DNA of 64,000 bases from an uncultured virus (IMG/VR IMGVR_UViG_3300028129_000011). Taxonomy: Duplodnaviria; Heunggongvirae; Uroviricota; Caudoviricetes. The stretch lies in the IMG/VR virus record IMGVR_UViG_3300028129_000011, one strand, 5' to 3'. A model generated the notes under the pieces. That model was not told the DNA's origin, ran no database searches, and saw only the letters and a list, made by a program, of their open reading frames with translations. The position numbers and the translations under genes were made by a program. How positions within the stretch are numbered: the stretch's first letter is position 1; every line of letters begins with the position of its first letter. Below are positions 1 through 64,000 of the stretch, in pieces.

Positions 1-502
1 TAACTGAGGCAGCTCCACGACGGACACTCCCTTGATTAGTTGCAAGAATTGTTGAGTCATATATCTTGCAGAAAGGTACGACTCCGTCTGATGTTCCATT
101 ACCTGTTATTCTAGCGCCAGCGGGTCTAATTTGATTTACACCGATACCAACTCCACCGCCGTGCTTAGCGAGTAGCATCATCTCTAAATTCTTCTGACCT
201 ATATCTTGTATGCTATCAGCAACATCAATCCCGAAACAGCTAATAGGCAAGCCACGATCAGTGCCTGTATTAGATAGTACTGGGGAAGCGAGACATAGCC
301 AACCATTCCAAATATAATCAAAAAATACTTCAGCCATTTCTGGTTTATAAAGTCTACGAGCAACTGTTTTAGCGACTCTTTTGTATGCCTCTCTAGGCGT
401 TTCTCCGTCAAGTAAATATCCCCCGGATATTGTCTTTTTGTATACGTCCGTATTACCCCACGCAGGAAAGTCCTCGCCTTTAATCCAATTTTCATTCCAC
501 AT
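1..502 (-). CDS. nrdA: Ribonucleotide reductase class Ia alpha subunit, N-terminal part (runs off the window start; allele 1)
   Basis: ATG at 502; translates MWNENWIKGEDFPAWG...SPVLSNTG...PISCF...HGGGVG...NQGSVRRGAASV; colinear with 63626-64000. Not in the ORF track because it is truncated. Confidence 0.93.
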   Translation of the reverse strand, partial: MWNENWIKGEDFPAWGNTDVYKKTISGGYLLDGETPREAYKRVAKTVARRLYKPEMAEVFFDYIWNGWLCLASPVLSNTGTDRGLPISCFGIDVADSIQDIGQKNLEMMLLAKHGGGVGIGVNQIRPAGARITGNGTSDGVVPFCKIYDSTILATNQGSVRRGAASV

Positions 503-509
503 ATTTTAC

Positions 510-884
510 TTATTTTGTTTGCCATCTTTTGTTATACTTAGGCTCGTGTTTAAATTCTAACTCTATTTCTTTAATTAATCTTTCTTGTTTACTAGTAGTC
601 TCTATAACTTCATACGTCCAAAACTCTTTGCAATAAGCTTTTTTAAATTGCCCTTTGTGAAAAGCTTTTGATTTGTCATAACCAAAATGCTCAGCTAATC
701 TTCTTGGACCATTAACTGATTCCCCAACGTAAATAATTTCACCAGTCTCATCTTTAATTATATAAACAATTTCCATAGGTACAGGAAACTCTTTATCAAA
801 TAATTTTTTTCTAGCTTTTTTAACTACTGCTTTTCTAGATTCTGTAATTGTGTAACCACTAAAACCATCGTGTATTTTTGTCAT
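510..884 (-). CDS. GIY-YIG family endonuclease (free-standing, homing-type)
   Basis: IVYII...IIYVGES...RRLAEH, then E (IKEIEL) and PKYN at the C-terminus, the GIY-YIG motif order. Confidence 0.8.
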   Translation of the reverse strand: MTKIHDGFSGYTITESRKAVVKKARKKLFDKEFPVPMEIVYIIKDETGEIIYVGESVNGPRRLAEHFGYDKSKAFHKGQFKKAYCKEFWTYEVIETTSKQERLIKEIELEFKHEPKYNKRWQTK

Positions 885-885
885 A

Positions 886-1317
886 TTATAAATGTCTGTG
901 AACAGCTTGCCTACTTATCTTTAACACGTCAGCTACATACTGTACGGTTTCTTGAGGCATTAACTCTCTGATTAATCTAATTTTAACTTTTGTTTTTAAC
1001 TTCTTGTTATTGCTTATAGACATAACTTCCTTAGTTTTTTCTAAGTTTTGTTTCATCTGATAAAAATAACTTGATGCCGACTTTACTTTACGATCAGTTA
1101 ATTCTTTAGACCATTTATATAGTGCAGCTTGTAGCCAACTATAAGGTTTTTTCCAGTCTTCAAAACCATTGATGTAATGTAAATCCCATTTGTTTCCGTG
1201 TATTTTATGATACCACCAATATTCATAACCATCAAAAGTTATCTTATGGTTTTCAGGAAGACATAGAGATTCAAGGTCTTGATCTGACCAACTCGTTATA
1301 TTCATATCTATTTCCAT
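886..1317 (-). CDS. Hypothetical protein with C-terminal helix-turn-helix
   Basis: TVQYVADVLKISRQAVHRHL is HTH-like; class II promoter motif immediately upstream. Confidence 0.65.
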   Translation of the reverse strand: MEIDMNITSWSDQDLESLCLPENHKITFDGYEYWWYHKIHGNKWDLHYINGFEDWKKPYSWLQAALYKWSKELTDRKVKSASSYFYQMKQNLEKTKEVMSISNNKKLKTKVKIRLIRELMPQETVQYVADVLKISRQAVHRHL

Positions 1318-1398
1318 TTGGTTTGTTATTTATATTATTACACGTTTACATTTAAAATTACATCAGCTGTAAACATTATTATTATTAGTTGCTGATTA

Positions 1399-1470
1399 TC
1401 AGTTAGTTGCGAAGTGAAATAATTTAACTAAAGGGTAATCTTCTCCTTTAATCCATTTATTATTCCACAT
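1399..1470 (-). pseudogene. Truncated nrdA 5' remnant, MWNNKWIKGEDYP then unrelated sequence (23 aa)
   Basis: First 13 codons match the nrdA N-terminus MWNENWIKGEDFP. Confidence 0.75.
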
Positions 1471-1475
1471 ATTTA

Positions 1476-1739
1476 TTATTTGTTTTTATAATTTTCTACT
1501 TCAAGCCACTCGGTAGGATCTACAAACCATCTGCCTTCTATTTTTACTTCAAAGAAACTATTTACGCCTTGTGGCTTGTAGAAGATTTTATTGTTTTCAA
1601 CTTTCCACATATGACCGTAACCAGTTCTAATAAAGTTGTTGTTGTTAATTAAAGCTTTACTAATATCCTCGAAGCTTTTAACAATTACTGTTGGAAAATC
1701 TGTTATATCTTCTCCTTTGATCCAGTTTTCATTCCACAT
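1476..1739 (-). CDS. Hypothetical protein starting with the nrdA N-terminal 11 aa
   Basis: MWNENWIKGED is identical to the nrdA start; the remainder is unrelated. Confidence 0.65.
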   Translation of the reverse strand: MWNENWIKGEDITDFPTVIVKSFEDISKALINNNNFIRTGYGHMWKVENNKIFYKPQGVNSFFEVKIEGRWFVDPTEWLEVENYKNK

Positions 1740-1743
1740 ATTA

Positions 1744-2010
1744 TTATTTTAAAAAGTGAGTTATCCAGGCTATTAACCCATTTATATTTAAAGCTACTAA
1801 GTTCCATTGTTTCCTAGAGCTTGTTTGTATTATTACTAGTATAAATCCTACCATGTAAAGTTTTGGATCTATAGTCCATTGAGCAGCGATTAAAAAACCA
1901 CTACCCATGTAACCTATTCTAATTGCTAATCTTTCTTCAGGTTTCAGTTTCTTCGATCTTACTAGCTTTTTTAACCACTTCTTCTTTAAGCTTTTCAATT
2001 GCTGCATCAT
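1744..2010 (-). CDS. Small membrane protein
   Basis: Several hydrophobic segments; start uncertain (overlaps upstream ORF). Confidence 0.6.
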   Translation of the reverse strand: MMQQLKSLKKKWLKKLVRSKKLKPEERLAIRIGYMGSGFLIAAQWTIDPKLYMVGFILVIIQTSSRKQWNLVALNINGLIAWITHFLK

Positions 2011-2158
2011 ATTCTTTAAATTGTTTAATTGTTTCTAGCGTACCTATTGATAAGTCTTTAAGATAAGCGTTTTCATCTAGTATTTGTTGCACTACTCTTA
2101 TTAATGCTTCAATCTTTTTCTCTAAAAGATCGACTCTACTTTGTTTTTGTTTAGTCAT
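1937..2158 (-). CDS. Hypothetical coiled-coil protein
   Basis: ORF within the operon, heptad-like pattern. Confidence 0.65.
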   Translation of the reverse strand: MTKQKQSRVDLLEKKIEALIRVVQQILDENAYLKDLSIGTLETIKQFKEYDAAIEKLKEEVVKKASKIEETET

Positions 2159-2365
2159 TTATTTATATTTAATTTTATTACCATATATCTTCGAAGTCTT
2201 CACCTTCGTTAGCTTTTGAATAATCAGTGGGCCTAATCGCGAAAAAATCAGTATGAGTGACCCCGCCGGTAAGATGATAGAACCAATCAAGATTAGCTGC
2301 TGCTTTCTCGTCATATGCGAAATACGATCCCAAGTCAACATAACCAAGTTCCACAAGTTTTTCAT
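2159..2365 (-). CDS. Candidate overprinted small membrane protein in the +1 frame of the nrdB 3' end
   Basis: A-rich start context; TM segment LILIGSIILPAGSLILIF; stop abuts the next ATG; nrdB codons become G/C-ending across the overlap. Confidence 0.5.
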   Translation of the reverse strand: MKNLWNLVMLTWDRISHMTRKQQLILIGSIILPAGSLILIFSRLGPLIIQKLTKVKTSKIYGNKIKYK

Positions 2366-3146
2366 TTGCTCTCTTTTTTATAAAGTGTTTAAGATCATTA
2401 GCTGATATACCTTCTATGTCACCCATCTCAAACATCTTGTTAATATATTCTGTTTCAAGTTTAACCATTGTTTCTGCCGCACTTATAATCTCTTCTCTAC
2501 ATAAATGCAGTAATTGATCGTTCTCACTACACATATCACGGAATAATTTACACCCCATTTTGCTATGTAAAGATTCATCTCTAACACTCCACTTCATCTG
2601 CTGACCAATACCTTTTAATAAGTTTCTTAATTGAAAAGAATATAGTACAGCAAAAGCAGAATAAAGACTAACCCCTTCAGCGAAAGCAGAAAATACAGCA
2701 AGAGACTTAGCAATACCAATTTGATCATTTCCTTTATAGGCCACAAGGTTATCAAATCTCTTAGACGTCGCAGGTTCGTGTAGAAATGCTTCATAATCTT
2801 CTAACCCTAATGTTTCGTTTAAATAACTGTAAGCTACAGCGTGAACTGTTTCTTGCGATCCAAACATCATAGCCATTTGTTGTATTTCGTGTTTAGGAAA
2901 CCAACCAACTACTTTTTGTGTCCAGTAATCTGAAACAGCACATTCTGTTTGTGCAAAACCTAGTAATATATTACCTACTAAGTTTTTTTCTTTTTCATTT
3001 AATTTTTCGTTCCAATCCTTAATATCACTTTGCATTGATATTTCTGTGTGTAACCAAAACGCTTGAGCTTGTTTTAACCAACCCTCAGTATAATATTCAG
3101 GGTACTCAAAAGGTTTGTAAGCTATTCTTTCGTCAAATAATCCCAT
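2178..3146 (-). CDS. nrdB: Ribonucleotide reductase class Ia beta subunit
   Basis: FW..EI, QETVHAVAY, EGVSLYSAF and RDESLH diiron motifs, HTDFFA C-terminus; likely start ATG 3146 (TAATG overlap). Confidence 0.95.
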   Translation of the reverse strand: MGLFDERIAYKPFEYPEYYTEGWLKQAQAFWLHTEISMQSDIKDWNEKLNEKEKNLVGNILLGFAQTECAVSDYWTQKVVGWFPKHEIQQMAMMFGSQETVHAVAYSYLNETLGLEDYEAFLHEPATSKRFDNLVAYKGNDQIGIAKSLAVFSAFAEGVSLYSAFAVLYSFQLRNLLKGIGQQMKWSVRDESLHSKMGCKLFRDMCSENDQLLHLCREEIISAAETMVKLETEYINKMFEMGDIEGISANDLKHFIKKRANEKLVELGYVDLGSYFAYDEKAAANLDWFYHLTGGVTHTDFFAIRPTDYSKANEGEDFEDIW

Positions 3147-3316
3147 TAGTTTATCATAAATTTTATAGTTTGTAATGTGTTTTGCCACGCAGCTATATAA
3201 GCTATCATATCTTTTTTATTTACTGAAGCTTTTACTTGCTTCATCTCATGTACAACTTCTTCTATAAAAAAGTTTACAGTTTCAAGTTTGTCTTGTAATT
3301 CCTTGTTATCGCTCAT
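3146..3316 (-). CDS. Small hypothetical protein (56 aa, MSDNKELQDK...)
   Basis: Translated by hand; stop overlaps the nrdB ATG. Confidence 0.6.
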   Translation of the reverse strand: MSDNKELQDKLETVNFFIEEVVHEMKQVKASVNKKDMIAYIAAWQNTLQTIKFMIN

Positions 3317-3479
3317 TGTAAAAAGCTATATCTACAAAAGGTAAATAAAAAACATGTATTTTCGCATTTTCCATTTCATAAGATCTAATTCCAAATAGTA
3401 CACCTGGATAAAGACCTAATTCAATAGACCAACCTTTTTCATTTTCTTCTCCACGCGGAGCATTCGATTTTGAACTCAT
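3306..3479 (-). CDS. Small hypothetical protein (57 aa, ...WSIELGLYPGVLFGIRSY...)
   Basis: Translated by hand; fills the operon gap. Confidence 0.55.
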   Translation of the reverse strand: MSSKSNAPRGEENEKGWSIELGLYPGVLFGIRSYEMENAKIHVFYLPFVDIAFYNER

Positions 3480-3569
3480 CTTGTTTTTGTTTTAATTGTT
3501 TATATTTAATTCCACCTTTAACATCTATGCTCCATTTAATCCATTTTTGTAGCTGACGTTCCGCATATT

Positions 3570-4037
3570 TTATTTTTGCGTTGATCTTCGCTTTTCTAGT
3601 ATTAAGTTTATTGTCTCGTCGCATTCTTTTTGACACTGTGGTTTATATAATGTTGTATTAGGGAATTGTTCTACTATTAATCTCTTAAATAATTTCCATC
3701 TCATAGGAAATGACTCGTTTGCTCTACCTTTAGTTTCTATTATAAAATCATCACCTATAAAATCAGGAGTATACTTGATTGGTAAAATTCTTTTACAACC
3801 TCTATTAACAAATTCACCCTTACCGTTTGATTGTCTTTCATATACTTCGTTCGCAAAATAAAAACCACTAGATAAGACAAATGTCTCTCCTTCGTATTTA
3901 GCTTTGATCTTATTTTTCTTTAAAGCTATATACATATATTTCTCTAACCCGGAGGCAAAAGTGATGCCATCGTGCACCACTTTATTTGACCTCACAGGAC
4001 CTTTTTTTCTTGATCTTTTTTTAAAAACTTTCTTCAT
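3570..4037 (-). CDS. PD-(D/E)XK endonuclease, T7 endonuclease I-like (resolvase or host DNA degradation)
   Basis: FASGLE...YTPDF...IIETKG. Confidence 0.8.
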   Translation of the reverse strand: MKKVFKKRSRKKGPVRSNKVVHDGITFASGLEKYMYIALKKNKIKAKYEGETFVLSSGFYFANEVYERQSNGKGEFVNRGCKRILPIKYTPDFIGDDFIIETKGRANESFPMRWKLFKRLIVEQFPNTTLYKPQCQKECDETINLILEKRRSTQK

Positions 4038-4314
4038 AATGATTACCATCATTACCGTTTTGTGCAATGATCTTAATTCTATTTAACATTGATTCTTCAA
4101 TTTCATCAGCTAAGCAACGTTTCGCAGCTTCAATGTAAAGTAATGCATCCATTAATTCTTCTTGAACATCAATTAAAAACCTATTTAAGTCTTTTTCTTG
4201 ACCTTCAATTTCTTGCATCATTGTTGCTCCGTATTTCTCTTGACCTACTAAACTACGTTGATCCATTTTTTTTAATACAGATAATACTATTTGATCTTTT
4301 GTTTTTATCTCCAT
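4021..4314 (-). CDS. All-alpha NTP pyrophosphohydrolase-like protein
   Basis: RSLVGQEKYG...QEELMDALLY (EExxD). Confidence 0.55.
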   Translation of the reverse strand: MEIKTKDQIVLSVLKKMDQRSLVGQEKYGATMMQEIEGQEKDLNRFLIDVQEELMDALLYIEAAKRCLADEIEESMLNRIKIIAQNGNDGNHYEESF

Positions 4315-5096
4315 TATAATGTTTGTTTTACAAATGTTCCATTAATCATTTTACCTTTGCGATTAGCTATTTCATGATATGCTGAATCAATACATTCCTC
4401 TATCTCAAGTCCTTCTAACTTTGCTAAGTTTGTTAATACAACAACCATATCACCAATCGCATCTATAATTTCTGGTTCATCTTCATCAAGTAATGCTTTT
4501 GCTAATTCACCAGCTTCCTCCATAAGTTTTACATATTGAGTTTTAGAGTCTCCAGCATCATATATACCTCTTTCTTTAGCCCAAGATCTAATGTTATCAA
4601 ATACACTAGGAGTTTGTTTTTCTATAGTTTCTATTGTTTTTGGATATTCTAAAAACTCAGCAGCGTATGCTTTATTATAAATATAGCATCTGTTTATATT
4701 AAACATTGATACTCTAGCGTTTTGAATTATCCAGTCTATTGTTTGATCATCTAAACCAAATACTCCGTGCTCAGTAGCCCATTTAAGACCTATGTTATCT
4801 AGCAAATTGCCTTTTAATTTATTTATTGGGCATGGAAAAGTTGTTGTTTGTTCTGTTACGTTAATTTTCATTTCTCTCTTGTTTTTATTGATTAAATTTT
4901 CATATAATTGATTATCTACTTTATATCCATAAAGTTTTTGTAATTCTAATTCTTTTTTAGACGCGTAAGATATATCTTCTGTAGCTTCTAATAACTCGTA
5001 TTCTCCAAGTTTGTAACCTTGTTGTTTAGTTACTCTTTCATTTAGGTTTTTTGTTAAACCTATTTTTTTTCCTGGTATGTGATAAAGATAATACAT
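4314..5096 (-). CDS. Fusion: degenerate GIY-YIG-like N-terminus + MazG-like NTP pyrophosphatase
   Basis: N-term YYLYHIPGKKIGLT..L.ERV; C-term KLMEEAGELA...DAIGD...EIANRKG. Confidence 0.75.
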   Translation of the reverse strand: MYYLYHIPGKKIGLTKNLNERVTKQQGYKLGEYELLEATEDISYASKKELELQKLYGYKVDNQLYENLINKNKREMKINVTEQTTTFPCPINKLKGNLLDNIGLKWATEHGVFGLDDQTIDWIIQNARVSMFNINRCYIYNKAYAAEFLEYPKTIETIEKQTPSVFDNIRSWAKERGIYDAGDSKTQYVKLMEEAGELAKALLDEDEPEIIDAIGDMVVVLTNLAKLEGLEIEECIDSAYHEIANRKGKMINGTFVKQTL

Positions 5097-5741
5097 TTAT
5101 TTGATTTTATTGTTATAAAGATGTAAATTATGTGCATGATGATAATATGTTCCAATTTCAAAACCTGTCATCTCTGAGACTATTTGCTGAAGCTTTGAAA
5201 AACAATACTGATCAATACAAAAGCCAAACCAGAGATCATTAGAACGCATATAGACAGACATATTAAGCTTATTATTTAATACTGTAAACTGAATAGCATA
5301 TGTACAAGGTGTATCTGTTGCATAATTGTTAATTTCTTTTCCATCATATATACTTATAGCAGCTTGTCTAGTGTCAGGTTTTTCTTTTAATAGTTTAACG
5401 ATATTATCAAGTTGATTATGTCTTTTCCACTGATACCCGTAGTTTGAATTAACTTCACCATTTTCATCTGCCATACGTTTCCATATAGCCGGAACTTTAC
5501 CGTATATCTCACCTAACTTTGATATTCTAGGGTCACCAGATAAGTACCATTGCCATTCAGCTTCAGCATAATCTATATTGAAATTACGTTCAACATTGTG
5601 TATAGCATTATCTAAAGGATCTTCTAATGTAAAACCTACATTAAATAAAGCTTTAGTGTCACCGAAATCTACACCGTTCAATATTATTTCATTAAAGAAA
5701 TAGTTGTATGCTTCGTCAGCGTTTTTAAATTTTGTTCTCAT
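5097..5741 (-). CDS. Thymidylate-synthase-family enzyme, probably dCMP (hydroxy)methylase
   Basis: NSNYG, TRQA, DTPCT, RSNDLWFGFCID (Asp at the ThyA Asn177 position), NLHLY. Confidence 0.8.
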   Translation of the reverse strand: MRTKFKNADEAYNYFFNEIILNGVDFGDTKALFNVGFTLEDPLDNAIHNVERNFNIDYAEAEWQWYLSGDPRISKLGEIYGKVPAIWKRMADENGEVNSNYGYQWKRHNQLDNIVKLLKEKPDTRQAAISIYDGKEINNYATDTPCTYAIQFTVLNNKLNMSVYMRSNDLWFGFCIDQYCFSKLQQIVSEMTGFEIGTYYHHAHNLHLYNNKIK

Positions 5742-5976
5742 ATTTGTTATAATAGTATTTGTAGTATTCATAAACTTTCTGCCATATATGATTTTTGTTA
5801 TATGTTTTAGGATCTGTATTTTTATTACCTTTATTTTCTATAACAATTGTCCACGTGGCTTCTTTTATAGCTATTGGTGATATATATATATTATTTTTTA
5901 AGCACCAAAATCTAGCTTTTTCTTCTTGTTCATCTGGTAAATAATTACCCATATCAAATGGATTACTTTTAGCCAT
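5725..5976 (-). CDS. Hypothetical protein
   Basis: ORF within the operon. Confidence 0.6.
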   Translation of the reverse strand: MAKSNPFDMGNYLPDEQEEKARFWCLKNNIYISPIAIKEATWTIVIENKGNKNTDPKTYNKNHIWQKVYEYYKYYYNKYENKI

Positions 5977-5977
5977 A

Positions 5978-7693
5978 TTATTCCCAAGGCATTTTTTCGT
6001 TACCTATATTTATTTCTTCATGAGGAATAAAACAACCTGATTTAGGTTCCCATTTAAAATGAGCTTCAGCGCCATTTTCTCCTAAGTTTTGAAACTTAAC
6101 TTTTAAAACCTTAGCTTTAACTGTTTTAGCTTCATAATCTCTATGAACTAATAAACCGTGATAAGACGCATCATACCACTCACCACCACCTTTAATGTTG
6201 TACATAGTTGGTTCTTCGATTTTACCATCTTTGTCTTTATACATTTTAGTTGGGTGAGCTACTATGAATACTAAGACATCATACTTTTTTGCAAATATTT
6301 CAATCTTTTGTAGGTATTCCATAGTATACCTATTAACATCTTCAGTTTTTGAATCTACATCTCTAACTTTATTAAAAGGATCTATAACTAAACATTTAAT
6401 ACCTTTACGTTTAACTAGCTCTGCAGCTTTACGTAGTACAGACTCTAAAGTATAACGCTCCATATCTATATGAAAGAAATTAGAGTTACAGTGTTCTGCT
6501 ACTTGATTCCATCTGTCTTTACCAATATCATCTTTACTTGGCATACCTTGCCAAACCTTACGCATTAGTTTATGAGCATGTAAATAAGTAGGCACATTTT
6601 CAGGAGATGCAAAAGCTGTTTTCCAACCATAGTTTTGATTATAACCAACAATCATTTGATCTACAAAATCTGATTTACCACTTGAAGGTATACCTGTTAC
6701 AGTTATAAATTGACCTGTGTACGTTGAAAATATTTCATCAAAGTTTGGTAAACCAACTTGAAAACCAGGTTTAAAACCATTTCTTACAAAGTCAGTAATT
6801 TCATCTTCAATATCTCTAAATGTTGTTACATTCTCTAAAGGAACAGGCTTTGCGCTAGTTATTCTATTTGTTAATTTTTCTTTACCGTGTTTTAATAAAT
6901 ATTCATTAGCATCTTTACAGTCATCAAATGTTGTAATGTAACAAACTTCAGATCCTAATCTTCTAATTAATTCAGTTTGTAAAGCTTGACCAGCTTCATC
7001 AGAATCAACTGCTAATATTATTTTTTCTTTGTCTTCAAAATAATCAATACAGTTGTCTAAATAATCTAAGTTATTAGAGTTTAATGTAGCTCCATTAGGT
7101 ACAGATATTACGTTTGTTATACCTGATTCGTGTAAAGCTAATACATCCATTTCACCTTCAACTATAACGCAGTATTCATAACCTACAATGCTATCAATAT
7201 TATAAAATACTTTTTCAGCACCTTTATAAAGTTTAAAGTTTTTCCTACCGTCTCTATATTTTACATTAGTTAATTGTCCACCTACAAAATAATTAAACTT
7301 AATTACATTTTCAGTTTTCTGTGTTTGTGGCATCCACTCTGGACCTTCAGTTATTTTAAGATCCGTTAAAGTTTGTTTTGATATACCTCTAGACTCAAAC
7401 CATTTTTCAACCCTTGTTCCAGGCTGTACAATTTCTATTGGCTCTGGTTTTACATATACTTTTTCAGATTCACCTTTACGTTTATAACTGTGTAATTGAA
7501 AAGTGCTATTACAGTTGTGACATGTACCTAAACCTCTTTGCCAATCGTAAGAAGCACATTTAGCTTTTTGGTTTTTAGGCTTTCTATTATGAGAACAAAG
7601 GGGACAAACGCCTTGTTTTTTCCCCTCTTCTAATTTGTGAATATTAAATTCATCAATCAGGAAACCATTGATTTCCGTAGTCTCTATTTGCAT
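5978..7693 (-). CDS. Primase-helicase (T7 gp4/Twinkle-like)
   Basis: Zn finger CPLC...CHNC; TOPRIM VEGEMD, VDSDEAG, KDANE; Walker A GIPSSGKS; VIDP; VAHP. Confidence 0.95.
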   Translation of the reverse strand: MQIETTEINGFLIDEFNIHKLEEGKKQGVCPLCSHNRKPKNQKAKCASYDWQRGLGTCHNCNSTFQLHSYKRKGESEKVYVKPEPIEIVQPGTRVEKWFESRGISKQTLTDLKITEGPEWMPQTQKTENVIKFNYFVGGQLTNVKYRDGRKNFKLYKGAEKVFYNIDSIVGYEYCVIVEGEMDVLALHESGITNVISVPNGATLNSNNLDYLDNCIDYFEDKEKIILAVDSDEAGQALQTELIRRLGSEVCYITTFDDCKDANEYLLKHGKEKLTNRITSAKPVPLENVTTFRDIEDEITDFVRNGFKPGFQVGLPNFDEIFSTYTGQFITVTGIPSSGKSDFVDQMIVGYNQNYGWKTAFASPENVPTYLHAHKLMRKVWQGMPSKDDIGKDRWNQVAEHCNSNFFHIDMERYTLESVLRKAAELVKRKGIKCLVIDPFNKVRDVDSKTEDVNRYTMEYLQKIEIFAKKYDVLVFIVAHPTKMYKDKDGKIEEPTMYNIKGGGEWYDASYHGLLVHRDYEAKTVKAKVLKVKFQNLGENGAEAHFKWEPKSGCFIPHEEINIGNEKMPWE

Positions 7694-7719
7694 AGGTTAT
7701 TTATTATTTAATTTAATTA

Positions 7720-7806
7720 TTATTCTCCGTCTCTACAGTCAGGGCAGATATCGCAGAAATCATATTCTTCCTGCGACATAGCCTGATCACACATCTCACA
7801 GTTCAT
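7720..7806 (-). CDS. 28-aa Cys-rich peptide MNCEMCDQAMSQEEYDFCDICPDCRDGE
   Basis: ATG overlaps the SSB stop (TAATG); CxxC...CxxCxxC. Confidence 0.55.
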   Translation of the reverse strand: MNCEMCDQAMSQEEYDFCDICPDCRDGE

Positions 7807-8123
7807 TAGAACGGTAAGTCATCTTCTTGAGGAGATAACGATTGAGCTGGAGCTTGTTGAGATTGTTGATCATCTCTTGGAGCAGCTGCGACATTATCAC
7901 CATTAGTCCAAATAACTTTAACGTTACCTAAATAGGTTTTTGCAGCTTTAGCTGTACGTTCATCTTTAGATTGTGCAATTGTGATTGGACCTTGGTTACC
8001 AAATTGATCTGGTTCATCATTTAAGACAATTGTAATAGGTAAATACTTACCTTTTTTACCGTCAATGATCTTTGTTTTATCAATATTATTTAAATTGATA
8101 CTTGCGTTAATAATACTTGCCAT
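7806..8123 (-). CDS. Single-stranded DNA-binding protein (putative)
   Basis: Acidic DDLPF C-terminal tail; located next to ERF and exonuclease. Confidence 0.7.
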   Translation of the reverse strand: MASIINASINLNNIDKTKIIDGKKGKYLPITIVLNDEPDQFGNQGPITIAQSKDERTAKAAKTYLGNVKVIWTNGDNVAAAPRDDQQSQQAPAQSLSPQEDDLPF

Positions 8124-8183
8124 AGTTTATCTGTGTTTAAAAATTTATAATTTTATTATCTTTTAGAAATCGTATTTTTTTTG

Positions 8184-8918
8184 TTACGATAACGTCTTTG
8201 TTACTAAATACTGTGCAGGATCAAAATCTTGATTCTTATAAAACAGTCTATACTGTTCAACAGCTTTTTCTACTTTTTGTTTACCTCTCTCTAAAAACTC
8301 AGGAGAGCAATCAAATATACCTATTTTATGACTTTGTTTATCTACAGCAATAAATATCATATCTTTTTTAAAGTATGATGAATATATGTATGCTTGACTA
8401 TCATAGTTATAATCTCTAGCTGAATACTGAAACTTATCTAAATTAGATGTTGTTTTAAGATCAATAACATATTGCTCTGTGTTGTTAACAATATCTGCTT
8501 TTAGTTTCCACCATTCATCTTCTAGATTTATTATACCAGGTACTTCATATTCTACATCAATGTCTTGTATTAAACTTTTACAAACATTGTTAGCCATTAA
8601 TTTATCTCTTAACAACTGTAATTCATCGGCTTCTTTTTGTAATAAACATAGTTCTCCACCTGATAAATCTTTATACGCTTTAGTATTTCTACTACCAGCA
8701 TCTATAATTTTATATCTTTCTAACTTACCAGGTTCTAGAACTAATGTATGAAAGTATCCACCTTTTATTAAATTTGGATTACCAACTATTGGTTTTTTAA
8801 AATTCAATGGATCATTTAGTAAAGCTCTAATATCTGAGTTAGATAAAAACTGTTTACCATAGTCACCATAGTATTTCTCGTCGTCTTCTAGATTCTTTAA
8901 TATTTCATCTTTATTCAT
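8184..8918 (-). CDS. PD-(D/E)XK exonuclease (RecE/exonuclease VIII-like)
   Basis: LSNS, G..FH..VLEP, KAD...IDLKTT, YDSQAYIY. Confidence 0.85.
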   Translation of the reverse strand: MNKDEILKNLEDDEKYYGDYGKQFLSNSDIRALLNDPLNFKKPIVGNPNLIKGGYFHTLVLEPGKLERYKIIDAGSRNTKAYKDLSGGELCLLQKEADELQLLRDKLMANNVCKSLIQDIDVEYEVPGIINLEDEWWKLKADIVNNTEQYVIDLKTTSNLDKFQYSARDYNYDSQAYIYSSYFKKDMIFIAVDKQSHKIGIFDCSPEFLERGKQKVEKAVEQYRLFYKNQDFDPAQYLVTKTLS

Positions 8919-9445
8919 TATTTTAATTTAATTAAACTTTGTTCTAACTCTTTAGTGACATTGTATTTCTTTTTAATAGTGTTTATATCACCACCGTTTT
9001 TAACAAATTCTTTAGCTTTATCTAAAGCTGTACCTGTTAAATCAAGTTTTGCTTTACCGTGAGTGTTAGTAGCATCACTATCAGCAGTATCATCTATTAA
9101 AAATAAGTTACCTAAAGAATATTTTTTACCGTAACTAGATGCACTACCAAATTTCTGAGGTAAGTTCATACCTTTTTGATCCATATCAATTCCAACAATA
9201 GCTGAAGTCTGTATTTCATCTTCACCATCAGATAATATTGATGTAGAATAAAGAATATAGTTACCTGCTAATTCTTGGATTGTTTCCTCAATTCTAACAG
9301 TAAGCTTATGTTCTTTTAGAAAAGGTTTTAAAGCCTCTAATATATCTTCTGCAGAACGATAGTTGTATCTACCAAAAGAGTTAAATTTACTTTTTTTTGC
9401 TTTTAATTCAACTTGAATTTTACTTAGTTTTTCATTTAATTTCAT
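8918..9445 (-). CDS. ERF-family single-strand annealing protein
   Basis: NSFGRYNYRSAEDIL...GSASSYGKKYSL..LFLIDD..DSD. Confidence 0.88.
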   Translation of the reverse strand: MKLNEKLSKIQVELKAKKSKFNSFGRYNYRSAEDILEALKPFLKEHKLTVRIEETIQELAGNYILYSTSILSDGEDEIQTSAIVGIDMDQKGMNLPQKFGSASSYGKKYSLGNLFLIDDTADSDATNTHGKAKLDLTGTALDKAKEFVKNGGDINTIKKKYNVTKELEQSLIKLK

Positions 9446-9486
9446 ACTATTATAATTACATTTTATTTGTTTAAATTACATTTATC

Positions 9487-10248
9487 TTACAGATAATCAA
9501 GCACTTGTGAGTGATCTACATTATCTATTAATTTTTGAACAGCTTGTTTTTTCAACTCAGAAACTCTAACATAAGAGCTAATTCCGTTAATACCTAATTG
9601 CAAAGCTATTTCTTTTGCTTGAACTCTATCACAATCTAAACCATAAGATAATCTTAACACTTCATATTCGTTATGATCTAGATATTTCTTCATTAAACCT
9701 TTAAGATACATATTTAATAAATCCATATTGTAAGGTTCAGAGTTATCTGGTATTTGATATAACATATTTTCTTCGTCATCATTTGAGATGTTATTATCTA
9801 TAGATAAAAATATAGAGTTAAAAAACATTTCAACCATTTTTTTATCTTTAGGATTTTTTCTGATTTCGTTTATTTTATGTTCAGGGATCCTAATGTCTCC
9901 CCTATTGATGTCTATACGTCGTCTAATCAATCCTTTTATTCGTTTTGAAAAGAATGATTTTAATGTTTTTTCGATGTCATCTGACTCATTTAATTTTTCA
10001 AAGTCTAATTTATCAACAGCTCTTACTAAACCTTCAGAACCTATTTGAATTAAATCGTTTATAGTTAATACTCCCGATGCTTGTTGTGATGTTGAAAATT
10101 TTCTAGCAATATTCTCAACTAAAGGTAAAAACTTTATAATTAATTCATCTCTTGAATATTCGTCCCACATTTTACCATCTATTCTCGAAATGGATTTTTT
10201 TACATCATCTTTATACCTAAGATAATTTTTAATGTTGTATTTTTTCAT
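9487..10248 (-). CDS. Phage sigma-70 family RNA polymerase sigma factor
   Basis: LPLVENIARKF, DLIQIGSEGL (region 2), IRIP, FLSID, VLRLSYGL...EIA...RVSELKKQA (region 4). Confidence 0.88.
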   Translation of the reverse strand: MKKYNIKNYLRYKDDVKKSISRIDGKMWDEYSRDELIIKFLPLVENIARKFSTSQQASGVLTINDLIQIGSEGLVRAVDKLDFEKLNESDDIEKTLKSFFSKRIKGLIRRRIDINRGDIRIPEHKINEIRKNPKDKKMVEMFFNSIFLSIDNNISNDDEENMLYQIPDNSEPYNMDLLNMYLKGLMKKYLDHNEYEVLRLSYGLDCDRVQAKEIALQLGINGISSYVRVSELKKQAVQKLIDNVDHSQVLDYL

Positions 10249-10873
10249 TAGTAATTAATGTATCATTTAATAATTCTTTTTCTTTTTTTAAAGTGTTACT
10301 CGTGTTTCTCTGTATTGTTCTAGTAGAACACCTTAGTAGATCAGACAAAGACTTATTAGTTATTTTTTTACCGCTTTCGTTTATATCTAACATAGCTTGA
10401 TAAATATCATCTTCAGTTATTTTTTTGCTTCTACCAACCATCTGTCCAACTATAGACATTTTTTGTTCAGTTGTTAAACCAGAGAACTCTTTAAAAATTA
10501 TTTTCCTAGCTCTATTTCTAGGAGGTTTATCTAGATCAGACATACTAACTTCATATATGATAGATTTAATAGAATGATCAGACACATTAAAAGTAACAAA
10601 TCCATTTGACATATCCACTATAAAATGTGATAAATTTTCAAAAAAATTTTGTTTCATCTGAGGGTTTAAATACCAAAGAACTAGTAAATGCCATTTTAAA
10701 GACTTATAAGTGTTTATTTTAGCCTTACTATTAAACAATGTATAGCATTCGTGAGTACCATTTTCGTAATAGCTACCCCAAGAATAAACCTCAGTTGGTT
10801 TATCATTGATAGGATCTCTACGATATATTATACGATGCTTGTTTAAGTATTTTAAATTTCTTTGGTATGACAT
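10229..10873 (-). CDS. DNA-binding protein with C-terminal HTH (possible origin-binding protein or regulator)
   Basis: KITNKSLSDLLRCSTRTIQR HTH; start codon lies inside a 43-bp palindromic element. Confidence 0.6.
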   Translation of the reverse strand: MSYQRNLKYLNKHRIIYRRDPINDKPTEVYSWGSYYENGTHECYTLFNSKAKINTYKSLKWHLLVLWYLNPQMKQNFFENLSHFIVDMSNGFVTFNVSDHSIKSIIYEVSMSDLDKPPRNRARKIIFKEFSGLTTEQKMSIVGQMVGRSKKITEDDIYQAMLDINESGKKITNKSLSDLLRCSTRTIQRNTSNTLKKEKELLNDTLITNEKIQH

Positions 10874-10910
10874 TAGCCCCCTACTATATTATATTAATAG
10901 CCTATTGTCA
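10868..10910 (-). promoter_or_regulatory. 43-bp palindromic element, copy 1 (other copies 18645-18687 and 19611-19653)
   Basis: TGACAWTAGGCTATTA-N8-TAGTA-N3-GGCTAWTGTCA, same length in all three copies. Confidence 0.85.
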
Positions 10911-11052
10911 GCCCTTTTTGGACTGAATGATTTTCTTTATTCTTTAAATTAGATTTTTTTTTATAAAAAAAATAATAATCTAGATAATCATTATTCATTT
11001 GTTTCTCCCTCATATGATGAAATAATTCTTTAGATCTTCCCATATCTTACGT

Positions 11053-11352
11053 CTATTTAAGTTTTTTTATTCTATCTGTTAATGTTATCATTTTTTGGAA
11101 ATACTTTTTAGCTTCTAAATAATTTTCATTTTCAATAGCTTTATCGTGTTTTTTTGTTACAATATCTAATTCTTCTTGTAATAACGCTATTTCATCAGTA
11201 AAGGTATATTTAATATTCATTGTTGAGTCTGATACAAAACCCTCAACATCTTGAATAAAATTTTGATCCCATTCTAGTTGTTTTTCCTCTAGCTGTTTTA
11301 CAACTTTGTTAGCTATTAAATCTGCTAAATCATTTAATTCTTTATCTGTCAT
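11053..11352 (-). CDS. Hypothetical protein with UvrB/UvrC-like C-terminal motif
   Basis: LQEELD...KAIENENYLEAKKY. Confidence 0.55.
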   Translation of the reverse strand: MTDKELNDLADLIANKVVKQLEEKQLEWDQNFIQDVEGFVSDSTMNIKYTFTDEIALLQEELDIVTKKHDKAIENENYLEAKKYFQKMITLTDRIKKLK

Positions 11353-11394
11353 ATTTGTGTTATTTATATAATAATTATCAATACTGTATCGTAT

Positions 11395-11880
11395 TTAGTT
11401 TGTTATAGGTCTTGTTATTAATTGTTCATCTGAGTTTCTTACAGTGTGTTTTTCGTTTTCATAATAATTCCAATACGCAGTAATAGCATCATTATCAACC
11501 TTATACTTATCAGGCATACACTGTGGCGGTTCAGAAAATGCTTCGTCATATAACTCTTGTGGAGGTATTGATAAAAACTCTCTACATTTCGTTATTGTCA
11601 AATGCTCTTTACCATATCGTCTAGTATATTCTTTACCAAGAGCTATCATATGTTCGTATAACCACATGTAATTAGATCTAGATTGTCTAGCCCATATAGT
11701 TGATGGGTGATTCAAATGAGCTTTTCTGTATGGAACATTAGCTTTTTGTTCATCAGAACCATATACATAATGGGCTGTACAAAGCATCTGGGCTGATTCT
11801 AAGATCATTTTAACAACATGCTTGTTATATTGTACATTTGCAGCCTTAACTGGATCAGAATGTAAATAAAATATATTCAT
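11395..11880 (-). CDS. Pyrimidine-dimer DNA glycosylase family protein
   Basis: MNIFYL...KHVVKMILESAQML...HLNHPSTIWAR...EYTRRYGKEH...PQCMPD; likely start 11880. Confidence 0.8.
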   Translation of the reverse strand: MNIFYLHSDPVKAANVQYNKHVVKMILESAQMLCTAHYVYGSDEQKANVPYRKAHLNHPSTIWARQSRSNYMWLYEHMIALGKEYTRRYGKEHLTITKCREFLSIPPQELYDEAFSEPPQCMPDKYKVDNDAITAYWNYYENEKHTVRNSDEQLITRPITN

Positions 11881-11884
11881 ACGT

Positions 11885-12109
11885 TTACCATTTTTTAGAT
11901 TGATAATTAGGTTTAATGTGCTTGTTGATGAATGCACCTTTAGATTCAGCAGATCTAAAACCTTCAAACACAAAATAAGGTACGTCTAAGTACTCATAAG
12001 ATGATCCGTTTACATAATCTACTACTAAAGTAGGTACACTAGGTTTATACCATGCAGAAACTACTGCTGAAGATTTTACTGTGATAAATTCTGTTAAATT
12101 GTTTTCCAT
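11885..12109 (-). CDS. KTSC domain protein
   Basis: SSAV..AWY...LVVDY.NGSSYEYLDVP...F..AESKGAFINKHIK. Confidence 0.85.
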   Translation of the reverse strand: MENNLTEFITVKSSAVVSAWYKPSVPTLVVDYVNGSSYEYLDVPYFVFEGFRSAESKGAFINKHIKPNYQSKKW

Positions 12110-12510
12110 TTTATTTGATTTTAATTATTAATATTATCGATTTCTTATCGTATTTTTTTTGTTTCTATTTGTTTTATAATCCTGATTTTTTTAAGAAGTA
12201 ATTGTATACTTCTGGTATATGTTCTTTGTAATAAGGCTGTTCTTGTGCAACCCAACGTTTAAGACTTTGTTTATCGAGGAAAGGAGCGCACATATCAAAT
12301 ATAGGTTCTATATCATCAATGAAGTCACCTACTGTCCAGCCTTCCCATATATGTTTATCTCTATTCATTATATAAAATTTATTAAAATACTTTGTTATCT
12401 TGGTGTTATAAACAATAAAATATGATTGATAGAACAGCCCATAATAAAGCCATACCGCCAAAACAGTAAATTAATGTTTGCATAAAATCTTTTCTTGGGT
12501 CACTCATATT

Positions 12511-13122
12511 TTAGTGAAATATTAATCCTACTTTATTTGTTTTATTAAACCATTTTGTTGCGTAAAGATCTACTTTTGATGCATCAGTGTAGCCTGCAGC
12601 TTTAAGGTCACTGTGTATAGCAAAGATTTTAGTATGTCTATGCTTAATAGGGTCAATTAAATGCTTTTGTTTACCTGAGTCACTGAATATAACATCGAAA
12701 TTACTAGGTAATTTAGTATCTAAAAACATCTGAACCATATTAGTATAACTATAAAACCTAACTTCAGGAAACAATAAAGCAATATCGATCCATTTATTTA
12801 GATATTTTTTAGAATAATAGTCACCACTGTCGTGAACCCTTACATAATCTGGTTTCTTTTTAACTATTTCGTCATACATTTTATCAACAAATTCATCAGT
12901 CTTACTTAGCTCATAACGTTTTTCGAATGCTGGTTTTACGTTAGACCATATATAGGCACCTTTTTTTGCATAACAAAACTTTACACAACCATCAGCCATG
13001 GGGCAAGTTAGTTTACCTGATGCAGATTTGTATGCGGGTATGCCAAAGTTGAATACACGTACACCTAATTCTTTAGATGTTTTTTTAAGTTTTGAGTTTT
13101 GGGTTAAAAGTGAAACGCTCAT
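12511..13122 (-). CDS. Gp88-like (radical-SAM-related) protein
   Basis: TCPMADGCVKFCYA Cys cluster; VRVHDSGDYY; FYSYT. Confidence 0.7.
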   Translation of the reverse strand: MSVSLLTQNSKLKKTSKELGVRVFNFGIPAYKSASGKLTCPMADGCVKFCYAKKGAYIWSNVKPAFEKRYELSKTDEFVDKMYDEIVKKKPDYVRVHDSGDYYSKKYLNKWIDIALLFPEVRFYSYTNMVQMFLDTKLPSNFDVIFSDSGKQKHLIDPIKHRHTKIFAIHSDLKAAGYTDASKVDLYATKWFNKTNKVGLIFH

Positions 13123-13178
13123 AATTTAATTATTTATTTTAATATATTATCGTATAGTAATCGTATTATGTTTGCAGA

Positions 13179-14798
13179 CTAATCTAATAGAACCATATAA
13201 GCATCACCGTTGTTTTTTCTAAACCAAGATAAACCTTTACGAAGATCATTAACTGTTTTACTAGATGCAGCGCCTCTTTCGTATAAGAAATTAGCACCTA
13301 ATATGAAGTCATACATAGATAACTCTACATTATTTAACTCATATTCTGCTCCACTGAAAGGGTTTTGTACTGTTGAACCCTCTTCATATAGTTGTCCGGT
13401 AAACCATTTAGGTAATTTTTGTTCTTTTGTTTCCATTTTTACTTGTTTTTATATCATTTATGTTAATTGTTTTCTATCTTGACTGTTTATAGCTTGAGCT
13501 ATAGCTAAATTTATATTAGTGTGGTATGTAGACACTTGGTGTTTAATCATCCACTCTGTTAATGTTAATTTTCTTTGTTTATTTATTTTCATTGGTCATA
13601 AGTTTACATACTTTATATATAATATCTACTTGATCTGCTATAAAATCGTTATTAGACTCTTCATAATTACCGAGTAAATACATGTAGTGTTCTGATTCTT
13701 CAAGGATATAATCCTCTACTGCATCTGCAACTCTCTTAGCAATTTGATCTTTGATTTCCTCTGAATTACTCATTTATACTAATTTATATAAGTTATGATT
13801 ACGTTTAGCAAACTCGACGATGTATAGCAGACGCGCCATTGGGTTATGTATTAATTCTCTAGCCCAGCAGGTAGTGCGAAAAGTTTGTAAACCTTTGTCT
13901 GTAAGCACAGTATATCTTTGATTTTGTAAGTATTTTTTATTTAACTGATAAACTCTACCGCGAGATACTTTTCTAACATAACCTGTTTTATAAGACGCTA
14001 TTTGTGTACCGTCAGGTAATTTGAACATTTTAGTACCGTTAGCTTTTTGCTTTGGGGTTGTTATTTCTTTGATGTCATACTCAACAAACATACGCTGAGT
14101 ATACATATCTACTAGCATATCTCGTCTTCTTAGTTGTGTTAAAAATCTGTCTTCTAAATTTTCCATGTTTATATATTTATTTTATATTATTATCGATCAG
14201 TGATCGTATTGTATTTGTTTATATGTTATCTTTTTCTATTAATGATGCAATGTAATTCCAAACCTTTAGCTCTTTCTTACAAGACTCAAGCATATTTTCT
14301 AATGTCTCTATAGGTACAACACTTGTATTATTATTTTTTATGTCGTCAAGTAAGTCGCTCTTCTCAATACCTAACATTGTTATTTTAGCAAAAGCTTTGT
14401 CGTGAGCTCTTTCTTTTATCTCTTGTAAATCAAACTCATTATTCATTGCTAACAGGTTTTGTAATGTTAAATAAACTTTCAACTTCGTAAACTATAGTTG
14501 ATACTAAATCTGTACGATTCTCAAAATCTATATTCTCTATATATACTCTACCGTCGTAGTCCATACCAAAATCATATTCGTAGTTTTCAGTGTCACTAAA
14601 ATCAAGGTTATCAATAGCTGCTTCAATCGCTTCATATATTAAATCGAATTGCTCTTGAGATATTACAGGTTTGTTCATATTTACTAATTTTTTTGTGATT
14701 TCATTTAATTCTAAATTTATTTGAGTTTGTGCAGCTTTATTAGCTTCTAATGTTGCTTGTAATTCTGCTGTTTTAGTTATTAAGTCTTCTCGTGTCAT
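13179..14798 (-). other. Cluster of small early hypothetical genes (13179-13436, 13579-13773, 13774-14166, 14219-14482, 14439-14798)
   Basis: Co-oriented ORFs downstream of class I promoter motifs; no recognisable motifs. Confidence 0.6.
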
Positions 14799-14847
14799 TC
14801 TATTATATTTTATTTGTTACATTAATATTATCGATCAGTGATCGTAT

Positions 14848-15144
14848 TTAGTTTGTTATAGTATATTCTTCTTTAATTATTTCTCTAAATCTCGAGTTTA
14901 ATACTGTATATAGTGACTTGTTTATCACTGGGAATACATTATTTATACCGTGTAGCACACTTGCGTGATGTCTATTTACTTGTTTACCAATTTCTTCTAA
15001 TGAATAAGTTGTGTATTTCCTACATAGTACATAGTATATAGCCCTAGCGTCAGAGTAACCACGTAATCTGGTTTTTTCACTTATATCAATGTTTAGTATT
15101 TCATTGATAACATCTCTTATAAATCTAGGTGTTATTGCTCCCAT
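14848..15144 (-). CDS. Stand-alone DnaA C-terminal (domain IV) HTH protein
   Basis: KTRLRGYSDARAIYYVLCRKYTTYSLEEIGKQVNRHHASVLHG matches the DnaA signature R...YL.R......SL.EIG..F.RDH.TV.H; likely start 15144. Confidence 0.8.
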   Translation of the reverse strand: MGAITPRFIRDVINEILNIDISEKTRLRGYSDARAIYYVLCRKYTTYSLEEIGKQVNRHHASVLHGINNVFPVINKSLYTVLNSRFREIIKEEYTITN

Positions 15145-15145
15145 G

Positions 15146-17859
15146 TTAAAATAAGTGGTTATAAACACACTCACTGACAAAGTCAAGGTGTACGTCGTTA
15201 ATATAATCGATCTCTTCTTCCGTCATTTCTCTACCATCATACTCTGCTGATGCAATAAAAGCATCTACGAAGTCAGGGTAGTCGTTGAAGTCAATACCAT
15301 CGACCTCAACGTTTGCTATTTTTGTAAAATCTATTTCCATAATATGTGTTTTAATCTAGTGGATAATCTAATTCTTCGTATGTATATACTGTAGCTCGAT
15401 CTATTAATCTTTTTTTATTTAACAACTCTTCTCTGTTGTCGATATAGTGATCGATCTCTCTTTTCATTTCATCTTCACTGTATGCTTGAAAAGATACTGT
15501 GAATAAACCGTCAAGTAATTTCTCATCGCTACATTCGTAGCCTTTACAAAGGTGACCGTTCCAGGTACGCCATTCGATCGGTGTGTATAGCACACCTCTG
15601 TGATATCTATTCTCCATTTTTAAGGCTTTTATATAAGTTTAAATAATTTTCTTTTAAAACGCCCCATCTTGTTTTTCCGTCAGAGTCTTTAATAGTGTAT
15701 TTTTTACAAGGTAAAAACTTTACACCTAATGCTTCTAACACTGCGTTACAAGCCCAGTGGCGGTGTAATATAGTTTCACCTTGATCCGATATAAATGTAG
15801 GAGCTTCGTCAATTACCTCTTTAAGTAAGTTAATTTTTTGTTTTCTACTAAGAGATAGTAAGTGGTTATCGTAGTTTTTAGCAGTTTGAAGTACTGCGAA
15901 ATCACATACCTCTTTATCAAATTCTTCGAAAGAACCATAAAATAATTTATTATAAAATTCTCTAAAACCATTACCTTTTAATTTCTTACCATTAACAGAG
16001 TAAGTAGCGTAAGGTTCAGCGTCTTCAAATATTATAACGTCACCATATTTTTCACTTTTAATACTTGTTACTCCACCACATACTTCAACATTTGCAGTTA
16101 TAATAGAGTTTACTTCGATAATTAACTCCCTGTTAAATCTTACGTAGTCTTCGTTATGTGTAAATTCTTTTAATTTCATCTTTATTATTTTTTAATTACA
16201 TTAATATTATCGATCGCTGATTGTATTTATTTTGTTACAGCGTTTTGTATTTCACTTAGTAAATAGTCTCTAGCTATTATTGAGGCATATTCATTTTTTG
16301 CGCCAATGTGAAATATATAGCAGTAGTCTGCTCTAAGCGGTTCGTACTCTTTCCAGTCATAAACTGTAAAGTATATATCTTCATCAGGTATATAAAATTC
16401 AAAGTCAAAATTGCATTTATCTTCACCCGTATTATTCTCGTGATATGGTATATTATTCTCTACACATAATTCTATAAGGTCTGAAGGAATTAAGTCGACG
16501 GTTACTCCGTGGAATGATGAAGCTTGGAACTCGTTATTTACCTCTTTTAATTTCATTATATTATCTTTTTAAGTTTTTCTTTAATTTTTGCTACATCTTC
16601 GTCACTTACGTCAAAGTCATACCCATATTTATCGCTTAAAGCCCAGAAGCAAGCGTCGTGGAATCTTTTATCTAACACATCGTCTAAATAATAAGCGATG
16701 TCATCTATTTCTTCTTTATTTAATTTCATAATATTTAGTGTTTTAAGTCAAAGTTAATTGCATTAGCTATTTCTTCGTAGTTAGGTAGCGCTATGAATAT
16801 TCTCGCATATTCTTCTACTAGGTGACTACCAGAAGTCATTTCAAGGTTAGATATTACCACGTCGTATACTATTTTTAATAAGTCGTCGGCAGTAACAGGC
16901 TCTTCAAACTCTATATCACCCAGTATATCGTTCCATACTCTCCAAGTTGGGAAAGAACTCCAGTTATTATATTCTCCAGTCATAGTTTTATAGTTCGTTT
17001 AAGTTAATATTTAATTTTTCTGCTACTAATTCTAAAGCTAGCTTATAACCATAGTTCTTGCCAAGTTGCATTAGTAAAAAGTCATTAGTTCCACCATTAG
17101 CTTTAGCAAAGTCGTTTAAATATTCTTCGTTTGGTGTTACCACTATGCCTCGATCGAGCATGTTTAGTTGTTCTTTTAAAAATTCTTTCATAGTTATAAT
17201 AATTTAAAGTTAAGTACTATTCTGTTAAATATTTTCTCAGTTTCTTCAAAGTCTTCAGAGTTGATGTATAGCACACTGTTGTGCACTTCGAAGGTATTTT
17301 TTACTCGTTTAGACTTGAACATTGCTTGTCTTACTTCTTTACCGAAATTTTTTGGAAATCTAATTCTAAGGATAGTCATGGTTATTTTATTTTAAGTTAT
17401 TAATTTTAATTACAGTTATATTATCTACGAGTGTCCGTATTTTTTTTGCGTTTTAAGGTTAAAGGCGGTTTTCTTATATATGTTCTTGGAGTTTTATCAA
17501 AAGTCGCATAAATAGCTAAGGCTAAAAAACCTATTCCAAAAACACCGCCAACAATCACTATTCCTAATATTTGTAATTCATTCATAATTTCACGTTACTA
17601 CTGTTATACTTTTCCGTTATATTTAATGCTACTTTAGTTCTTCAAATTTAACTCTATGGCTACAAAAGTCTCCATTTCCACTTGCGTGTACTCCATAAAG
17701 TATATGCTTGTCGTTTTGTATTTCTACATAAGCACCATCTTCGTGTACTACTTCATAATCCACTCCACAATATTCTGCCATATGATTATCTATAAAGTCA
17801 TTCATAGTATCAGTATTTGTAGCCATAGCTTCCTTTGTATTCCAAGTATAATCTTCCAT
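15146..17859 (-). other. Cluster of small early hypothetical genes, many acidic (15146-15340, 15351-15617, 15607-16179, 16227-16556, 16556-16729, 16735-16983, 16988-17191, 17194-17379, 17629-17859)
   Basis: Tightly packed co-oriented ORFs with A-rich start contexts. Confidence 0.6.
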
Positions 17860-18197
17860 ATTTATTTACTTTAGTTTTTAATTCACGCAACTAACCTTAA
17901 CCCTATAAGTTGTCATATTTTTCTTGTTTTTAAGTACGCTATAATAAATAGCACGATTAATATTATTAATACTGTTTTCATACTATTATTATTATTATTT
18001 TACATTTTTATTATCTAAAAGTGACCGTATTAGTGTTGGACACTATAATTATTATTTATTTACTCGTAATATTTCTCTATATACTTATATATACATAGGC
18101 GTATAATACTTTATATAATGGTTTCTAAGAGGTGTAAAAATATTTACTTGAGGAAAAGTCAAGAGAGATGTAAAACCACCTCTCTGACCACCTATTG

Positions 18198-18428
18198 CTA
18201 CTTCTCGATCAAGAAAGGTCTTACTTTTAAAGGTATTGAAGTAGACGAGGTATAGCTTTTATATTTCTCCCAACAAGCCATTTTTTCAAGTGATTCCTTC
18301 ATGGCGTTGAAGGCGTCATCATGGTTATATTTTGCTGTTTTACCATTTTTAAAGGTTACTTCAATAATAGTGTTACTTCCGATAAGTGATTTTCTAACGA
18401 AGAATCTTTTAGCTTTTAAGTTGCTCAT
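18198..18428 (-). CDS. Early basic protein, paralogue A
   Basis: Shares KRF.VRKSLIG, EVTFKNGK.AKYNHDDA, CW.KYKSYTSS with 19012-19242. Confidence 0.8.
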   Translation of the reverse strand: MSNLKAKRFFVRKSLIGSNTIIEVTFKNGKTAKYNHDDAFNAMKESLEKMACWEKYKSYTSSTSIPLKVRPFLIEK

Positions 18429-18644
18429 AATTATTTATTTTTAAGTTAATATTTTTAAGTTATTATTAATTTTAATTTCAGTTATATTATCTGAAACCGA
18501 TCGTCGAAAGTTTGTACGAAGTGAGAGTGCTATACACACAAAGTGTTATATAAAATATAGTTATCTTGCGAGCGAAGTAGAATTCTTGAAAGTGCTATAC
18601 AGCTATGCTATACACAGCGGCTATTACTGTGCAGAGAATAGGGC

Positions 18645-18687
18645 TGACATTAGGCTATTATATAAGACTAGTAACAGGCTATTGTCA
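18645..18687 (+). promoter_or_regulatory. 43-bp palindromic element, copy 2
   Basis: TGACATTAGGCTATTATATAAGACTAGTAACAGGCTATTGTCA. Confidence 0.85.
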
Positions 18688-18691
18688 CCCC

Positions 18692-18973
18692 CTACAATTT
18701 ATGTTTTAAGTTTACATTTTCAAACTTTAAGTCATCTGCTCTTTGAGCAAGATCGTATAAGATACTATCATATTCTGCATTGATCATTGATCTTAGCGTG
18801 TAGTATAATTTCTCTATTTCTTTGTCGTAAAAATCCATATTGTATATTTTAAAGGTTTATAGTTTTTAGAAGCCGATGATCTCGTCTAGTTCGTCGATAC
18901 TTAGTTCGATAATATCTGCAAGATCCATATCTGTGTTAGCTAAAGCTAATTCTATTTTGTATTCGTAAGGCAT
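18692..18973 (-). CDS. Two tiny acidic ORFs: 18866-18973 (MPYEYKIELALANTDMDLADIIELSIDELDEIIGF) and 18692-18838 (MDFYDKEIEK..., 48 aa)
   Basis: Translated by hand; A-rich start contexts; downstream of paralogue B. Confidence 0.55.
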
Positions 18974-19011
18974 ATTTATTTGTTTTAAGTTATTGTTTTA
19001 CTCTGCGAGCA

Positions 19012-19242
19012 TTAGTCTGTAATTAATACAGATCTAACACTCATTGGTATATTTGAAGAAGAAGTATATGATTTATATTTCGCCCAACAATTCATTTTGG
19101 TTAATTTAGCTTCCATTTGTTTATATGCATCGTCATGATTATATTTAGCGACTTTTCCATTTTTAAATGTGACTTCAATAATTTGATTTTTACCGATTAA
19201 ACTTTTACGCACTACGAATCTTTTTGATTTTAAAATTTCCAT
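19012..19242 (-). CDS. Early basic protein, paralogue B
   Basis: Paralogue of 18198-18428; preceded by two class I promoters. Confidence 0.8.
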   Translation of the reverse strand: MEILKSKRFVVRKSLIGKNQIIEVTFKNGKVAKYNHDDAYKQMEAKLTKMNCWAKYKSYTSSSNIPMSVRSVLITD

Positions 19243-19610
19243 TTTGATTTAATTTTAGTTATTATTATTATTTTATTTTTATTTATAATTATTATCAAGA
19301 TATAATAGTAGTTATTTTGAGTTTTTTAATTATTATATTTTAATTTTAATTACAGTAATATTATCGAAGTTAAACGGTAGAGAGTTTGTACTATGCTATA
19401 CAGCGTAGCTGTTATAAATTAGTTACTCCCGTAGAAAAAGATCGAATATTTCCGTAAAATCATAGGAAAACCCAAAAAATTCTCGGAAAACCAAAAAAAA
19501 GACAGGGGGCCCGGCAAATTGAAACCATTTTGGAAAAAGAAGTCAAACGCTCTACGGTAGGGGCAGCCCCAAAACCCTATATATCTAACAAAATTTTAAA
19601 ACAAAAGGGG

Positions 19611-19653
19611 TGACAATAGGCTATTATATATTAATAGTAAGAGGCTAATGTCA
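19611..19653 (+). promoter_or_regulatory. 43-bp palindromic element, copy 3
   Basis: TGACAATAGGCTATTATATATTAATAGTAAGAGGCTAATGTCA. Confidence 0.85.
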
Positions 19654-19669
19654 TACTTTAGCTATAAAT

Positions 19670-19699
19670 TGTAAAATCGATGCTTCTTATGTAAGTATA
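19670..19699 (+). promoter_or_regulatory. Class II (middle/late) promoter WGTAA-N15-WGTAA(T/G)WATW; other copies 1333-1362(-), 9451-9480(-), 28649-28678(+), 47659-47688(+)
   Basis: Exact 15-nt spacer in five copies, each just upstream of a gene start. Confidence 0.75.
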
Positions 19700-19722
19700 T
19701 AGAGTATAAAATCAAAGTTTTC

Positions 19723-19992
19723 ATGGGTAAACAAAAATTATCTCCAGGCGCTAGAAAAAGAAAAGCAGCAAGAGACTTAGCGTATGCTAAAGGTATACCT
19801 TGGGAAGGCAAATCAACTGCTAAATTCAAGAGAAAAGAGAAAAAAGCGGAAAATCAAAGAATAGGTCAAAGATCTGACTCAGATATACACCATGTAAACG
19901 GTGAATTAGGGAATACTAAAAGAGTTTCAACATCGTCAAATAGAGATACGTTTAAAAACGGTGATAGAAAGAGGAAAAAAGATAAAAAATAA
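19723..19992 (+). CDS. Small basic HNH-like protein
   Basis: DIHHVNG...NTKRVSTSSNR. Confidence 0.55.
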   Translation: MGKQKLSPGARKRKAARDLAYAKGIPWEGKSTAKFKRKEKKAENQRIGQRSDSDIHHVNGELGNTKRVSTSSNRDTFKNGDRKRKKDKK

Positions 19993-19998
19993 CAAAAC

Positions 19999-20238
19999 AT
20001 GGCATTAATAAACAGTTATCAAGAGACACTAGCTTTATCAAATAGTGATTTAGTAGTAGTATCAAACAGTGGTGGTGTGACTAAGCAAGCGAAAGTAGAG
20101 ACATTAATTGAATTTGCTAGTGATAACATCGTTAAAGTAGCAGATAACTTTGCAAATGACAGTGCTGCTGCAACAGGTGGTGTAGCTGTAGGAGGTTTAT
20201 ACCATACTGATGGAGTTGTTAAAATTAGATTAGCATAA
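19999..20238 (+). CDS. Small structural protein
   Basis: C-terminal FANDSAAATGGVAVGGLYHTDGVVKIRL of the kind seen in fibre-associated proteins. Confidence 0.55.
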   Translation: MALINSYQETLALSNSDLVVVSNSGGVTKQAKVETLIEFASDNIVKVADNFANDSAAATGGVAVGGLYHTDGVVKIRLA

Positions 20239-20930
20239 TGAGTGGTATATCTTCTTATAAGAGGAAGAATAAACCGGTTGGTTCTGATATAATGATCGGA
20301 ACATCGGTAGACACTGGGCAGACTAAAAACTTTTCTGTCAATGCTCTATCTATAGCTGCTGTAAATGTTTATTTAGGTTCTAATAGCTTTCAATTTGTAA
20401 TAGATCCCAATGAAAGTGGTAATAGACCTGAGGCTAGTATATCATTTGAAAACTACGAGGGCGATAATACACAGTTTTCTAGTATTACTAGTCTATATGT
20501 AAACACTATAATGCTTAATGGTACTTATTCTATAGCTTATTTAACTAGATTAATTGGTGCAAATATTGTAATAAGTGATAGAAGAGACTTAGACAGGTAT
20601 GGTGTCTATAGACTTAACTCACTTACTTTAGTTAGTGGTAATGTTTACGAAATGAGTTTAACGTTTGTAGAAGGTAATAGCTCTATACATAACTTACACT
20701 ACTATGGTATAGCTTTTGACACTGATACTAATGCTGATAAAAACTTCGTATATAACCAATCGTCGCCTTCTGCTGTTTGGAATATACAACATAACTTAAA
20801 TAAATTCCCCTCAGTTACATCTGTTAACATAAATAATATAGAAGTTAAAGGTGAAATTGAATATACAGATCTAAACAACTTAACAATAACATTTTCTGCT
20901 GGTTTTTCCGGCAAAGCTTATCTAAACTAA
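20238..20930 (+). CDS. Putative structural/fibre-associated protein
   Basis: C-terminal W.I.HNLNKFPSV...ITFSAGFSGKAYLN module. Confidence 0.6.
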   Translation: MSGISSYKRKNKPVGSDIMIGTSVDTGQTKNFSVNALSIAAVNVYLGSNSFQFVIDPNESGNRPEASISFENYEGDNTQFSSITSLYVNTIMLNGTYSIAYLTRLIGANIVISDRRDLDRYGVYRLNSLTLVSGNVYEMSLTFVEGNSSIHNLHYYGIAFDTDTNADKNFVYNQSSPSAVWNIQHNLNKFPSVTSVNINNIEVKGEIEYTDLNNLTITFSAGFSGKAYLN

Positions 20931-20937
20931 AAAAAAC

Positions 20938-22308
20938 ATGGCTATAAATTATTTAAATAGTATTAACCTCAATCAGAACGAGCTGATAAAAGGTAGAATA
21001 GAAAACCAAGCTAGTGATGCTTTAGCTGGAACAGGTGTCGAAGGACAAATATACTACAACACTACAGAAGACGTACTTAAAGTATGGGCAGACGGTGCTT
21101 GGGTAGAAGTAGGTGGTGGAGTTATTACTCTAACTGCTGGTACCTACTTAACAGATACAGGTACTGCTGAAGATCCTATCATAAACCACGATAATACTTC
21201 AAGAACAGATACAACCTCTACAGATGCACCTACGTATGGTGGTACTTTTGAAGCTGTAACCAGTGTAACTACAAACGCTACGGGTCACGTAACAGCTATT
21301 GACGTATCTACCGTAACAATACCAGCTTCTGACGATACCAAATATGACTTATCTACCGCTTCAACAGGTACAGCTATTAGATTAACAGGTAGTGATTCTA
21401 CCACTGATGACGTAACTATTTCTGGTACTACGAATGAAATTACAGTAAGTAGACAGAGCGCTACAGAGTTAAGAGTTGGTTTACCAGACGATGTTACTAT
21501 TAATAACGATTTAACAGTTGGCAATGATCTTACCGTACAAGCTTATGCTACTTTTAATGGTGGTCTTGAAGTAAGTGCTAATAATACTATAGATGCAGGT
21601 GGTAACAAGATAGAGAATCTAGCTGATCCTACAAGTCAACAAGACGCAGCTACAAAACAATATGTTGATCAAGCTGTAACCGGAGCGTTAAGTTATCAAG
21701 GAGCGTATAACGCATCGACAAATGTACCTGACTTAACTACTTCACCAAACAGTATTAAAAAAGGTTGGACATATACAGTTACTGCAGATGGTACTTTCTT
21801 TGGTGAGCAATTAAGAGTTGGTGATGTATTAATTGCTGAAATAGATAATCCAACAGATTTAAACGCTTGGACAACAGTTCAAAACAATGTTGATCTAGCT
21901 GATCTAACTACAGTAGGTATTGGTAATGTAAATGCTGGTGAAGCAATAGATGTTTCATATGCTTCAGGTACAGCTACGGTTAGTGTTGAAGATTCTACAG
22001 CAAGTAACAAAGGTGCTGTAATAGTAGCTGGAGGAACTGGTATATCAGTCGCTTATTCAAGTGGTACAGCAACAGTAACAAACACAAACACAAACTCTAG
22101 CAATACTTATGCTGAAACAATCACGGATACAGATTTAACAATTGACCATAACTTAGGTACTAAAGATGTTATTGTACAGTTGTACGACATAACCACAGAC
22201 GAGACCGTATATGCTGACGTAGAAAGAATTAGCAACTCTAGGATTGGTGTTACATTTGCTTCAACTCCTGTAAATTCAGTTAGAGTATTAGTGCAGAAAA
22301 TAGGTTAA
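20938..22308 (+). CDS. Putative fibre/structural protein
   Basis: T/G/S-rich; KIENLADPT..QDAATKQYVD; C-terminal HNLGTKDVIVQ. Confidence 0.7.
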   Translation: MAINYLNSINLNQNELIKGRIENQASDALAGTGVEGQIYYNTTEDVLKVWADGAWVEVGGGVITLTAGTYLTDTGTAEDPIINHDNTSRTDTTSTDAPTYGGTFEAVTSVTTNATGHVTAIDVSTVTIPASDDTKYDLSTASTGTAIRLTGSDSTTDDVTISGTTNEITVSRQSATELRVGLPDDVTINNDLTVGNDLTVQAYATFNGGLEVSANNTIDAGGNKIENLADPTSQQDAATKQYVDQAVTGALSYQGAYNASTNVPDLTTSPNSIKKGWTYTVTADGTFFGEQLRVGDVLIAEIDNPTDLNAWTTVQNNVDLADLTTVGIGNVNAGEAIDVSYASGTATVSVEDSTASNKGAVIVAGGTGISVAYSSGTATVTNTNTNSSNTYAETITDTDLTIDHNLGTKDVIVQLYDITTDETVYADVERISNSRIGVTFASTPVNSVRVLVQKIG

Positions 22309-22324
22309 TAATTAAATACAATAC

Positions 22325-25300
22325 ATGAAATTTAAAAGTGACATAGAAATACAGGCTGGCGTAGAAGCAGGTGGTAGTACAGGTTCTAATGGACAAGTTT
22401 TATCATCTACAGGTTCTGGTGTCGCTTGGATAGATCAAAACACTATAAGCGCGAATAACGCTGAGCATGTTGTTATATATGTAAAAAACACACACACAGC
22501 TTCGATAGCTAAAGGAACACCTGTTTATATAACTGGAACTGTAGGTGCTACAGATACTGTTCAGATTGCTCCAGCTGATGCTAGCGATTCAGCTAAGATG
22601 CCAGCAGTTGGATTACTTGATGAAACGTTAGCTGTAAATGCTTTTGGTTACGTTATCACCGGTGGTTTTATGGATAACATAACAACCGACCCAATTGATG
22701 GTGTGACGCCTAATTCAAATGATACAGTTTACGTTAAAGCAGGTGGAGGACTTACGTTAACAAAACCAACAGGTCCAACTGGACTTATACAGAACGTTGC
22801 TAAGGTTGGTAAAGTATCTGGTGGTAATTCAGGTTCACTTATTGTTTCTTCTATACTTAGAACAAACGATGTGCCTAATCTTACAACTGGTAAAATATGG
22901 GTTGGTGATGGTAATACAACAGAATCTACAGTTGTTCACTTAGATGAGACTAACGGTAGGATGGGTATCGGAACGGATAGTCCTAGTGAGAAGCTAGGAG
23001 TTATAAGTAGTGATAATATAGGTACTACAAAAATTATAAGCGCATATTCTTTAAGTCAAAGTCAAAGTACTTCACTTGGATACAATAGTATAATGGGGAG
23101 CTATTCTTTAAATGTAGCAACCCTAACTGCACAGCCCATAACATTTTCACCTAACAGTAGTGAAGCAATGCGCATTGATGCCTATGGCAACGTCGGTATC
23201 GGAACGACTGATCCTGACTCAAAATTACATATAGTTAATCCAGACGGTGGATCATACCGATTTGGATATGGCGGAAGTTCTGATGTTTATTTTGACTCTG
23301 ATACTGTTTATTTTAGAACAGATAATGGGGGAGCGAATCTAATGACATCCACGGTAAATGGGCTAGGGATTGGTACTACAGAACCACAAACACTATTGCA
23401 TTTAACTCACGCTAATCCTATTCTACTATTAGAAGAAATTGACCAAATTGCTGATGCAAAAAGATGGGGTATTCAATCTGAAACATCAATTTTAAAGTTT
23501 AGAGCATTTAATGACGCTTTAACAACTGCTGTTGATGTTATGTCAATGACAAGGGCAGGCAACGTAGGTATCGGAACGACTGATCCTGGAGCTAAGCTAC
23601 ACGTGGTTGGTACATCTAATTTTCAAGGAAACATTCAGGTATCTGGAGGAACTTTTGTAGATTCTACAAGAAGAAATATTTATCTAAATTCATTTGATGG
23701 TGGCGGTGGAAATGGTATTTTCTTTAGAGACGGTTTTACGTACAATGCATCCATAACCGCTGAGGATCATAACGGTGGTTCGGCTGATGGTATTTGTATT
23801 AGTGGATATGATGGTGTTTCTTTTTCTACTGGAGCTAATAGCAAGAACGAAAGAATGCGTATTACCTCTTCAGGTAACGTAGGTATTGGCACGACTAATC
23901 CTAATGAAAAACTACACGCAGCTGGTAATATACACGCATATGATGCTAGCGGTATTGACGCGGCATTATTTGCAAGTACAGCCGCTGGCTCAACAACTAT
24001 TGCAATTAGATCTTTGGGAATAACTCATTTTAACGGCGGCAACGTTGGTATCGGAACGACTAGTCCTGCTCATAAGCTTGAAGTTGCTGGAGTTATACCT
24101 AAAATATATATAAATAGTTCTAACAATACTGGTGGATCTATAATTTTTGATGACAACTTATCTACGGGGACTGAAATACAAGGAACACAAGGTAATGTTA
24201 TATTCAAACAGTCTGGCTCAGAAAAAATGCGTATCACCTCAGATGGTAAAGTTGGTATTGGTACGACTAGTCCTAGCGCTAAGTTAGAGGTTTCATCCAC
24301 TAGTGGCTGGGGTCTATTCACGGAAAGAGGAATTAAAGATGGGTCAACTAGTACTTACTCCCATAGCTATGGAGCAGGAAATGCTCATATTTTAGGTAGA
24401 GCTATGTATTTTGAAAACGTAGCTGTTTTTTCTACATCAACAGCAGACGCGACTACAAAAGAATATAGATTTAAAAATTCAGCTGATAAGTTAATAGTAG
24501 AGTCGCTTGTTTCAGGGGGTATTACTGATAGTAATATACTAGTTTTATCAGGAAGCAACGTTGGTATTGGGACGACTAGTCCTGAGGCTAAACTTCATGT
24601 AGTAGGTAATGTTTTAGCCGATGCTGGAGCATCTTCCAATTACTCTAAAATACTAGGAAATGCTGCTGAGGTATTAATAGGTCGAACTACTACCAATGGA
24701 ATTAAGTTATATGTTGGTAGTTCTAACCAACACCAAATACAGGTACTAGGAAATTTTCCTCTAGACTATTACATTAACGGAGCATTCCACACTAGGTTTA
24801 GCAACGACGGCAACGTCGGGATCGGGACGACTAGTCCTTCAGAAAAACTTAACGTTAATGGTAACATATTAGCTACAGGAACAATACTTGGTAGTAACCT
24901 TTCAGGAACTAACACGGGGGATCAAGACTTAAGTGGGTATTTATTACTTTCAGGTGGAACAGTAACTGGCAATTTAACTTTAAGTTATGCTTACCCAAGA
25001 ATAAACCTATACGACACAAATAATGATTCAGATTATTCTATAATAAATAACGATGGATCTTTTAGCATTTATGATGTAACAAATAACTCTCATAGACTCA
25101 GTATAGCTTCAGGCGGTAACGCAACTTTTGCAGGTTCTATAAATACAACTTACGTGAATAGTGGTGGTTTTACAGATGGCTATATTATTTGGAATGCAGC
25201 ACAATTAAATAGATATGGCGCAGCAATAGAATTGCAATTTACTCCAACAAATGCGTCAACTACAGTAAAAATAGGCGCTAATGGTTCTAATCCCACGACA

Positions 25301-25744
25301 TTTAATGCTTATACTGGAGAAGCAACTTTTACAGGTAACGTAGGTATCGGAACGACTAGTCCTGGGTATAAGTTAGATGTATCAGGAGGTATAAATGCAG
25401 GAGGAAAAGTAACTTATAGTAAATCAGCTGGCAGTTTAAGTACAACAGGGTATGCTGTGGCAGGACTTACAACAGGGTTTAACGGCGCATCAGCTGGGTT
25501 TACTTTCACATGCTTTGGGCACACAGGAAAGTATCAAAGAATAGTTTACAGTTGTCATAATGCAGCGGGTACGTGGATTACAAATAAAGTAATAGATGAG
25601 GGAACAAATGACTTTGATGTAGTAGCATCAGCTAACGGGTCAACTATAACATTTACATTTAAATCAACTAGTGGAACTAAATCGTATACTCCAAGAGTAA
25701 CTGTAGAAGCATCTGGTGCAGCAATTAATTCAACATACGCATAA
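22325..25744 (+). CDS. Tail fibre with GNVGIGTTSP repeats
   Basis: About 10 G(N/K/R)VGIGT repeats separating variable modules. Confidence 0.85.
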   Translation: MKFKSDIEIQAGVEAGGSTGSNGQVLSSTGSGVAWIDQNTISANNAEHVVIYVKNTHTASIAKGTPVYITGTVGATDTVQIAPADASDSAKMPAVGLLDETLAVNAFGYVITGGFMDNITTDPIDGVTPNSNDTVYVKAGGGLTLTKPTGPTGLIQNVAKVGKVSGGNSGSLIVSSILRTNDVPNLTTGKIWVGDGNTTESTVVHLDETNGRMGIGTDSPSEKLGVISSDNIGTTKIISAYSLSQSQSTSLGYNSIMGSYSLNVATLTAQPITFSPNSSEAMRIDAYGNVGIGTTDPDSKLHIVNPDGGSYRFGYGGSSDVYFDSDTVYFRTDNGGANLMTSTVNGLGIGTTEPQTLLHLTHANPILLLEEIDQIADAKRWGIQSETSILKFRAFNDALTTAVDVMSMTRAGNVGIGTTDPGAKLHVVGTSNFQGNIQVSGGTFVDSTRRNIYLNSFDGGGGNGIFFRDGFTYNASITAEDHNGGSADGICISGYDGVSFSTGANSKNERMRITSSGNVGIGTTNPNEKLHAAGNIHAYDASGIDAALFASTAAGSTTIAIRSLGITHFNGGNVGIGTTSPAHKLEVAGVIPKIYINSSNNTGGSIIFDDNLSTGTEIQGTQGNVIFKQSGSEKMRITSDGKVGIGTTSPSAKLEVSSTSGWGLFTERGIKDGSTSTYSHSYGAGNAHILGRAMYFENVAVFSTSTADATTKEYRFKNSADKLIVESLVSGGITDSNILVLSGSNVGIGTTSPEAKLHVVGNVLADAGASSNYSKILGNAAEVLIGRTTTNGIKLYVGSSNQHQIQVLGNFPLDYYINGAFHTRFSNDGNVGIGTTSPSEKLNVNGNILATGTILGSNLSGTNTGDQDLSGYLLLSGGTVTGNLTLSYAYPRINLYDTNNDSDYSIINNDGSFSIYDVTNNSHRLSIASGGNATFAGSINTTYVNSGGFTDGYIIWNAAQLNRYGAAIELQFTPTNASTTVKIGANGSNPTTFNAYTGEATFTGNVGIGTTSPGYKLDVSGGINAGGKVTYSKSAGSLSTTGYAVAGLTTGFNGASAGFTFTCFGHTGKYQRIVYSCHNAAGTWITNKVIDEGTNDFDVVASANGSTITFTFKSTSGTKSYTPRVTVEASGAAINSTYA

Positions 25745-25747
25745 TAT

Positions 25748-27742
25748 ATGGCAATTAAAAAAATAAATACAGATTTACAAATAGAAGCGGGATTACTTGA
25801 CGGTGATGGTAATTCAGGTAATTCTAACCAAATATTAATCTCTACAGGAACAGGTATTGACTGGGTTGATGGCTCGGGATCAAGTATTATAGGTGGTCCT
25901 TACTTACCACTTTCAGCTGGAGCAAGTTATCCTTTGACGGGTGATTTATTAACTTCAGGTAATATATATCTAAATAATAATAAAACCATCTTTGGTAAAA
26001 ACACCAGCGGTTCTAGTTATGGGCTATTAACTATAACTAGCGGCAACGTTATTAAATTAGGTGCTTACGCCTACACTAGTGCGGCTACGCAAATTGGCCT
26101 TGGTGATAACGGTTCATTCTTAATTGGGTCATCTACGGTGATGAAGATTGACTCCTCAGGTAACGTCGGTATCGGAACGAGTCCTGGTGAAAAGTTAGAT
26201 GTTGCCGGTAACATACGACTATCAGGGAACGTTATAAACGCATCAAATACTGCATATTATTTAGACTTAGATGGAACATCTAGATTAAATCACGGTATTT
26301 TTACTTCAACTTTAAGTTTTGGTAATTTTAGCACTGGTATTCAAGGTACTCTATTTGAAGGCTACTCTACGCATTCAGTAGTAAGAACAGACTCAGCAAG
26401 ACTTGACTTCTATATGGGTAAAACCACTACAGGAGTTGGTACTATGATGTCATTGACTGATACAGGAAGAGTTGGTATTGGAACGACGAGTCCAGCCGCC
26501 CCATTACATGTAGATCTAAGTGACGTTCAGGTTAAGTTTCAATTAAACAATTTAAACTCAGGATTTGATGGGATTCTTGTAGACGGTACAAACGCATCAT
26601 ACAACTTAAAGGGCGGAAACGGTGACGAGTATGGTTTGATAGTATTAAACGACGGCTCGTTTAGGATATTCAATCCAGGTGTATCTGGCTATGGATTCAC
26701 CATGACAAACACCGGGCGTTTTGGTCTATCCAACACAGTCCCTACACAAAAGCTAGATGTAAACGGAAATATAAAGCTGTCAAATAACAGTCAGTTAATG
26801 TGGAGGAATGCAGCCAACAATGCTGACATACCAATTGTACAACTTACCAGTTCTAATCAACTAAACATAGGAACAACTTCAAGTTCTGTTCCTACTGTGG
26901 TAGCGGTACATACATCTTCTGCTGAAAGAATGCGTATTGATTCTAACGGCAACGTCGGAATCGGAACAACTAGTCCTGGTTCTAAATTAGAAGTTAGAGG
27001 AGATAGCGGCTCTAGCGCTTTATTATCTTTAATATCTGACAGTGGAACACCTAACGATGCTTTCATGAGGTTTTATGACGAAGGCGGTGGTGGAGCTTAT
27101 TCAGTTGGGATAGACTCTAGTGATGAAAAGTTTAAGATTGCTTTTGACTATGATGGTGACTCTTTAACAACTGGTACAAAACTAGTTATGGATACCTCAG
27201 GCCGCGTCGGTATCGGGACGACTAGTCCTGGAGCTAAATTAACTATTGAAGGAGGTGATGATAATTCTTCTACGGGTGTTTTAGAATTAAGAACAACTGG
27301 CGGAACAAACCTTAAAATAGGGGGAAACACAAATTATAGTTTTATACAAAGCCATAGCTCTAAGCCTTTATATATAAACCAGCTTGGAAATAATGTAATT
27401 ATAAATAGCAGCAGTGGCCGCGTTGGGATTGGGACAGGTAGTCCTGGTGAAAAGTTAGAAGTATCTGGAAATGTTAAAGCAACAAATTTTATATTAAGTT
27501 CTGACGCGTCTTTAAAGGAAGATATAAAAGATTTAAATGTAAAGGTAGATGCTAAATGGAGGTCTTATAAGTTCAAGGATAGTAAAGAGACACGTTATGG
27601 TGTTATAGCTCAAGAGTTAGAAGAAACAAACCCTGAGTTAGTAAAAACAGATGAAGAAGGTTTAAAATCTGTAAAGTATATTGATTTATTAATTGCTAAA
27701 ATAGCTGAGTTAGAAGCTAGGTTAGAAAAAGCAGGATTATAA
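25748..27742 (+). CDS. Tail fibre with C-terminal intramolecular chaperone (peptidase S74)
   Basis: GNVGIGT repeats; SDASLKEDI...GVIAQELE..PELV plus coiled-coil end. Confidence 0.88.
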   Translation: MAIKKINTDLQIEAGLLDGDGNSGNSNQILISTGTGIDWVDGSGSSIIGGPYLPLSAGASYPLTGDLLTSGNIYLNNNKTIFGKNTSGSSYGLLTITSGNVIKLGAYAYTSAATQIGLGDNGSFLIGSSTVMKIDSSGNVGIGTSPGEKLDVAGNIRLSGNVINASNTAYYLDLDGTSRLNHGIFTSTLSFGNFSTGIQGTLFEGYSTHSVVRTDSARLDFYMGKTTTGVGTMMSLTDTGRVGIGTTSPAAPLHVDLSDVQVKFQLNNLNSGFDGILVDGTNASYNLKGGNGDEYGLIVLNDGSFRIFNPGVSGYGFTMTNTGRFGLSNTVPTQKLDVNGNIKLSNNSQLMWRNAANNADIPIVQLTSSNQLNIGTTSSSVPTVVAVHTSSAERMRIDSNGNVGIGTTSPGSKLEVRGDSGSSALLSLISDSGTPNDAFMRFYDEGGGGAYSVGIDSSDEKFKIAFDYDGDSLTTGTKLVMDTSGRVGIGTTSPGAKLTIEGGDDNSSTGVLELRTTGGTNLKIGGNTNYSFIQSHSSKPLYINQLGNNVIINSSSGRVGIGTGSPGEKLEVSGNVKATNFILSSDASLKEDIKDLNVKVDAKWRSYKFKDSKETRYGVIAQELEETNPELVKTDEEGLKSVKYIDLLIAKIAELEARLEKAGL

Positions 27743-28197
27743 TGGCAGTACCTAATACAACAACGTTTACACTTGAGGATGTTAGGCTTGAGGTTGATCC
27801 TTCTAAAAACGATTTAGACACTCTTATTCTTATTGCTAATGCGCAAAGTCCTAGCGAGTGGGATCCTAATTATGAAGGTAGTAAGAACAGCTTGCTTAAT
27901 TTTAGAAACTACGGAGCTGGACCTACTTTTACTGCTTTTCAAATGACTACTCAAAAATATTTCCAAGTATCAAACATTAATTGTTCAGATACTACATATA
28001 CAACTTACTATCATGATGGAATTGGTCTCGAACCTGATTTGGGTGATACTATTTACGAAGACAGTTTAGGCCAAACACCGCATAATGGATTATTTTTTGG
28101 TAGTAATGGGTGGAGGTTGCTTGCGTCGTCAAGAAGCGCTGTAGCTGTGAGTTCAAATGGAGTAGTTACAGGTACAGATGCTGGATGTGCATTCTAA
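27742..28197 (+). CDS. Putative fibre-associated protein
   Basis: Coupled to the fibre gene (TAATG). Confidence 0.55.
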   Translation: MAVPNTTTFTLEDVRLEVDPSKNDLDTLILIANAQSPSEWDPNYEGSKNSLLNFRNYGAGPTFTAFQMTTQKYFQVSNINCSDTTYTTYYHDGIGLEPDLGDTIYEDSLGQTPHNGLFFGSNGWRLLASSRSAVAVSSNGVVTGTDAGCAF

Positions 28198-28272
28198 TTC
28201 AAAAAGTTGTGGAGCAACTTGTAACAAAAATAACATAAATAAATAAATATTAATAAGTAAAAACAGAAAATT

Positions 28273-28653
28273 ATGATTAATTACGCATGGAATTGCAAAA
28301 CAGTAGACGCTTACCCTATAGTAGGAGATGAAGCAGATGTAGTGTACAACGTACACTGGAGAGTAACAGGTACTTCGGATCAAGTTGATCCTCAAGGTAA
28401 TCCTTACTCAAGTACTAATATTGGTACACAAACACTAAACACTGAGGATATAACTGATTTTATACCTTTTGACCAACTTACAAATGAACAAGTTGTTGAA
28501 TGGACAAAGTCAGCTATGGGTGAAGAACAAGTTTTATCTATTGAGTCTAGCATTGAGTCACAGATAAACAACTTAATAACACCTTCTTCAGTTACATTAA
28601 CAATAGGTGATGATCCTGCTCCTGAGCAAGAAGCTCCTGTAGAACAAGAGTAA
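28273..28653 (+). CDS. Putative tail-fibre accessory protein
   Basis: VVYNVHW...FIPFDQLT..QV.EW pattern; position after the fibres. Confidence 0.55.
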   Translation: MINYAWNCKTVDAYPIVGDEADVVYNVHWRVTGTSDQVDPQGNPYSSTNIGTQTLNTEDITDFIPFDQLTNEQVVEWTKSAMGEEQVLSIESSIESQINNLITPSSVTLTIGDDPAPEQEAPVEQE

Positions 28654-28713
28654 TTTTGACACAAACCGTGTAATAATAAAAAATACACGAAATAAAATTA
28701 AATTAAATAAAAT

Positions 28714-30270
28714 ATGTCAGATAAGATTGTTAAAAATCTTAACTTTGGTGATGATGCCAAGGTTAAAATATTTAAAGGTATAGATAAATTAACAAAAGCC
28801 GTCAGCTCCACTTTAGGAGCTGGTGGTCAATGTGTGATCTTAGAAGACGGAAACGGTAAACCTGTTATAACAAAAGACGGTGTAACTGTTGCTGATTCTG
28901 TAATCTTATTAGATCCTGTTGAAAATATGGGTGCTACGCTTCTAAAAGAAGCTGCTAGAAAAACTGTGAAAGAAGCTGGAGACGGAACAACAACAGCTAC
29001 AGTACTGGCACACTCAATATTAAGCACGGCTTATGAAGCTTCTAAAAAGAACAACATAAGGCTAATAAAAAACGGTATTGATTCAGCCGTAGAAAAAGTA
29101 ATAAAATACTTAGAAAATCAAAGTATAGAAGTTAGTGGAGACATGTTAATGGATGTAGCCGCTATAAGTTGTAACAATGACAAAGAACTTGGAAAAGTAA
29201 TAGGTGAAGCTTTTAAAGCTGCCGGCGATAATGGGGTTGTAGTAATGGAACCTACTGACACTGAGGATACAACATTTGAACTTGTTGATGGTGTTCAATA
29301 TGAAAAAGGTATTACAAATTCTCATTTCGTTACTAGCAATGAAAAAAGAGTTGCTGAATTAGAGAATCCATTAGTATTACTAGTTGAATCACCTGTTGAG
29401 TCTATTAGACAAATACAATCTGTTTTAGAGTATGTTATATCAAATAACAAATCTCTTTTAATAATAGGTGACCTAGATCCTAAGATAACAGCGACTTTAG
29501 CTATGAATAAAGTTAAAGGAAATATCAAGGTAAACGTTATCGATGCTCCAACATATGGAGTTAACAAAAAAGATACTTTATCTGATTTATCTGTTTTAAC
29601 TGGTGCAACAATAATAAATGAAGACCTTGGTGATGATCTAGAAATAATAAATCCAGACTTACTTGGTAGATGCGCTAAAAGTATAACTAGTGATTACGAA
29701 ACAATACTACAAGTTAACACTGAAACAGATGAAGTATTAAAGCTTATAGAAGAAGTTAAAAAACAATTAAAAGAAGCTAAAGCACCTGGTGAAGTTGTTA
29801 GATTAGAAAAAAGATTATCAAGACTATCAGGTAAAGTTGCTGTAGTAAAAGTAGGTGCAAACTCTGAAATAGAGTTAAAAGAAAAATCCGATAGAGTTGA
29901 AGACGCTATATGCGCAACAAAAGCAGCGGTAAAAGAAGGTATTGTAGCTGGTGGTGGTATTGCTCTTTTAGATGCTTGGTCAAATGTTAAACCTAATAAC
30001 ATAGGTGAAGAAGTGTTGTTAGAAGCTATTTTAGCGCCTTTTAAGAAGATTTTATCAAACGCTGGTGTTGATATGTCTATTTCAAAATATAATGGCTTAG
30101 GGATTGACGTAATGACTGGTGAAATGGTTAATATGGTAGAAAACGGTATTATAGATCCTTTACTTGTTACTAAAAGCGCTTTAAAAAACGCTGCTTCTGT
30201 AGCAACAACTATATTATCTACAGATTGTGTTATTAATAACTTAAGAGTTGGTGATGAAAGCGGTAGGTAA
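28714..30270 (+). CDS. groEL: Chaperonin GroEL
   Basis: ITKDGVTVA, AGDGTTTATVLA, EGIVAGGG, GIIDP..V. Confidence 0.95.
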   Translation: MSDKIVKNLNFGDDAKVKIFKGIDKLTKAVSSTLGAGGQCVILEDGNGKPVITKDGVTVADSVILLDPVENMGATLLKEAARKTVKEAGDGTTTATVLAHSILSTAYEASKKNNIRLIKNGIDSAVEKVIKYLENQSIEVSGDMLMDVAAISCNNDKELGKVIGEAFKAAGDNGVVVMEPTDTEDTTFELVDGVQYEKGITNSHFVTSNEKRVAELENPLVLLVESPVESIRQIQSVLEYVISNNKSLLIIGDLDPKITATLAMNKVKGNIKVNVIDAPTYGVNKKDTLSDLSVLTGATIINEDLGDDLEIINPDLLGRCAKSITSDYETILQVNTETDEVLKLIEEVKKQLKEAKAPGEVVRLEKRLSRLSGKVAVVKVGANSEIELKEKSDRVEDAICATKAAVKEGIVAGGGIALLDAWSNVKPNNIGEEVLLEAILAPFKKILSNAGVDMSISKYNGLGIDVMTGEMVNMVENGIIDPLLVTKSALKNAASVATTILSTDCVINNLRVGDESGR

Positions 30271-30517
30271 TAATATATTAATCGAGAAGATTAAAGAAGA
30301 GGCTATATCAAAAACTAAGGGTGGCTTACTACTTGCTAATAGTCAAAAGCAAGATGTTAGGTATAAACAAGCTACAGTTGTAAACTGTGGTGACTTGGTT
30401 AAAGGTGTTAAAAGTGGTGATTCTATTTATTACGATATGCATGCAGGTCATAGAATAGAAATTGATAAAAAAGTTTTTTATGTGATTACGCTTAGAGATG
30501 TTGTTGTCGTTTTATGA
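30254..30517 (+). CDS. groES: Co-chaperonin GroES
   Basis: KTKGGLLL mobile loop, VKSGD, follows groEL; likely start 30254. Confidence 0.85.
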   Translation: MKAVGNNILIEKIKEEAISKTKGGLLLANSQKQDVRYKQATVVNCGDLVKGVKSGDSIYYDMHAGHRIEIDKKVFYVITLRDVVVVL

Positions 30518-30957
30518 GGTTAGAAGCTAGTGACATAAGAGATATTAATCTTTTAAAACATTATAGAATAATACGTAAATGGGCTTGTAGAAATAATAAC
30601 TTAAGTGATGCTGATATAGAGCTTTTAATATATCTTGATTGTACAGATATGTTTACTAAAGAAGATTTTAAAACAGGTACGTATTCTTATAGTTGGGATA
30701 ATAGGAGATGGAATAGGTTGTTGAAAGAAGGTTGGATAACGGTTTGGCGTAAAAGAAATAGAACTACGCAAAAGTACCATATATATAAAGTTTCTTTTAA
30801 AGGTAAACAATTAATAAGTAGAATATACAGAATAATGCTAGGACATGAAGATATTCCTACAAGTACTAAAAGAAATAGTATTATGAAAGGCTTGACATAC
30901 ACAGATAAAGTATTAATAAAATCAATAAAAAACGTTAACAGGGATAAAAATAGATAA
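30514..30957 (+). CDS. Hypothetical protein, possibly winged-helix
   Basis: LSDADIELLIYL...LLKEGWI...YKVSFKG. Confidence 0.5.
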   Translation: MRLEASDIRDINLLKHYRIIRKWACRNNNLSDADIELLIYLDCTDMFTKEDFKTGTYSYSWDNRRWNRLLKEGWITVWRKRNRTTQKYHIYKVSFKGKQLISRIYRIMLGHEDIPTSTKRNSIMKGLTYTDKVLIKSIKNVNRDKNR

Positions 30958-30959
30958 TT

Positions 30960-32181
30960 ATGAATGAACAATATAAAATTGATCCATTAACTGGTAATCC
31001 AGTAGAGTATACTGTAACACCACCACAGCCTTCTAGTTTAGTATCTCCTTTTGGAGATAAAAGTATAGGTATTGGTAATGCGGTTATGGGTACAATTGAA
31101 CAAAGACAACAATCTCTAGGTAAAAATACGCCTTTTTTTAAAAAGAGTTGCGGAAGCTATAAAAAATAAAAATATGGAAAATATGAAACAAAAAGCACAA
31201 GGACAAGTAGGTGAAAATACTTTATGGGACGGACCTTTAAGTCAAGCGGGTAGACCTCACGCAAAAGGATCTAGCTCTGGAGCAAAAGGTATGAAATTAA
31301 AAGTAATGCAACCTTGTGGATGCGTTGGTGATTGTGGTTGTGGGCAATTGAACGGTCCTATAACTGGTAGAGCTAAAGGATAGAGTTATGCCTTACATTC
31401 AGTCAAGTAAAAGTCCTTTGTTAAAAGTAGACAAGTCTAAAATGCCTTGTAACAAGCCAAAAGCTCAAGTAAGTGGTGGTAAGTCGCATGTGGTAAAAGC
31501 TTGTGAAAACGGTAAGGAGAAAATAATTAGATTTGGTCAAGCAGGAGTTAGTGGTGCTGGAAAAAAGAAAGATGCTAAATCTAATGCTAGAAGAAAATCA
31601 TTTCAAGCTAGACACGCTAAAAACATTAAGAAAGGTAAAATGTCTGCAGCGTATTGGGCTAACAAAGTTAAATGGTAATATGGCTTTTAAACTAAGGAGT
31701 TCAGATAAGAAAATAGATAACACGCCTATATATAGAGTTGATATGGAAGATGGTGTTTTAGGTATGGCCAACAAAAATGGTTCTATACTTATAAATAAAA
31801 ATCTTTCACCTTTACAAGAGAAAAAAGTAATTGATCACGAAAAAATCCACGTAGATCAAATCAATAGAGGAGATTTAACTTATGATGATAAAAACGTTTA
31901 CTGGAAAGGTAAAAAGTATTCTAGAAAAAGCATGGACGAAGGTAACAGAAGACTTCCGTGGGAAAAAGAAGCATACGCTAAGAGTAAATAACTATAAATA
32001 AATAAACAAAGAAATGAAAAGTCCTTTTAAAATGAAACCAGGTAGAGGTAATATGCCTAAAACAGGTAAAGATATACCTTTAAATATGAAGTCTCCAGCG
32101 TATATGACAGATGGTCCTAGCGATAAAAAAGATCCAACAAAAATGGGTGATATACCTGGTAAAAAACTTAATAAAAAGTAA
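30960..32181 (+). other. Cluster of small basic proteins (30960-31169, 31174-31383, 31388-31678, 31680-31991 with HEKIH zincin motif, 32014-32181)
   Basis: Co-oriented; shared (S/T)P(F/L)K-like motifs; 32014-32181 translated by hand (MKSPFKMKPGRG...). Confidence 0.65.
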
Positions 32182-32580
32182 ATGAAAAAAATATTTCAAT
32201 GGCTTACCGGTGGTGTCATTAAAGATATTGGTGGCGTTATTGATAAGCTTACTACTACAGAAGAAGAAAAACTTTTAATTAAAAAACAAATACAAGAAAT
32301 ACTAGAAAAAGCTGATAGTGATGCTCAAGAGCAAGTCACCGAACGTTGGAAAGCTGATATGGCTAGTGATAGTTTCTTGTCTAAAAACATTAGACCTTTG
32401 GTTTTAGTGTTTTTAACGTTTGTTTTTACTATTTTAGCTTTCTTTGACGGGAATATTGGAGGATTCCAAGTAGCAGAGCAATATGTGCCTATATTTCAAT
32501 CTTTATTAATAACCGTATATGGAGCATACTTTGTAGGTAGGACTTGGGAAAAGAATAAAAAATCAGGTAATAATAAATAA
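32182..32580 (+). CDS. Holin (3TM/GTA-type)
   Basis: RWKADM.SDS.LSKNIRPL, TM segments, GAYFVGRTWEK. Confidence 0.75.
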   Translation: MKKIFQWLTGGVIKDIGGVIDKLTTTEEEKLLIKKQIQEILEKADSDAQEQVTERWKADMASDSFLSKNIRPLVLVFLTFVFTILAFFDGNIGGFQVAEQYVPIFQSLLITVYGAYFVGRTWEKNKKSGNNK

Positions 32581-33089
32581 ATGAAAACAATTAAATTAAA
32601 TCAAATGGAAAACAAGATTACAGAAGAAGAGTTAAAACAGTTAGTAAGTTTAAAAAGTAAACAAGATCAAGCTGTGTTTCAAGTTGGGGTGTTAGAATCT
32701 CAAAAACATCAAGTATTACACGCTTTAGCTGGAGTTGATCAAGAAATTGAAGAAAATAAAAAAGCTTTAGAAAACAAATACGGTAAAGTCAGTATTAATC
32801 TACAAGATGGTACTTACGAGGAAATCGTTGAAGAAGCTGAAGAAGTTAAAGATTAGTAAAAATGTCTACTGTTATAAGAAAAATAAGCATAGGCGCGGAT
32901 TATAAGAACGAAGCTATGCATTATTCAGTTAACCAAAATGTTTATGGTGGACACGAAATATGCAGTATACTTTATGACGAATCTGATTGCTCTTATAACA
33001 TATACATTAAGAAAAACAACGAGGTAATGCCATGGAAGAAATTTAATTCTAACATGGCAATATCTGTTGAGTATGATTTAGAGTATTAA
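32581..33089 (+). other. Two small hypothetical genes (32581-32856 coiled coil; 32862-33089)
   Basis: ORF track; operonic spacing. Confidence 0.65.
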
Positions 33090-33694
33090 TGAGAAGTGTT
33101 TTTGATTTTATAGTAGAACCAGTTAATGGTAGATACGATAATGAAGTTAAAATTGGTGATAAAAAACTAATTACAAACTCTAACATAGAAAACTTTAAAT
33201 TCATTAGCAGAGAAGCTATAGTAATATCTACACCAACAGCTTTTAAATCACCTATAAAAAAAGGTGATATAATAGTAATACATCATAACGTATTCAGAAG
33301 ATATTACAATCAAAAGGGTAAAGCTGTAGACAGTAGTAAGCTATTCAAAGATAATACATACTTCTGTCAACCAGATCAAATTTATCTATACAAAAGTAAA
33401 GATAAATGGAAAGCTGTAGGTAATAGGTGTTTTGTAATGCCTATAAAAAATACTGATCCATTCTCTCTAGATAAAGAGCAAAAATGTATTGGTATATTAA
33501 AAATCGGTAATAGTTCGCTAGAAGATCTAGAAATAACCGAGGGAGACTTAGTCAGCTATAAACAAAATAGAGAGTTTGAGTTTGTTATAGATGGCATGAG
33601 AGTTTACTGTATGGAATCAAATGATATTTTATTAAAGCATGAATACAAAGGAGACGAAGAAGAATATAATCCAAGCTGGGCAAAAAGCAGTTGA
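33089..33694 (+). CDS. Tandem GroES-like domain protein
   Basis: Two GroES-like units (IVEP...IKKGDIIV; FVMP...ITEGDLV...IDG..VY.M..NDIL). Confidence 0.55.
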   Translation: MRSVFDFIVEPVNGRYDNEVKIGDKKLITNSNIENFKFISREAIVISTPTAFKSPIKKGDIIVIHHNVFRRYYNQKGKAVDSSKLFKDNTYFCQPDQIYLYKSKDKWKAVGNRCFVMPIKNTDPFSLDKEQKCIGILKIGNSSLEDLEITEGDLVSYKQNREFEFVIDGMRVYCMESNDILLKHEYKGDEEEYNPSWAKSS

Positions 33695-33914
33695 GGAACT
33701 TATAAAAGTAGCTAAAGAAGCTATTGTAGATTCTGATGACGACATAAGTGCTGATAGATTAAAAAACGCAGCCGCTACTAAAAAACTAGCTATATTCGAT
33801 GCTTTTGAAATATTGAGCCGTATAGAAGAGGAAGAGAATTTACTAAAAGAAAAACCTAAAGATACTGAGAACAAAAAAGTGTTTAGAGGTTTTGCAGAAG
33901 GAAGATCTAAGTAA
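33639..33914 (+). CDS. Putative terminase small subunit
   Basis: Helical protein coupled (TAATG) to TerL. Confidence 0.5.
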   Translation: MNTKETKKNIIQAGQKAVEELIKVAKEAIVDSDDDISADRLKNAAATKKLAIFDAFEILSRIEEEENLLKEKPKDTENKKVFRGFAEGRSK

Positions 33915-36136
33915 TGTACGAACAAACTCTTGTAAAGACATTAAAAGAACACATAAAGCCTTCTATATTAAAAAGAAACAACAGATATAAGAAGTGGAAG
34001 TATGGTTATGATGCTGAACACGACGTTGTTATAATAAGTAAAGACGGAACTGTAGGTGAAGTTATAGAAATACAAAATCTAAAAATAGCTCTACCTAAAG
34101 CACCTAAAGAAGTTTACAGCTGTTCTGATATTAAAAAAGAACAGATGTGGAAGAGGTTAGAATACCCTAAGGAACTTTCTAGAATTAAAAGCGTTTTCGA
34201 TTGGGAGAAGCGAAGTGATGATTTCAAAGAAAGTTGGTATGATTATATAGATACAGAGTTCAATAGACGTGAACAAGGTTTTTGGTTTAAGAACAACGGA
34301 AAATCAACATACCTAACTGGTACACACTATATGTACTTACAATGGTCCAAAATAGATGTTGGTTATGCTGACTTTAGAGAATCAAATAGATTGTTTTTTA
34401 TATTTTGGGAAGCTTGTAAAGCTGATATTAGATGTTATGGTATGTGCTATTTGAAGAACAGACGTTCTGGATTTAGTTTTATGTCTTCGTCAGAATCAGT
34501 TAATCAAGCCACAATGTCTTCAGATGCTAGATTCGGTATATTATCTAAATCTGGTGCTGATGCAAAGAAAATGTTTACAGATAAGGTTGTACCTATTAGT
34601 ATAAACTATCCATTCTTTTTTAAACCGATACAAGACGGTATGGATCGACCTAAAACTGAATTAGCTTATAGAGTTCCAGCTTCTAAATTAACTAGAAGAA
34701 AACTAAACGAAGGTGTTGAAGAAATAGAGTTAGACGGATTAGATACAACAATTGACTGGAAAAACACAGGTGATAACTCTTATGATGGTGAAAAACTAAG
34801 ATTACTAGTTCATGATGAAAGTGGTAAATGGGAGAGACCTGATAACATATTAAATAACTGGCGAGTTACAAAAACTTGTTTGCGATTAGGTAGTAGAATT
34901 GTTGGTAAGTGTATGATGGGTTCAACATCAAACGCTTTAGATAAAGGAGGTAAGAATTTTAAAAAATTATATTATGCATCAGACGTCACAAGTAGAAACC
35001 GCAATGGCCAGACTAGCTCAGGATTATATAGTTTGTTCATACCTATGGAATGGAACTACGAAGGATTCATTGATGCTTATGGCGTACCAGTCTTCAATAA
35101 ACCAAAAGGGGAGGTTTTAGATTCTAACGGTGATACTATATCTCAAGGAGTTATAGAACATTGGGAAAACGAAGTTGAAGGATTAAAAAATGATCAAGAC
35201 GGATTAAACGAATACTATCGTCAGTTTCCAAGAACGGAAAAACACGCTTTTAGAGATGAGGCTAAACTATCTTTGTTTAATTTAACTAAAATATACGAAC
35301 AGATAGATTATAATGAAGACTTAAACAATAGTAAACAAGTTACTGCAGGTAGTTTTCAATGGGTTAATGGAGTTAAAGATACTAAAGTACAGTTTATACC
35401 TAACAAAGATGGTAGATTTTTAGTTACTTGGATCCCTAAAGCTGAATTACAGAATAAAGTTATAATTAAAAATGGCGTAAAATACCCTGGTAACGAGCAT
35501 GTTGGCGCTTTTGGTTGTGATAGTTACGATATATCAGGTACTGTAGATAGTAGAGGTTCTAAAGGTTCTTTACACGGTTTAACTAAGTTTAGTATGGAAG
35601 ATGCTCCTGCTAATATGTTTTTTTTAGAGTACATAGCTAGACCTCAAACTGCTGAGATATTTTTTGAAGATATATTAATGGCTTGTGTTTTTTATGGAAT
35701 GCCAATACTAGCTGAAAATAACAAACCTAGACTTTTGTATTATTTTAAAAGAAGAGGTTACAGAGGATTTTCAATAAATAGACCAGATAAAATATATTCA
35801 AAGCTATCTGTTACAGAAAAAGAAATAGGTGGAATACCTAACTCTAGCGAAGATATTAAACAAGCTCACGCTGCAGCTATAGAATCTTATATAAATGATT
35901 TTATAGGTGCAACTGAAAGAGGTTACGGTCAAATGTATTTTCAAAGAACATTAGAAGATTGGTCGAGGTTTGATATAAATAATAGAACAAAGTTTGATGC
36001 AACTATAAGTTCTGGTTTAGCTATAATGGCTTGTAATAAAAATAAATACACACCGGTGTACAAACAAAACAAAAGTAAACCTGTTTTAAATTTTAAGAAA
36101 TACGACAACAAAGGATATACTTCAAAAATAATATAA
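33914..36136 (+). CDS. terL: Terminase large subunit
   Basis: KNRRSGFS Walker A variant, LVHDESGK Walker B, GCDSYD nuclease, LAENN, FDA.IS. Confidence 0.9.
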   Translation: MYEQTLVKTLKEHIKPSILKRNNRYKKWKYGYDAEHDVVIISKDGTVGEVIEIQNLKIALPKAPKEVYSCSDIKKEQMWKRLEYPKELSRIKSVFDWEKRSDDFKESWYDYIDTEFNRREQGFWFKNNGKSTYLTGTHYMYLQWSKIDVGYADFRESNRLFFIFWEACKADIRCYGMCYLKNRRSGFSFMSSSESVNQATMSSDARFGILSKSGADAKKMFTDKVVPISINYPFFFKPIQDGMDRPKTELAYRVPASKLTRRKLNEGVEEIELDGLDTTIDWKNTGDNSYDGEKLRLLVHDESGKWERPDNILNNWRVTKTCLRLGSRIVGKCMMGSTSNALDKGGKNFKKLYYASDVTSRNRNGQTSSGLYSLFIPMEWNYEGFIDAYGVPVFNKPKGEVLDSNGDTISQGVIEHWENEVEGLKNDQDGLNEYYRQFPRTEKHAFRDEAKLSLFNLTKIYEQIDYNEDLNNSKQVTAGSFQWVNGVKDTKVQFIPNKDGRFLVTWIPKAELQNKVIIKNGVKYPGNEHVGAFGCDSYDISGTVDSRGSKGSLHGLTKFSMEDAPANMFFLEYIARPQTAEIFFEDILMACVFYGMPILAENNKPRLLYYFKRRGYRGFSINRPDKIYSKLSVTEKEIGGIPNSSEDIKQAHAAAIESYINDFIGATERGYGQMYFQRTLEDWSRFDINNRTKFDATISSGLAIMACNKNKYTPVYKQNKSKPVLNFKKYDNKGYTSKII

Positions 36137-36139
36137 TAA

Positions 36140-38557
36140 ATGATTTATAAAAGTGTAAATAGTTCTTTCCCTAGTCAGGTAGTACCTGATGCAGAAAAGC
36201 AAACTCTAGAATATGGTTATGAAGTAGGTAGAGCTATAGAAAATGAATGGTTTCGTGGTGACCGTGGTTCTGGTGCTGGTGGTAGGTTTGGTAATAACTG
36301 GCAAAACTTTCATAGATTACGTTTATATGCTAGAGGAGAACAATCTGTTCAAAAATATAAAGATGAATTATCTGTTAATGGTGATTTATCTTATCTTAAT
36401 TTAGATTGGCAACCTGTTGCTGTTTTATCTAAGTTCGTTGACATTGTAGTTAACGGTATGGTTGATAAAGGTTACAAAATAAAAACATTTGCAACTGATC
36501 CAGTTGCTATGAAACAGAAAACAGATTTTGCCGCTAACGTATTAAGAGATATTCAAGCTAAAGAATTATTAGAAGAATTAAAACAAAAGGTAGGTTTAGA
36601 CTTATACGCGAGTAATGATCCTGATAACTTACCAGAAACAAGAGAAGATTTAGACTTATATATACAACTTAACTACAAGCAAAGTATAGAGATAGCAGAA
36701 GAAGAGGTTATAGATAACGTATTAGAGTTTAATAGATATGAAGAAATAAAAAAGAGAGTTGCTCAAGATTTAACTATATTAGGTATTGGAGCTACAAAAA
36801 CTAGTTTTAATTTATCAGAGGGTGTTACTGTAGATTACGTTGATCCAGCTAATTTAGTTTATTCATATACAGAAGATCCTAACTTTGATGATATATATTA
36901 CGTTGGTGAAGTTAAAAGTGTTTCTTTACAAGAACTTAAAAAAGAATTTTCACATCTTACAGACTCTGACTTAGAGGAAATACAAAAAACATCTCCAGTA
37001 TCTAGTTACAATAGACAGTATAGTGGTCAAGACGATAACTATGATAATGTTCAAGTTTTATACTTTGAATATAAAACGTACTCTAATCAAGTTTTTAAAA
37101 TAAAGAAAACTGATCAAGGCTTAGAAAAAGCTTTAGAAAAACCAGATACTTTTAACCCGCCAGAAAACGATAATTTCGAAAAGGTTAGTAGATCTATTGA
37201 AGTTTTATATTCTGGTGCTAAGATTCTTGGTCAAGACAAAATGTTAGAATGGAAGCTAGCTGAAAATATGACTAGACCATACAGTGATCAAACTAGAGTT
37301 GAAATGAATTATTGTATTTCTGCTCCTAGAATGTACAAAGGTCGTATTGATAGCTTAGTTAGTAAGTGTATTGGCTTTGCTGATATGATTCAGATAACAC
37401 ATTTAAAGATACAGCAAGTTTTATCTAAAATGGTTCCTGATGGTGTATTTGTAGACGTTGATGGTTTAGCTGAGGTTGACTTAGGTAATGGAACATCATA
37501 CAATGCACAAGAAGCTCTTAATATGTATTTCCAAACTGGTAGTATAGTTGGTAGATCTTTAACTCAAGACGGTGATCCTAACAGAGGTAAAGTACCTATT
37601 CAAGAATTACAATCATCATCTGGAATTAATAAGATACAAGCATTAATACAGACTTATCAGTATTATTTACAAATGATAAGGGATGTTACTGGGTTAAATG
37701 AAGCTAGAGATGGTAGTATGCCAGCTAAAGATTCTTTAGTAGGATTACAGAAGTTAGCCGCTGCTAATTCTAATACTGCTACAAAACATATATTACAATC
37801 TTTAATGTACATTACATTAAGAACATGTGAAAATATAAGTTTAAGAGTTGCTGACGCTTTAGATTTCCCTCTAACTAAAAACGCTTTAATGAATGCTATA
37901 AATTCTGTTAACACTGCGACATTAGAAGAAATATCTGAATTAAACCTTCATGAGTTTGGTATATTCTTAGATTTAGAACCAGATGAAGAAGACAAGCAGA
38001 TGTTAGAGCAAAATATACAAATTGCTTTACAGACGCAGAGTATAGATTTAAGTGACGCTATAGATATACGAGATATTAAAAATATAAAACTAGCTAATCA
38101 ATATTTAAAACATAAGCAAGAGCTTAAAAGAAAACAAAGATTAGAAGAACAGCAAGCAAATATACAAGCACAAGCTCAAGCGAATGCTGAAGCTGCTGAA
38201 AAAGCTGCTATGGCAGAAGTTCAAAAACGACAAGCTATGGCTGAAACCGAGTTACAGATAGAGCAAGGTAAGTCTCAGTTTAAGATACAGCAAATGCAAC
38301 AAGAAGCTGAGATAAAGAAACAATTAATGGCTGAGGAGTTTAACTATCAAATGCAACTAGCTCAAGTTACAGCAAATGCTCAAATGAATAAAGAGCAAGA
38401 AAAAGAAGATAGAAAAGATAAAAGAACTAAGATACAAGCTACACAGCAATCTCAGTTAATAGATCAAAGAAAAAATGATACTATGCCTAAAGATTTTGAA
38501 TCATCAGGTAATGATGTTTTAGGTGGATTTGACTTAGGATCTTTTGAACCAAAATAA
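36140..38557 (+). CDS. Portal protein
   Basis: 805 aa after TerL; YLNLDW.PV, RDVTGLNEARDG, Q-rich coiled-coil C-terminus. Confidence 0.85.
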   Translation: MIYKSVNSSFPSQVVPDAEKQTLEYGYEVGRAIENEWFRGDRGSGAGGRFGNNWQNFHRLRLYARGEQSVQKYKDELSVNGDLSYLNLDWQPVAVLSKFVDIVVNGMVDKGYKIKTFATDPVAMKQKTDFAANVLRDIQAKELLEELKQKVGLDLYASNDPDNLPETREDLDLYIQLNYKQSIEIAEEEVIDNVLEFNRYEEIKKRVAQDLTILGIGATKTSFNLSEGVTVDYVDPANLVYSYTEDPNFDDIYYVGEVKSVSLQELKKEFSHLTDSDLEEIQKTSPVSSYNRQYSGQDDNYDNVQVLYFEYKTYSNQVFKIKKTDQGLEKALEKPDTFNPPENDNFEKVSRSIEVLYSGAKILGQDKMLEWKLAENMTRPYSDQTRVEMNYCISAPRMYKGRIDSLVSKCIGFADMIQITHLKIQQVLSKMVPDGVFVDVDGLAEVDLGNGTSYNAQEALNMYFQTGSIVGRSLTQDGDPNRGKVPIQELQSSSGINKIQALIQTYQYYLQMIRDVTGLNEARDGSMPAKDSLVGLQKLAAANSNTATKHILQSLMYITLRTCENISLRVADALDFPLTKNALMNAINSVNTATLEEISELNLHEFGIFLDLEPDEEDKQMLEQNIQIALQTQSIDLSDAIDIRDIKNIKLANQYLKHKQELKRKQRLEEQQANIQAQAQANAEAAEKAAMAEVQKRQAMAETELQIEQGKSQFKIQQMQQEAEIKKQLMAEEFNYQMQLAQVTANAQMNKEQEKEDRKDKRTKIQATQQSQLIDQRKNDTMPKDFESSGNDVLGGFDLGSFEPK

Positions 38558-38584
38558 AAACAAATTATTTAATTATATTATATT

Positions 38585-39778
38585 ATGTCAGAAGTAAAAC
38601 AAGAAGGAGACTTTAAAATAAAGTCTAAGCCTAAAAAACCTAAAAACTTAGGTAAAAAAAATGAAATAACAAGAGTTGAAATACCTAACGAAACACCAAA
38701 AGATCAAGGTGAAGTTATTCCTGAAGTTACAAAAGTAGAAATAAAAACAACACCAAATGCCGATACAGAGCAAGAAACAACAAACGTGGTTACAGATGAA
38801 CCAACCCCAATTGTACAGGAAGTGGTTGAAGAAGTATCACAACAACAAAGCTCCGTTCAAAATGAAGTCGCTGAAATTACAGAAATAACTGAAGAAGAAG
38901 TACAAGATTTAGAACAAGAGTTAGGTGAAGCTTTAGATAGTCAAGAAAAATCTGGAACTAAGTTACCAGAAAACATCGAAAAGCTCGTATCTTTTATGGA
39001 AGAAACTGGAGGTACTTTAGAAGATTACGTTAGATTAAACCGTGATTATTCTAATGTTAATGAAAACGCTTTGTTAAAAGAATATTACAAAAAAACAAAA
39101 CCTCATTTAGACGATGAGGATATTAATATCATCTTAGAAGATTTTTCATATGATGAAGAACTTGACGATGAAAGAGAAATACGCAAAGCAAAAATTGCGT
39201 ACAAAGAAGAAATTGCAAAAGCCAAAAACTTTTTAGAGGAAACTAAGAGTAAATATTACGATGAGATCAAGTTGAGACCAGGCGTAACTCAAGACCAACA
39301 AAAAGCTATGGACTTTTTCAATAGATACAATGAAGAGCAAGAAACTGCTAAACAAAAACATCAAGAGTTTTTACAAAAAACTAAAAACTTACTAAACAAC
39401 GATTTTAAAGGTTTTGATTTCAGTGTAGGTGAGAAAAAATTTAGGTATGGAGTAAAAAATGTTGATAATGTAGTTAAAGAGCAATCAGATATATCCACGT
39501 TTATAGGTAGGTTCCTAGACAAAAATGGTAATATATCAGATACTAAAGGGTATCATAAAGCTCTCTATGCTGCAAGAAATGCCGACACTATTGCACAACA
39601 CTTTTACGAGCAAGGTAAAGCTGACGCTATAAAAGAAGTTGCTGCTAAATCTAAAAACATTACAACAGAGCCAAGGCAAAATGCAAGCGGCAATGTTTTT
39701 GTTAATGGAATAAAAGTTAAAGCAATTAGTGGTCTTGATTCCTCGAAACTAAAAATAAAAACAAGAAAATTTAACTAA
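38585..39778 (+). CDS. Capsid scaffold protein (putative)
   Basis: Acidic protein between portal and capsid; HFYEQGKADA. Confidence 0.7.
   Translation: MSEVKQEGDFKIKSKPKKPKNLGKKNEITRVEIPNETPKDQGEVIPEVTKVEIKTTPNADTEQETTNVVTDEPTPIVQEVVEEVSQQQSSVQNEVAEITEITEEEVQDLEQELGEALDSQEKSGTKLPENIEKLVSFMEETGGTLEDYVRLNRDYSNVNENALLKEYYKKTKPHLDDEDINIILEDFSYDEELDDEREIRKAKIAYKEEIAKAKNFLEETKSKYYDEIKLRPGVTQDQQKAMDFFNRYNEEQETAKQKHQEFLQKTKNLLNNDFKGFDFSVGEKKFRYGVKNVDNVVKEQSDISTFIGRFLDKNGNISDTKGYHKALYAARNADTIAQHFYEQGKADAIKEVAAKSKNITTEPRQNASGNVFVNGIKVKAISGLDSSKLKIKTRKFN
38757..38888 (+). CDS. Overprinted 43-aa basic peptide in the +1 frame of the scaffold gene
   Basis: MPIQSKKQQTWLQMNQPQLYRKWLKKYHNNKAPFKMKSLKLQK; A-rich start context; ends with the PFKMK motif of this phage's small basic proteins. 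Confidence 0.7.
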   Translation: MPIQSKKQQTWLQMNQPQLYRKWLKKYHNNKAPFKMKSLKLQK

Positions 39779-39792
39779 AAAAATTAAAAATT

Positions 39793-41244
39793 ATGGCTTT
39801 AAGTCCTGCTTTCGGTTCAATTAAACCGAGTCAAAAACAACAAATTTTAGAATCTAACTTCTTATCATTTAATGGTGGTTCAGGAGCTGGAGATTCAAAC
39901 ACATTCGCACAACAGTATTTACCAGAGATCTACGAGCAAGAAGTAGAGCGTTATGGAAACAGAACATTATCTGGATTCTTACGTATGGTTGGTGCTGAAA
40001 TGCCAATGACTTCTGATCAAGTAATTTGGTCTGAACAAAATAGATTACACGTTGCTTACAACGATGTAGCTAACGACGGAACTAACACTTTAACTTTTAC
40101 AGTTGGTGGTTCTGGAGATGCATTTGTAGAAAACGTAATTTCTAAAAACCAAACTATTGTGATCTTAGATCCAGCTGGTTTAGAATTAAAAGCTTTAGTA
40201 ACTCAATCTTCTCAGACTGGTTCTACTGCTACTATTGAGGTTGCTCCTTATACTGCTGCTAACACTGGTGCTTTAGCTGCTACAGGATTAAAAATCTTTG
40301 TATACGGTTCTGAATATGGAAAAGGATCTAGCATTGCTAACTCTACTGGAGCTACTGATGTTAATGGTTACAAATCTATAACTCCTTCTTTTACTCAACA
40401 CTCTAACTCTCCTATCATTATCAGAAATAAATATGTAGTTTCTGGATCTGATATGGCTCAAATCGGTTGGGTTGAAGTAGCTACTGAAGATGGTGCTTCT
40501 GGATATTTATGGTATTTAAAAGCTGAGTCTGAAACTAGATTACGTTTCGAAGATTACTTAGAAATGTCTGTAGTTGAAGGTGAAAAAGCTGCTGCTTCTT
40601 CTGGAGCTGAAGCTGCTGGAGTAAAAGGTACTCAAGGTTTATTTGCTGCTATCAAAGAAAGAGGTAATGTAAACGTTGGTTTTACTGCTGCTACTGGATT
40701 AGCTGCTTTTGATGAAATCTTAAAAAACTTAGATACTCAAGGAGCTATTGAAGAGAACATGTTATTCTTAAACAGACAAACTGCTTTAGATTTTGATGAC
40801 ATGTTATCTGATATTTCTGCTGGAAACAACGGAGGTACTGCTTATGGATTATTTGAGAATTCAGAAGATATGGCTTTAAACTTAGGTTTCTCTGGTTTCA
40901 GAAGAGGTTCTTATGACTTCTATAAAACTGATTGGAAATACTTAAACGATGCATCTACTCGTGGAGCAATCCAAGGAGCTACTGCAAGTGTTGAAGGTGT
41001 ATTAGTACCTGCTGGAACTTCTACAGTTTACGATCAAATCTTAGGAACTAACATTAGACGTCCTTTCTTACACGTAAGATATAGAGCTTCTCAAGCTGAT
41101 GATAGAAGAATGAAAACTTGGTTAACTGGTTCTGCTGGTGGAGCTTTCACTTCTGATTTAGATGCTATGGAAGTAAACTTCTTATCTGAAAGATGTTTAT
41201 GCGTACAAGGTGCTAACAACTTTGTATTATTCCAAGGAGTATAA
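39793..41244 (+). CDS. Major capsid protein
   Basis: Position, size and strongly optimised codons; followed by a terminator hairpin. Confidence 0.85.
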   Translation: MALSPAFGSIKPSQKQQILESNFLSFNGGSGAGDSNTFAQQYLPEIYEQEVERYGNRTLSGFLRMVGAEMPMTSDQVIWSEQNRLHVAYNDVANDGTNTLTFTVGGSGDAFVENVISKNQTIVILDPAGLELKALVTQSSQTGSTATIEVAPYTAANTGALAATGLKIFVYGSEYGKGSSIANSTGATDVNGYKSITPSFTQHSNSPIIIRNKYVVSGSDMAQIGWVEVATEDGASGYLWYLKAESETRLRFEDYLEMSVVEGEKAAASSGAEAAGVKGTQGLFAAIKERGNVNVGFTAATGLAAFDEILKNLDTQGAIEENMLFLNRQTALDFDDMLSDISAGNNGGTAYGLFENSEDMALNLGFSGFRRGSYDFYKTDWKYLNDASTRGAIQGATASVEGVLVPAGTSTVYDQILGTNIRRPFLHVRYRASQADDRRMKTWLTGSAGGAFTSDLDAMEVNFLSERCLCVQGANNFVLFQGV

Positions 41245-41257
41245 CTCACATGTAATA

Positions 41258-41286
41258 CTTACCCTCGTTGAACTGACGGGGGTAAA
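41258..41286 (+). terminator. Hairpin after the capsid gene
   Basis: TTACCCTCGT-TGAACTG-ACGGGGGTAA. Confidence 0.6.
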
Positions 41287-41322
41287 TATTACCCTTATTA
41301 AACTATTAAATTTTATTATATT

Positions 41323-42138
41323 ATGGCTAAACAAGCTACAGCAAAAAAAGTTGAGGTTGCTCCTCAAAAAACAACTAGTGCAAAACCTGCACAAGCAGCA
41401 AAACCAAGTTGGGAAATAAAAGATAGAACATATATTTTAACTAGAGGCATTAGCCCATTAACATATACAATACCATCTAGACATACATCAAAACATGCTT
41501 TATTGTATTTTGATAAAGAGTCTGGTGAACAAAAAGAAATAAGATATGCGACAAATCAAGCTTCACCATTTAAAAAAGAACAAGAGGGAGAAGCTACATT
41601 AGGTCACATTATATTTTCAAATGGTACTTTAATTGTACCAAAAGAAAAACAAAATTTACAAAAATTATTATCATTATATCATCCGTTAAAAAATAGAATA
41701 TACACAGAGTTTAGCCCTGTTGAAGTTGCGGAAGATGAATTAGATATTTTAGATCTACAAATAGACGCTATGACAGCTGCAAGATCAATGGAAATAGATC
41801 AAGCTGAAGCTATAATGAGAGTAGAACATGGCTCATCTGTTAATTCTATGAGTTCTAAGGAGATTAAAAGAGATTTATTACTATTTGCTAGAAAAAATCC
41901 TAACTTATTCTTAGAATTAGCGAATGATGACAATGTTCAATTGAGAAACTTTGCTATTAAAGCTGCTGAAGCTAACATTATTAAGTTGTCTCAAGATCAA
42001 AGAACCTTTACATGGGGATCAACTGGTAGAAAATTAATGAGTGTACCTTTTGATGAAAACCCTTACTCTGCATTTGCAGCTTTCTTAAAAACAGATGAAG
42101 GTGTTGAGATTTATAGATCTATAGAGAAAAATCTATAA
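41323..42138 (+). CDS. Hypothetical virion-module protein
   Basis: ORF after capsid gene. Confidence 0.65.
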   Translation: MAKQATAKKVEVAPQKTTSAKPAQAAKPSWEIKDRTYILTRGISPLTYTIPSRHTSKHALLYFDKESGEQKEIRYATNQASPFKKEQEGEATLGHIIFSNGTLIVPKEKQNLQKLLSLYHPLKNRIYTEFSPVEVAEDELDILDLQIDAMTAARSMEIDQAEAIMRVEHGSSVNSMSSKEIKRDLLLFARKNPNLFLELANDDNVQLRNFAIKAAEANIIKLSQDQRTFTWGSTGRKLMSVPFDENPYSAFAAFLKTDEGVEIYRSIEKNL

Positions 42139-42155
42139 AAACAAGTAATAGTAAT

Positions 42156-42187
42156 TATAGCCGGTGACAATTTGTTACCGGTTATAT
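42156..42187 (+). terminator. Hairpin
   Basis: TATAGCCGGTGACAA-T-TTGTTACCGGTTATA. Confidence 0.55.
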
Positions 42188-42200
42188 TAAAACAGAAAAA

Positions 42201-44171
42201 ATGGCGATAAACGTAGATACGGTATATAAAACAGTTTTACTTATACTAAATAAAGAGCAGCGAGGTTATATTACACCGGACGAGTTTAATAAAACAGCTA
42301 CTCAAGTTCAATTAGATATATTTGAACAATATTTTGATGACATTAATCAACAACTACGTGTGCCACAAACTGATTACGACTACGCTGATAGGCAAATGAA
42401 TATAGATGAAAAAATATCTATATTTAAAACTGAAGGTAATTGTACTTATAATTCAGGTAAATTCAATTTACCTACTACTGATACAGATGGTAACACTGTT
42501 ATATATAATGGATCTGAGCCAATTAATGGTCAAGTTTCATTTTATAGATTAGGTACACCTGTATACACTCCAAACGTTGGGTTTCCTATAGAACTACAGA
42601 GATTACAACGTAATGATTTCTACAACATTGAGAGATCTCCATTAACAGCATCTACTAAAGATTTTCCTACTTTTCTTTATGAAAACAATAAGATAATAAT
42701 AAGACCTGTGAGTATAGTGTCTGGTGTTTCTACTAGTTTTGTAAGAAAACCTAAAAACGTTGTATGGGGTTATCAATTAGGTAACTTAGGTCAATATGTT
42801 TACGATGCATCTACCTCTACACAAATAGAGTTAAATGCTTCTGAACAAGTTGAGGTAATAACAAGGATATTATTATACTCTGGTGTTATAGTTAGAGACC
42901 CTCAAATAATACAAGTAGCTGCTTCTGAGATACAGCAAAACGAAATAAACCAAAAAAGCTAGTAAATGTCATTAATACAAGAAAACAACAGGCAGTACTA
43001 TGAAGGTGCTCAAGGATTTAAAGGTGATGGTACTACTACATCTTTTACTACAACATTTAACACTGATTTAGTATGGTATAGTGCTGATCCTAGTGTTACT
43101 AGTTACGCTAACAACAACTTCAAGTTATATACTAGTGCTAATGGTTTACCTGATAGTTGGTCTGAAATTACTTCTGGTTATTCTGTTGTTGGTAACAAAA
43201 TTACATTCACATCGGCACCAGCTGATGGTTTATATATAACAGTACAGTTAAAAAGAATTGATGGTGGTAATTACGGTTCTACTTACAACGATAAAGCTTA
43301 TGGAGACGCTGTAGAGAAAAACTACGGATCATACGCTTATACCAAGCTTAACGACATTATAAATAATTTTATTGTTGCTTACGTTGGTGTTGGTAAATTA
43401 ATACCTAGTGTAAAAAGAACTGATGTTGTTTTTCACGCTAAAAGAGCAATGCAAGAGTTTAGCTATGACACTTTAAAAAGTGTAAACTCTCAAGAACTAA
43501 CAATACCAAACAGTTTAAGTGTGGCTATACCTCAGGACTACGTAAACTATGTTAACTTATACTGGGTAGATGATCAAGGTGTTAAACATATAATAATGCC
43601 AACTAAATTAACTAGTAACCCTTACGAAAACCCTCTACAAGATAACAAAGGTATACCTATACAAGATAATGATGGTGATAACATTGATGGTACTTCTATA
43701 ACTGAAGAAAGATGGGCTGAAAATAATTTAAAAAATAGAAAAGATTATATTAATAACACTGAATTTAGTTGGGACTACTACTATGGTGAAAACTCTTACG
43801 GAGCTGGTCAACTATATGGTTTAGATCCTCAAAATGCTAATGTAAATGGCTACTTCACAATAAACGAAAGAGAAGGTAAGTTTTCTTTTTCATCTGATCT
43901 AGTTGGTAAGATAATCATACTAGAATACATATCTGATGGTTTATCTACAAACGAAAATACTAGAGTGCCTAAACTAGCTGAAGAAGCTATGTATGCTTAT
44001 ATAAGTCATGCTATTATTGCTTCTAGAATTAACCAACCTGAGTATATAGTTAATAGACTTAAAAGAGAAAAAAGTGCAAAGCTTAGAAATGCTAAAATAA
44101 GATTATCTAACTTAAAGGTAAATGAGTTGATTCAAGTTATGAGAGGAAAATCTAAATGGATAAAACACTAG
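42201..44171 (+). other. Two putative head-tail adaptor/ring proteins (42201-42962, 42966-44171)
   Basis: Position between capsid and tail stabilisation genes; ITPDEFN, IPQDYVNYV. Confidence 0.6.
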
Positions 44172-44177
44172 AATTAA

Positions 44178-47100
44178 ATGAATGAAGTTAAAAACGCTTT
44201 TATAAAGTCTAAAATGAATAAAGATCTTGACAGTAGATTAATACCGTCAGGAGAATATAGACATGCTCAAAACTCTCAAGTTAGTAAGTCAGAGGGTTCT
44301 GATGTTGGTTCTTTGGAAAATATATTAGGTAATAGTTTAGTTGCTGATTTAACTGATGGTAATCCTAATGTAAACTCTATAGGATACTTTGCTGATAACA
44401 CTACTAGTGTAGTGTATGTTTTTTTAACTGATAATAATAATGCTAGCGGAGCTTATGATCCAAACGCTGTTAATATTATATTTAAGTATGACATAAACTT
44501 AAATACAGCTACTAAGTTAGTTGAAGGCGCTTTTTTAAATTTCCATAAATCTTATCCTATATTTGGTGTTAACTTATTAGAAAATCTATTATTTTGGACA
44601 GATAATAGAAACCAACCTAGAAAAATAAACGTAGATAAAACTCTAGGATATTATACTACTGAAGATCATATATCTGTAGCTAAATTCTATCCCTTCAAAA
44701 GTATAGATCTTTTTAGAGAAAGTCCACTCGCAGCTTTAAATTATGAAACAACTATGCAAGATGTTGTTAGTAAAAACTTACCTAACGGAGGTAGTGCTAC
44801 TATAAGTGCAGCTGTTGTGAATTCTAATACATTTGATATATCTAACTTAAACATACCTGTAACACCTAATACACTTGAGCAAGGTTTTACTGTTAGTTAT
44901 ATCGACGCTAATGGAGATATTGTAGACACAAACGAAACTATATCTTCTTTTACTGACCCTACAGTAACTCTAACTGGAAACGTTAATATACCACTAACAA
45001 CAACGGTTACTCAGATAATATTCAATGCTAATCCATACTATGATAAAAATTACTCAGGTGATATTTCTTTTATAGAAGATAAATTTGTTAGATTTAGCTA
45101 TAGGTTTAAGTTTGATGATGGAGAATACTCTTTAGTAGCACCATTTACTCAATCTTGTTTTATACCTAAGCAAGACGGTTATTTCTTAAATAAAGATCAA
45201 GATATAGTAGGTCCAGATGCTAGCGCTACTGGTGATGAGTTACAAGCGATACAATCTACTATAGTTAAATTCATGGAAAACAAGGTAAATAAGATTTATC
45301 TACAAATACCATTACCTACTACTAAAAGTAATTTTAATTCTTCATTTCACGTGCAAGAAATAGATATTATACTTAAAGAATCTGATGGTTTAGCTTTACA
45401 AGTTTTAGACACTATAGAAGTAGATCAAAACTTCACTGGAACTGAAAATGTTTTAGAGTATGAGTATTTAGGTAAAAAACCTTACAAAACCTTACCATCA
45501 AACGAAGTTACTAGAGTGTATGATAAGGTACCATTAAAAGCTTTAGCTCAAGAAATTATAAGTAATAGAGTTGTTTATGGTAACTATATCAATAAACCAA
45601 CTCCACCTAGCTTTTTAAACTATAATGTATCTGCAACTGAAAAATATGATTTTAACTTAAATGAAAATAGAACTAGTGTTGTTGAATATCCAAGTAGTAG
45701 TTTAAAAACAAATAGAGAATATCAAGTTGGTTTTGTTTTAGCTGATAGATATGGTAGACAGTCATCTGTAATATTATCTAACAATAAAGATGCAATAACA
45801 GTAGGAAATACAACATACACTGGATCTTCTTTATTTTCTCCTTATATAGATCAAAATGTAGGAGATAATATAGATTCTTGGTTTGGTAATTCTTTAAAAA
45901 TACTTTTAAATGACCCAATACCTAGTGGGATTACAGGTATATATAATGACGATATAAATAGTCCAAATTATAACCCGACTGGTTGGTACTCTTATAAAAT
46001 TGTTGTTAAGCAAAACGAACAAGAATACTATAACGTATATGCTGCTGGCGCAGTTAAAGGTAACCCTTTTAATAATACTGTAGACCTCAATAATACTTAT
46101 ATAAGTTTAGAAAGTGATAATATAAATAAAGTACCTAGAGATTTATCAGAAGTTGGTCCAGATCAAAAACAATATAGAAGTTCTGTTCGTTTATATCCTA
46201 GAGTAAATATACTTAATAGATTAAATTTAAACCAAGGTGATGATAATATTCAGTTTTACCCTGGTAATAACTTTTTTACTGTGGATAGTATACAGGATAT
46301 GTATGACACTTTCAATATAGAAAGATTTGATGCTACAGTTAGTACTTCAGAGCTATATATGTTTCAAAACGCTAAATCAAATCCACTATTAGCCAGAGTT
46401 ACAACATCTTCAGATCCTAATGAACAATTTGGTATAATAGCTGATGATCCTTTAAGTTCTGGTTCTATGAAAAACCTAGTTGTTTTAGAGACTAATCCAG
46501 TAGTATCTAGATTAGATATATTTTGGGAAACTTCTACATCTGGCATAATAAAAGACTTAAATGAATCTGTTGCTGGTAATAATTATGTAACAGATTTTTC
46601 TTCATCTTTTGATAATACTTTTTTCAGTGAGTCACTAGATGTTGATGACAATATATTTAATGCTTCGTTTACACCTGTTAACTCTATAGGCGCTAACATA
46701 ACTCCAGGTTGGATAACTAGCTTTACTCTTGATTATGTTAAAAACACTCAGTCTACACCTCTAGATGTTTCTAGTTATTTTACTTTTTATGAAGTAGATC
46801 CATCAGGTAATCCTGGTTTTTACAATATAAAGGTAACTAATGATTTTGTAAATAACATATTCTATGGTTCAGACGTTTCAAAAAGAGAGTTTGATTTTAG
46901 ATTTTCTATAACTATCACGGAACCAGGTCAGCAACCAGTGACATCTATAGTAGATAAAATATTATCTTTAACAAATGATGCGCCTACTATGACGCCTAAT
47001 CAAACCTTAAACATAGACACAGATGGTTCTACAGCTAATTTAACAACTCTAACATCTGTAAATGGAGCTAGTACAAACAGTCCTAATAAAGGTAAAGATA

Positions 47101-47663
47101 TTAGTTGGTTTATACAATCACAATCTGGAGCTAATTCAGGTACTGTTAATTATTTTCGCGTTTCTTTTTCAAACACAGATTCATTATCAACATGTATTCT
47201 TCAAAACAATAACGTTGGTAATTTACCTGCTGATATATACACCGTTGTTGTAAAAACTGAAGATGCTGGTGGGTTAACAGATTCTATAACTATAACGATA
47301 AACAACTCTGTAGAAATTGGAACTGTCACTGAATATACATTTACGGATAGCTCAGGTGGTTTACCTCAAGAGTATAATTTTGTTGTAATAGAAGTAACAG
47401 GTGCATCTGATCCTAGTTTAGAAGGTTATTATGCTTACATAGGCACTTGGAGTATGTTATCATTTGGTTTTACAGTTGAAATAGATAACACTAACAGCGT
47501 TGGTCAAGGATCTTGTCCATCACCTTTAAACGGTGGTTGGATACTTGGAAGTAATAATAACGTAGTTGTAAGTCAAGCTACTGATTGTTTGGTTCCTGGC
47601 TTTAGTGGGTTGGTTACATCAGACAATCCAGATACTCGTGGATATGTATTTACCATAGTGTAA
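44178..47663 (+). CDS. Tail stabilisation/nozzle protein, N-terminal part
   Basis: F..SKMNKDLD.RL.P.GEYR.A.N, LFWTD.RNQPRKIN, RFSYRF, NRVVYGNY. Confidence 0.75.
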   Translation: MNEVKNAFIKSKMNKDLDSRLIPSGEYRHAQNSQVSKSEGSDVGSLENILGNSLVADLTDGNPNVNSIGYFADNTTSVVYVFLTDNNNASGAYDPNAVNIIFKYDINLNTATKLVEGAFLNFHKSYPIFGVNLLENLLFWTDNRNQPRKINVDKTLGYYTTEDHISVAKFYPFKSIDLFRESPLAALNYETTMQDVVSKNLPNGGSATISAAVVNSNTFDISNLNIPVTPNTLEQGFTVSYIDANGDIVDTNETISSFTDPTVTLTGNVNIPLTTTVTQIIFNANPYYDKNYSGDISFIEDKFVRFSYRFKFDDGEYSLVAPFTQSCFIPKQDGYFLNKDQDIVGPDASATGDELQAIQSTIVKFMENKVNKIYLQIPLPTTKSNFNSSFHVQEIDIILKESDGLALQVLDTIEVDQNFTGTENVLEYEYLGKKPYKTLPSNEVTRVYDKVPLKALAQEIISNRVVYGNYINKPTPPSFLNYNVSATEKYDFNLNENRTSVVEYPSSSLKTNREYQVGFVLADRYGRQSSVILSNNKDAITVGNTTYTGSSLFSPYIDQNVGDNIDSWFGNSLKILLNDPIPSGITGIYNDDINSPNYNPTGWYSYKIVVKQNEQEYYNVYAAGAVKGNPFNNTVDLNNTYISLESDNINKVPRDLSEVGPDQKQYRSSVRLYPRVNILNRLNLNQGDDNIQFYPGNNFFTVDSIQDMYDTFNIERFDATVSTSELYMFQNAKSNPLLARVTTSSDPNEQFGIIADDPLSSGSMKNLVVLETNPVVSRLDIFWETSTSGIIKDLNESVAGNNYVTDFSSSFDNTFFSESLDVDDNIFNASFTPVNSIGANITPGWITSFTLDYVKNTQSTPLDVSSYFTFYEVDPSGNPGFYNIKVTNDFVNNIFYGSDVSKREFDFRFSITITEPGQQPVTSIVDKILSLTNDAPTMTPNQTLNIDTDGSTANLTTLTSVNGASTNSPNKGKDISWFIQSQSGANSGTVNYFRVSFSNTDSLSTCILQNNNVGNLPADIYTVVVKTEDAGGLTDSITITINNSVEIGTVTEYTFTDSSGGLPQEYNFVVIEVTGASDPSLEGYYAYIGTWSMLSFGFTVEIDNTNSVGQGSCPSPLNGGWILGSNNNVVVSQATDCLVPGFSGLVTSDNPDTRGYVFTIV

Positions 47664-47690
47664 TAAGAATGAAAAATAAGTAATAATTAT

Positions 47691-49091
47691 ATGGGAGCAG
47701 TTATAGAAGTTAAATATTTTAACACTTTTCTACTTAGAAAAACAAATAGAAATGTATCAGGTGGAGGAAGTTCTACTCAGTCTCCAGCTTGGAATGGTTC
47801 CACAGGTATACCTAGTTCTGTTAACGGTGGGTATCCTGTTATTGATAGTGCAGATATTGTAGATAATAATTGGGTGATAGAGGAATCTAGAATAAGAGGA
47901 GGATACAATAATACAAGTGTAGATTTTGGAGTTAGAGCTTATGTAGTAGAAGACGAGCCTAAAGGTTTTAGAAGAGCAAATTCTTTAATATACTCAGGCA
48001 TATTTAATTCTAGAACAGGTATAAATAATACTAATGTATTTTCTGTAGGAGAAGAAATAACTAAATCAGCTGACCCAGCTAATGGCAGTATACAAAAGCT
48101 ATATTCTGAAGACACAAACCTTATTGTGTTACAAGAATCTAAAGTTTCTAGAGCTTTAATAGATAAAGACGCTATATATAGTGCTGAAGGAGGAGGTAGT
48201 ATAACTAATGTTAATACTACTATAGGCACAATACAACCTTATGCTGGTAATTTTGGTATAAGTAGAGATCCAGGTAGTTTTGCCGTTTATGGATATAGAA
48301 AGTATTTTACAGATAGAGATAGAAATACAGTTATAAGATTATCAATGGATGGCATCACTGAAATATCTAGATACGGTATGAGTGATTACTTTAGAGATGA
48401 ATTTTCTAATATTGATACATCTGGTTTAAGTGGCGTTGTAGTAGGTGGTTGGGATACGTACAACAAGCAGTATGTTATTTCAACTATGACTAATATTAAT
48501 TCAACTAATAATAGTTATAATACGTTATCATTTGACGAGGATGTTAAAGGTTTCCCTAGTTTCTTTACTTACAAACCTGATCAAATGTTCAGTGTTAGAG
48601 GTAGTTTCTATAGTTTAAAAAACGGTAGAATATGGAAACACTATAGTGACGACGTTAATAGAGGTAGTTTTTACGGAGATAATTCTTATGACACTACTAA
48701 AAGCTATATAGAATTCGTATTTAATCCAAACGTTAGTGCATCTAAAGTTTTTAAAACAATAAACTATGAAGGCAGTAATGGTTGGAAAGTTGAAAGTTTT
48801 ATAACCGATGTTGGTGATAAATCTAACATTGTATACAGTTACAACGAAGGAGCTTATCAAGAAGGTGGTGTGACTTATAGAGTTGGTTTTAATAATAAAG
48901 AAAATAAATACCACGCAGACTTAATAAATAACTCAGGTGTAAATCCTGGGGAAGTTGTATGGGGTAACAACATGACAGGTGTTAAAGGGTATTTTAGCAC
49001 AGTTAAAGTATCTACAGATCAAACAACAGACCCTGGTGGTTTAAAAGAGTTATTTGCTGTGTCATCTAACTTTGTAGAATCATCTTACTAA
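47691..49091 (+). CDS. Tail stabilisation/nozzle protein, C-terminal-like part
   Basis: GSIQKL, FGISRDP.SF, YFTD, GITEIS.YGM.DYF, KVFKTINYEG. Confidence 0.7.
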   Translation: MGAVIEVKYFNTFLLRKTNRNVSGGGSSTQSPAWNGSTGIPSSVNGGYPVIDSADIVDNNWVIEESRIRGGYNNTSVDFGVRAYVVEDEPKGFRRANSLIYSGIFNSRTGINNTNVFSVGEEITKSADPANGSIQKLYSEDTNLIVLQESKVSRALIDKDAIYSAEGGGSITNVNTTIGTIQPYAGNFGISRDPGSFAVYGYRKYFTDRDRNTVIRLSMDGITEISRYGMSDYFRDEFSNIDTSGLSGVVVGGWDTYNKQYVISTMTNINSTNNSYNTLSFDEDVKGFPSFFTYKPDQMFSVRGSFYSLKNGRIWKHYSDDVNRGSFYGDNSYDTTKSYIEFVFNPNVSASKVFKTINYEGSNGWKVESFITDVGDKSNIVYSYNEGAYQEGGVTYRVGFNNKENKYHADLINNSGVNPGEVVWGNNMTGVKGYFSTVKVSTDQTTDPGGLKELFAVSSNFVESSY

Positions 49092-49120
49092 AATATTAAT
49101 AACATTAAAAAATATAAACA

Positions 49121-51358
49121 ATGCCTATACCATTAGTAGCAGCGGGTTTAATAACCGGAGGAGCACAAATATTGTCAGGTATATTTGGTTCTAGTCAAGC
49201 AGCAAGAGCTAGAAGAGCGGCAGCAGCTGAAAAGAAAAGACTAAGCAATAAATTAGAAAGCCTAGAAAATAGTAGACAAGCAATAGTAAATCCATATGCC
49301 AATGTAGAAAACTTATCTGGCATGATTGATAACCCTTATGAAAACCTAGGTGTAGCTACTCAAGCAGCAGAAATGCAAGCTGAGCAAGCTGACATAGCTT
49401 TAGCTAATACTTTAGATACTATAATGGCAACAGGCGCTAGTGCTGGTGGTGCAACCGCTTTAGCTCAAGCAGCTTTACAATCTAAAAAAGGTATATCAGC
49501 TAGTATAGAAATGCAAGAAGCTCAAAACGAAAAACTAAAAGCTCAAGGTGAACAACAAGCTCAACAATTAAAAATGCAAGAAACTGCTAGAGTACAAGGT
49601 TTAGAAGCTAGAGGTAAAGAATTTATGTTTAACGCTCAAGAAACTAGAGAAATGCAGCAGTTAGATAGAGTTTCAGCTCAATTAGCTGGTGCTCAAGCTA
49701 GAGAAGCACAAGCTAGAGCAGATCAAACAGGTGCAATAACAAGTGCTATTGGTGGAGTTGCAAGTACTTTTGGTAGTATGGCTTCAGCTGGAGTTTTTAA
49801 AGGTGGTAGCGGTGCTACTGGTGGTTTTAACCCTGGTTTTACCATTGATAGAAGTCCAATAAAAGTTTAATATAAAATGAGTTATAGAAATCCACAACAA
49901 GTAATAGATACGCAAACAGGTCAACATTATAGAAATTTACAAAATGTTATATCCAGTACGTTTGCAGGTGTAGCTCAAAGCTATAAAGCTGAGCAAGATA
50001 AATTAGAAAAAGAGCAAGAAGCAAGAGAAGCTAGAAATAAAGCAATAGTAGATTTCAATCAAAAGCAAGAAGACGCTATGATGAGTAGTGTCGCGAAGTT
50101 AAAAGCCAATAACCCTACATTAGATACATCGTCTATATACGATATGATTGATATGTATAGTGATATTAAAAACGCTATAGATTTGGGAACTATAACTGAC
50201 AAAGAAGAGCTTAGAAAAATGAGAGAGCAATTAGCTCAAATAAAATCTATACCTGACGGCTTAAATACTTCTCTAGTTGGTTTTGGTGCGTTATCTGAAG
50301 ATTTTACTGAGTACATGGCTAAAGCTGGCAAAAAAGGTGGTTTAGATTTAAAATCAGCAGATACTACATTGTTAAATCACTTAAATGTTTTCTTAAATAA
50401 AAGAAAAGGAGAAAGAAAGTTTCAAACTCAGTTTGATGAAAACGGTAATATGCGAACTGGTATATTTTTAAAATCAAGTGAAGAGAGTGATGAGGGTAAA
50501 TTCTACACTAAAGATGAGCTAGTTTCTTATATGGATGGTGTTACAGGTGGTTTACCAGCAATACCAGATGATACTGAAGCTTCGGAAGAACTAATGAGTA
50601 ATGTTTTTGGTATAGATCCAATTACTAAAAAAAGAACTATGCCTACACCAGGTATTGTAGATAAAATTAATGTTAGACAAAGAGATGGTAGCATTAAAGT
50701 TGAAGAAAGAATAAACGAAGAAAAATTAAAAGAAAAATTAAAACCTATTGCTTTAGGTAATGTTTCTTCTTGGGGTGACAATGGTATAGTGTCTTTTTAT
50801 AACAACATGTTAAAATCAGGTGAACTTTTAAAAGATAAAGACGGTAAAGAAATTAAAGTTTTAACAACTGAAAATATAGATGAAGATACGAAAAATAAAA
50901 TAACAGATTTGTATCTAAACAAGTTTATAAAAGACAAAGGTATATTAAACTATGGCAAAACCTTAGAAAAAGATACAACAACAAAAAGACCTAACATTTA
51001 TTCAGGTAGTAATAATAAATCTAATAAAAAAGTAGAAATAGACACTTCTTTTATAGATGAAATGGATATAACTTTAGAAGGTGAATTTCCAGGTGCGGCT
51101 GTTGATTTTGACAAAATAGAGCTAACTTTAAAGAAAGAAGGTTTTAGAGTACTTAGTGAAAGATTGGTTGATGGCAAGAAGGAGTTAGATATAACAAAAT
51201 CAGTTAAAGGTGCTGATAATTCTGTAACTATAACTGAAGATATGACTCCTAAACAAATAAAAGACTTGTTGAAACTTGTTGAAACAGGATCATTACCTAA
51301 AGAAGATAAAGAACCGACAGGTTCAGAGGACGATCCATTTATCTACAAACCACAATAA
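49121..51358 (+). other. Two putative ejection/internal virion proteins (49121-49870 Ala/Gln-rich; 49877-51358)
   Basis: Gly/Ala-rich hydrophobic N-terminus and coiled coils; located before the giant protein. Confidence 0.6.
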
Positions 51359-51371
51359 AAAATAATATAAT

Positions 51372-54300
51372 ATGCCTAAGTATAAATTATCAAGCGGTAA
51401 ATTCATTATAGTTAAAGATGATGATGTTCAAGACTTCTTAAACTCAGATATCGGTAAAGGAGCTACGGTTGTAGAAGAAATAGCCACTCCTGTAGTTACA
51501 GAAGATTATGTTAAAACACCAGGTATAGACTTTGATGATTACTTAAAACCAGCAAAGACCGAAGACTCTGCGAGTGCGGATCCAACTGTGGAGTCAAAAG
51601 ATATGGGATCCAAATTGGTAGATGGTTCTTTGGAATTCAAAGAATCTAATCAACAAGCTTTATTAAACTATAAAAAAAGAACTGGCAAAGAAGCAGGTTC
51701 TATAATGGATTTATCAGATGAAGACTATGAAACTCCTTTAGATAAATTTAAACCAGTAGACTATAATAAAGTAGTAATAAATGGTAGAAAAAAAATAAAA
51801 AACTACGCTGACGAAAGAGTAAAGCTTGCGAAAAAATTAGAAATATTTTCTTATGATCAATTTGGAGCAACAAACGAAGCTGTAGATTATGTTAAGCAAG
51901 GTTTAAAATCTTTTGATAAAAAAGTTGATAACGAAGTTAAAAATCTAGAATTAAACGACGAGTTTAAATTAAGAAACGATGCTTTAAATCAATTAATTAA
52001 AGACACTGGTAACACACAAGCTACAGGAGAAGCTGTTAAGGATGTAGGTAGTGAATTTAATGTTTTAAATGTATTTAGAGGTGCTAGTTACTATAAAGAC
52101 ATAGAAGCTGATGAAGTTATTTCCTTAAACGATGAAGTAGAGCAGAGCGTTTTAGATAAGTTAGATAAAAGATCTTTGCAGAAATTAGCTGGTGGTTTCT
52201 ACACGTTACAAGAAAAAGAAAACTTGATAAATGAGTCTAAGTCAAGTATAATAGATACTAGAATAAAAACTTATAAAGATAATTTAGATAAAGCTACGTT
52301 TAACGTAGAGTCTAAATTAGATAATAATAAAAAGAAACTTAAAGAGCTTGAAAGTTTTATTAATCCTTTAGAAAATAGAGAAGACTTAACTCAAGAAGAA
52401 GCTAATAACTATAACGATGCTGTTAATCAATATAATAGCATATTAGCTGAATCTAAAAATATAGTAAAAGAGTATAATGAATACAAAACTATTGAAACTC
52501 AAAAAGTAGAATCATTAGAAGGTGAATTTGGTTTCGATGTAGCTAAAGGCGTTTTAAGAAACAACTTTAAGCTTACAGACAAAGTAGAGAAGTTTAGAGA
52601 AAAATATTCCGGTGAAGGTTTCTGGAATGGCGCCGCGGATATATTAGGAGGTGAAGTTCTTCAAGGTTTTTATCAGACAATGAAAAAAGCAACTGTCGGT
52701 AGTGTTACTTGGGCTATGGCAAACAGCGCTGATTTGCTCACGGATCAAGACTCTTATTCAGCTTATGATGCTTTTAGTGACGTTATTAATAACTGGTCAA
52801 ATAAAACATTGGTACCTAGATCAACTAGTGAGGAATTTGATATAACAAAAAAAGAAGGTGGCTTTAAAGATTTCTCAGCTAGAAATTATGCTAAGCTAGG
52901 TGCTTCTATGGTTCCATTTACAGGTTACTTAATAAGCGAAGTAAGGAAAGGTAAATACAATAACATAAAACAAGCTATAGGTGATACGTATTTAAAGTTT
53001 GGAAATAAAGGTAAAGTATTAAAAGACGCTTCACAAACCCTAAAAAACAACATCATAATGGTTGATGCTACTTTTAGAGCAACTATACTTGACAACCAAA
53101 AAGAAGCTGAAGCTAAAGGTTTTAACGGCTTAAAAGCAAACTCTTATGCAACTACAGTTTCAGCTACTGAAGCTATGGTACAAATGATAATGCCAGATAC
53201 ACAGTTTTTAAAAGGTGTTAAAGGTAAAGCTATTTTAGATAATTTCACTGGCTCTTTGAAAAAAGCAGCTAATAAACAAGCTGTGATATCAGCTGGTAAA
53301 GAATTTACTACTAACGTGTTAAAAGAATACGGTGAGGAAGAGATAAATGCTTTTGCTAACATGATAACAGACGTTTCTTATGGATTAGCACTACCAAAAA
53401 CTAGTGACTTTTTAAACGAACAAATACAACTAACAGCTGGTACTTTGATGCTAAGTGGTAGCATGGGTTTAGTAGGTGCTGCTAATACTTATAGTAATCA
53501 AAAAAAGCTTGTATACAATCAAATACACGAAAACATAAACTCTTTAAACACTCACTTATTAGAGATAGCTAGAAAATCTAAAAACATTGAAGTCAAAGAT
53601 GATATAGTAAAAGCTATGAAATTTGCTAAAGATGTTAGTCAAGCTATTGAATCTTCACCTGAAAACGTTACTTCTGATCAAATAGATCTTTTAATAAAAA
53701 AGAAAAACCTTATCGATAAAAAATCTAAGACAGATAAATCTTTTCATGTAGCTATAGATAAAAGCATTAACGAGATTAATGAAAAAATAGAAGCTGGCTC
53801 AATAAGGGAAAACGTAAGAAATAAGTTTGACGCGGATATAAAAAATATAAGTAAATCTTTAAATTCATCTGGAACAAGAGTAGATGAAACTATAGTTTTT
53901 GAAGATTCTGATGGTAGAACAGCAGCAGAAAAAATGAAAGAAAAGCTTTTAGAGCTTGGTAAGTCTGAAGAATTTGCTGAAGCAAATAAAAACTCATATG
54001 GTGCTTTTATAGTGGATAAAAACGGTAAAGAGTTGTTAATAGTAAACAAAGAAGCTGCTGTTGCTAATAGTGTTGTGTCTACTGGTCAACATGAGTTTTT
54101 ACATAAACTACTAAGATCTAGGTTTAAAAACAAACCTGAAGAGCTAAAAAAAGCTGCTAACTTATTAAAAGAGGAAGTAGAATCTATAAACAAAAAAACA
54201 GGTCAAGGTTATGATTTTATTAGTAGATTAAAAACATACGAAGAAGATTTAGCTGAAGGAAATCTTAGCGAAAGCGGTTATTATGAAGAGGTGTTTACTC

Positions 54301-57300
54301 TTTTTTCAGAAGCTTTATCTAGTAAAGATATAAAAATAAATAAAAGCACTATAGGAAAAATTGGAGATTTTATTAGACAATCTTTTCAAAACGCTGGGTT
54401 TAAGAAAATAAAATTCAACAACGCTGACGACGTTAAAAACTTTATAATAGACTACAACAAAGCTTATTCCAAAGGTAAGATTAAAGGTTCTTTAGCTGGT
54501 AAAACTAAAAGCTTTGCTATAGGATCTTCTATTTCTCTTAGTAAATCAGTTGAGCAGATACAAAAAGAAATTATAGCTTTAGAAGAACAATATGATGAGC
54601 AAACTATAGACTACTATGATTTCGAAAATAGAATGGATATACTTGAAGCTGAATTAGAGAAAGCTAAAAAAGCTCCTAAGGAAACTCAAGTAAAACCTGT
54701 TAAAAAATCTACTCAATTAAGCGTACAAGATATAAAAGATCAAATAGAACAACTAGATGAAGATTTATATAGCGGAGTTATAGATGACATTGACTACGAG
54801 CAAAGATTAGATTTATTAGAAGAGAGATTAAAGCAAGCTGAATTAAGAGCAACTAATCCTAAAAAAGCTCAAGAGAATCAAGATAAGATAGTAAAACAAT
54901 CTATAGATAAATTCAAAAAAGAAGTATCTGAAGAAACAGTATCTGATAAAAACAAGAAAATAGCTAAAATAAACGAAGATATAGCTAATGAAATGTTGGA
55001 ACTAGGTGCTAATCAAGTTTCAGATATAGAAGATCCTATTAAGCGTAAACAAATAATAGATAAGTTAGGTAGGAATAACTTAGGTGCTGTAACTAATTTG
55101 ACAAAAAGAGCAGCAGCTGCAGGTAAAAACCTAGCTATAGATGATAACCTTAAAATAGGTTATGATGAGTTTTTCTCTGGATTTAGTGAAGAATTATCAG
55201 CATTGATAAAATCATATAAGGTTGAAGTTGACGGTAAGAGAGTACCTTTTGGTGCTTACATGAATAAAAACTTACCTTTAAGATATGGACAGATATTAGA
55301 TAATGCTTTAAAAGGTAGAATAGAAGGTTCTAAGAGCTTAGATGTTCAAGCTGGAGAGAAAGGTTATGCTGGATCTATAATAGCTGATAGAGCAGCAGAT
55401 TTCGATGCTACTACTAGTGCTGAAATGGGATTACCTGTTGATGATCTTATAGATGTAACTACTTTTAGAAAAGTTAAAGATAAAGTAGAAACAATAAAAG
55501 AAAGTATAGATTTAACAGATGTTGACTTAGATAACTTAACTTATAGAAAAATACAAGATGATTATTCTGGTCAAGTTGGTGCTGAGTTAATTGGTATGTG
55601 GGATAGAAACGCTAAACCTGAAGCTGATCAAGATAGAAATGATTTCCAAAAACTAGCAGAAAGAATAGAAGGTACTAGAACTTTAAACTACGGTAAAGAT
55701 ACTGGTGGTGAAGCTGAGGTTAGAGCTATGCAAGGTTTATTCTTAGACTACAATGATGCTGTTAAGTTTATAAAAACTATGCCTGAATTCAATGTTGCTC
55801 CTTTTGAGACAACTATCGATGAACAAGGTAGATCTATAGATTTAACTGAAGATGCTAGAGGTTACAGTACAGGTATATCAAATAAATTACTTAAAGAGTT
55901 TTACGAACCATACATTGATCCAAAATCTAAAAGTTCTGACAAAGGCACTAAAAGTAGAGCAATAACGTCTCCTTCAGGTAGAGGTAAAGGTAAAACATCT
56001 CAAGTAGCTAAAGTATATAGATTAAAACCTGAGTACAGAGGTAAAATATCTAGACAAACAGTACAAGAGTTACAAAAAAAAATAGGTATAACACCTGCTG
56101 GTGAAGCATTCATACCTATGAAAGGTAAAAATAGAACTGAATTTGGTACTGCTTTACAAGGTTTAACTAAAATGTATGCTACTAACGTAGCTAATACTAT
56201 AATTAGAAAGAAAATTGTAGAAGAAGGTCTTAGCTCTGAAAGAAAAACACCTGAAAAACTATTAGCTGACATAGGTGGTGGTAAATCTAGTATTATGTTT
56301 AGTAGAGCAGCTGACCTAGGTTTAAATGTTCCTTTTGAAACACCTCAGTTAGGTAATGTATTGTTTTCTAAAAAAGCTAGAGCCGAATACGAAAGTGTAC
56401 TTAGAAATAAGAGACCTGATTTAGAAAATCCAAGAGAACAAGTAGATGAGTTAATAAAGTGGGGTGATGCTTTAAATGTTAAAGAAAATAAGAAGGCTAA
56501 GTACAAGAAGTTAGCGTTATATTATATGGCTAACGGCTTTGTTATAATGCCAGAAGATGGTTACAAGGTTGTAGAAGCTATTAGGTTGGGTGAAGCAAAT
56601 AAGGTAGATCCATACACTGTTAAAAACCCTAACGAACTTATAGAGAGATATCAAGCTAAAACTAAAGGCGCTAGAATAAATCCAGACGAAGTTGAACAGT
56701 TTTCAAATAAAAAAGCTTTAAAAGAAGGCGTTGTTGTATATGATGTTGAAGATTCTAAGAAAGGGCAGTTAGCTTTAAGGAAAGTTATTGACACTAATTG
56801 GGGTTATAAAGCAAACCCTTGGTGCTTAGCGGCTAGATCTGACGGGGCTGATTACATAGAAACCAACGAAGCAGAATCTAGAGAAGAAGCTGAAGAAATG
56901 ATCGCTGATTACAAAGAAGCAGGGTATCATGCTAAAATAGAAGGTACTTACACACATAAAGGTAAAGAGATTTTTGAGATAGCAGTATCTGAAATTGATA
57001 AAGACCCTGAAAAGCTGAGTCAAGCTTTTAAACTGTGGAAAAGTTATAATGAAGAAGGTAATGGTTTTAAAATAGCTTTTCAAAACGGTAAATTAATTTC
57101 TTTTAGAGATGGTGACAAAATGGAATGGTGGGATAGAATGGATAGAGGTTCTGTAAATATACCTTTGAAACCGTTAGATAAAAGCAAAAAACAACACTTA
57201 AAAAACTTAAATGAAGAAAAACAAATGGATCCTGAAACAGGTGAAGTTTTTATTTCAAAAAGAATTACAGAAAACACTATAGATGGTGGTGCTATCGAAA

Positions 57301-60300
57301 AGATAACTTATGTTGCAAATCCTGATACTAGAGAGCTTATAATAAACGAAAGGTCGAAAAAATTAGAAATAAAAGAAAATATTCTTGAAACTGAAGAACA
57401 AAAGTACGATGAAAATGGCCGTTTAATTGAAGAGATAAATACTATTGCTGATGAAAGTAAGGGAACACACGTTGAGACTACAATAAACACAAGATATGAT
57501 AAAAAAGGTGATGTTACTGGTACATACAAAACTATTAATACCTTAGGTGAAAAGTTTTACCAATCTGAAAGAATATTTAACGACGAAAACAATGTCTATA
57601 TTAAACTCATAGAGTTAGCTGATGCAAAAGTGTTTTTTGAAAATAGTGTTTATTTATACAAAGAATCTAACGGAAAAGTAATTGAAGAAATAGATAACAG
57701 AAAGAAGTATGGTTTTGATGAAAATGAATTTTTAGATAGTGTTGTTAATGTCTCATTTAGTACTTCAGCTTTAGCCGATGTTTTAATAACTGACATATTA
57801 AAAAGAGAATATGGTTACAATAAAAAAGGTAAACTACCTAAAATCAAAGGTAATAAAAAAGAATTAAATAAAATAATAACAAATCTTTTAAATATAAACA
57901 ACTTTGAAGATGAAGAAGCTTTCAACGATTACGTAGAAACATTACTTCCAATGCAAAGAGACATTGTTAAACGTGTTTTTGAAGGTAGATATTGGATGTT
58001 TGGATTGTATTCTGATGAAAAAGCTGCAAACAACGGTATAAAGTATGAAAAACTTATTAGAAAAGCTATAAAAGAGTCTGGGGTCAAAGGTGTCAGCGTG
58101 GAATTTAGTGAAGGTGGTTTTAGTAGTGGAACTGATTTAGTTTTAACTATTAAAGGTAAAAATATAAACATAGAATTAAAGCTGAATAGAAAAGCTCAAT
58201 TTGGTAGTTTTATGGTGAAGCAAGAAGGAGATAAATATATTTATACTTCTGGTATATCTGGTTTACAACAAAGTTTACCTGACTTGCACGAAGAGATACA
58301 AAACCAACTTAAAAGTGAAAAATATAAAAAAGCTGTAAAAGAGTATATTAACAAAGGTAGAAGCCTAGCTCAAAAACTTGGTGTATATTTCAAATATAAC
58401 GAAGATACTAATACTCTAAAAACAACTAAACAGGTTTTTGAACAGTTAGCTACTGATGGGTATTTAAAGAAAACAAACTTAACTATAAGAAAAGACTCTA
58501 AGGGTAATTTGTTAAACGAAGACTTAATAAACACGCTGTACAATAACAAGGATGTATACTATATAGAAATAGGTGGTAAAGGTCTTTATTATCTAAAAGA
58601 AAACAAAGATAATCTAAATATACCAAAATTGGAAGGTAATACTAGTCTAGTTATAAGAAATACTTATAATCAAATAGGTAAAACTGGAATATATCAATCA
58701 TTGTTGAGAGGTTTTATTAAGTTAGATTCAGATATAGTTGATTCTAATATAAGTTTTGCTGATGTAGATAGTATTAAAGAAAATTTACAAGATATTTCCG
58801 GTACTAGTTTTAGTAAAGGTAGACTCGACGCTGAGTTTAACAAAATAATAGAAAACAAAACTGGTATATTAGCGACTGACGAAATATCTGAGGTTAAAGC
58901 TAAAATGATAGCTAATAACAAAAGAAGTTTTAATATATTTATTCCTCCTTCAGCTGAAGATTTCGTAGGTTTATTATATGCTACTTTAGGTAAAGGCAAG
59001 GTTGGAGAGAAGCAAATGATGTTTTATGACAGAACATTAATCAGACCTTACGCTAGAGCTATGCAAGCTATAACTAGAGACAGAATTGATCTAGGTAAAT
59101 CTTTTAATAAAATTAGAAAGCAATTCAACGCTACTCCTAAAGATCTTAAAAAGAAAGTACCTAACAGTTTATTTACTAAAGAGCAAGCGGTAAGAATTTA
59201 CATATGGGATAGTATAGGAAAAGAGGTTCCAGGTTTAAACGTGGAAGAAGTTAATGAATTAGCTAACTATGTAGCTGATAACAAAGAGCTTAGGGATTTT
59301 GCTGATCAAGTTATGAGGTTAAACCCGGGTTCTGCATATACTTCACCAGGTGAAACTTGGACAACTGGTACTATTACAACAGACTTGCTTGAAACCCTAA
59401 ACGAATCAAGAAGAGCTAAGCATTTAGGTAGGTGGCAACAAAATGTTGATGAAATATTCTCTAAAGAAAACTTAAACAAATTAGAAGCTGCTTACGGTAC
59501 TAGTTATAGAAAAGCAATGGAGAACATGCTTACTAGAATGAAAACTGGTAGAAATAGAACGTATGGTACGGATTCACAAACAGCAAAATGGATTGACTGG
59601 GTTAATGGATCTGTTGGTACTATAATGTTCTTGAACGCTAGATCTGCTGTACTTCAAACAATATCTGCAGCTAACTTTATAAACTTTGGTGATAACAATG
59701 TATTTGCCGCTGGTAAAGCATTTGCTAATCAAAAACAATACTGGTCAGATTTTGCTTTTTTAATGAACTCAGATTATTTAGTAGAAAGAAGAGATTCGTT
59801 AAAGATAAATATAAACGAAGCTGATATTGCTGAAGCTGCTCAAAAGAAAGGTGCTAGAGGTGCTATAAACTATTTATTAAAACTAGGATTTACACCTACT
59901 AAATTCGCTGATAGCTTTGCTATAGCTTCCGGTGGTGCTACTTTTTATAGAAATAGATTAAATGCTTTAATAAAGAAAGGTATGGATCCTGCTGCTGCAG
60001 AAAAAGCTGCAATGAGGGATTTTATAGAAAAATCAGAGGAATCTCAGCAGTCAAGTAGACCTGATAAAATAAGTCAGGAGCAAGCGGGTCCATTAGGGCG
60101 TGTTATATTAGCTTTTGCGAATACACCAGCACAATATGCTAGAATCATAAAAAAAGCCGCTAGTGACCTTAAAAACAGACGAGGCAGTGATAAAGAGAAC
60201 ATATCTAAGATTATATATTATGGTTTAGCTCAAAACTTACTATTTAATGCGCTTCAACAAGCTATATTTGCAGTTGCTTTTGGTGATGAAGAAGATGAAG

Positions 60301-60851
60301 GTGCATTAGACGATAAAAAGTTAAATATAGTTAACGGTATGTTAGATGGTATTATTAGAGGTACTGGAGTTGGTGGTGCAATATTTACTGTAGTTAAAAA
60401 CTCTGGTTTAAGAATATATAAAGAATCTAATAAGAAAAGACCTAACTACGAATCAGTTGTTGATGAAGCTTTAAAAATATCTCCACCTATATCATCAAAG
60501 ATCTCTAAATTAAAATCCGCTGGTAGAACTTTCACTTGGGATGCTAAAGAAATAAAAGGTAAAGGATTAGATATAACAAACCCAGCTATTGGCGCTAGTG
60601 CTAAGATATTGTCTGCAGGTACTAACTTACCTTTAGATAGGGTTGTTAGAAAAATAGAAAACTTAAAAGCTGCATCTGACAGTGAACTAGAAACATACAA
60701 GCGTTTAGCTTTAGTGTTAGGTTGGGGTAAATGGGAGTTAGGTATTAAAGATGAAAAGTGGAAAGATCCAAATGCAAAACCTAAAATAAAAAATAATACA
60801 AGAAAAATAAAACAAAGAAAAATAAAACAAAGAAAAATAACAATAAGATAA
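51372..60851 (+). CDS. Giant (3159 aa) multidomain ejection/polyvalent protein
   Basis: HEFLH zincin (~54090), sigma-2-like segment (~55040-55350), WC-containing PcfJ-like segment (~56700-57150), D..ExK nuclease (~58130-58185). Confidence 0.75.
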   Translation: MPKYKLSSGKFIIVKDDDVQDFLNSDIGKGATVVEEIATPVVTEDYVKTPGIDFDDYLKPAKTEDSASADPTVESKDMGSKLVDGSLEFKESNQQALLNYKKRTGKEAGSIMDLSDEDYETPLDKFKPVDYNKVVINGRKKIKNYADERVKLAKKLEIFSYDQFGATNEAVDYVKQGLKSFDKKVDNEVKNLELNDEFKLRNDALNQLIKDTGNTQATGEAVKDVGSEFNVLNVFRGASYYKDIEADEVISLNDEVEQSVLDKLDKRSLQKLAGGFYTLQEKENLINESKSSIIDTRIKTYKDNLDKATFNVESKLDNNKKKLKELESFINPLENREDLTQEEANNYNDAVNQYNSILAESKNIVKEYNEYKTIETQKVESLEGEFGFDVAKGVLRNNFKLTDKVEKFREKYSGEGFWNGAADILGGEVLQGFYQTMKKATVGSVTWAMANSADLLTDQDSYSAYDAFSDVINNWSNKTLVPRSTSEEFDITKKEGGFKDFSARNYAKLGASMVPFTGYLISEVRKGKYNNIKQAIGDTYLKFGNKGKVLKDASQTLKNNIIMVDATFRATILDNQKEAEAKGFNGLKANSYATTVSATEAMVQMIMPDTQFLKGVKGKAILDNFTGSLKKAANKQAVISAGKEFTTNVLKEYGEEEINAFANMITDVSYGLALPKTSDFLNEQIQLTAGTLMLSGSMGLVGAANTYSNQKKLVYNQIHENINSLNTHLLEIARKSKNIEVKDDIVKAMKFAKDVSQAIESSPENVTSDQIDLLIKKKNLIDKKSKTDKSFHVAIDKSINEINEKIEAGSIRENVRNKFDADIKNISKSLNSSGTRVDETIVFEDSDGRTAAEKMKEKLLELGKSEEFAEANKNSYGAFIVDKNGKELLIVNKEAAVANSVVSTGQHEFLHKLLRSRFKNKPEELKKAANLLKEEVESINKKTGQGYDFISRLKTYEEDLAEGNLSESGYYEEVFTLFSEALSSKDIKINKSTIGKIGDFIRQSFQNAGFKKIKFNNADDVKNFIIDYNKAYSKGKIKGSLAGKTKSFAIGSSISLSKSVEQIQKEIIALEEQYDEQTIDYYDFENRMDILEAELEKAKKAPKETQVKPVKKSTQLSVQDIKDQIEQLDEDLYSGVIDDIDYEQRLDLLEERLKQAELRATNPKKAQENQDKIVKQSIDKFKKEVSEETVSDKNKKIAKINEDIANEMLELGANQVSDIEDPIKRKQIIDKLGRNNLGAVTNLTKRAAAAGKNLAIDDNLKIGYDEFFSGFSEELSALIKSYKVEVDGKRVPFGAYMNKNLPLRYGQILDNALKGRIEGSKSLDVQAGEKGYAGSIIADRAADFDATTSAEMGLPVDDLIDVTTFRKVKDKVETIKESIDLTDVDLDNLTYRKIQDDYSGQVGAELIGMWDRNAKPEADQDRNDFQKLAERIEGTRTLNYGKDTGGEAEVRAMQGLFLDYNDAVKFIKTMPEFNVAPFETTIDEQGRSIDLTEDARGYSTGISNKLLKEFYEPYIDPKSKSSDKGTKSRAITSPSGRGKGKTSQVAKVYRLKPEYRGKISRQTVQELQKKIGITPAGEAFIPMKGKNRTEFGTALQGLTKMYATNVANTIIRKKIVEEGLSSERKTPEKLLADIGGGKSSIMFSRAADLGLNVPFETPQLGNVLFSKKARAEYESVLRNKRPDLENPREQVDELIKWGDALNVKENKKAKYKKLALYYMANGFVIMPEDGYKVVEAIRLGEANKVDPYTVKNPNELIERYQAKTKGARINPDEVEQFSNKKALKEGVVVYDVEDSKKGQLALRKVIDTNWGYKANPWCLAARSDGADYIETNEAESREEAEEMIADYKEAGYHAKIEGTYTHKGKEIFEIAVSEIDKDPEKLSQAFKLWKSYNEEGNGFKIAFQNGKLISFRDGDKMEWWDRMDRGSVNIPLKPLDKSKKQHLKNLNEEKQMDPETGEVFISKRITENTIDGGAIEKITYVANPDTRELIINERSKKLEIKENILETEEQKYDENGRLIEEINTIADESKGTHVETTINTRYDKKGDVTGTYKTINTLGEKFYQSERIFNDENNVYIKLIELADAKVFFENSVYLYKESNGKVIEEIDNRKKYGFDENEFLDSVVNVSFSTSALADVLITDILKREYGYNKKGKLPKIKGNKKELNKIITNLLNINNFEDEEAFNDYVETLLPMQRDIVKRVFEGRYWMFGLYSDEKAANNGIKYEKLIRKAIKESGVKGVSVEFSEGGFSSGTDLVLTIKGKNINIELKLNRKAQFGSFMVKQEGDKYIYTSGISGLQQSLPDLHEEIQNQLKSEKYKKAVKEYINKGRSLAQKLGVYFKYNEDTNTLKTTKQVFEQLATDGYLKKTNLTIRKDSKGNLLNEDLINTLYNNKDVYYIEIGGKGLYYLKENKDNLNIPKLEGNTSLVIRNTYNQIGKTGIYQSLLRGFIKLDSDIVDSNISFADVDSIKENLQDISGTSFSKGRLDAEFNKIIENKTGILATDEISEVKAKMIANNKRSFNIFIPPSAEDFVGLLYATLGKGKVGEKQMMFYDRTLIRPYARAMQAITRDRIDLGKSFNKIRKQFNATPKDLKKKVPNSLFTKEQAVRIYIWDSIGKEVPGLNVEEVNELANYVADNKELRDFADQVMRLNPGSAYTSPGETWTTGTITTDLLETLNESRRAKHLGRWQQNVDEIFSKENLNKLEAAYGTSYRKAMENMLTRMKTGRNRTYGTDSQTAKWIDWVNGSVGTIMFLNARSAVLQTISAANFINFGDNNVFAAGKAFANQKQYWSDFAFLMNSDYLVERRDSLKININEADIAEAAQKKGARGAINYLLKLGFTPTKFADSFAIASGGATFYRNRLNALIKKGMDPAAAEKAAMRDFIEKSEESQQSSRPDKISQEQAGPLGRVILAFANTPAQYARIIKKAASDLKNRRGSDKENISKIIYYGLAQNLLFNALQQAIFAVAFGDEEDEGALDDKKLNIVNGMLDGIIRGTGVGGAIFTVVKNSGLRIYKESNKKRPNYESVVDEALKISPPISSKISKLKSAGRTFTWDAKEIKGKGLDITNPAIGASAKILSAGTNLPLDRVVRKIENLKAASDSELETYKRLALVLGWGKWELGIKDEKWKDPNAKPKIKNNTRKIKQRKIKQRKITIR
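51552..51611 (+). promoter_or_regulatory. Candidate -1 ribosomal frameshift signal
   Basis: GCA AAG, 6-nt spacer, stem 51564-51575/51585-51595, loop GGATCC pairing with GGATCC 51606-51611. Confidence 0.65.
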
Positions 60852-60855
60852 TGTT

Positions 60856-61618
60856 ATGAAATTAAAAGGTTGGGTTATAATAGCTTTGTTTGCAGGTTGG
60901 AATACTTTAAGAGTTTTTAGAAAAAAATTAGAAAAAATGTTTAAAAGATTAAAAAATATCTGGTCACGTAGTGATTCGCAACCTACAGAAATAACTTTAT
61001 CTTTAGCGAATATATTTTTAACCCATGTTGCAATTGGTATTGAGTTTGGAGGTAATTATGTCTTTAGAGTGGTAATACTATTAAGTGGTATATATCAATT
61101 ATATTGTGTATCAAAAGAAGAAATAAACTGTAGATTAAAAGCTTCGGTTTTTTCATTTGCAGTTTACTTAATTTCAACTGTTATTTATATTAAATCTATT
61201 GGACTTCCAACACCTACTCATTATGGGTGGTTAGTTCTTTGCTTTGCATCCTTCGGTAGTATGCGTCGATTAATATTAGAAAAAATACATAGACAAAAAG
61301 TAAATAATGGATAACATCACACAAATTATAATTACACTTGTAACAGTAGCTGGTTCAGCTGGAATATGGAAGTTCTTAGAAGCTCGCTTAAAAACAAAAG
61401 CAGAAAATAAAAAAATAGATTTACAAAACAACGACGGTATACAGTATAGAGACGACTTAAAACATAGAGTAAAAAATCTTGAAGCTTTGCTTTCTGAGTC
61501 TAGTAATGATAAAGATGAACTACGTAATCAAGTTTTAGAACTGACAGCGGAAGTTAATGCTTTGCGTGTTAAAGTAGAGTTTCTTGAAAAAGAAAACGAA
61601 CGCTTAAAAAATAAGTAA
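60856..61618 (+). other. Two membrane proteins of the lysis region (60856-61314 multi-TM; 61307-61618 TM + coiled coil)
   Basis: Hydrophobic segments; adjacent to the endolysin. Confidence 0.6.
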
Positions 61619-62004
61619 TGAAAATAACAGAAAACTTTAATCTTAGTGAGTTTCAATGTAAGTGTGGTTGTGAGATGCCTTATACTGTTGAAAAAAATAT
61701 AATTGAACTTGCTGATAATTTACAAATATTAAGAAATCACTTAAACAAGCCTATAAATCCAACAAATGGCTTTAGATGCGCTACACATAATAAAAGTGTT
61801 GGAGGAGTTAAAAATTCTCAACATATATTAGGTAAAGCTGCGGATATTAAAGTTAAAGATGTTTCTCCTAATGAAATAGCTGACGCTATAGAGTATTTAA
61901 TGGAAAGTGGTAAATTTAAAATGGGTGGAGTTGGTAGATATAATACATTTACTCATGTAGATATACGTGGTAGTAAAGCTAGATGGAATAAAACTAAAAA
62001 ATAA
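61618..62004 (+). CDS. Endolysin, peptidase M15A family
   Basis: NF.LSEF.CKCG, FRC..HN..VGG..NSQH..GKAADI, THVDIRG. Confidence 0.88.
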   Translation: MKITENFNLSEFQCKCGCEMPYTVEKNIIELADNLQILRNHLNKPINPTNGFRCATHNKSVGGVKNSQHILGKAADIKVKDVSPNEIADAIEYLMESGKFKMGGVGRYNTFTHVDIRGSKARWNKTKK

Positions 62005-62186
62005 TGAAAACAAAAAAACAACAAAATTTCAGAGCTTTAATGGATAATGAAGCTAGATTAAAAGCATTAGGTAAAGGAATCAACAGTCCTTTTAAGATGA
62101 AAAATCCTTGCTGGAAAGGATATGAAGCTATAGGTATGAAAACACTTAAAGGTAAAAAAGTACCAAACTGTGTACCTAAAAAATAA
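62004..62186 (+). CDS. Small basic protein
   Basis: SPFKMKNPCWKGY...GMK...GKKVPNCVP. Confidence 0.7.
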   Translation: MKTKKQQNFRALMDNEARLKALGKGINSPFKMKNPCWKGYEAIGMKTLKGKKVPNCVPKK

Positions 62187-62233
62187 AGGAGCAAGATAAA
62201 ATAGGCGTACCATACCTAACGTTCCTAAATAAG

Positions 62234-62261
62234 AAAGGGCCCTAATTGAGGACCCTTTTTT
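62234..62261 (+). terminator. Rho-independent terminator of the late arm
   Basis: AAAGGGCCCT-AATTG-AGGACCCTTTTTT. Confidence 0.7.
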
Positions 62262-62360
62262 AGTATAAATATGTATAGCACAATACTTGTATGTATGAAT
62301 TATTCAATTTTTTATACAGATTAGTTGTTGTATGTATAAAAAAGTCATAACTTTTAGCCT

Positions 62361-64000
62361 TTAACCGTCACAGCTTAAACAGCTTTCATCCATAGCTTGT
62401 TGAGCTATATCTCCACGTAAAACACTTTCTGTTCTAGTATAATACAAAGTTTTAACACCTTTTTTCCAAGCTTCAAAATGAACTTTATTAATCCATTTAG
62501 GAGTAGCTTCTGATGGAAAAGCTAAATTTAAACTTACAGATTGATCAATATATTGTTGACGAATACCTGCTTGATTAACTAACTCTAACTGATTGATTTC
62601 TTTAAACGTTTTAAAAACATCTTTAACTTTATCATAATCAGTTTCTTTTAAATCAGGATTGTCAGATATTTTAGTTAATTTTCTATTAACATAACCCCAA
62701 TTATCAAGTTCTTCAATATCTTGTATACTACCTCCGTCAGCTAATATCTTGTCCCAAACCTGTTTAGTATTAATACCTATTTTTCTTAATACTTTAGTTA
62801 ACTCTTTATTTTTTCTTATAAACGTCCCTTTGGCTGATTGTTCTGTGAAAACATTAGCAGCCCAAGGCTCAATCCCAGGAGAAACGTTACCAGATAATTT
62901 AGAGTTAGATACAGTAGGAGCAATCGCACGAAGATGAGTATTACGCATGCCAGTACCCACACACCATAAAGGTTCTCCATAAATTTCAGCAAGATCCCTA
63001 GAAGCTCTTTCGCTTTCAATTTTGACCTGCGAAAAAATCTTCCTAGTTTCAAACTGCGCAAGTAAGCCTTCAAAAGGTATACCTCTTTCTTGGAGATATG
63101 TATGCCATCCAAGTACTCCCAAGCCCAAAGCACGCCCTTTTGTTGCTGATCTAACACTATTCTCGAAACCTCTAAGTCCTTTTGCTCTTTGTATAAATTC
63201 TTCCATAACACCATCAAGAAAGTAAATGGCGTCATATATAAGGTTAGTATCTTTCCATTCGTCATATTTTGCTAAATTTAATGATGATAAACAACATACA
63301 AAACTATGTGACTCATCTGTATGTAATGTAATCTCAGAACATATATTTGTCATATGAACTTTTAATCCATTGTCTTTATATGCTTTTGGATTTGATTTAT
63401 TAGTGTTTCCTTTAAATAATATATATGGCTCTCCAGTTGCTTTTCTTTTTCTAAGTAATTTACTCCACTTAGTTCTTGCTTCTGCATCTCCTTGTTCAAG
63501 TTTTCGCATAAACTTATCACCAATAACTGCACACTGGTGTAAATTAAGCGATTGTCTATTAACGTCGCCTTTAGGTTCTCTAATTTCAAGCCACTCTTCA
63601 AAATCGTCGTGCTCAATGTTAATATTAACCGATGCAGCTCCTCTTCTAACTGATCCTTGATTAGTTGCGAGGATTGTTGAGTCATATATTTTACAAAAGG
63701 GTACAACCCCGTCTGATGTTCCATTTCCTGTAATTTTAGCGCCGGCGGGTCTAATTTGATTAACTCCAATGCCAACTCCACCCCCGTGCTTAGCGAGTAG
63801 CATCATCTCTAAATTTTTACCACCTATATCTTGGATTGAGTCAGCAACGTCGATACCAAAGCAACTAATAGGTAAGCCACGATCTGTACCAGTGTTGGAA
63901 AGTACCGGAGAAGCAAGGCAAAGCCAACCATTCCAGATATAATTAAAAAAGTTTTCAGCCATCTCTGGCTTATATAATCTTCGAGCAACTGTTTTAGCGA
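62361..64000 (-). CDS. nrdA: Ribonucleotide reductase class Ia alpha subunit (5' end beyond the window; allele 2)
   Basis: TNICSEI, CCLSSLNL, RALGLG, IAPTVS, YIDQSVSLN, KTLYY, CLSCDG. Confidence 0.95.
   Translation of the reverse strand, partial: AKTVARRLYKPEMAENFFNYIWNGWLCLASPVLSNTGTDRGLPISCFGIDVADSIQDIGGKNLEMMLLAKHGGGVGIGVNQIRPAGAKITGNGTSDGVVPFCKIYDSTILATNQGSVRRGAASVNINIEHDDFEEWLEIREPKGDVNRQSLNLHQCAVIGDKFMRKLEQGDAEARTKWSKLLRKRKATGEPYILFKGNTNKSNPKAYKDNGLKVHMTNICSEITLHTDESHSFVCCLSSLNLAKYDEWKDTNLIYDAIYFLDGVMEEFIQRAKGLRGFENSVRSATKGRALGLGVLGWHTYLQERGIPFEGLLAQFETRKIFSQVKIESERASRDLAEIYGEPLWCVGTGMRNTHLRAIAPTVSNSKLSGNVSPGIEPWAANVFTEQSAKGTFIRKNKELTKVLRKIGINTKQVWDKILADGGSIQDIEELDNWGYVNRKLTKISDNPDLKETDYDKVKDVFKTFKEINQLELVNQAGIRQQYIDQSVSLNLAFPSEATPKWINKVHFEAWKKGVKTLYYTRTESVLRGDIAQQAMDESCLSCDG

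Follow-up and report, generated by a model that had tools for sequence, protein, structure and literature searches.

A triplicated nrdA start and two gene cassettes at the 5′ end of a ribonucleotide reductase gene in a marine phage

Gene content of the nrdB–nrdA interval

The window, which is the whole 64-kb stretch of DNA analysed here, opens within the ribonucleotide reductase genes, and all the genes of the triplicated-start region lie on its minus strand, as shown in Table 1. The variable interval has nrdB as its upstream edge, and in relatives with an empty site, orf88 is the customary left neighbour of nrdA. The nrdA 5′ part in the window shares 85% DNA identity with a full 588-codon copy at the opposite end of the record, which matches the Pfam domains Ribonuc_red_lgC (4.5e-90) and lgN and is the only full-length nrdA seen; it belongs to allele B, a diverged second version of the region located at that other end of the same record. 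No cultured relative is close, as the best NrdA match among cultured phages is 60%, in Flavobacterium phage immuto.

Table 1. Features of the nrdB–nrdA interval, with positions in the window
Feature	Position	Strand	Description
nrdA (ribonucleotide reductase large subunit)	2..502	-	First 167 codons; truncated by the first base of the record
Repeat copy 3	464..508, ATG 502	-	MWNENWIKGEDFP; spacer, ATG and nrdA codons 1-13
GIY124 (GIY-YIG endonuclease gene)	510..884	-	124 aa; Pfam PF01541, E 2.4e-9
HTH143	886..1317	-	C-terminal helix-turn-helix; N-terminal domain of unknown fold
Leader of the HTH143 module	1318..1431	-	Conserved; alignment of 17 modules
Inverted repeat of the leader	1344-1374		GTTTACA-N17-TGTAAAC; exact match once in the window
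Palindrome of the leader	1392-1402		CTGATAATCAG; kept in 17 module leaders
13-mer read as an IHF box	1397-1409	+	TATCAGTTAGTTG
Repeat copy 2	1470..1399	-	MWNNKWIKGEDYP; 23 codons, then stop; former nrdA start, now a stub
orf87	1476..1739	-	Copy 1 in frame with a conserved 69-residue core of unknown function
Repeat copy 1	ATG 1739; codons 1-11 = 1739..1707	-	MWNENWIKGED, running on into the 87-codon ORF
orf88	1744..2010	-	Small hydrophobic protein; candidate membrane protein, judged by eye
orf73	1937..2158	-	Small protein, candidate coiled coil by eye; within the variable interval
nrdB (ribonucleotide reductase small subunit)	2178..3146	-	Pfam Ribonuc_red_sm, E 1.2e-57

The nrdA start pattern (ATG TGG AAT..GGN GAR GAY) was found at 1739, 1470 and 502, exactly where a sequence-only reading of the window had placed it; a 33-nt degenerate form gave three matches, with 0, 3 and 0 mismatches, versus none in 100 dinucleotide-preserving shuffles. 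The copies constitute a 43-nt repeat family (464-506, 1432-1474 and 1701-1743), in which the other two are 81% and 77% identical to the first, and their similarity starts about 6-10 nt upstream of the ATG. As a control, none of the 75 other ATG-started ORFs of the window (≥70 aa) was preceded within 2.5 kb by a near-copy of its own first 36 nt (≥27/36 nt). The nrdA start is present three times because two gene cassettes occupy its first 11-13 codons. The same reading had copy 1 fused to an 87-aa ORF unrelated to nrdA and copy 2 ending after 23 codons, and both descriptions hold, the orf87 tail being not significantly NrdA-like. It was also right that copy 3 opens the real nrdA, though the window has only the beginning of that gene. 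Codons 1-13 of the stub (1470..1432) meet the leader of the HTH143 module at 1432|1431, while copy 3 forms the 3′ end of the endonuclease cassette, with GAC TTT at codons 11-12, where the common form is GAT TAC.

An HTH gene and a GIY-YIG gene do lie between copies 2 and 3, as had been read from the sequence, and the HTH143 stop stands one base ahead of the GIY-YIG ATG (TAATATG). The 13-mer that had been called an IHF box is present and overlaps the leader palindrome, covering the 5′ half and extending 7 nt upstream of it; its link to IHF is unsupported. The claimed phage class II promoter is likewise unsupported, and a scan for sigma-70-type sites returned 12 against 9.1 expected, which is no excess. 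No Rfam family was detected at E ≤1 in window 1-3400, so that no intron was indicated there, and the Pfam scans gave no intein domain; copies 1 and 2 end in stops. Contigs of the RNA run X15 cover window 896-1469 and 1761-1897 only, and contigs of an RNA library are not proof of transcription or of transcript ends.

The GIY124 protein passes the PF01541 cut-off of 22.6 with 37.8 bits, and its Y41, Y52, G54, R61/R62, E108 and N118, which correspond to the catalytic residues of I-TevI, are invariant across 17 aligned sequences. The Pfam scan found no second domain, leaving a catalytic domain alone, without a DNA-binding domain, and none of 50,697 phage records contained a match to GIY124. The Pfam HTH_22 hit of HTH143 is below its cut-off; its predicted fold has a pLDDT of 87-94 at residues 100-143, a mean of 71 and values <60 in the N-terminal half, and a Foldseek search of the PDB with this fold returned nothing at E ≤0.001. 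It has 16 relatives elsewhere, 66-97% identical. Among cultured phages, Maribacter phage Panino has an HTH143 match at 34%, with no nuclease gene behind it. No second HTH143 module was found in the genome of the window itself. For the orf87 core, dN/dS between distant copies is 0.14-0.24, which indicates purifying selection on it as a separate protein. No Pfam or PHROG family was assigned to orf87; it recovered its own cluster only in a search of 5.8 billion proteins, its ESM Atlas matches were all <0.9, and a scan of viral contigs with it returned nothing but nrdA starts.

Empty and occupied sites in relatives and at other genes

The relatives contain empty, one-cassette and multi-cassette alleles. 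A single start was observed in 76 of 77 nrdA starts among 80 relatives, and in 153 of the 160 distinct nrdA 5′ regions from all fetched loci, while the nrdB–nrdA gap among relatives ranges from 4 to 1,394 nt. Two or three start copies were detected in nine alleles (that of the window, allele B, L035, L098, L194, L222, L224, L225 and L226); these multi-copy counts are lower bounds because the upstream sequence is <600 nt in 33/160 regions and because a truncated third copy in L226 evades the scan. An exact-pattern scan of viral contigs served as a source of extra loci only, since its pattern has no AAC at codon 5 and misses, for example, L035.

The nine multi-copy alleles carry six kinds of cargo, whose junctions lie at codons 10-14 in five of six cases. 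Ordered by position, the junction follows codon 10 for a 145-aa Cys-rich ORF (L194), codon 11 for the orf87 family, codon 12-13 for a 48-residue tail (L035, L194), codon 13 for the HTH143 leader (window, L098) and codon 14 for a 62-aa ORF (L222); that of a 61-aa ORF (L226) follows codon 5, outside this cluster. The sequence-only reading had proposed that elements insert repeatedly at nrdA codon ~11-13, use its start and rebuild the 5′ end, and the relatives support it, with their empty-site alleles on one side and, on the other, different cargo between copies of the same repeat in L035, L194, L222, L224, L225 and L226. In L098, the leader–HTH143 module is arranged as in the window without orf87; the stub–leader junction is identical in both, and what stands to the left of the stub is orf87 in one and orf88 in the other, therefore only the ~45-bp start is common on that side. 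Allele B is without HTH143 and stub 2, which requires either a deletion or a different history.

Relatives of GIY124 occur in five alleles of ~162 distinct nrdA 5′ regions, and all five are directly upstream of nrdA and accompanied by at least one start stub, an HTH protein being encoded just upstream of the GIY gene in three of them. In a comparison of the window with L222, a 423-nt tract reaching from the GIY gene through codon 13 is 99.8% identical and the 450 nt beyond it are 85.1% identical, and this sharp fall at codon 13/14 marks a discrete unit ending at codon 13. The nrdA bodies adjoining GIY genes are scattered without clustering in a tree of 134 sequences, the nearest neighbour of each being a GIY-less allele with 88-92% identity. 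The step in identity and the scattered bodies together indicate a unit that moves between genomes with a flanking tract.

The variant GAC TTT at codons 11-12 was observed in 4/4 GIY124-type alleles and only beside GIY124-type genes, an association that comprises four mutually related alleles only. The commonest form, GGAGAAGATTACCCT, is found in 94 of the 160 regions, L098 has CAG TAT, and four GIY-less alleles (L012, L068, L234 and L260) encode D-F-P through other codons. Stubs retain the common GATTACCCT and working copies have GACTTT or CAGTAT, with 33-39 nt being too short for a tree.

The same anatomy recurs at other genes. HTH143 with its leader was located at 16 further loci, and in 15 of these a variable ORF comes next at an overlapping stop/start; of 12 such ORFs scanned, three pass a Pfam cut-off, as GIY-YIG, Endonuclease_7 and NUMOD3. 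Similar start stubs accompany the leader–HTH–endonuclease module at three other genes. At L099, L108, L107 and L104, the only four loci tested at the protein level and chosen by eye, the left-hand stub peptide matches the N-terminus encoded by the gene that follows the nuclease better than 300 of 300 shuffles, and in L104 stub and working copy have diverged across 46 codons. The last 84 nt of a primase-helicase gene flank the module on both sides in L105, a mirror-image duplicate at a 3′ end. At the DNA level, flank duplication was absent at 10 of the 17 HTH143 loci. An endonuclease ORF thus stands between a working and a remnant gene end at the nrdA 5′ end in the window, L098, L194 and L222, at other 5′ ends in L099, L104, L107 and L108, and at a 3′ end in L105.

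Origin of the repeated start

Two nested cassettes, one of orf87 and one of leader, HTH143 and GIY-YIG gene, lie within nrdA codons 1-13, and we consider it probable that they were placed and spread there by double-strand-break repair triggered by the endonuclease (homing). They are most likely homing-endonuclease cassettes of the free-standing type, equipped with a spare gene end, and the GIY-YIG protein is predicted to cut an nrdA site near codon 13/14. Each cassette leaves the old start as an upstream stub and keeps nrdA whole with a new spacer, ATG and codons 1-13. In the order of events proposed here, orf87 would have been inserted after codon 11, whereupon the nrdA-derived start would drive its translation; the HTH143–GIY module would then have struck the nrdA start serving at that time after codon 13, turning it into the 23-codon stub, and the module's own codons 1-13 would now serve nrdA. 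The GAC TTT replacing GAT TAC would protect the module copy against re-cutting. During later co-infections, the ~45-bp stub would provide the homology on the left and the nrdA body that on the right, so that the unit could enter any phage with the conserved start, whatever lies upstream. Each cargo would first have entered when the same break was repaired in a one-sided and partly illegitimate manner, a process documented for T4 intron homing in the available text of a review (PMC2988022). GIY124 is unlike the characterised GIY-YIG homing enzymes in its 124 aa and its want of a recognisable DNA-binding domain.

A broader reading, which we hold as tentative, is that the conserved ~45-bp nrdA start serves for both attachment and expression in an integron-like array without an integrase, and that a homing endonuclease repeatedly breaks this start. 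Whenever a repair captured foreign DNA, a further cassette with a start copy at its border would be added, the captured gene would be expressed from the displaced start, and the 45-bp repeat would be the sole left arm between phages; the leader–HTH143 chassis, with its varied nucleases, would act in this way on several essential genes, in their first or their final codons.

It is rather unlikely that the cassettes were shuffled independently of any endonuclease, with the conserved ~45-bp start as a portable patch of homology, the GIY-YIG gene as one more cargo instead of the driver, and ordinary or short-homology recombination together with copy-choice errors piling small genes at the nrdA start. 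T4-type phages do undergo repeat-mediated modular shuffling (PeSL elements), and the start DNA is near-identical over the 160 regions, a conservation among co-infecting phages that would allow it to act as such a patch. Four of the nine multi-copy alleles (L035, L224, L225 and L226) have no endonuclease gene in the interval, therefore the repeat can persist, and perhaps arise, without a nuclease; cargo genes moreover begin at the repeat ATG or at an internal ATG in the +2 frame, so selection for expression alone could retain the repeat. What such shuffling leaves unexplained is the clustering of five of six junctions at codons 10-14, the single site and the stub shared by all five GIY124 relatives, the similar stubs of nuclease modules at four other genes, and the restriction of GAC TTT to the copy beside GIY124.

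The stubs might instead be leader peptides or coupling devices that tune downstream translation, the triplication being selected as such, in line with the single base between the HTH143 stop and the GIY ATG (TAATATG) and with the translational coupling described for free-standing endonuclease genes of T4 in the accessible part of PMC2988022. The tail of stub 2 reads LVKLFHFATN in the window and LVKLFSLVTY in L098, therefore the peptide is unconstrained, the stubs of L194, L224, L225 and L226 contain frame-shifts or stops, and most relatives have no stub, which together make a regulatory role improbable. That the nrdA 5′ region was locally duplicated in tandem and then decayed, which would make orf87 a worn NrdA N-terminus, is more improbable still: a weak collinear FYKPxxxxxFF match lies at a similar distance from the start in orf87 and NrdA, but the orf87 core is under purifying selection in its own right, and the HTH143 module is clearly foreign because it is present at 16 other sites. 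As candidate decayed nrdA, orf87 was rejected, with a BLASTP E of 0.28, which is not significant, with shuffles reaching the orf87–NrdA score in 153/2,000 local and 145/2,000 global alignments, and with nothing at the DNA level. That a strain chimera produced false repeats in assembly is hardly credible: the record does join two diverged versions of the region, one per end, but a 1,479-nt contig from the separate run X14 covers window 407-1885 and all three copies with 0 differences, a single contig from run X10 spans 687-1605, like layouts occur in the separate assemblies L098, L194, L222 and L226, and copies of only 33-43 nt that are 77-81% alike cannot mislead the assembler.

Homing endonuclease genes are thought to require an intron, an intein or an intergenic gap beside essential genes. 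Homing cassettes of the kind considered probable here would represent a third way of living at a gene's 5′ end, in which the cassette brings a ribosome site to spare, together with a start codon and the first codons, so that selfish genes can occupy an essential gene of a marine phage without intron or intein. The alleles provide a natural series that begins with the empty site, continues with one-, two- and three-cassette forms and extends to the same chassis at other genes, and they highlight a conserved HTH gene found alongside many unrelated nucleases. Such cassettes would also offer a concrete mechanism by which small accessory genes acquire expression signals and move among marine phages, and would explain orphan mini-ORFs that resemble the start of a neighbouring gene, which is relevant to annotation. 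The predictions are testable, namely a cut site at nrdA codon 13/14 and an immunity change from GAT TAC to GAC TTT. If the array reading were true, it would amount to a general and previously undescribed route by which phages gain and exchange small genes inside essential genes.

Relation to known mobile endonuclease systems

As with endonuclease genes in group I introns and inteins, a selfish nuclease gene sits at a precise site in an essential conserved gene; unlike in those, splicing is neither needed nor possible; every copy begins with an ATG of its own, and the stubs terminate at stop codons. Further cases are mobE, whose insertion divides the nrdA of Aeromonas phage Aeh1, and mobA, located in the T4 topoisomerase gene (PMC2988022 and PMC3045599, in the parts available). 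Aeh1 mobE is likewise a free-standing endonuclease gene within an essential gene, again nrdA, without intron or intein. In those phages, going by the same excerpts, the interrupted gene persists as two parts, the products of which come together again, whereas nrdA of the window stays whole because the cassette provides a new 5′ end.

Among the free-standing endonucleases of T4-type phages, the passages available (PMC2988022, PMC3653736) describe mobE between nrdA and nrdB and the 'intronless homing' of SegF and SegG. As in the window, a GIY-YIG or HNH gene is flanked by conserved nucleotide-metabolism genes, ribonucleotide reductase being favoured, its occurrence among relatives is sporadic, its ATG is tied to the stop of the upstream ORF, and it spreads, in the case of the window probably, by break repair that carries flanking DNA. 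The T4 genes differ, as far as these passages go, in that they lie between intact genes and cut within a neighbour, with no bounding duplicated gene end described, whereas the unit of the window ends within nrdA, at codon 13, with a direct repeat of the gene start at its borders. The Seg proteins, again in those passages, have a DNA-binding domain, and GIY124 is without one.

The HEG-islands of Barth et al. (preprint, PMC10055350) are also similar, in that small ORFs by phage endonuclease genes are identified in the available text as fragments of neighbouring essential genes and proposed as recombination substrates for later homing; that text gives no junction anatomy, 5′-end regeneration, serial stacking or capture of a start by cargo. 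Beyond its sentence on gene fragments, the full-text literature searched gave no account of phage endonuclease cassettes bounded by regenerated 5′ ends.

A comparable layout is that of fungal mitochondrial mORFs, mobile endonuclease ORFs with a replacement gene end, reported for atp6 of Allomyces macrogynus and for atp6, atp9, cox2 and nad3 of Glomus (PMC3630166, available in part). In both cases, a free-standing nuclease gene, GIY-YIG or LAGLIDADG in the mORFs, lies inside the end of a conserved gene, the gene end borne by the element becomes the working one, and the native end persists as a diverged duplicate, an assignment of native and foreign ends that is putative for the phage cassettes. 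Judging from the same part of the source, L105, at the 3′ end of the primase-helicase gene, has exactly the mORF layout. The window differs from the mORFs as described there in its phage host, in its serially stacked cassettes, in the very short duplicated piece (~45 bp), and in that the 5′ end is replaced, therefore the element must supply a ribosome site and start codon too, and the old start would stay active, taken by cargo genes. The idea of a cassette with a spare gene end has precedents, within the accessible text of both sources, in the fungal mORFs (PMC3630166) and in the gene fragments of phage HEG-islands (PMC10055350).

Anatomy of the triplicated nrdA start

The nrdA start (ATG TGG AAT...) occurs three times between nrdB and the body of nrdA, and all the genes of this region lie on the minus strand, as listed in the table below. 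A 33-nt start pattern has three matches in the 64 kb and none in 100 shuffles, and the repeat family spans 43 nt, its copies being 81% and 77% identical, while no comparable upstream copy was found for the 75 other ORF starts checked in the window. A 1,479-nt contig of an unrelated run spans window 407-1885 with zero differences, so the three-copy layout is real DNA; the pattern count and this contig confirm the triplication claimed by the sequence-only reading.

Features of the nrdB-nrdA region, in order of transcription of the minus strand
Feature	Position	Strand	Pfam match
nrdB	3146..2178	minus	Ribonuc_red_sm, 1.2e-57
orf73, small ORF	2158..1937	minus	
orf88, small ORF	2010..1744	minus	
Copy 1 of nrdA start, fused in frame to the 87-codon orf87	1739 to 1476	minus	
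Copy 2 of nrdA start, stop after 23 codons	1470 to 1399	minus	
Non-coding leader, 114 nt	1431..1318	minus	
HTH143, 143 codons, C-terminal helix-turn-helix	1317..886	minus	
GIY124, 124-codon GIY-YIG gene	884..510	minus	PF01541, 2.4e-9
Copy 3 of nrdA start, opens nrdA	502	minus	

The full record is 67,546 nt long, the window being its bases 1-64000, and its last 3.9 kb repeats its first 3.2 kb at 80-91% identity (window 1-3200 vs record 63626-66497, L006). The likely source of this repeat is a genome that is circularly permuted and was assembled from two strains occurring together, which would account for the window nrdA being truncated after 167 codons. The full nrdA of 588 codons (Pfam lgC 4.5e-90) is found in the diverged version at the other end, allele B, which carries orf87, GIY124 and the real nrdA start. 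Copy 2, the leader and HTH143 (window 888-1476) are missing from allele B, where orf87 directly abuts the GIY ATG. Allele B also has an additional 85-codon hydrophobic ORF after nrdB.

orf87 is a genuine gene, with a 69-residue core showing a dN/dS of 0.14-0.24 between distant copies and a variable N-terminal leader that derives from the nrdA start in every case. Searches of Pfam, PHROG, large protein collections and the ESM Atlas returned no known family for it, and a likeness of its tail to NrdA was not significant. The "IHF box" of the sequence-only reading (1397-1409) overlaps the conserved leader palindrome in its 5′ half and extends 7 nt upstream, and nothing links it to IHF. The "class II promoter" of the same reading stays a putative label; a sigma-70-type scan gave 12 sites vs 9.1 expected, and neither intron-like RNA nor tRNA was detected in window 1-3400.

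Allelic series and edges of the discrete unit

A NrdA scan of viral contigs yielded 80 loci at 80-95% protein identity, with the nrdA start covered in 77. nrdB and nrdA are 4 to 1,394 nt apart, and nrdB-orf73-orf88-nrdA is the most frequent layout. The empty-site alleles on which the sequence-only reading depended are present among these relatives, with a single start in 76 of the 77 and two starts in one (L035). Over all fetched loci, 160 distinct nrdA 5′ regions were obtained, with at least two copies in seven. Seven is a lower bound, since the sequence available upstream was shorter than 600 nt in 33 of the 160 and the scan missed a truncated L226 copy. In run X15, an RNA library, one contig departs from the window at 1761, at the end of orf88, and passes straight into an NNE-type nrdA start, so that sample contains both an empty-site allele and the cassette allele.

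Different cargo flanked by the same repeat, also anticipated by that reading, was found in L035, L194, L222, L224, L225 and L226. L035 has a 59-codon ORF fused after codon 12. Three copies in L194 bracket small cargo of the L035 type and a Cys-rich ORF of 145 codons, and a GIY124 relative (79%) comes next. In L222, orf87 precedes a copy that continues after codon 14 into a 62-codon ORF; then come a short HTH ORF, GIY124 (100% identical) and nrdA. L224 and L225 contain orf88, a decayed copy and an orf87-like gene with nrdA 6 bases on, without a nuclease gene, the orf87-like gene using the internal ATG of the repeat in a different frame; in L226, an orf87-like gene and an ORF of 61 codons are set among three copies. 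In L098, which has no orf87, orf88 is followed by the stub MWNNEWIKGEDYP joined to the same leader as in the window, then HTH143 (97% identical), a GIY gene (61%) and nrdA. Six kinds of cargo were distinguished, with junctions at codons 10-14 for five and at codon 5 for one. Separately, an orf87-like gene follows orf88 in L223 (3972-4210), still opening with an nrdA-like ATG TGG AAT, and the 4 kb to each side contain no nrd gene.

The right edge is visible base by base: identity between the window and L222 is 99.8% across the 423 nt that begin with the GIY gene and end with nrdA codon 13, then falls to 85.1% for the 450 nt that follow. The five GIY-bearing alleles are dispersed over a tree built from 134 nrdA segments (codons 14-163), and the nearest neighbour of each is a GIY-less allele (88-92% identity). 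The dispersed bodies and the identity switch indicate that the GIY gene, with the start it brings, has become linked to several different nrdA bodies, at the position that also marks the stub ends. The window and L098 share an identical stub-leader junction on the left side, and the DNA beyond the stub is orf87 in the former vs orf88 in the latter, with only the start of about 45 bp in common. Ahead of copy 2, the orf87 stop and spacer correspond to the orf87-like stop and spacer that precede the real start in L224, so copy 2 most likely once served as the working nrdA start behind orf87, and the module (leader, HTH143 and nuclease gene) then entered it.

Codons 11-12 of the working copy are GAC TTT in all four GIY124-type alleles and CAG TAT in L098, while GAT TAC is retained in the stubs. 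Among the 160 regions, the commonest form is GGAGAAGATTACCCT (n = 94), and GACTTT occurs only beside GIY124. In these few, related alleles, GAC TTT would fit a change shielding the carrier from its own enzyme; D-F-P with other codons in four GIY-less alleles counts against this link.

The HTH143 module at other genes

Sixteen HTH143 relatives (L098-L113), 66-97% identical, were obtained from viral contigs, every one preceded by a conserved leader of 114-130 nt containing the palindrome CTGATAATCAG and the inverted repeat GTTTACA-N17-TGTAAAC. A differing ORF, each an unrelated candidate nuclease gene, follows in 15 of the 16, starting at an overlapping stop, TAAT(T)ATG. A Pfam scan of 12 of these ORFs placed three above the cut-off, namely GIY-YIG (L098), Endonuclease_7 (L107) and NUMOD3 (L108), with matches at or below it for L100, L104 and L105 and none for the other six, which look GIY-YIG-like or HNH-like by eye only.

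The stubs left of the module correspond to the start of the gene downstream of the nuclease, a DUF1064 gene in both L099 and L108. The L107 stub (3910-3956) is the start of an RNR-alpha-like gene that runs from 5018 onward, its module having an Endonuclease VII-type gene; that of L104 (about 780-900) duplicates 46 codons of an orf97-family gene found from 2017 onward, its module having an I-TevI-like GIY-YIG gene. In a protein test of these four loci, picked by eye, each stub beats 300 of 300 shuffles; when the 17 loci were all compared at the DNA level, duplicated flanks were flagged in the window, L098 and L105. The L105 module is bordered on each side by a copy of the final 84 nt of a primase-helicase gene (4794-4877 and 5815-5898), a mirror-image, 3′-end counterpart of the nrdA case.

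His, Asp and Cys are conserved in the N-terminal half of HTH143, a domain with no recognisable fold, and the protein may serve as a repressor, as a targeting partner or in some other role. P0024, a 230-residue protein of the GIY124 cluster, has about 105 unrelated residues preceding the GIY124 sequence and could represent GIY124 fused to the start of a different gene. The C-terminal third of a 260-codon ORF on the minus strand (window 4314-5096) contains a MazG/PRA-PH domain, and the N-terminus of this ORF is GIY-YIG-like by eye only; the ORF is full-length in most relatives (86 of 100 matches) and is thus not a recent insertion.

Proposed mechanism and known systems

The allelic series, the other cargo and the codon-13 edge support the central proposal of the sequence-only reading, that elements insert repeatedly at about codon 11-13 of nrdA, capture its start and rebuild the 5′ end. 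The anatomy, the allelic series, the exact right and left edges and the nuclease-stub link are observed; the mechanism is well framed, with cleavage as its predicted step. GIY124, the predicted cutter, would cleave nrdA near codon 13/14 in phages without it, and a co-infecting carrier would provide the template for repair of the break; the nrdA body would supply the right homology arm and the stub the left one, and the leader, HTH143, GIY124 and a protected start would be copied in. Illegitimate joining of the short left end would allow the entry of new cargo, and PMC2988022 documents illegitimate repair on one side in T4 intron homing; the displaced start would remain active and be taken over by the cargo. 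Counting against cut-and-repair, no DNA-binding domain was found in GIY124, four of the nine multi-copy alleles lack any nuclease gene, and one cargo junction is placed as early as codon 5. The leading alternative, nuclease-free recombination at the conserved 45-bp patch, is in our judgment unlikely, though well short of negligible, and cut-and-repair is preferred.

Full-text literature searches found no description of a regenerated 5′ end with its own start, of serial cassette stacking, of an old start captured by cargo, or of an HTH chassis common to unrelated nucleases. Free-standing nuclease genes next to nrdA and nrdB are classic in phages (PMC2988022, PMC3653736), and the preprint PMC10055350 describes "HEG-islands" whose small genes are fragments of the neighbouring essential gene and possible recombination substrates. 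On the mitochondrial side, free GIY-YIG genes duplicated with the atp9 N-terminus have also been reported (PMC7487136). The closest known system is the fungal-mitochondrial mobile endonuclease ORF (mORF), which, as described in PMC3630166, inserts at the 3′ end of a gene and supplies a foreign C-terminus, leaving the native C-terminus as a duplicate.

What the first reader, a model, noticed from the sequence alone, without database searches (positions are those of the whole stretch)
38757..38888. Basic peptide gene nested in the acidic linker of the scaffold gene
Seen: the +1 frame gives MPIQSKKQQTWLQMNQPQLYRKWLKKYHNNKAPFKMKSLKLQK, with an A-rich start and the phage's own PFKMK tag. From memory it resembles small phage proteins of the pattern MPFKS.KQR.(Y/W)L.AN.P.IA.KW..KY (not verified by search). 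This is the best internal evidence that the phage uses overprinting systematically.
Basis: partly seen in the sequence, partly recalled or inferred. Interest (0 to 1): 0.75.

Follow-up and report, generated by a model that had tools for sequence, protein, structure and literature searches.

The report
Conserved small gene nested in scaffold-like gene
A 43-codon gene hidden in a second reading frame of a marine phage's scaffold-like head gene is real and conserved, belongs to a very large uncharacterised family of phage peptides, and was probably swallowed by the larger gene, not invented inside it.

Summary
The ORF at 38757-38888 exists exactly as described, in the +1 frame of the 397-codon gene between the portal and major capsid genes. 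Its presence in one genome is only mildly improbable, but comparison settles it. 67 of 80 relatives of the host gene keep a +1 ORF at the same place. In 30 independent pairs, substitutions fall on the nested frame's wobble position (141/58/36 by host-frame position, against 1102/736/2413 downstream). The peptide changes less than the host protein over the same bases (74 vs 190 differences).

The peptide belongs to a family of 3,557 cluster representatives with no Pfam family. The family occurs as free-standing 40-60 aa genes, as the extreme N-terminus of long proteins, and once fused in frame to the host's C-terminal domain. The non-nested copies examined lie in head modules, mostly just downstream of a portal gene.

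The model is a 27-residue two-helix hairpin with a basic tail, encoded inside the host's disordered linker. I read it as an independently translated head-assembly docking or targeting peptide. That the gene is real is about 0.9; that function is about 0.4 and inferred. "Systematic overprinting" is not supported.

The parts
38757..38888 (+). Nested gene: 43 codons plus TAA, in the +1 frame of the host gene; the window's only copy of the MPFKS-type module
   Evidence: Searches give the ORF; the HMM of the nested family matches this place in the six-frame window at E 1.3e-16, and the next best match is 0.34; a profile of short called proteins (A2) scores it 25.3 bits. Searches show conservation and the codon-position signature.
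38737..38756 (+). A-rich, G+C-poor leader before the internal ATG (AGAAATAAAAACAACACCAA); presumed initiation region without a Shine-Dalgarno sequence
   Evidence: A fraction 0.67, the 99.7th percentile of 797 internal out-of-frame ATGs and within the range of 60 true starts. Relatives average 0.64+-0.07. That this region drives initiation is inferred, not shown.
38757..38759 (+). Start codon ATG, spanning host codons AAT|GCC
   Evidence: The start is ATG in 66 and TTG in 1 of the 67 relatives that carry the ORF. The +1 frame is closed a median of 5 codons upstream, range 1-25.
38772..38837 (+). Predicted two-helix hairpin (residues 6-15 and 17-27) holding the conserved Q8, P17, W23 and Y27
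   Evidence: AlphaFold2 with alignment A1, mean pLDDT 78.9, and 84/93/81 for the first three blocks of ten residues. One search gives the invariant and near-invariant columns.
38850..38867 (+). APFKMK motif in the disordered basic tail
   Evidence: in the 12 sequences of the window's subfamily, K[AT]PFKM[KR] has 1-2 residues per column in the nested frame and up to 4 in the host frame; variable sites by nested-frame position are 3/2/7; the same pentapeptide occurs at 32023 and 62088.
38886..38888 (+). Stop codon TAA, formed by the host's conserved E-(I/V)-T motif (GAA ATA ACT)
   Evidence: in most relatives the nested ORF ends at ..AAG/AAA TAA, where the host frame reads QE(I/V)T-EEE. This is the start of the host's conserved part.
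38585..39778 (+). Host gene: 397 aa, scaffold-like by position. Residues 1-96 are predicted disordered and acidic; residues 103-357 are mostly helical
   Evidence: One search gives the ORF. AlphaFold2 with A4, pLDDT below 50 at residues 1-15 and 20-96; distant homologues cover only residues 117-393 and are annotated 'structural protein'. It has no Pfam, PHROG or PDB fold match, so 'scaffold' is an inference.
36140..38557 (+). Portal gene directly upstream
   Evidence: P22_portal E 8e-8; phrog_6547 E 7e-151.
39793..41244 (+). Capsid-type virion protein gene directly downstream
   Evidence: phrog_13704, E 6e-95.
32014..32181 (+). 55-aa protein starting MKSPFKMK. It shares the PFKMK motif only and lies directly upstream of a holin-like gene
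   Evidence: 32182-32580 = phrog_3427 holin, E 1e-27; 26 of 36 distinct relatives fit the loose pattern [STA]P[FLMIV][KRNQ][MQL], most of them as an N-terminal [ST]PFKM.
62004..62186 (+). 60-aa protein with ..NSPFKMKNPCWKGY..VPNCVP. It shares the motif only and lies directly after the endolysin gene
   Evidence: 61618-62004 = Peptidase_M15_3, E 7e-23.

Best explanation
The ORF is a genuine protein-coding gene, translated from its own start codon inside the scaffold-like gene. I put this at about 0.9.

It encodes one member of a very large, unnamed phage family. The core of that family is the first ~27 residues (M-P-[FI]-[KQ]-S-x-x-Q ... P ... W ... Y). These are predicted to fold as a helix-turn-helix hairpin and are followed by a disordered basic tail.

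My reading of its function is an inference, at about 0.4. I take the hairpin to be a head-assembly docking or targeting module. It would bind a component of the assembling procapsid (portal, scaffold core or capsid interior), while the basic tail binds a polyanion such as packaged DNA or the acidic scaffold linker.

In other phages the same module is free-standing beside the portal gene, or it forms the very N-terminus of the long protein encoded after the portal gene. In this lineage the module's gene lies inside the linker of the scaffold-like gene in another frame.

The likely history is that the host reading frame came to run across a pre-existing module gene. A one-base frame swap from a module-scaffold fusion like the one in locus L126 would do this. 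The disordered acidic linker is largely the out-of-frame shadow of the lysine-rich peptide.

Shown: the ORF, its conservation, the selection signature, family membership, genomic contexts and fusions.
Inferred: translation, the binding partner and virion association.
For: 1. Conservation. 80 of 80 fetched relatives have the host gene. 67 of 80 carry a +1 ORF of 36-59 codons (30 in L042 if counted from its first ATG) at nt 113-209 of the gene: 66 start with ATG and 1 with TTG. None of the 81 genes has a +2 ORF of 25 or more codons.

2. Selection. In 30 independent sequence pairs, substitutions in the first 28 nested codons fall 141/58/36 on host-frame positions 1/2/3. In the last 250 host codons they fall 1102/736/2413 (p = 1e-37). 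Amino-acid differences are 74 in the peptide and 190 in the host frame over the same bases. A control +1 ORF region in the same gene gives 75/66/214.

3. The peptides have diverged to 21-74% identity yet keep M1, P2 and Q8 in all 54 distinct sequences, and P17 and W23 in at least 90%.

4. Family. A profile of short called proteins recognises 67 of 67 nested peptides; the window's scores 25.3 bits. Free-standing copies exist in three named phages and in 28 of the loci fetched. There are 3,557 representatives at E <= 1e-3, and in 141 of the best 150 the match starts at residue 1-3.

5. Context. I scanned 16 non-nested loci (108 of their 245 ORFs, from 34 distinct loci). Ten have a phrog_1216 portal gene upstream. 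One has a T7-type portal plus scaffold. Four have a ~720-735 aa phrog_3287 virion structural protein upstream, adjacent to the module gene in three and two small ORFs away in the fourth. One lies just after the major head protein gene.

6. Fusions. Nine loci carry the module at the N-terminus of long proteins; at least four of these proteins sit right after the portal-position gene. In L126 the module is in frame with the host's whole C-terminal domain (347 aa), while a separate 76-aa N-terminal ORF ends in a stop.

7. Start signals. The leader is A-rich like true starts. The +1 frame is closed a median of 5 codons upstream.

8. Structure. The hairpin model has pLDDT 78.9. The overlap lies wholly in the host's disordered residues 20-96.

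9. All 36 nested copies from the second search whose host could be tested sit in homologues of the same host gene, always at offset +1.
Against: - There is no direct evidence of translation. RNA-library contigs cover the region at 100% identity, but contigs cannot show starts or translation, and DNA carry-over is possible.
- 13 of 80 relatives lack the ORF, including the six whose C-terminal domains are among the closest to the window's (75-81%). No second copy was found in the five partial records of such phages (0 of 5). The positive control found 5 of 5. The gene is therefore dispensable or replaceable.
- The A-rich leader could be a side effect of the linker's K/E codon composition.
- No binding partner is shown.
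- The module is nearly the same across phages with different portal families, which argues against a portal-specific contact.
- The P-RSP2 copy lies among small unannotated genes at 7 kb of a 42-kb genome. The FlowerPower copy lies between a 'peptidase' and the holin. So the head-module rule has exceptions.
- The host gene is called a scaffold only from its position and composition.
Confidence: 0.6

Rival explanations
1. The peptide is a small nucleic-acid-binding or regulatory protein and is not part of the head. It might, for example, repress translation of late or scaffold mRNA, or act as a DNA-binding factor. Its place in head modules would then reflect only co-expression.
For: The peptide is very basic, and free-standing members end in K/R runs. 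The hairpin sequence is nearly constant across phages of unrelated hosts and portal families, which fits a universal ligand such as nucleic acid. The P-RSP2 copy lies outside a recognisable head module.
Against: The module is almost always the extreme N-terminus of long, low-complexity proteins encoded after portal genes. It is fused to the scaffold-like domain in L126. A pure regulator would not be expected in these forms. It matches no known DNA- or RNA-binding family.
Confidence: 0.15
2. The peptide works with a small membrane protein of the holin type, in lysis timing or membrane-linked assembly. This would echo phiX174, where the lysis gene E sits inside scaffold gene D.
For: FlowerPower gp48 lies between a 'peptidase' and the holin. 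In 6 of the 16 scanned loci a phrog_2524 gene lies upstream of the free-standing gene; it directly precedes it in L101 and L129. The phrog_2524 proteins have 1-2 predicted membrane helices. The window's holin-like protein hits that family weakly, at E 0.0036. The window's other two PFKMK proteins flank the holin-like and endolysin genes.
Against: The peptide has no hydrophobic stretch, signal peptide or lipobox; this can be read directly from its sequence. The link between phrog_2524 and holins is weak: pairwise BLAST gives E = 1 and there is no Pfam holin hit. In the window the nested gene is about 6 kb from the holin-like gene and 23 kb from the endolysin gene.
Confidence: 0.1
3. The nested frame is not a separate protein but the start of an alternative isoform. 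Ribosomes that begin at the internal ATG would shift back into the host frame near the end of the ORF and make a module-scaffold fusion, as is hard-wired in L126.
For: In L126 the module is in frame with the C-terminal domain. Five called proteins in the database (P0001, P0080, P0088, P0021, P0069) start in the nested frame and continue in host-frame-like sequence.
Against: There is no conserved slippery site: only 6 of 60 distinct ORF ends have an A-run of 6 or more, and none shows a shared heptamer. P0001 and P0080 show further frame breaks, as sequencing errors would. The nested ORF ends at a conserved stop, and its tail is itself conserved in the nested frame.
Confidence: 0.07
4. The ORF is a non-functional by-product. 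Shifting an acidic, GAA/CAA/ACA-rich linker by one base gives lysine-rich, stop-poor sequence by itself.
For: A +1 ORF of this length arises in 13% of synonymous resamplings of the host gene. The basic character does follow from the frame shift of acidic codons. 13 of 80 relatives do without it.
Against: Substitutions concentrate on the nested frame's wobble position and spare the host frame's wobble position. The start codon and five residues are conserved across 54 distinct peptides of 21-74% identity. Homologues exist as free-standing genes in unrelated phages. The control ORF and the neighbouring genes show no such pattern.
Confidence: 0.04

Closest known systems
phiX174 gene E inside gene D (external scaffolding protein); recalled from textbook knowledge
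   Same: A small gene lies wholly nested, out of frame, inside a scaffolding-type gene and is translated from its own start.
   Different: E is regarded as a de novo overprinted, lineage-restricted membrane protein that causes lysis. The gene here has thousands of free-standing and fused relatives and no membrane segment, and it is the more constrained of the two frames.
Lambda Rz1 embedded in the +1 frame of Rz, with embedded, overlapped and separated arrangements in different phages; recalled
   Same: It is a +1-frame embedded gene whose family also occurs as separate genes elsewhere. The two products are functionally linked.
   Different: Rz1 is a lipoprotein spanin subunit. Here there is no lipobox or signal sequence, the context is the head module, and the family also occurs as an N-terminal fusion.
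T4 capsid targeting sequence of the internal proteins (T4 head literature seen only as search listing and abstracts; otherwise recalled)
   Same: It is a short N-terminal element that heads otherwise unrelated proteins. My proposal is that the module likewise brings proteins into the assembling head.
   Different: The T4 element is about 10 residues, is cut off by the prohead protease, and is not a free-standing gene. No targeting has been shown here, and there is no sequence similarity.
SPP1 gp7 / Mu F-type minor head proteins encoded next to the portal gene; recalled
   Same: The position just downstream of the portal gene is conserved. The element acts as an N-terminal carrier for variable C-terminal regions.
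   Different: The MuF domain is about 100-300 aa and is a Pfam family. The module here is 27-30 aa and has no Pfam hit.
phrog_1375 (PHROGs, function unknown) and Pfam DUF3008 (PF11450)
   Same: 11 of 54 nested peptides, and some free-standing ones, hit phrog_1375 weakly (E 2e-5 to 7e-3). The nearest protein-atlas cluster that carries a Pfam family is DUF3008, at score 0.84.
   Different: The window's own peptide does not hit phrog_1375 at E <= 0.01. No member hits DUF3008 in hmmscan. Both families are uncharacterised, and no paper in the library mentions DUF3008.

Membership tests
MPFKS-type N-terminal module family (unnamed; defined here by alignments A1 and A2) | Begins at the initiator Met with M-P-[FIY]-[KQ]-S and keeps Q8, P17 and W23 | tested here: met
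   The window peptide has M1, P2, S5, Q8, P17 and W23. Position 3 is I and position 4 is Q, as in its 12-member subfamily.
MPFKS-type N-terminal module family (unnamed; defined here by alignments A1 and A2) | Significant match to a profile built without the nested sequences | tested here: met
   the A2 profile scores the window peptide 25.3 bits (E 4.5e-8 in a set of 67), aligned over residues 1-38. Caveat: free-standing context was verified for only some A2 sequence types.
MPFKS-type N-terminal module family (unnamed; defined here by alignments A1 and A2) | Lies in the head module, at or just after the portal gene | tested here: met
   The window copy starts 200 bases after the portal gene's stop. 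15 of 16 scanned non-nested loci have a portal or phrog_3287 gene upstream.
phrog_1375 | hmmscan match to the family profile | tested here: not met
   The window peptide has no hit at E <= 0.01. 11 of 54 relatives hit, best E 2e-5.
Pfam DUF3008 (PF11450) | hmmscan match at or near the gathering score | tested here: not met
   No hit at E <= 1 for the window peptide or three free-standing members, and none at E <= 0.1 for the 54 members. The only link is an atlas lead at 0.84. A profile-profile comparison was not run.
De novo overprinted gene (phiX174 E type) | The new frame is lineage-restricted, has no free-standing homologues, and is less constrained than the old frame | tested here: not met
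   Homologues are widespread. The nested frame is the more constrained one.
Programmed ribosomal frameshift product | A conserved slippery heptamer or homopolymer at the frame junction | tested here: not met
   6 of 60 distinct ORF ends have an A-run of 6 or more, and there is no shared heptamer. The ORF has its own conserved start codon.
Embedded lysis gene (Rz1 / E type) | A signal peptide with lipobox, or a transmembrane helix | tested here: not met
   Read directly from the 43-residue sequence: there is no run of hydrophobic residues and no Cys.
Phage scaffolding protein (the host gene) | Encoded between the portal and major capsid genes; largely helical; absent from mature virions | tested here: inconclusive
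   Position and helicity are met. There is no family or fold match. Distant homologues are annotated 'structural protein', which would argue against loss from virions. This is not testable here.

The most novel reading that the evidence does not exclude
The 27-residue MPFKS hairpin is a general N-terminal 'address label' that loads proteins into phage heads, or docks them at the portal vertex, across thousands of phage lineages. As a free peptide it would be a packaged, DNA-binding internal protein. As a prefix it would carry scaffold-like and cargo proteins of 120-920 aa. In this flavophage clade a one-base frame swap would have freed the label from the scaffold-like protein. The scaffold's acidic disordered linker would then be the frame-shifted shadow of the label's own gene: an old gene overprinted by its neighbour, not a new gene overprinted on an old one.
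Probability: 0.25. Interest if true: 0.85.

Novelty: new variant of a known kind. Interest (0 to 1): 0.72.

Why it matters
Out-of-frame nested genes in tailed phages are rarely annotated, and very few are backed by comparative evidence as strong as this. Three things follow.

First, this case adds a missed gene to a widespread group of marine Bacteroidota-type podophages. At least 591 related contigs were found in one collection.

Second, it points to a peptide and N-terminal module family of about 3,500 sequence clusters that has no Pfam entry and no known function. The family sits at a fixed place in head modules.

Third, it offers a clean example in which the embedded frame is the older and more constrained one. 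This reverses the usual overprinting story. It also shows how a disordered linker can serve as the 'free' frame that tolerates a second gene.

If the module proves to be a head-targeting signal, it would help in reading phage structural modules and in loading cargo into capsids.

Tried and rejected
- DNA-level search of the host gene in named phages found no match. The window's own assembly is not held, and the nearest record G001 does not contain the host gene.
- Pfam and PHROG scans of the window peptide gave only noise (DENR_N at 0.058, phrog_552 at 0.14). The Ponericin, DENR_N and DUF1391 hits among relatives are weak compositional matches, and I discarded them.
- The PDB sequence search returned only designed beta-propeller repeats whose scores add up over many weak repeats; these are spurious. 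Foldseek found nothing for the peptide model and nothing at E <= 0.001 for the host model.
- Complex prediction of portal (A3) with peptide (A1) gave no verdict, score 0.00, and the controls were not run. This is no evidence either way.
- RNA runs: contigs from four seawater metatranscriptome libraries cover 38578-39000 at 100% identity. They cannot show transcript ends, strand or translation. One contig has an extra A after 38653 at depth 2.8, probably a homopolymer error.
- The frameshift-isoform idea was considered and set low.
- A holin link through phrog_2524 was considered. The pairwise comparison was not significant and there was no Pfam holin hit.
- Stand-alone copies in relatives lacking the nested ORF: none in their loci and none in five partial records. 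Those records are only 38-62% complete.
- Literature searches turned up no description of this nested gene or family among the listed titles and abstracts. The Patience phage paper (PMC4324244, passages read) reports embedded out-of-frame products found by mass spectrometry in another phage; there the second frame is not conserved.
- Earlier findings of this scan: none on record.
Full report
**Observation**

The window holds an ATG-to-TAA ORF at 38757..38888 on the + strand. It lies at offset +1 inside a 397-codon ORF (38585..39778). That ORF follows the large terminase gene (33914-36136; phrog_6681) and the portal gene (36140-38557; phrog_6547, E 7e-151; P22_portal, E 8e-8). It precedes a capsid-type gene (39793-41244; phrog_13704, E 6e-95). 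The window has 32% G+C.

The host gene matches no Pfam or PHROG family. Calling it a scaffold rests on its position, its acidic and helical nature, and nothing more.

**Is the ORF more than chance?**

Within this one genome, only mildly. I resampled synonymous codons of the host gene 5000 times. A +1 ATG-ORF of 43 or more codons arose somewhere in 13.1% of trials, and one starting in codons 30-110 arose in 1.0%. The basic character of the peptide is also what a one-base shift of GAA/CAA/ACA-rich acidic sequence gives by itself. The case therefore rests on comparison with relatives.

**Relatives**

Named phages have only distant homologues of the host protein. These cover residues 117-393 at about 35% identity and include 68 Flavobacterium 'elemo' phages, Maribacter phage Panino and an uncultured podovirus. 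None has the nested ORF.

IMG/VR holds at least 591 relatives. The best 80 (54-71% identity) were fetched, and all 80 yielded the host gene.
- In 66 of them a +1 ORF starting ATG-CCN (Met-Pro) begins at nt 113-209 of the gene and runs 36-59 codons.
- A 67th, L042, has the same peptide behind a TTG start.
- None of the 81 genes has a +2 ORF of 25 or more codons.
- Mapped onto the window's host protein, an ATG-ORF of at least 35 codons covers codons 58-100 in up to 84% of 80 sequences.
- The neighbouring portal (n=56) and capsid (n=56) genes reach only 9% and 18% at any position.

**Selection**

The 54 distinct peptides are 21-74% identical to the window's. All keep M1, P2 and Q8, and at least 90% keep P17 and W23.

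I compared 30 phylogenetically independent pairs. Substitutions in the first 28 nested codons fall 141/58/36 on host-frame codon positions 1/2/3. Host position 1 is the nested frame's wobble position. In the last 250 host codons of the same pairs they fall 1102/736/2413 (chi-square p = 1e-37). Over the same bases the peptide differs at 74 residues and the host protein at 190.

A second +1 ORF recurs further down the host gene (window codons 189-217). It gives 75/66/214, the ordinary single-frame pattern. In the overlap, the nested frame is therefore the one under purifying selection, and the host frame mainly has to stay open.

**Start and stop**

The 15 bases before the ATG are 67% A. That is within the range of 60 real starts in the window (54+-15%) and at the 99.7th percentile of 797 internal out-of-frame ATGs (37+-13%). 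Relatives average 64+-7%. This fits the A-rich initiation regions, without a Shine-Dalgarno sequence, that I recall for Bacteroidota. It could also partly reflect the linker's composition.

The +1 frame is closed a median of 5 codons before the start (range 1-25, n=67). This argues against entry by frameshifting from upstream.

The stop codon is made by the host's conserved QE(I/V)T-EEE motif (GAA ATA ACT read as ..A TAA). The nested gene thus fills exactly the variable linker and ends where the host's conserved part begins.

**The family**

A relative's peptide found matches in named phages by tblastn:
- Phage C75C1: an unannotated 34-aa ORF in a gap between genes.
- Streptomyces phage FlowerPower and six close kin: gp48, 72 aa, between a 'peptidase' and the holin.
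- Prochlorococcus phage P-RSP2: an unannotated 40-aa ORF.
- An uncultured phage, 023Pt_psg01: listed only; its region was not examined.

The HMM of the nested family scores the first three at 1.5e-14, 7.7e-12 and 9e-8.

Against 5.8 billion proteins, the profile finds 445 short proteins (19-91 aa) and 781 long ones (120-2000 aa). All are unnamed, and almost none has a Pfam domain. A full HMMER pass over 1.84 billion cluster representatives finds 3,557 at E <= 1e-3 and 1,155 at E <= 1e-10. In 141 of the best 150, the match begins at residue 1-3 of the protein.

A profile built only from short called proteins recognises all 67 nested peptides; the window's scores 25.3 bits. PHROGs holds a weakly related family of unknown function, phrog_1375: 11 of 54 relatives hit it, best E 2e-5, but the window's peptide does not. 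The protein atlas places the peptide among unnamed viral clusters of 36-44 aa (scores 0.93-0.94). Its nearest cluster with a Pfam family is DUF3008, at 0.84, which is a lead only.

**Architectures and context**

A second fetch used the free-standing profile and returned 77 new loci.
- 38 copies are nested in + strand host ORFs. 36 of these hosts are homologues of the window's host gene. The other two hosts are cut short by contig ends. All are at offset +1.
- 28 are free-standing genes of 40-83 aa. This count includes L118 and L119, where the apparent host is only an antisense ORF.
- 2 are cut off by contig ends.
- 9 copies form the N-terminus of long glycine-, serine- and lysine-rich proteins, up to 712 aa.
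- 1 locus, L126, has the module in frame with the linker and the whole C-terminal domain of the host protein (347 aa). The conserved N-terminal piece there is a separate 76-aa ORF ending in a stop. The terminase, portal and capsid genes of L126 are intact.

I annotated 108 of the 245 neighbouring ORFs, from 16 of the 34 distinct non-nested loci.
- 10 loci have a phrog_1216 portal gene upstream of the module gene.
- 1 locus has a T7-type portal and scaffold, with psbA downstream.
- 4 loci have a ~720-735 aa phrog_3287 virion structural protein upstream. It is adjacent to the module gene in three of them and two small ORFs away in L121.
- 1 locus has the module gene just after the major head protein gene.

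Across at least four different portal-position families, the module keeps a place in the head module, most often right after the portal gene. That is where it sits in the window too.

**Structure**

With alignment A1, AlphaFold2 models residues 6-15 and 17-27 as two helices joined by a turn at the conserved N-x-P. The mean pLDDT is 78.9, and it is 84, 93 and 81 for the first three blocks of ten residues. The tail is disordered. No solved structure resembles the model.

The host protein model has pLDDT below 50 over residues 1-15 and 20-96 and is helical from residue 103 on. The nested gene (host codons 58-101) therefore lies almost wholly in an intrinsically disordered stretch. The host model has no significant PDB match.

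**What it most likely is**

The gene is real and independently translated; I put this at about 0.9.

Its function is inferred. Three observations guide the inference:
- the module's fixed N-terminal position;
- its use as a prefix of otherwise unrelated long proteins encoded after portal genes;
- its fusion to the scaffold-like domain in L126.

Together these suggest a docking or targeting element of head assembly. The basic tail of the free forms would then bind a polyanion. This is comparable in logic to the T4 capsid targeting sequence and to the portal-adjacent MuF/gp7 carriers, both recalled from memory. I put this reading at about 0.4.

**Evidence against**

There is no direct evidence of translation. 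13 of 80 relatives lack the gene, among them the six whose C-terminal domains are among the closest to the window's. No second copy was found in five partial records of such phages (0 of 5), while the positive control found 5 of 5. The module is nearly the same in phages with very different portals. Two named phages carry it outside a recognisable head module.

**History**

The peptide family is wide and the nested frame is the constrained one. The host's linker, by contrast, is variable, disordered and specific to this clade. So the host frame is the likely newcomer over these bases. This is the reverse of classical overprinting. A single-base frame swap converts an L126-type module-scaffold fusion into the nested arrangement, and back.

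The four peptide subtypes do not follow the similarity of the host's C-terminal domain. The window's 'MPI' subtype sits with C-terminal domains only 65-69% identical to the window's. The closest C-terminal domains (75-81%) have no nested gene, or another subtype. The linker cassette has therefore been exchanged or lost repeatedly.

**The PFKMK motif**

The motif recurs in two real small proteins of the window.
- One is a 55-aa protein starting MKSPFKMK, directly upstream of a holin-like gene.
- The other is a 60-aa protein directly after the endolysin gene.

In the window's peptide subtype the motif is conserved in the nested frame. In the 55-aa protein's relatives an N-terminal [ST]PFKM is common: 26 of 36 distinct sequences fit a loose version of the motif. 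Its meaning is unknown.

**Verdict**

Neither 'systematic overprinting' nor de novo overprinting is supported.

Noticed in passing
window 32014-32181: A 55-aa protein (MKSPFKMKPGRGNMPKTG...) lies directly upstream of a holin-like gene (32182-32580; phrog_3427, E 1e-27). 50 relatives were found in IMG/VR, and most start M-(K/N)-(S/T)-PFKM-(K/T)-PGRGNMPKTG. It has no known family. It shares the PFK-type motif with the nested peptide.
   Followed up: partly
window 62004-62186: A 60-aa protein with the motif NSPFKMK followed by a CWKGY...G.K.VPNCVP module lies directly after the Peptidase_M15_3 endolysin gene (61618-62004). The Cys module alone has at least 581 relatives in IMG/VR and occurs inside several PHROGs of unknown function.
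   Followed up: partly
L126 4859-6044: In one relative the module is in frame with the scaffold-like C-terminal domain (347 aa), and the usual N-terminal piece is a separate 76-aa ORF overlapping it by 89 bases. This is either a natural frame-swapped form or a one-base assembly error. The neighbouring genes are intact.
   Followed up: partly
L101 3100-7329 and the like (L088, L093, L103, L117, L129): A group of marine phages shows a fixed head-module order: portal (phrog_1216), a phrog_2524 membrane protein with 1-2 predicted helices, the free-standing MPFKS gene, a protein with a GroES/Cpn10 domain (PF00166, E 7e-12), three unknown families, then the major head protein. A co-chaperonin-like gene inside a head module is unusual.
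   Followed up: no
L003, L016, L027, L035, L040, L041, L047, L055, L060, L069 (nested ORFs): One nested subtype carries two conserved cysteines (..A-C-Y-A-Q-N-N-P-K-W-[DN]-C-K-K-W..). They flank the turn of the hairpin, which suggests a disulfide or a metal site. Short called proteins of the same type exist (P0005, P0099).
   Followed up: no
proteins P0142, P0146, P0148, P0011, P0121, P0225; L129 1656-3791: Long carriers of the N-terminal module end in one of two conserved C-terminal motifs (..GGLANLFRVKN.. or ..LSNPS.RKYYKGLI). The spacers between the two ends range from about 30 to 650 residues. This looks like two functional ends joined by a variable tether.
   Followed up: no
window 39150-39236 (host gene nt 566-652): A second +1 ORF of 28 codons recurs in many relatives, but its substitutions follow the host frame (75/66/214). 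It is a by-product of strong host-frame conservation.
   Followed up: yes
window 38646-38653: One RNA-library contig has an extra A in the A8 run of the host gene, at depth 2.8. This is probably a homopolymer error. The run lies upstream of the nested gene.
   Followed up: no
window 51372-60851: A single ORF of 3159 codons lies in the structural region. It was not examined.
   Followed up: no

Follow-up and report, generated by a model that had tools for sequence, protein, structure and literature searches.

The window, by which we mean the whole 64,000-nt stretch of phage DNA analysed here, carries terminase, portal, MCP and muzzle-like genes upstream of a giant ORF (Table 1). Portal, terminase and MCP PHROGs were matched in the window, and a 466-aa protein matches Pfam crAss_MUZ_C (E = 2.2e-10); this phage combines a P22-like portal with a crAss-type muzzle domain. 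The MCP is 41-50% identical to those of the Flavobacterium elemo, Maribacter Panino and other phages, and it resembles phages recorded as Podoviridae or carrying a podovirus name code. No tRNA genes were found in the 64,000 nt. Sequence searches of Pfam, PHROG and PDB gave no match for the giant protein, and neither the whole protein nor any of its four quarters reaches a Pfam family at the curated cut-off. Its C-terminal domain has at least 550 relatives in viral contigs. An atlas look-up of the protein led to viral clusters without a name and, weakly, to LPD39 (28% of members). An earlier note on this DNA had called it an ejection protein; its position in the virion module, the sole pointer, suggests such a role.

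Close to the 5' end of the giant ORF lies a compact cassette. Codons 61-62 read GCA AAG (51552-51557), the slip site proposed in the earlier note, and AAG is the minority lysine codon of the gene (70 AAG against 299 AAA). Stem 1 consists of 11 pairs, two of them G.U, and one bulged G, following a 6-nt spacer as the note had described; RNAfold returns the same hairpin (-12.6 kcal/mol), which falls in the top ~1.3% of the 50-nt windows of the gene. Both copies of GGATCC, the loop copy and its complement 10 nt downstream, were located. The cassette coincides with the GC-rich island noticed before (GC 0.45-0.50 in 60-nt windows, flanks ~0.2-0.35). Reading the -1 frame reproduces the 30-residue peptide quoted in the note, and the whole open run (51539-51646, 36 codons) contains no ATG, GTG or TTG. 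This run is the longest of the 528 -1-frame runs of the giant gene, the mean of which is 5 codons.

Table 1. Features of the giant gene and its predicted frameshift cassette (positions in the window)
Feature	Position	Strand	Remarks
Giant ORF, 3159 aa	51372..60851	+	zero frame; cassette near 5' end
Codons 1-62	51372..51557	+	N-terminal segment common to giant protein and predicted short product
Putative slip site A_GCA_AAG	51551..51557	+	effective motif is the tetramer A_AAG, 51554-51557
6-nt spacer	51558..51563	+	
Stem 1 hairpin	51564..51595	+	51564-51575 pairs with 51585-51595; 9-nt loop 51576-51584
Stem 2, 5' arm	51578..51583	+	GGATCC in stem 1 loop
Stem 2, 3' arm	51606..51611	+	GGATCC, 10 nt past stem 1; on -1-frame G-I-Q codons after the Y codon
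-1 frame extension	51557..51649	+	30 codons and TAA stop (51647-51649)
Conserved tail block of -1 peptide	51602..51634	+	YGIQIGRWFFG

From the window alone the case for recoding is weak; an excess over chance is indicated by the relatives. A_AAG occurs in frame 26 times in the giant gene, twice as the full heptamer A_AAA_AAG, and the 98-nt stretch folds unexceptionally (z = -1.93; 10 of 200 shuffles fold equally well). The minimum free energy structure given by ViennaRNA for this stretch is a nested fold in which the two GGATCC copies pair, with extensions and a 3' hairpin (51624-51646). We rejected this fold as it is not conserved: in 19 relatives 66.2% of its cells are paired versus 66.9% in shuffles (492 of 500 reach the observed value), compensatory changes are absent, the extension pairs fail to form in 9-16 of the 19, and the 3' hairpin is only 34.7% paired. 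A search of positions 51000-52200 against Rfam 15 gave no frameshift element and a chance snoRNA match, below the gathering score and away from the site.

Many seawater phage contigs have the same cassette in giant virion-module genes, at codons ~32-123. It is made up of a slip site, a spacer of ~6 nt, a stem-loop and a -1 ORF 33-80 codons long with a YGIxIGRWFFG-like block at its end. The -1 peptide, used as a degenerate query, retrieved at least 184 loci, the zero-frame peptide 28; 80 of the 184 cassette loci and 80 of the at least 550 homologues were taken into the analyses. Most of these loci were ascertained via features of the cassette; the unbiased set consists of the 68 genes retrieved by the C-terminal domain alone. 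A profile of the -1 peptide, the application of which itself selects for -1 conservation, matches the -1 frame within the first 400 codons in 39 of the 68, always at codons 32-123; it matches none of the 68 in the zero frame, in the +1 frame or in the -1 frame of the remaining gene. In the other 29 homologous giant genes the cassette is undetectable by profile, and it is therefore dispensable for the family. All five diverse cassette contigs looked at have the same MCP family as the window.

At 70 of the 73 unique loci found via the -1 peptide, the -1 ORF has an in-frame A_AAG at its head, the commonest heptamers being G_GGA_AAG (35 loci), A_GCA_AAG (17) and A_GTA_AAG (10). The unbiased set contains the same classes together with A_AAA_AAG, A_AAT_TTT and T_TTT_C, and U_UUU_C is the slip site in some relatives. 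In about half of the relatives the site is a full heptamer, in the window it is the tetramer only. At many loci a -1-frame stop lies a few codons upstream of the slip motif. The stem begins 5-8 nt past the slip site in 32 of the 39 unbiased cases, and the stem-loop ranks in the top 5% of the windows of its own gene at 56 of 67 loci (29 of 39 unbiased).

Stem sequences vary from subfamily to subfamily, and the pairing is retained. Over 48 aligned cassettes 89.8% of cells are paired versus 85.1% in shuffles, and changes on both sides of a pair number 27 cells; neither value is reached in any of 500 shuffles, and controls in which the alignment was slid are 30-53% paired. The lower helix of stem 1 is paired in 99.2% of cells, with both sides changed in four of its five pairs. 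For stem 2 the paired share is 84% of cells, with compensatory changes at its pairs 34-67 and 35-66 (UA to CG in 8 cells, CG to GC in 4 cells). A duplex search for stem 2 in each sequence separately is weak (median percentile 0.08; 24 of 67 at <= 0.05), and an anchored test of cognate versus non-cognate duplexes was used in its place. In this test the loop-to-anchor duplexes average -7.80 kcal/mol for cognate and -6.16 kcal/mol for non-cognate combinations, a difference equalled in 0 of 5000 permutations. Several distant subfamilies have no loop-to-anchor pairing, so the support for stem 2 applies to the subgroup of the window; for this subgroup the covariation of stem 1 and stem 2 agrees with the H-type pseudoknot that the earlier note had drawn.

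The -1 frame behaves like coding sequence. It is open for 29-33 codons at all 21 loci with the hairpin pattern, and the short -1 ORF is nested inside the long ORF at 80 of 80 loci. An ATG precedes the tail block in 2 of 73 -1 ORFs, any of ATG, GTG or TTG in 7, and none of the three in 66. The -1 stop falls 14-19 codons past the Y of the block in 70 of 72. Past the hairpin, pN/pS amounts to 0.35 for the -1 frame, as against 1.27 (zero frame) and 1.96 (+1 frame), values that are distorted by the overlap of the frames. Within a 14-codon block outside the retrieval query the minimum numbers of changes at the three -1 codon positions are 14, 7 and 21. Y, G, G, F and G of the tail block are invariant and their codons vary synonymously; where the zero frame flips between L and S or between M and T, the -1 codon changes synonymously. 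Over the stem 1 region the contributions of RNA pairing, zero-frame peptide and -1 peptide are inseparable, and the Cys codons of the -1 peptide may be there for pairing, not for the protein. A predicted beta-hairpin at the tail block in the proxy protein P0021 (mean pLDDT 70.8, tail ~60) is a hint only.

Proteins resembling the short product in one continuous frame are scarce: 22 among 1.84 billion representatives, of 54-110 aa. The 10 examined are in clusters with no more than two members and lie on single contigs, most of them short, and several change frame away from the slip site. We read these look-alikes as indel artefacts or rare variants and rejected a stand-alone gene family for the short product. 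RNA-library contigs run through the site and show 0 differences and 0 gaps; there is no sign of transcript-level indels in these contigs, which drop rare variants and only show collinearity.

The earlier note had proposed that A_AAG, the stems and the -1 peptide be sought in homologues, and all three are conserved in relatives. The comparison demonstrates a slip site at a set spacing, covariation in stem 1 and stem 2 and purifying selection on the -1 frame. With a slippery motif, a covarying downstream structure and a startless, conserved -1 ORF, the cassette would belong to the class of -1 frameshift signals. We consider it highly probable that it is a programmed -1 ribosomal frameshift cassette within the giant gene, predicted to yield a short product alongside the giant protein. 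Most ribosomes would read on in the zero frame to the end of the 3159-aa protein. Some would pause with tRNA-Lys on the AAG of codon 62, stalled by the stem-loop or pseudoknot 6 nt downstream; the tRNA would slip one base back and re-pair on AAA, and the -1 frame would then be read for 30 codons up to the TAA at 51647-51649. The resulting product of ~92 aa would consist of the 62-residue N-terminal segment, the Cys-containing stretch and the YGIxIGRWFFG tail. The 92-aa product anticipated in the note is in line with the slip site, the covarying stems and the coding signature of the -1 frame, and most likely the gene does also make such a side product with its own conserved tail. We infer that frameshifting occurs, that its level sets the amount of short relative to long product, and that the short product has a function of its own; our leading guess is that it acts as an adaptor or chaperone via the common N-terminal segment.

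Attenuation would be another use of the same shift: ribosomes that change frame would terminate early and keep down the output of a costly 3159-aa protein, the tail being a tag or a harmless by-product. The shift does shorten the product with no extension, the cassette sits very early (codons 32-123), where aborting saves most, and 29 of 68 relatives manage without it. As the main role we nevertheless regard attenuation as unlikely: the tail block is kept as protein under synonymous codon variation, and the -1 stop keeps its distance from the Y, and attenuation alone needs neither feature. That the RNA structure has some other job, such as a pause for N-terminal folding or targeting or an effect on mRNA stability, or that the -1 ORF is reached by internal initiation, seems very unlikely. 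A stable and covarying structure would suit the first of these, and the seven -1 ORFs with some ATG, GTG or TTG before the tail block the second; no start-type codon is present in the remaining 66 or in the window. Both leave aside that the slip motif heads the -1 ORF and that in many loci a -1-frame stop lies just upstream of it, and the protein-conserved part of the -1 peptide is downstream of the structure.

The mosaic make-up of the giant genes brings in an explanation free of recoding. The N-terminal segment in relatives belongs to at least four unrelated sequence families (~59-65 aa in the first set), and at most loci the cassette is the sole part of the first ~590 zero-frame residues in common with the protein of the window. 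Three of the proteins, P0014-P0016, share ~90 N-terminal residues and diverge beyond. A zero-frame imprint, a DGS-S/L-E-like motif, is present in 17 of 17 aligned homologues. All of this could be expected of a conserved zero-frame linker or processing motif at a recombination junction of swapped N-terminal and body modules, the nucleotide conservation reflecting recent exchange. We hold this to be extremely improbable, since the block is constrained in the -1 frame and not in the zero frame (pN/pS 0.35 versus 1.27), where L/S and M/T flips are tolerated that leave the -1 peptide as it is. Slip-site conservation and stem covariation would be left unaccounted for, and the -1 frame is open in 80 of 80 loci despite the 5-codon average of such runs in the gene.

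The mechanism itself is ordinary -1 programmed frameshifting, and parts of the cassette resemble several known systems. The cassette and IS3-family signals are alike in motif class and in kind of stimulator. In E. coli the two tetramers that shift most readily are A_AA.G and U_UU.C, A_AA.G ranking highest with the IS3 pseudoknot (range 0.26-5.6%); IS elements use A_AA.G, G_GG.A_AA.G and U_UU.Y, with a spacer of 5 nt in IS3 (PMC4066793). The precedent invoked in the earlier note, an A_AAG with a 3' pseudoknot driving -1 shifting in IS3 elements, agrees with that study. The site in the window is a tetramer only, and in E. coli tetramers stay at or below 5.6% even with the strong IS3 pseudoknot (PMC4066793); in the host, with its own tRNA-Lys set, the level may differ. 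In IS3 elements the shift extends orfA into orfB and makes a longer fusion, whereas here the giant ORF is cut short and no transposase is involved: no Pfam transposase domain (orfA/orfB, DDE) was detected, and the gene lies in a phage virion module.

A shift that shortens the product has parallels in cellular genes. In E. coli dnaX (tau/gamma) a -1 shift on a Lys site with a stem-loop gives a shorter product with a common N-terminus; gamma stops almost immediately past the shift and makes up most of the protein. The cassette is alike in its Lys-site shift, stem-loop and shorter product with a common N-terminus. It differs in that ~2% of the ORF would be common to both products and the short one would bear a conserved 30-residue -1 tail, and the giant protein has no homology to dnaX. 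E. coli copA makes CopA(Z) by shifting to the -1 frame around codon 70, ahead of a structure, with essentially no -1 extension. There too one gene encodes a large protein and a short one with the N-terminal domain; copA is a cellular transporter gene, the cassette belongs to a phage virion-module gene, and the two have no sequence relation. The dnaX motif is A-AAA-AAG (PMC1851650).

Among phage systems there is lambda G/GT, in which two structural-module proteins with a common N-terminus are made in a set ratio on the slip site G_GGA_AAG, the heptamer that 35 of the 73 relatives have. In lambda the shift gives a longer product and is located before the tape-measure gene; in the cassette the product becomes shorter and the giant gene itself carries the shift, so that a shift truncating the 3159-aa ORF is not of the lambda G/GT type. 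The tail-chaperone frameshift is described as conserved (PMC10885494).

Literature searches (Crassvirales or crAss-like with frameshift, PRFect) gave no description of the gene family, the short product or the tail, and two Crassvirales papers refer to frameshifts as sequencing errors or in general mentions only. In a collection of cultured phages neither the first 2 kb of DNA nor the first 1000 aa or the C-terminal 680 aa of the giant gene had a match, and matches to the -1 ORF were at chance level (E >= 4). The giant gene of the Flavobacterium elemo phage has no recognisable cassette. A variant of the cassette is present in the cultured relative Maribacter phage Panino, which grows on Maribacter halichondriae, and the prediction is therefore directly testable. 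In Panino an A-run lies where the N-domain meets the body; it may be a miscalled homopolymer or a place of slippage by the polymerase or the ribosome.

The cassette adds a large, previously unannotated class of probable phage recoding sites (at least 184 loci, and 39 of 68 unbiased homologues). The hidden protein predicted from it, ~90-100 residues long, is practically never picked up by gene callers, and the cassette points to a systematic annotation gap in the giant virion-module genes of marine phages. To our knowledge almost nothing has been measured on -1 frameshifting in Bacteroidota-type hosts, and the natural series of slip sites and covarying pseudoknots would be useful for working out its rules there. 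Because the cassette is often the sole segment common to these genes, it may have been exchanged among unrelated domains. It is possible, if doubtful, that it is a portable recoding module, spread by recombination among unrelated N-terminal and body domains, which provides giant virion proteins with a small partner from one mRNA: an N-terminal helical segment with a beta-hairpin tail that serves the giant protein as adaptor or chaperone in assembly or packaging, the pseudoknot fixing the ratio of the two. If so, these phages would follow a logic analogous to that of lambda G/GT, reached by truncation.

The earlier note placed a −1 frameshift switch at codon 62 of the 3159-residue gene, and the elements that it described are present in the window. 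The slip site, which uses the minority Lys codon of the giant gene (70 AAG vs. 299 AAA), is followed after a 6 nt spacer by a hairpin that RNAfold also returns (−12.6 kcal/mol, top ~1.3% of the gene's 50 nt windows); GGATCC lies in the loop and recurs 10 nt past the stem, within a GC island (0.45–0.50). The −1 frame has no start-type codon and stays open for 30 codons from the slip point; the open run as a whole is the longest among 528 −1 open runs in the giant gene. A_AAG occurs in frame 26 times in the gene (twice as a full A_AAA_AAG heptamer), the 98 nt fold has a z of −1.93, and a GC-rich island alone removes off-frame stops and also stabilises folds, so the window by itself is suggestive of a frameshift signal but not compelling.

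Positions of the cassette and of other features in the window and in two related phages.
Feature	Position	Strand	Remarks
Adjacent ORFs, 1161 and 466 aa	44178–49091		match phrog_14478
Giant gene	51372–60851	+	3159 aa
Segment compared with P0014–P0016, L002 and L004	51372–51640		shared up to ~residue 90
Slip site GCA AAG	51552–51557		
Stem 1, 5′ arm	51564–51575		
Stem 2, loop GGATCC	51578–51583		
Stem 1, 3′ arm	51585–51595		
Stem 2, second GGATCC	51606–51611		
−1 frame stop TAA	51647–51649		
In-frame A_AAA_AAG, codon 712	53501–53507		−1 open run 21 codons
In-frame A_AAA_AAG, codon 777	53696–53702		−1 open run 5 codons
HEFLH, residues 907–911	54090–54104		
Lys/Arg-rich repeat (RKIKQ repeated)	60760–60848		ends giant protein
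Ribonucleotide reductase large-subunit gene	62361–63998	−	runs past window end; Pfam Ribonuc_red_lgC, E 2.6e-90
Panino (L216, PP540027.1), region of the N-terminal-domain ORF and A-run junction	~31588–31850		ORF unannotated
Panino, GTG start of annotated large-gene body	31768		'tRNA methyltransferase'
ctfjg026 (L215, MW202828.1), large gene	33384 onward		3859 aa

A protein search with residues 1–400 of the giant protein finds 17 proteins of 2381–3159 aa, and the segment around the slip site is common to five of them. Three of the five (P0014–P0016) resemble the window's protein through the cassette and are unrelated beyond it, a module mosaicism. In the DNA of two relatives (loci L002/L003 and L004) A_AAG is retained even where Ala is changed to Val (GTA AAG), and the bulged G of stem 1 is freely variable. 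The 3′ arm has A-to-G changes at two places, which convert U-A to U.G pairs, and one of the two replaces Glu by Gly in the zero-frame protein; all three sequences keep an open −1 frame. A 28 nt hairpin pattern matched 20 viral contigs, with the element at about codon 59–65 of a long ORF throughout (codon 97 in one with an upstream ATG), preceded by ~60 residues from at least four unrelated sequence families. Two features outside the search pattern, A_AAG with the 6 nt spacer and a −1 frame open for 29–33 codons, are each found in 21/21 of these sequences. Two symmetric degenerate searches gave 184 confirmed loci with the aligned −1 peptides and 28 with the aligned zero-frame peptides. All 80 loci analysed from the 184 have a short −1 ORF (33–80 codons) inside a long ORF that is in the +1 frame relative to it, the latter spanning 485–655 codons where the DNA allows (four short loci are cut by the contig end). 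By BLASTP over the first ~590 residues, most of the long ORFs have the cassette alone in common with the window's protein, and the predicted cassette is, as judged by sequence, distributed far beyond the giant-protein family.

Selection was compared between frames in the 14-codon block 3′ of the hairpin, unused in retrieval, among 19 unique hairpin-pattern sequences. Pairwise pN/pS is lowest in the −1 frame (0.35), higher in the zero frame (1.27) and highest in the +1 frame (1.96); the values are distorted by the overlap of frames, yet their ranking is clear. Minimum changes by −1 codon position number 14, 7 and 21, the zero-frame second position being the most variable. The −1 frame keeps Y, G, G, F and G in every sequence, with codon changes that are synonymous there; read in the zero frame, the same changes swap L/S, M/T and D/A/V.

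Ascertainment through the cassette was removed by retrieving relatives via the conserved C-terminal domain alone. This yields at least 550 relatives, 80 of which were analysed with 10 kb of flank (73 genes complete, 68 with unique 5′ ends). A profile derived from 66 −1 peptides matches the −1 frame of the first 400 codons in 39/68, always at codons 32–123, and matches 0/68 in the zero frame, 0/68 in the +1 frame and 0/68 in the −1 frame of the remainder of each gene, so the cassette is common and is specific to one range of positions and to one frame. By this profile it is absent or unrecognisable in 29/68. The slip sites of the 39 positives include G_GGA_AAG (13), A_GTA_AAG (5), A_AAA_AAG, G_GAA_AAG, A_AAT_TTT/T_TTT_C and others. 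A stem-loop starts 5–8 nt past the slip site in 32/39, and ranks in the top 5% of 50 nt windows of its own gene in 29/39 and in the top 1% in 20/39.

Among the 73 unique −1 ORFs from the 80 −1-peptide loci, 70 are headed by an in-frame A_AAG, as G_GGA_AAG (35), A_GCA_AAG (17), A_GTA_AAG (10), G_GAA_AAG (3) or one of five other forms (one each); the remaining three have A-runs or G_GGA_AAT instead. In the passages concerned of a study of E. coli, −1 motifs take the form of a Z_ZZN tetramer or an X_XXZ_ZZN heptamer, tetramers combined with an IS3 pseudoknot rank A_AA.G >> U_UU.C > U_UU.U (0.26–5.6%), and G_GG.A_AA.G is one of the more efficient heptamers in IS elements (PMC4066793). The tetramer classes of the family, A_AAG in the window and U_UUU_C at some unbiased loci, are exactly the top two of that ranking (PMC4066793).

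The H-type pseudoknot put forward in the earlier note was scored on 48 aligned cassettes, in which stem 1 and stem 2 covary beyond shuffles. Paired cells amount to 89.8% vs. 85.1% in shuffles (0/500 reach the observed value) and to 30–53% in slid registers; eight pairs have both sides changed (1/500 shuffles reach this), as do 27 cells (0/500), and the covariation score is 0.199 vs. 0.135 (0/500). In the lower helix of stem 1, 99.2% of cells are paired and 4/5 pairs have compensatory changes. Stem 2 is paired in 84% (UA to CG in eight cells, CG to GC in four), some of its 'unpaired' cells being one-base register shifts. Loop-to-anchor duplexes of stem 2 average −7.80 kcal/mol for cognate vs. 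−6.16 for non-cognate combinations (0/5000 permutations reach this), and the comparison shows several hexamer pairs that covary. Distant subfamilies have a stem at the same position, built of quite different sequence; since the loop-to-anchor pairing is missing in some of them, stem 2 appears to belong to the window's subgroup and not to all cassettes. The nested minimum free energy fold of the 98 nt stretch was rejected as a conserved structure, having no conservation in relatives, and no Rfam family matches. A_AAG, the stems and the −1 peptide, whose conservation in homologues had been proposed as a check, are all conserved in many relatives.

Seawater metagenomes and metatranscriptomic libraries both contain the phage. 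RNA-library contigs over the cassette have 0 differences and 0 gaps, which speaks weakly against transcript-level indels, as contigs cannot show rare variants and the libraries possibly contain DNA. Among 1.84 billion representatives, a profile search picks out 22 small proteins (54–110 aa) with the tail at the C-terminus, and the −1 tail is essentially never annotated. In these proteins (P0019–P0040) the tail continues in frame from N-terminal segments like those of the cassette genes, mimicking the transframe product. Ten were examined; each belongs to a cluster with at most two members and comes from a single contig, in most cases a short one. Several of the tail-bearing proteins switch frame at places other than the slip site; the 22 are probably indel artefacts, in or near the slip site, or rare variants. 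One, P0021, reads exactly as expected of a transframe product and served as a structure proxy for the predicted 92-residue protein. Its AlphaFold model has four helices (pLDDT about 80), a Cys-containing stretch that is disordered (below 50) and, over the conserved tail, a β-hairpin (about 60), a hint only at the structure of the short product.

The window is phage DNA, with a large terminase, a P22-like portal, a major capsid protein of family phrog_13704, tail-fibre genes and another protein with a crAss-type muzzle C-terminal domain, the giant gene lying downstream of these; the capsid family recurs on 5/5 diverse cassette contigs (E at or below 1e-92). One profile, phrog_14478 (length 1474), is matched in its N-terminal part by the 1161 aa ORF and further along by the adjacent 466 aa ORF, suggesting that the pair is one muzzle-like structural protein, either split or encoded by two genes. 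For the giant protein, Pfam, PHROG and PDB sequence searches give no match, and an atlas gives only a weak lead to polyvalent-protein domains; 'ejection protein', the label it was given in the earlier note, is unproven. It carries HEFLH, a putative zincin-like HExxH signature with H, E and H invariant in 17/17 aligned homologues, and its basic C-terminal repeat has similar counterparts in homologues.

The predicted mechanism is standard −1 programmed frameshifting. The short products dnaX gamma and CopA(Z) share their N-terminus with the full-length protein and are the closest systems by outcome, while lambda G/GT is closest by slip heptamer and phage setting. The cassette gene lies outside the IS3, dnaX, copA and lambda G/GT gene families. 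By signal type the closest system is IS3 (PMC4066793). Searches of openly accessible literature turned up no account of frameshifting for Crassvirales or for the giant-gene family; the passages concerned of the PRFect paper deal with tail chaperones (PMC10885494).

The prediction is directly testable in a cultured relative, Maribacter phage Panino, which has a variant cassette at a run of eight A. As deposited, its N-terminal-domain ORF and the large-gene body are in different frames, with the A-run as the junction of the two, and a minus-strand ORF is annotated across the domain; one extra A would give the standard layout, and the run is either a homopolymer miscall or a site of slippage. The third frame reads a tail-like GRKWFIGF, then GGGWFFGI, then a stop. 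The freshwater relative Podoviridae sp. ctfjg026, its gene annotated 'reticulocyte binding/rhoptry protein', combines a helical N-domain that is repeated with an A_AAA_AAG site; its −1 ORF, 34 codons long, has a degenerate tail, and the −1 peptide profile gives it no score.

Pure attenuation of a costly giant gene is the weaker alternative for the function of the shift, as it leaves unexplained both the conserved tail of the −1 peptide and the fixed −1 stop (14–19 codons past the Y in 70/72 cases). Because it shares its N-terminal segment with the giant protein and carries a conserved tail, the short product may instead be a partner protein of the giant protein, in a ratio that would be set by the RNA signal.
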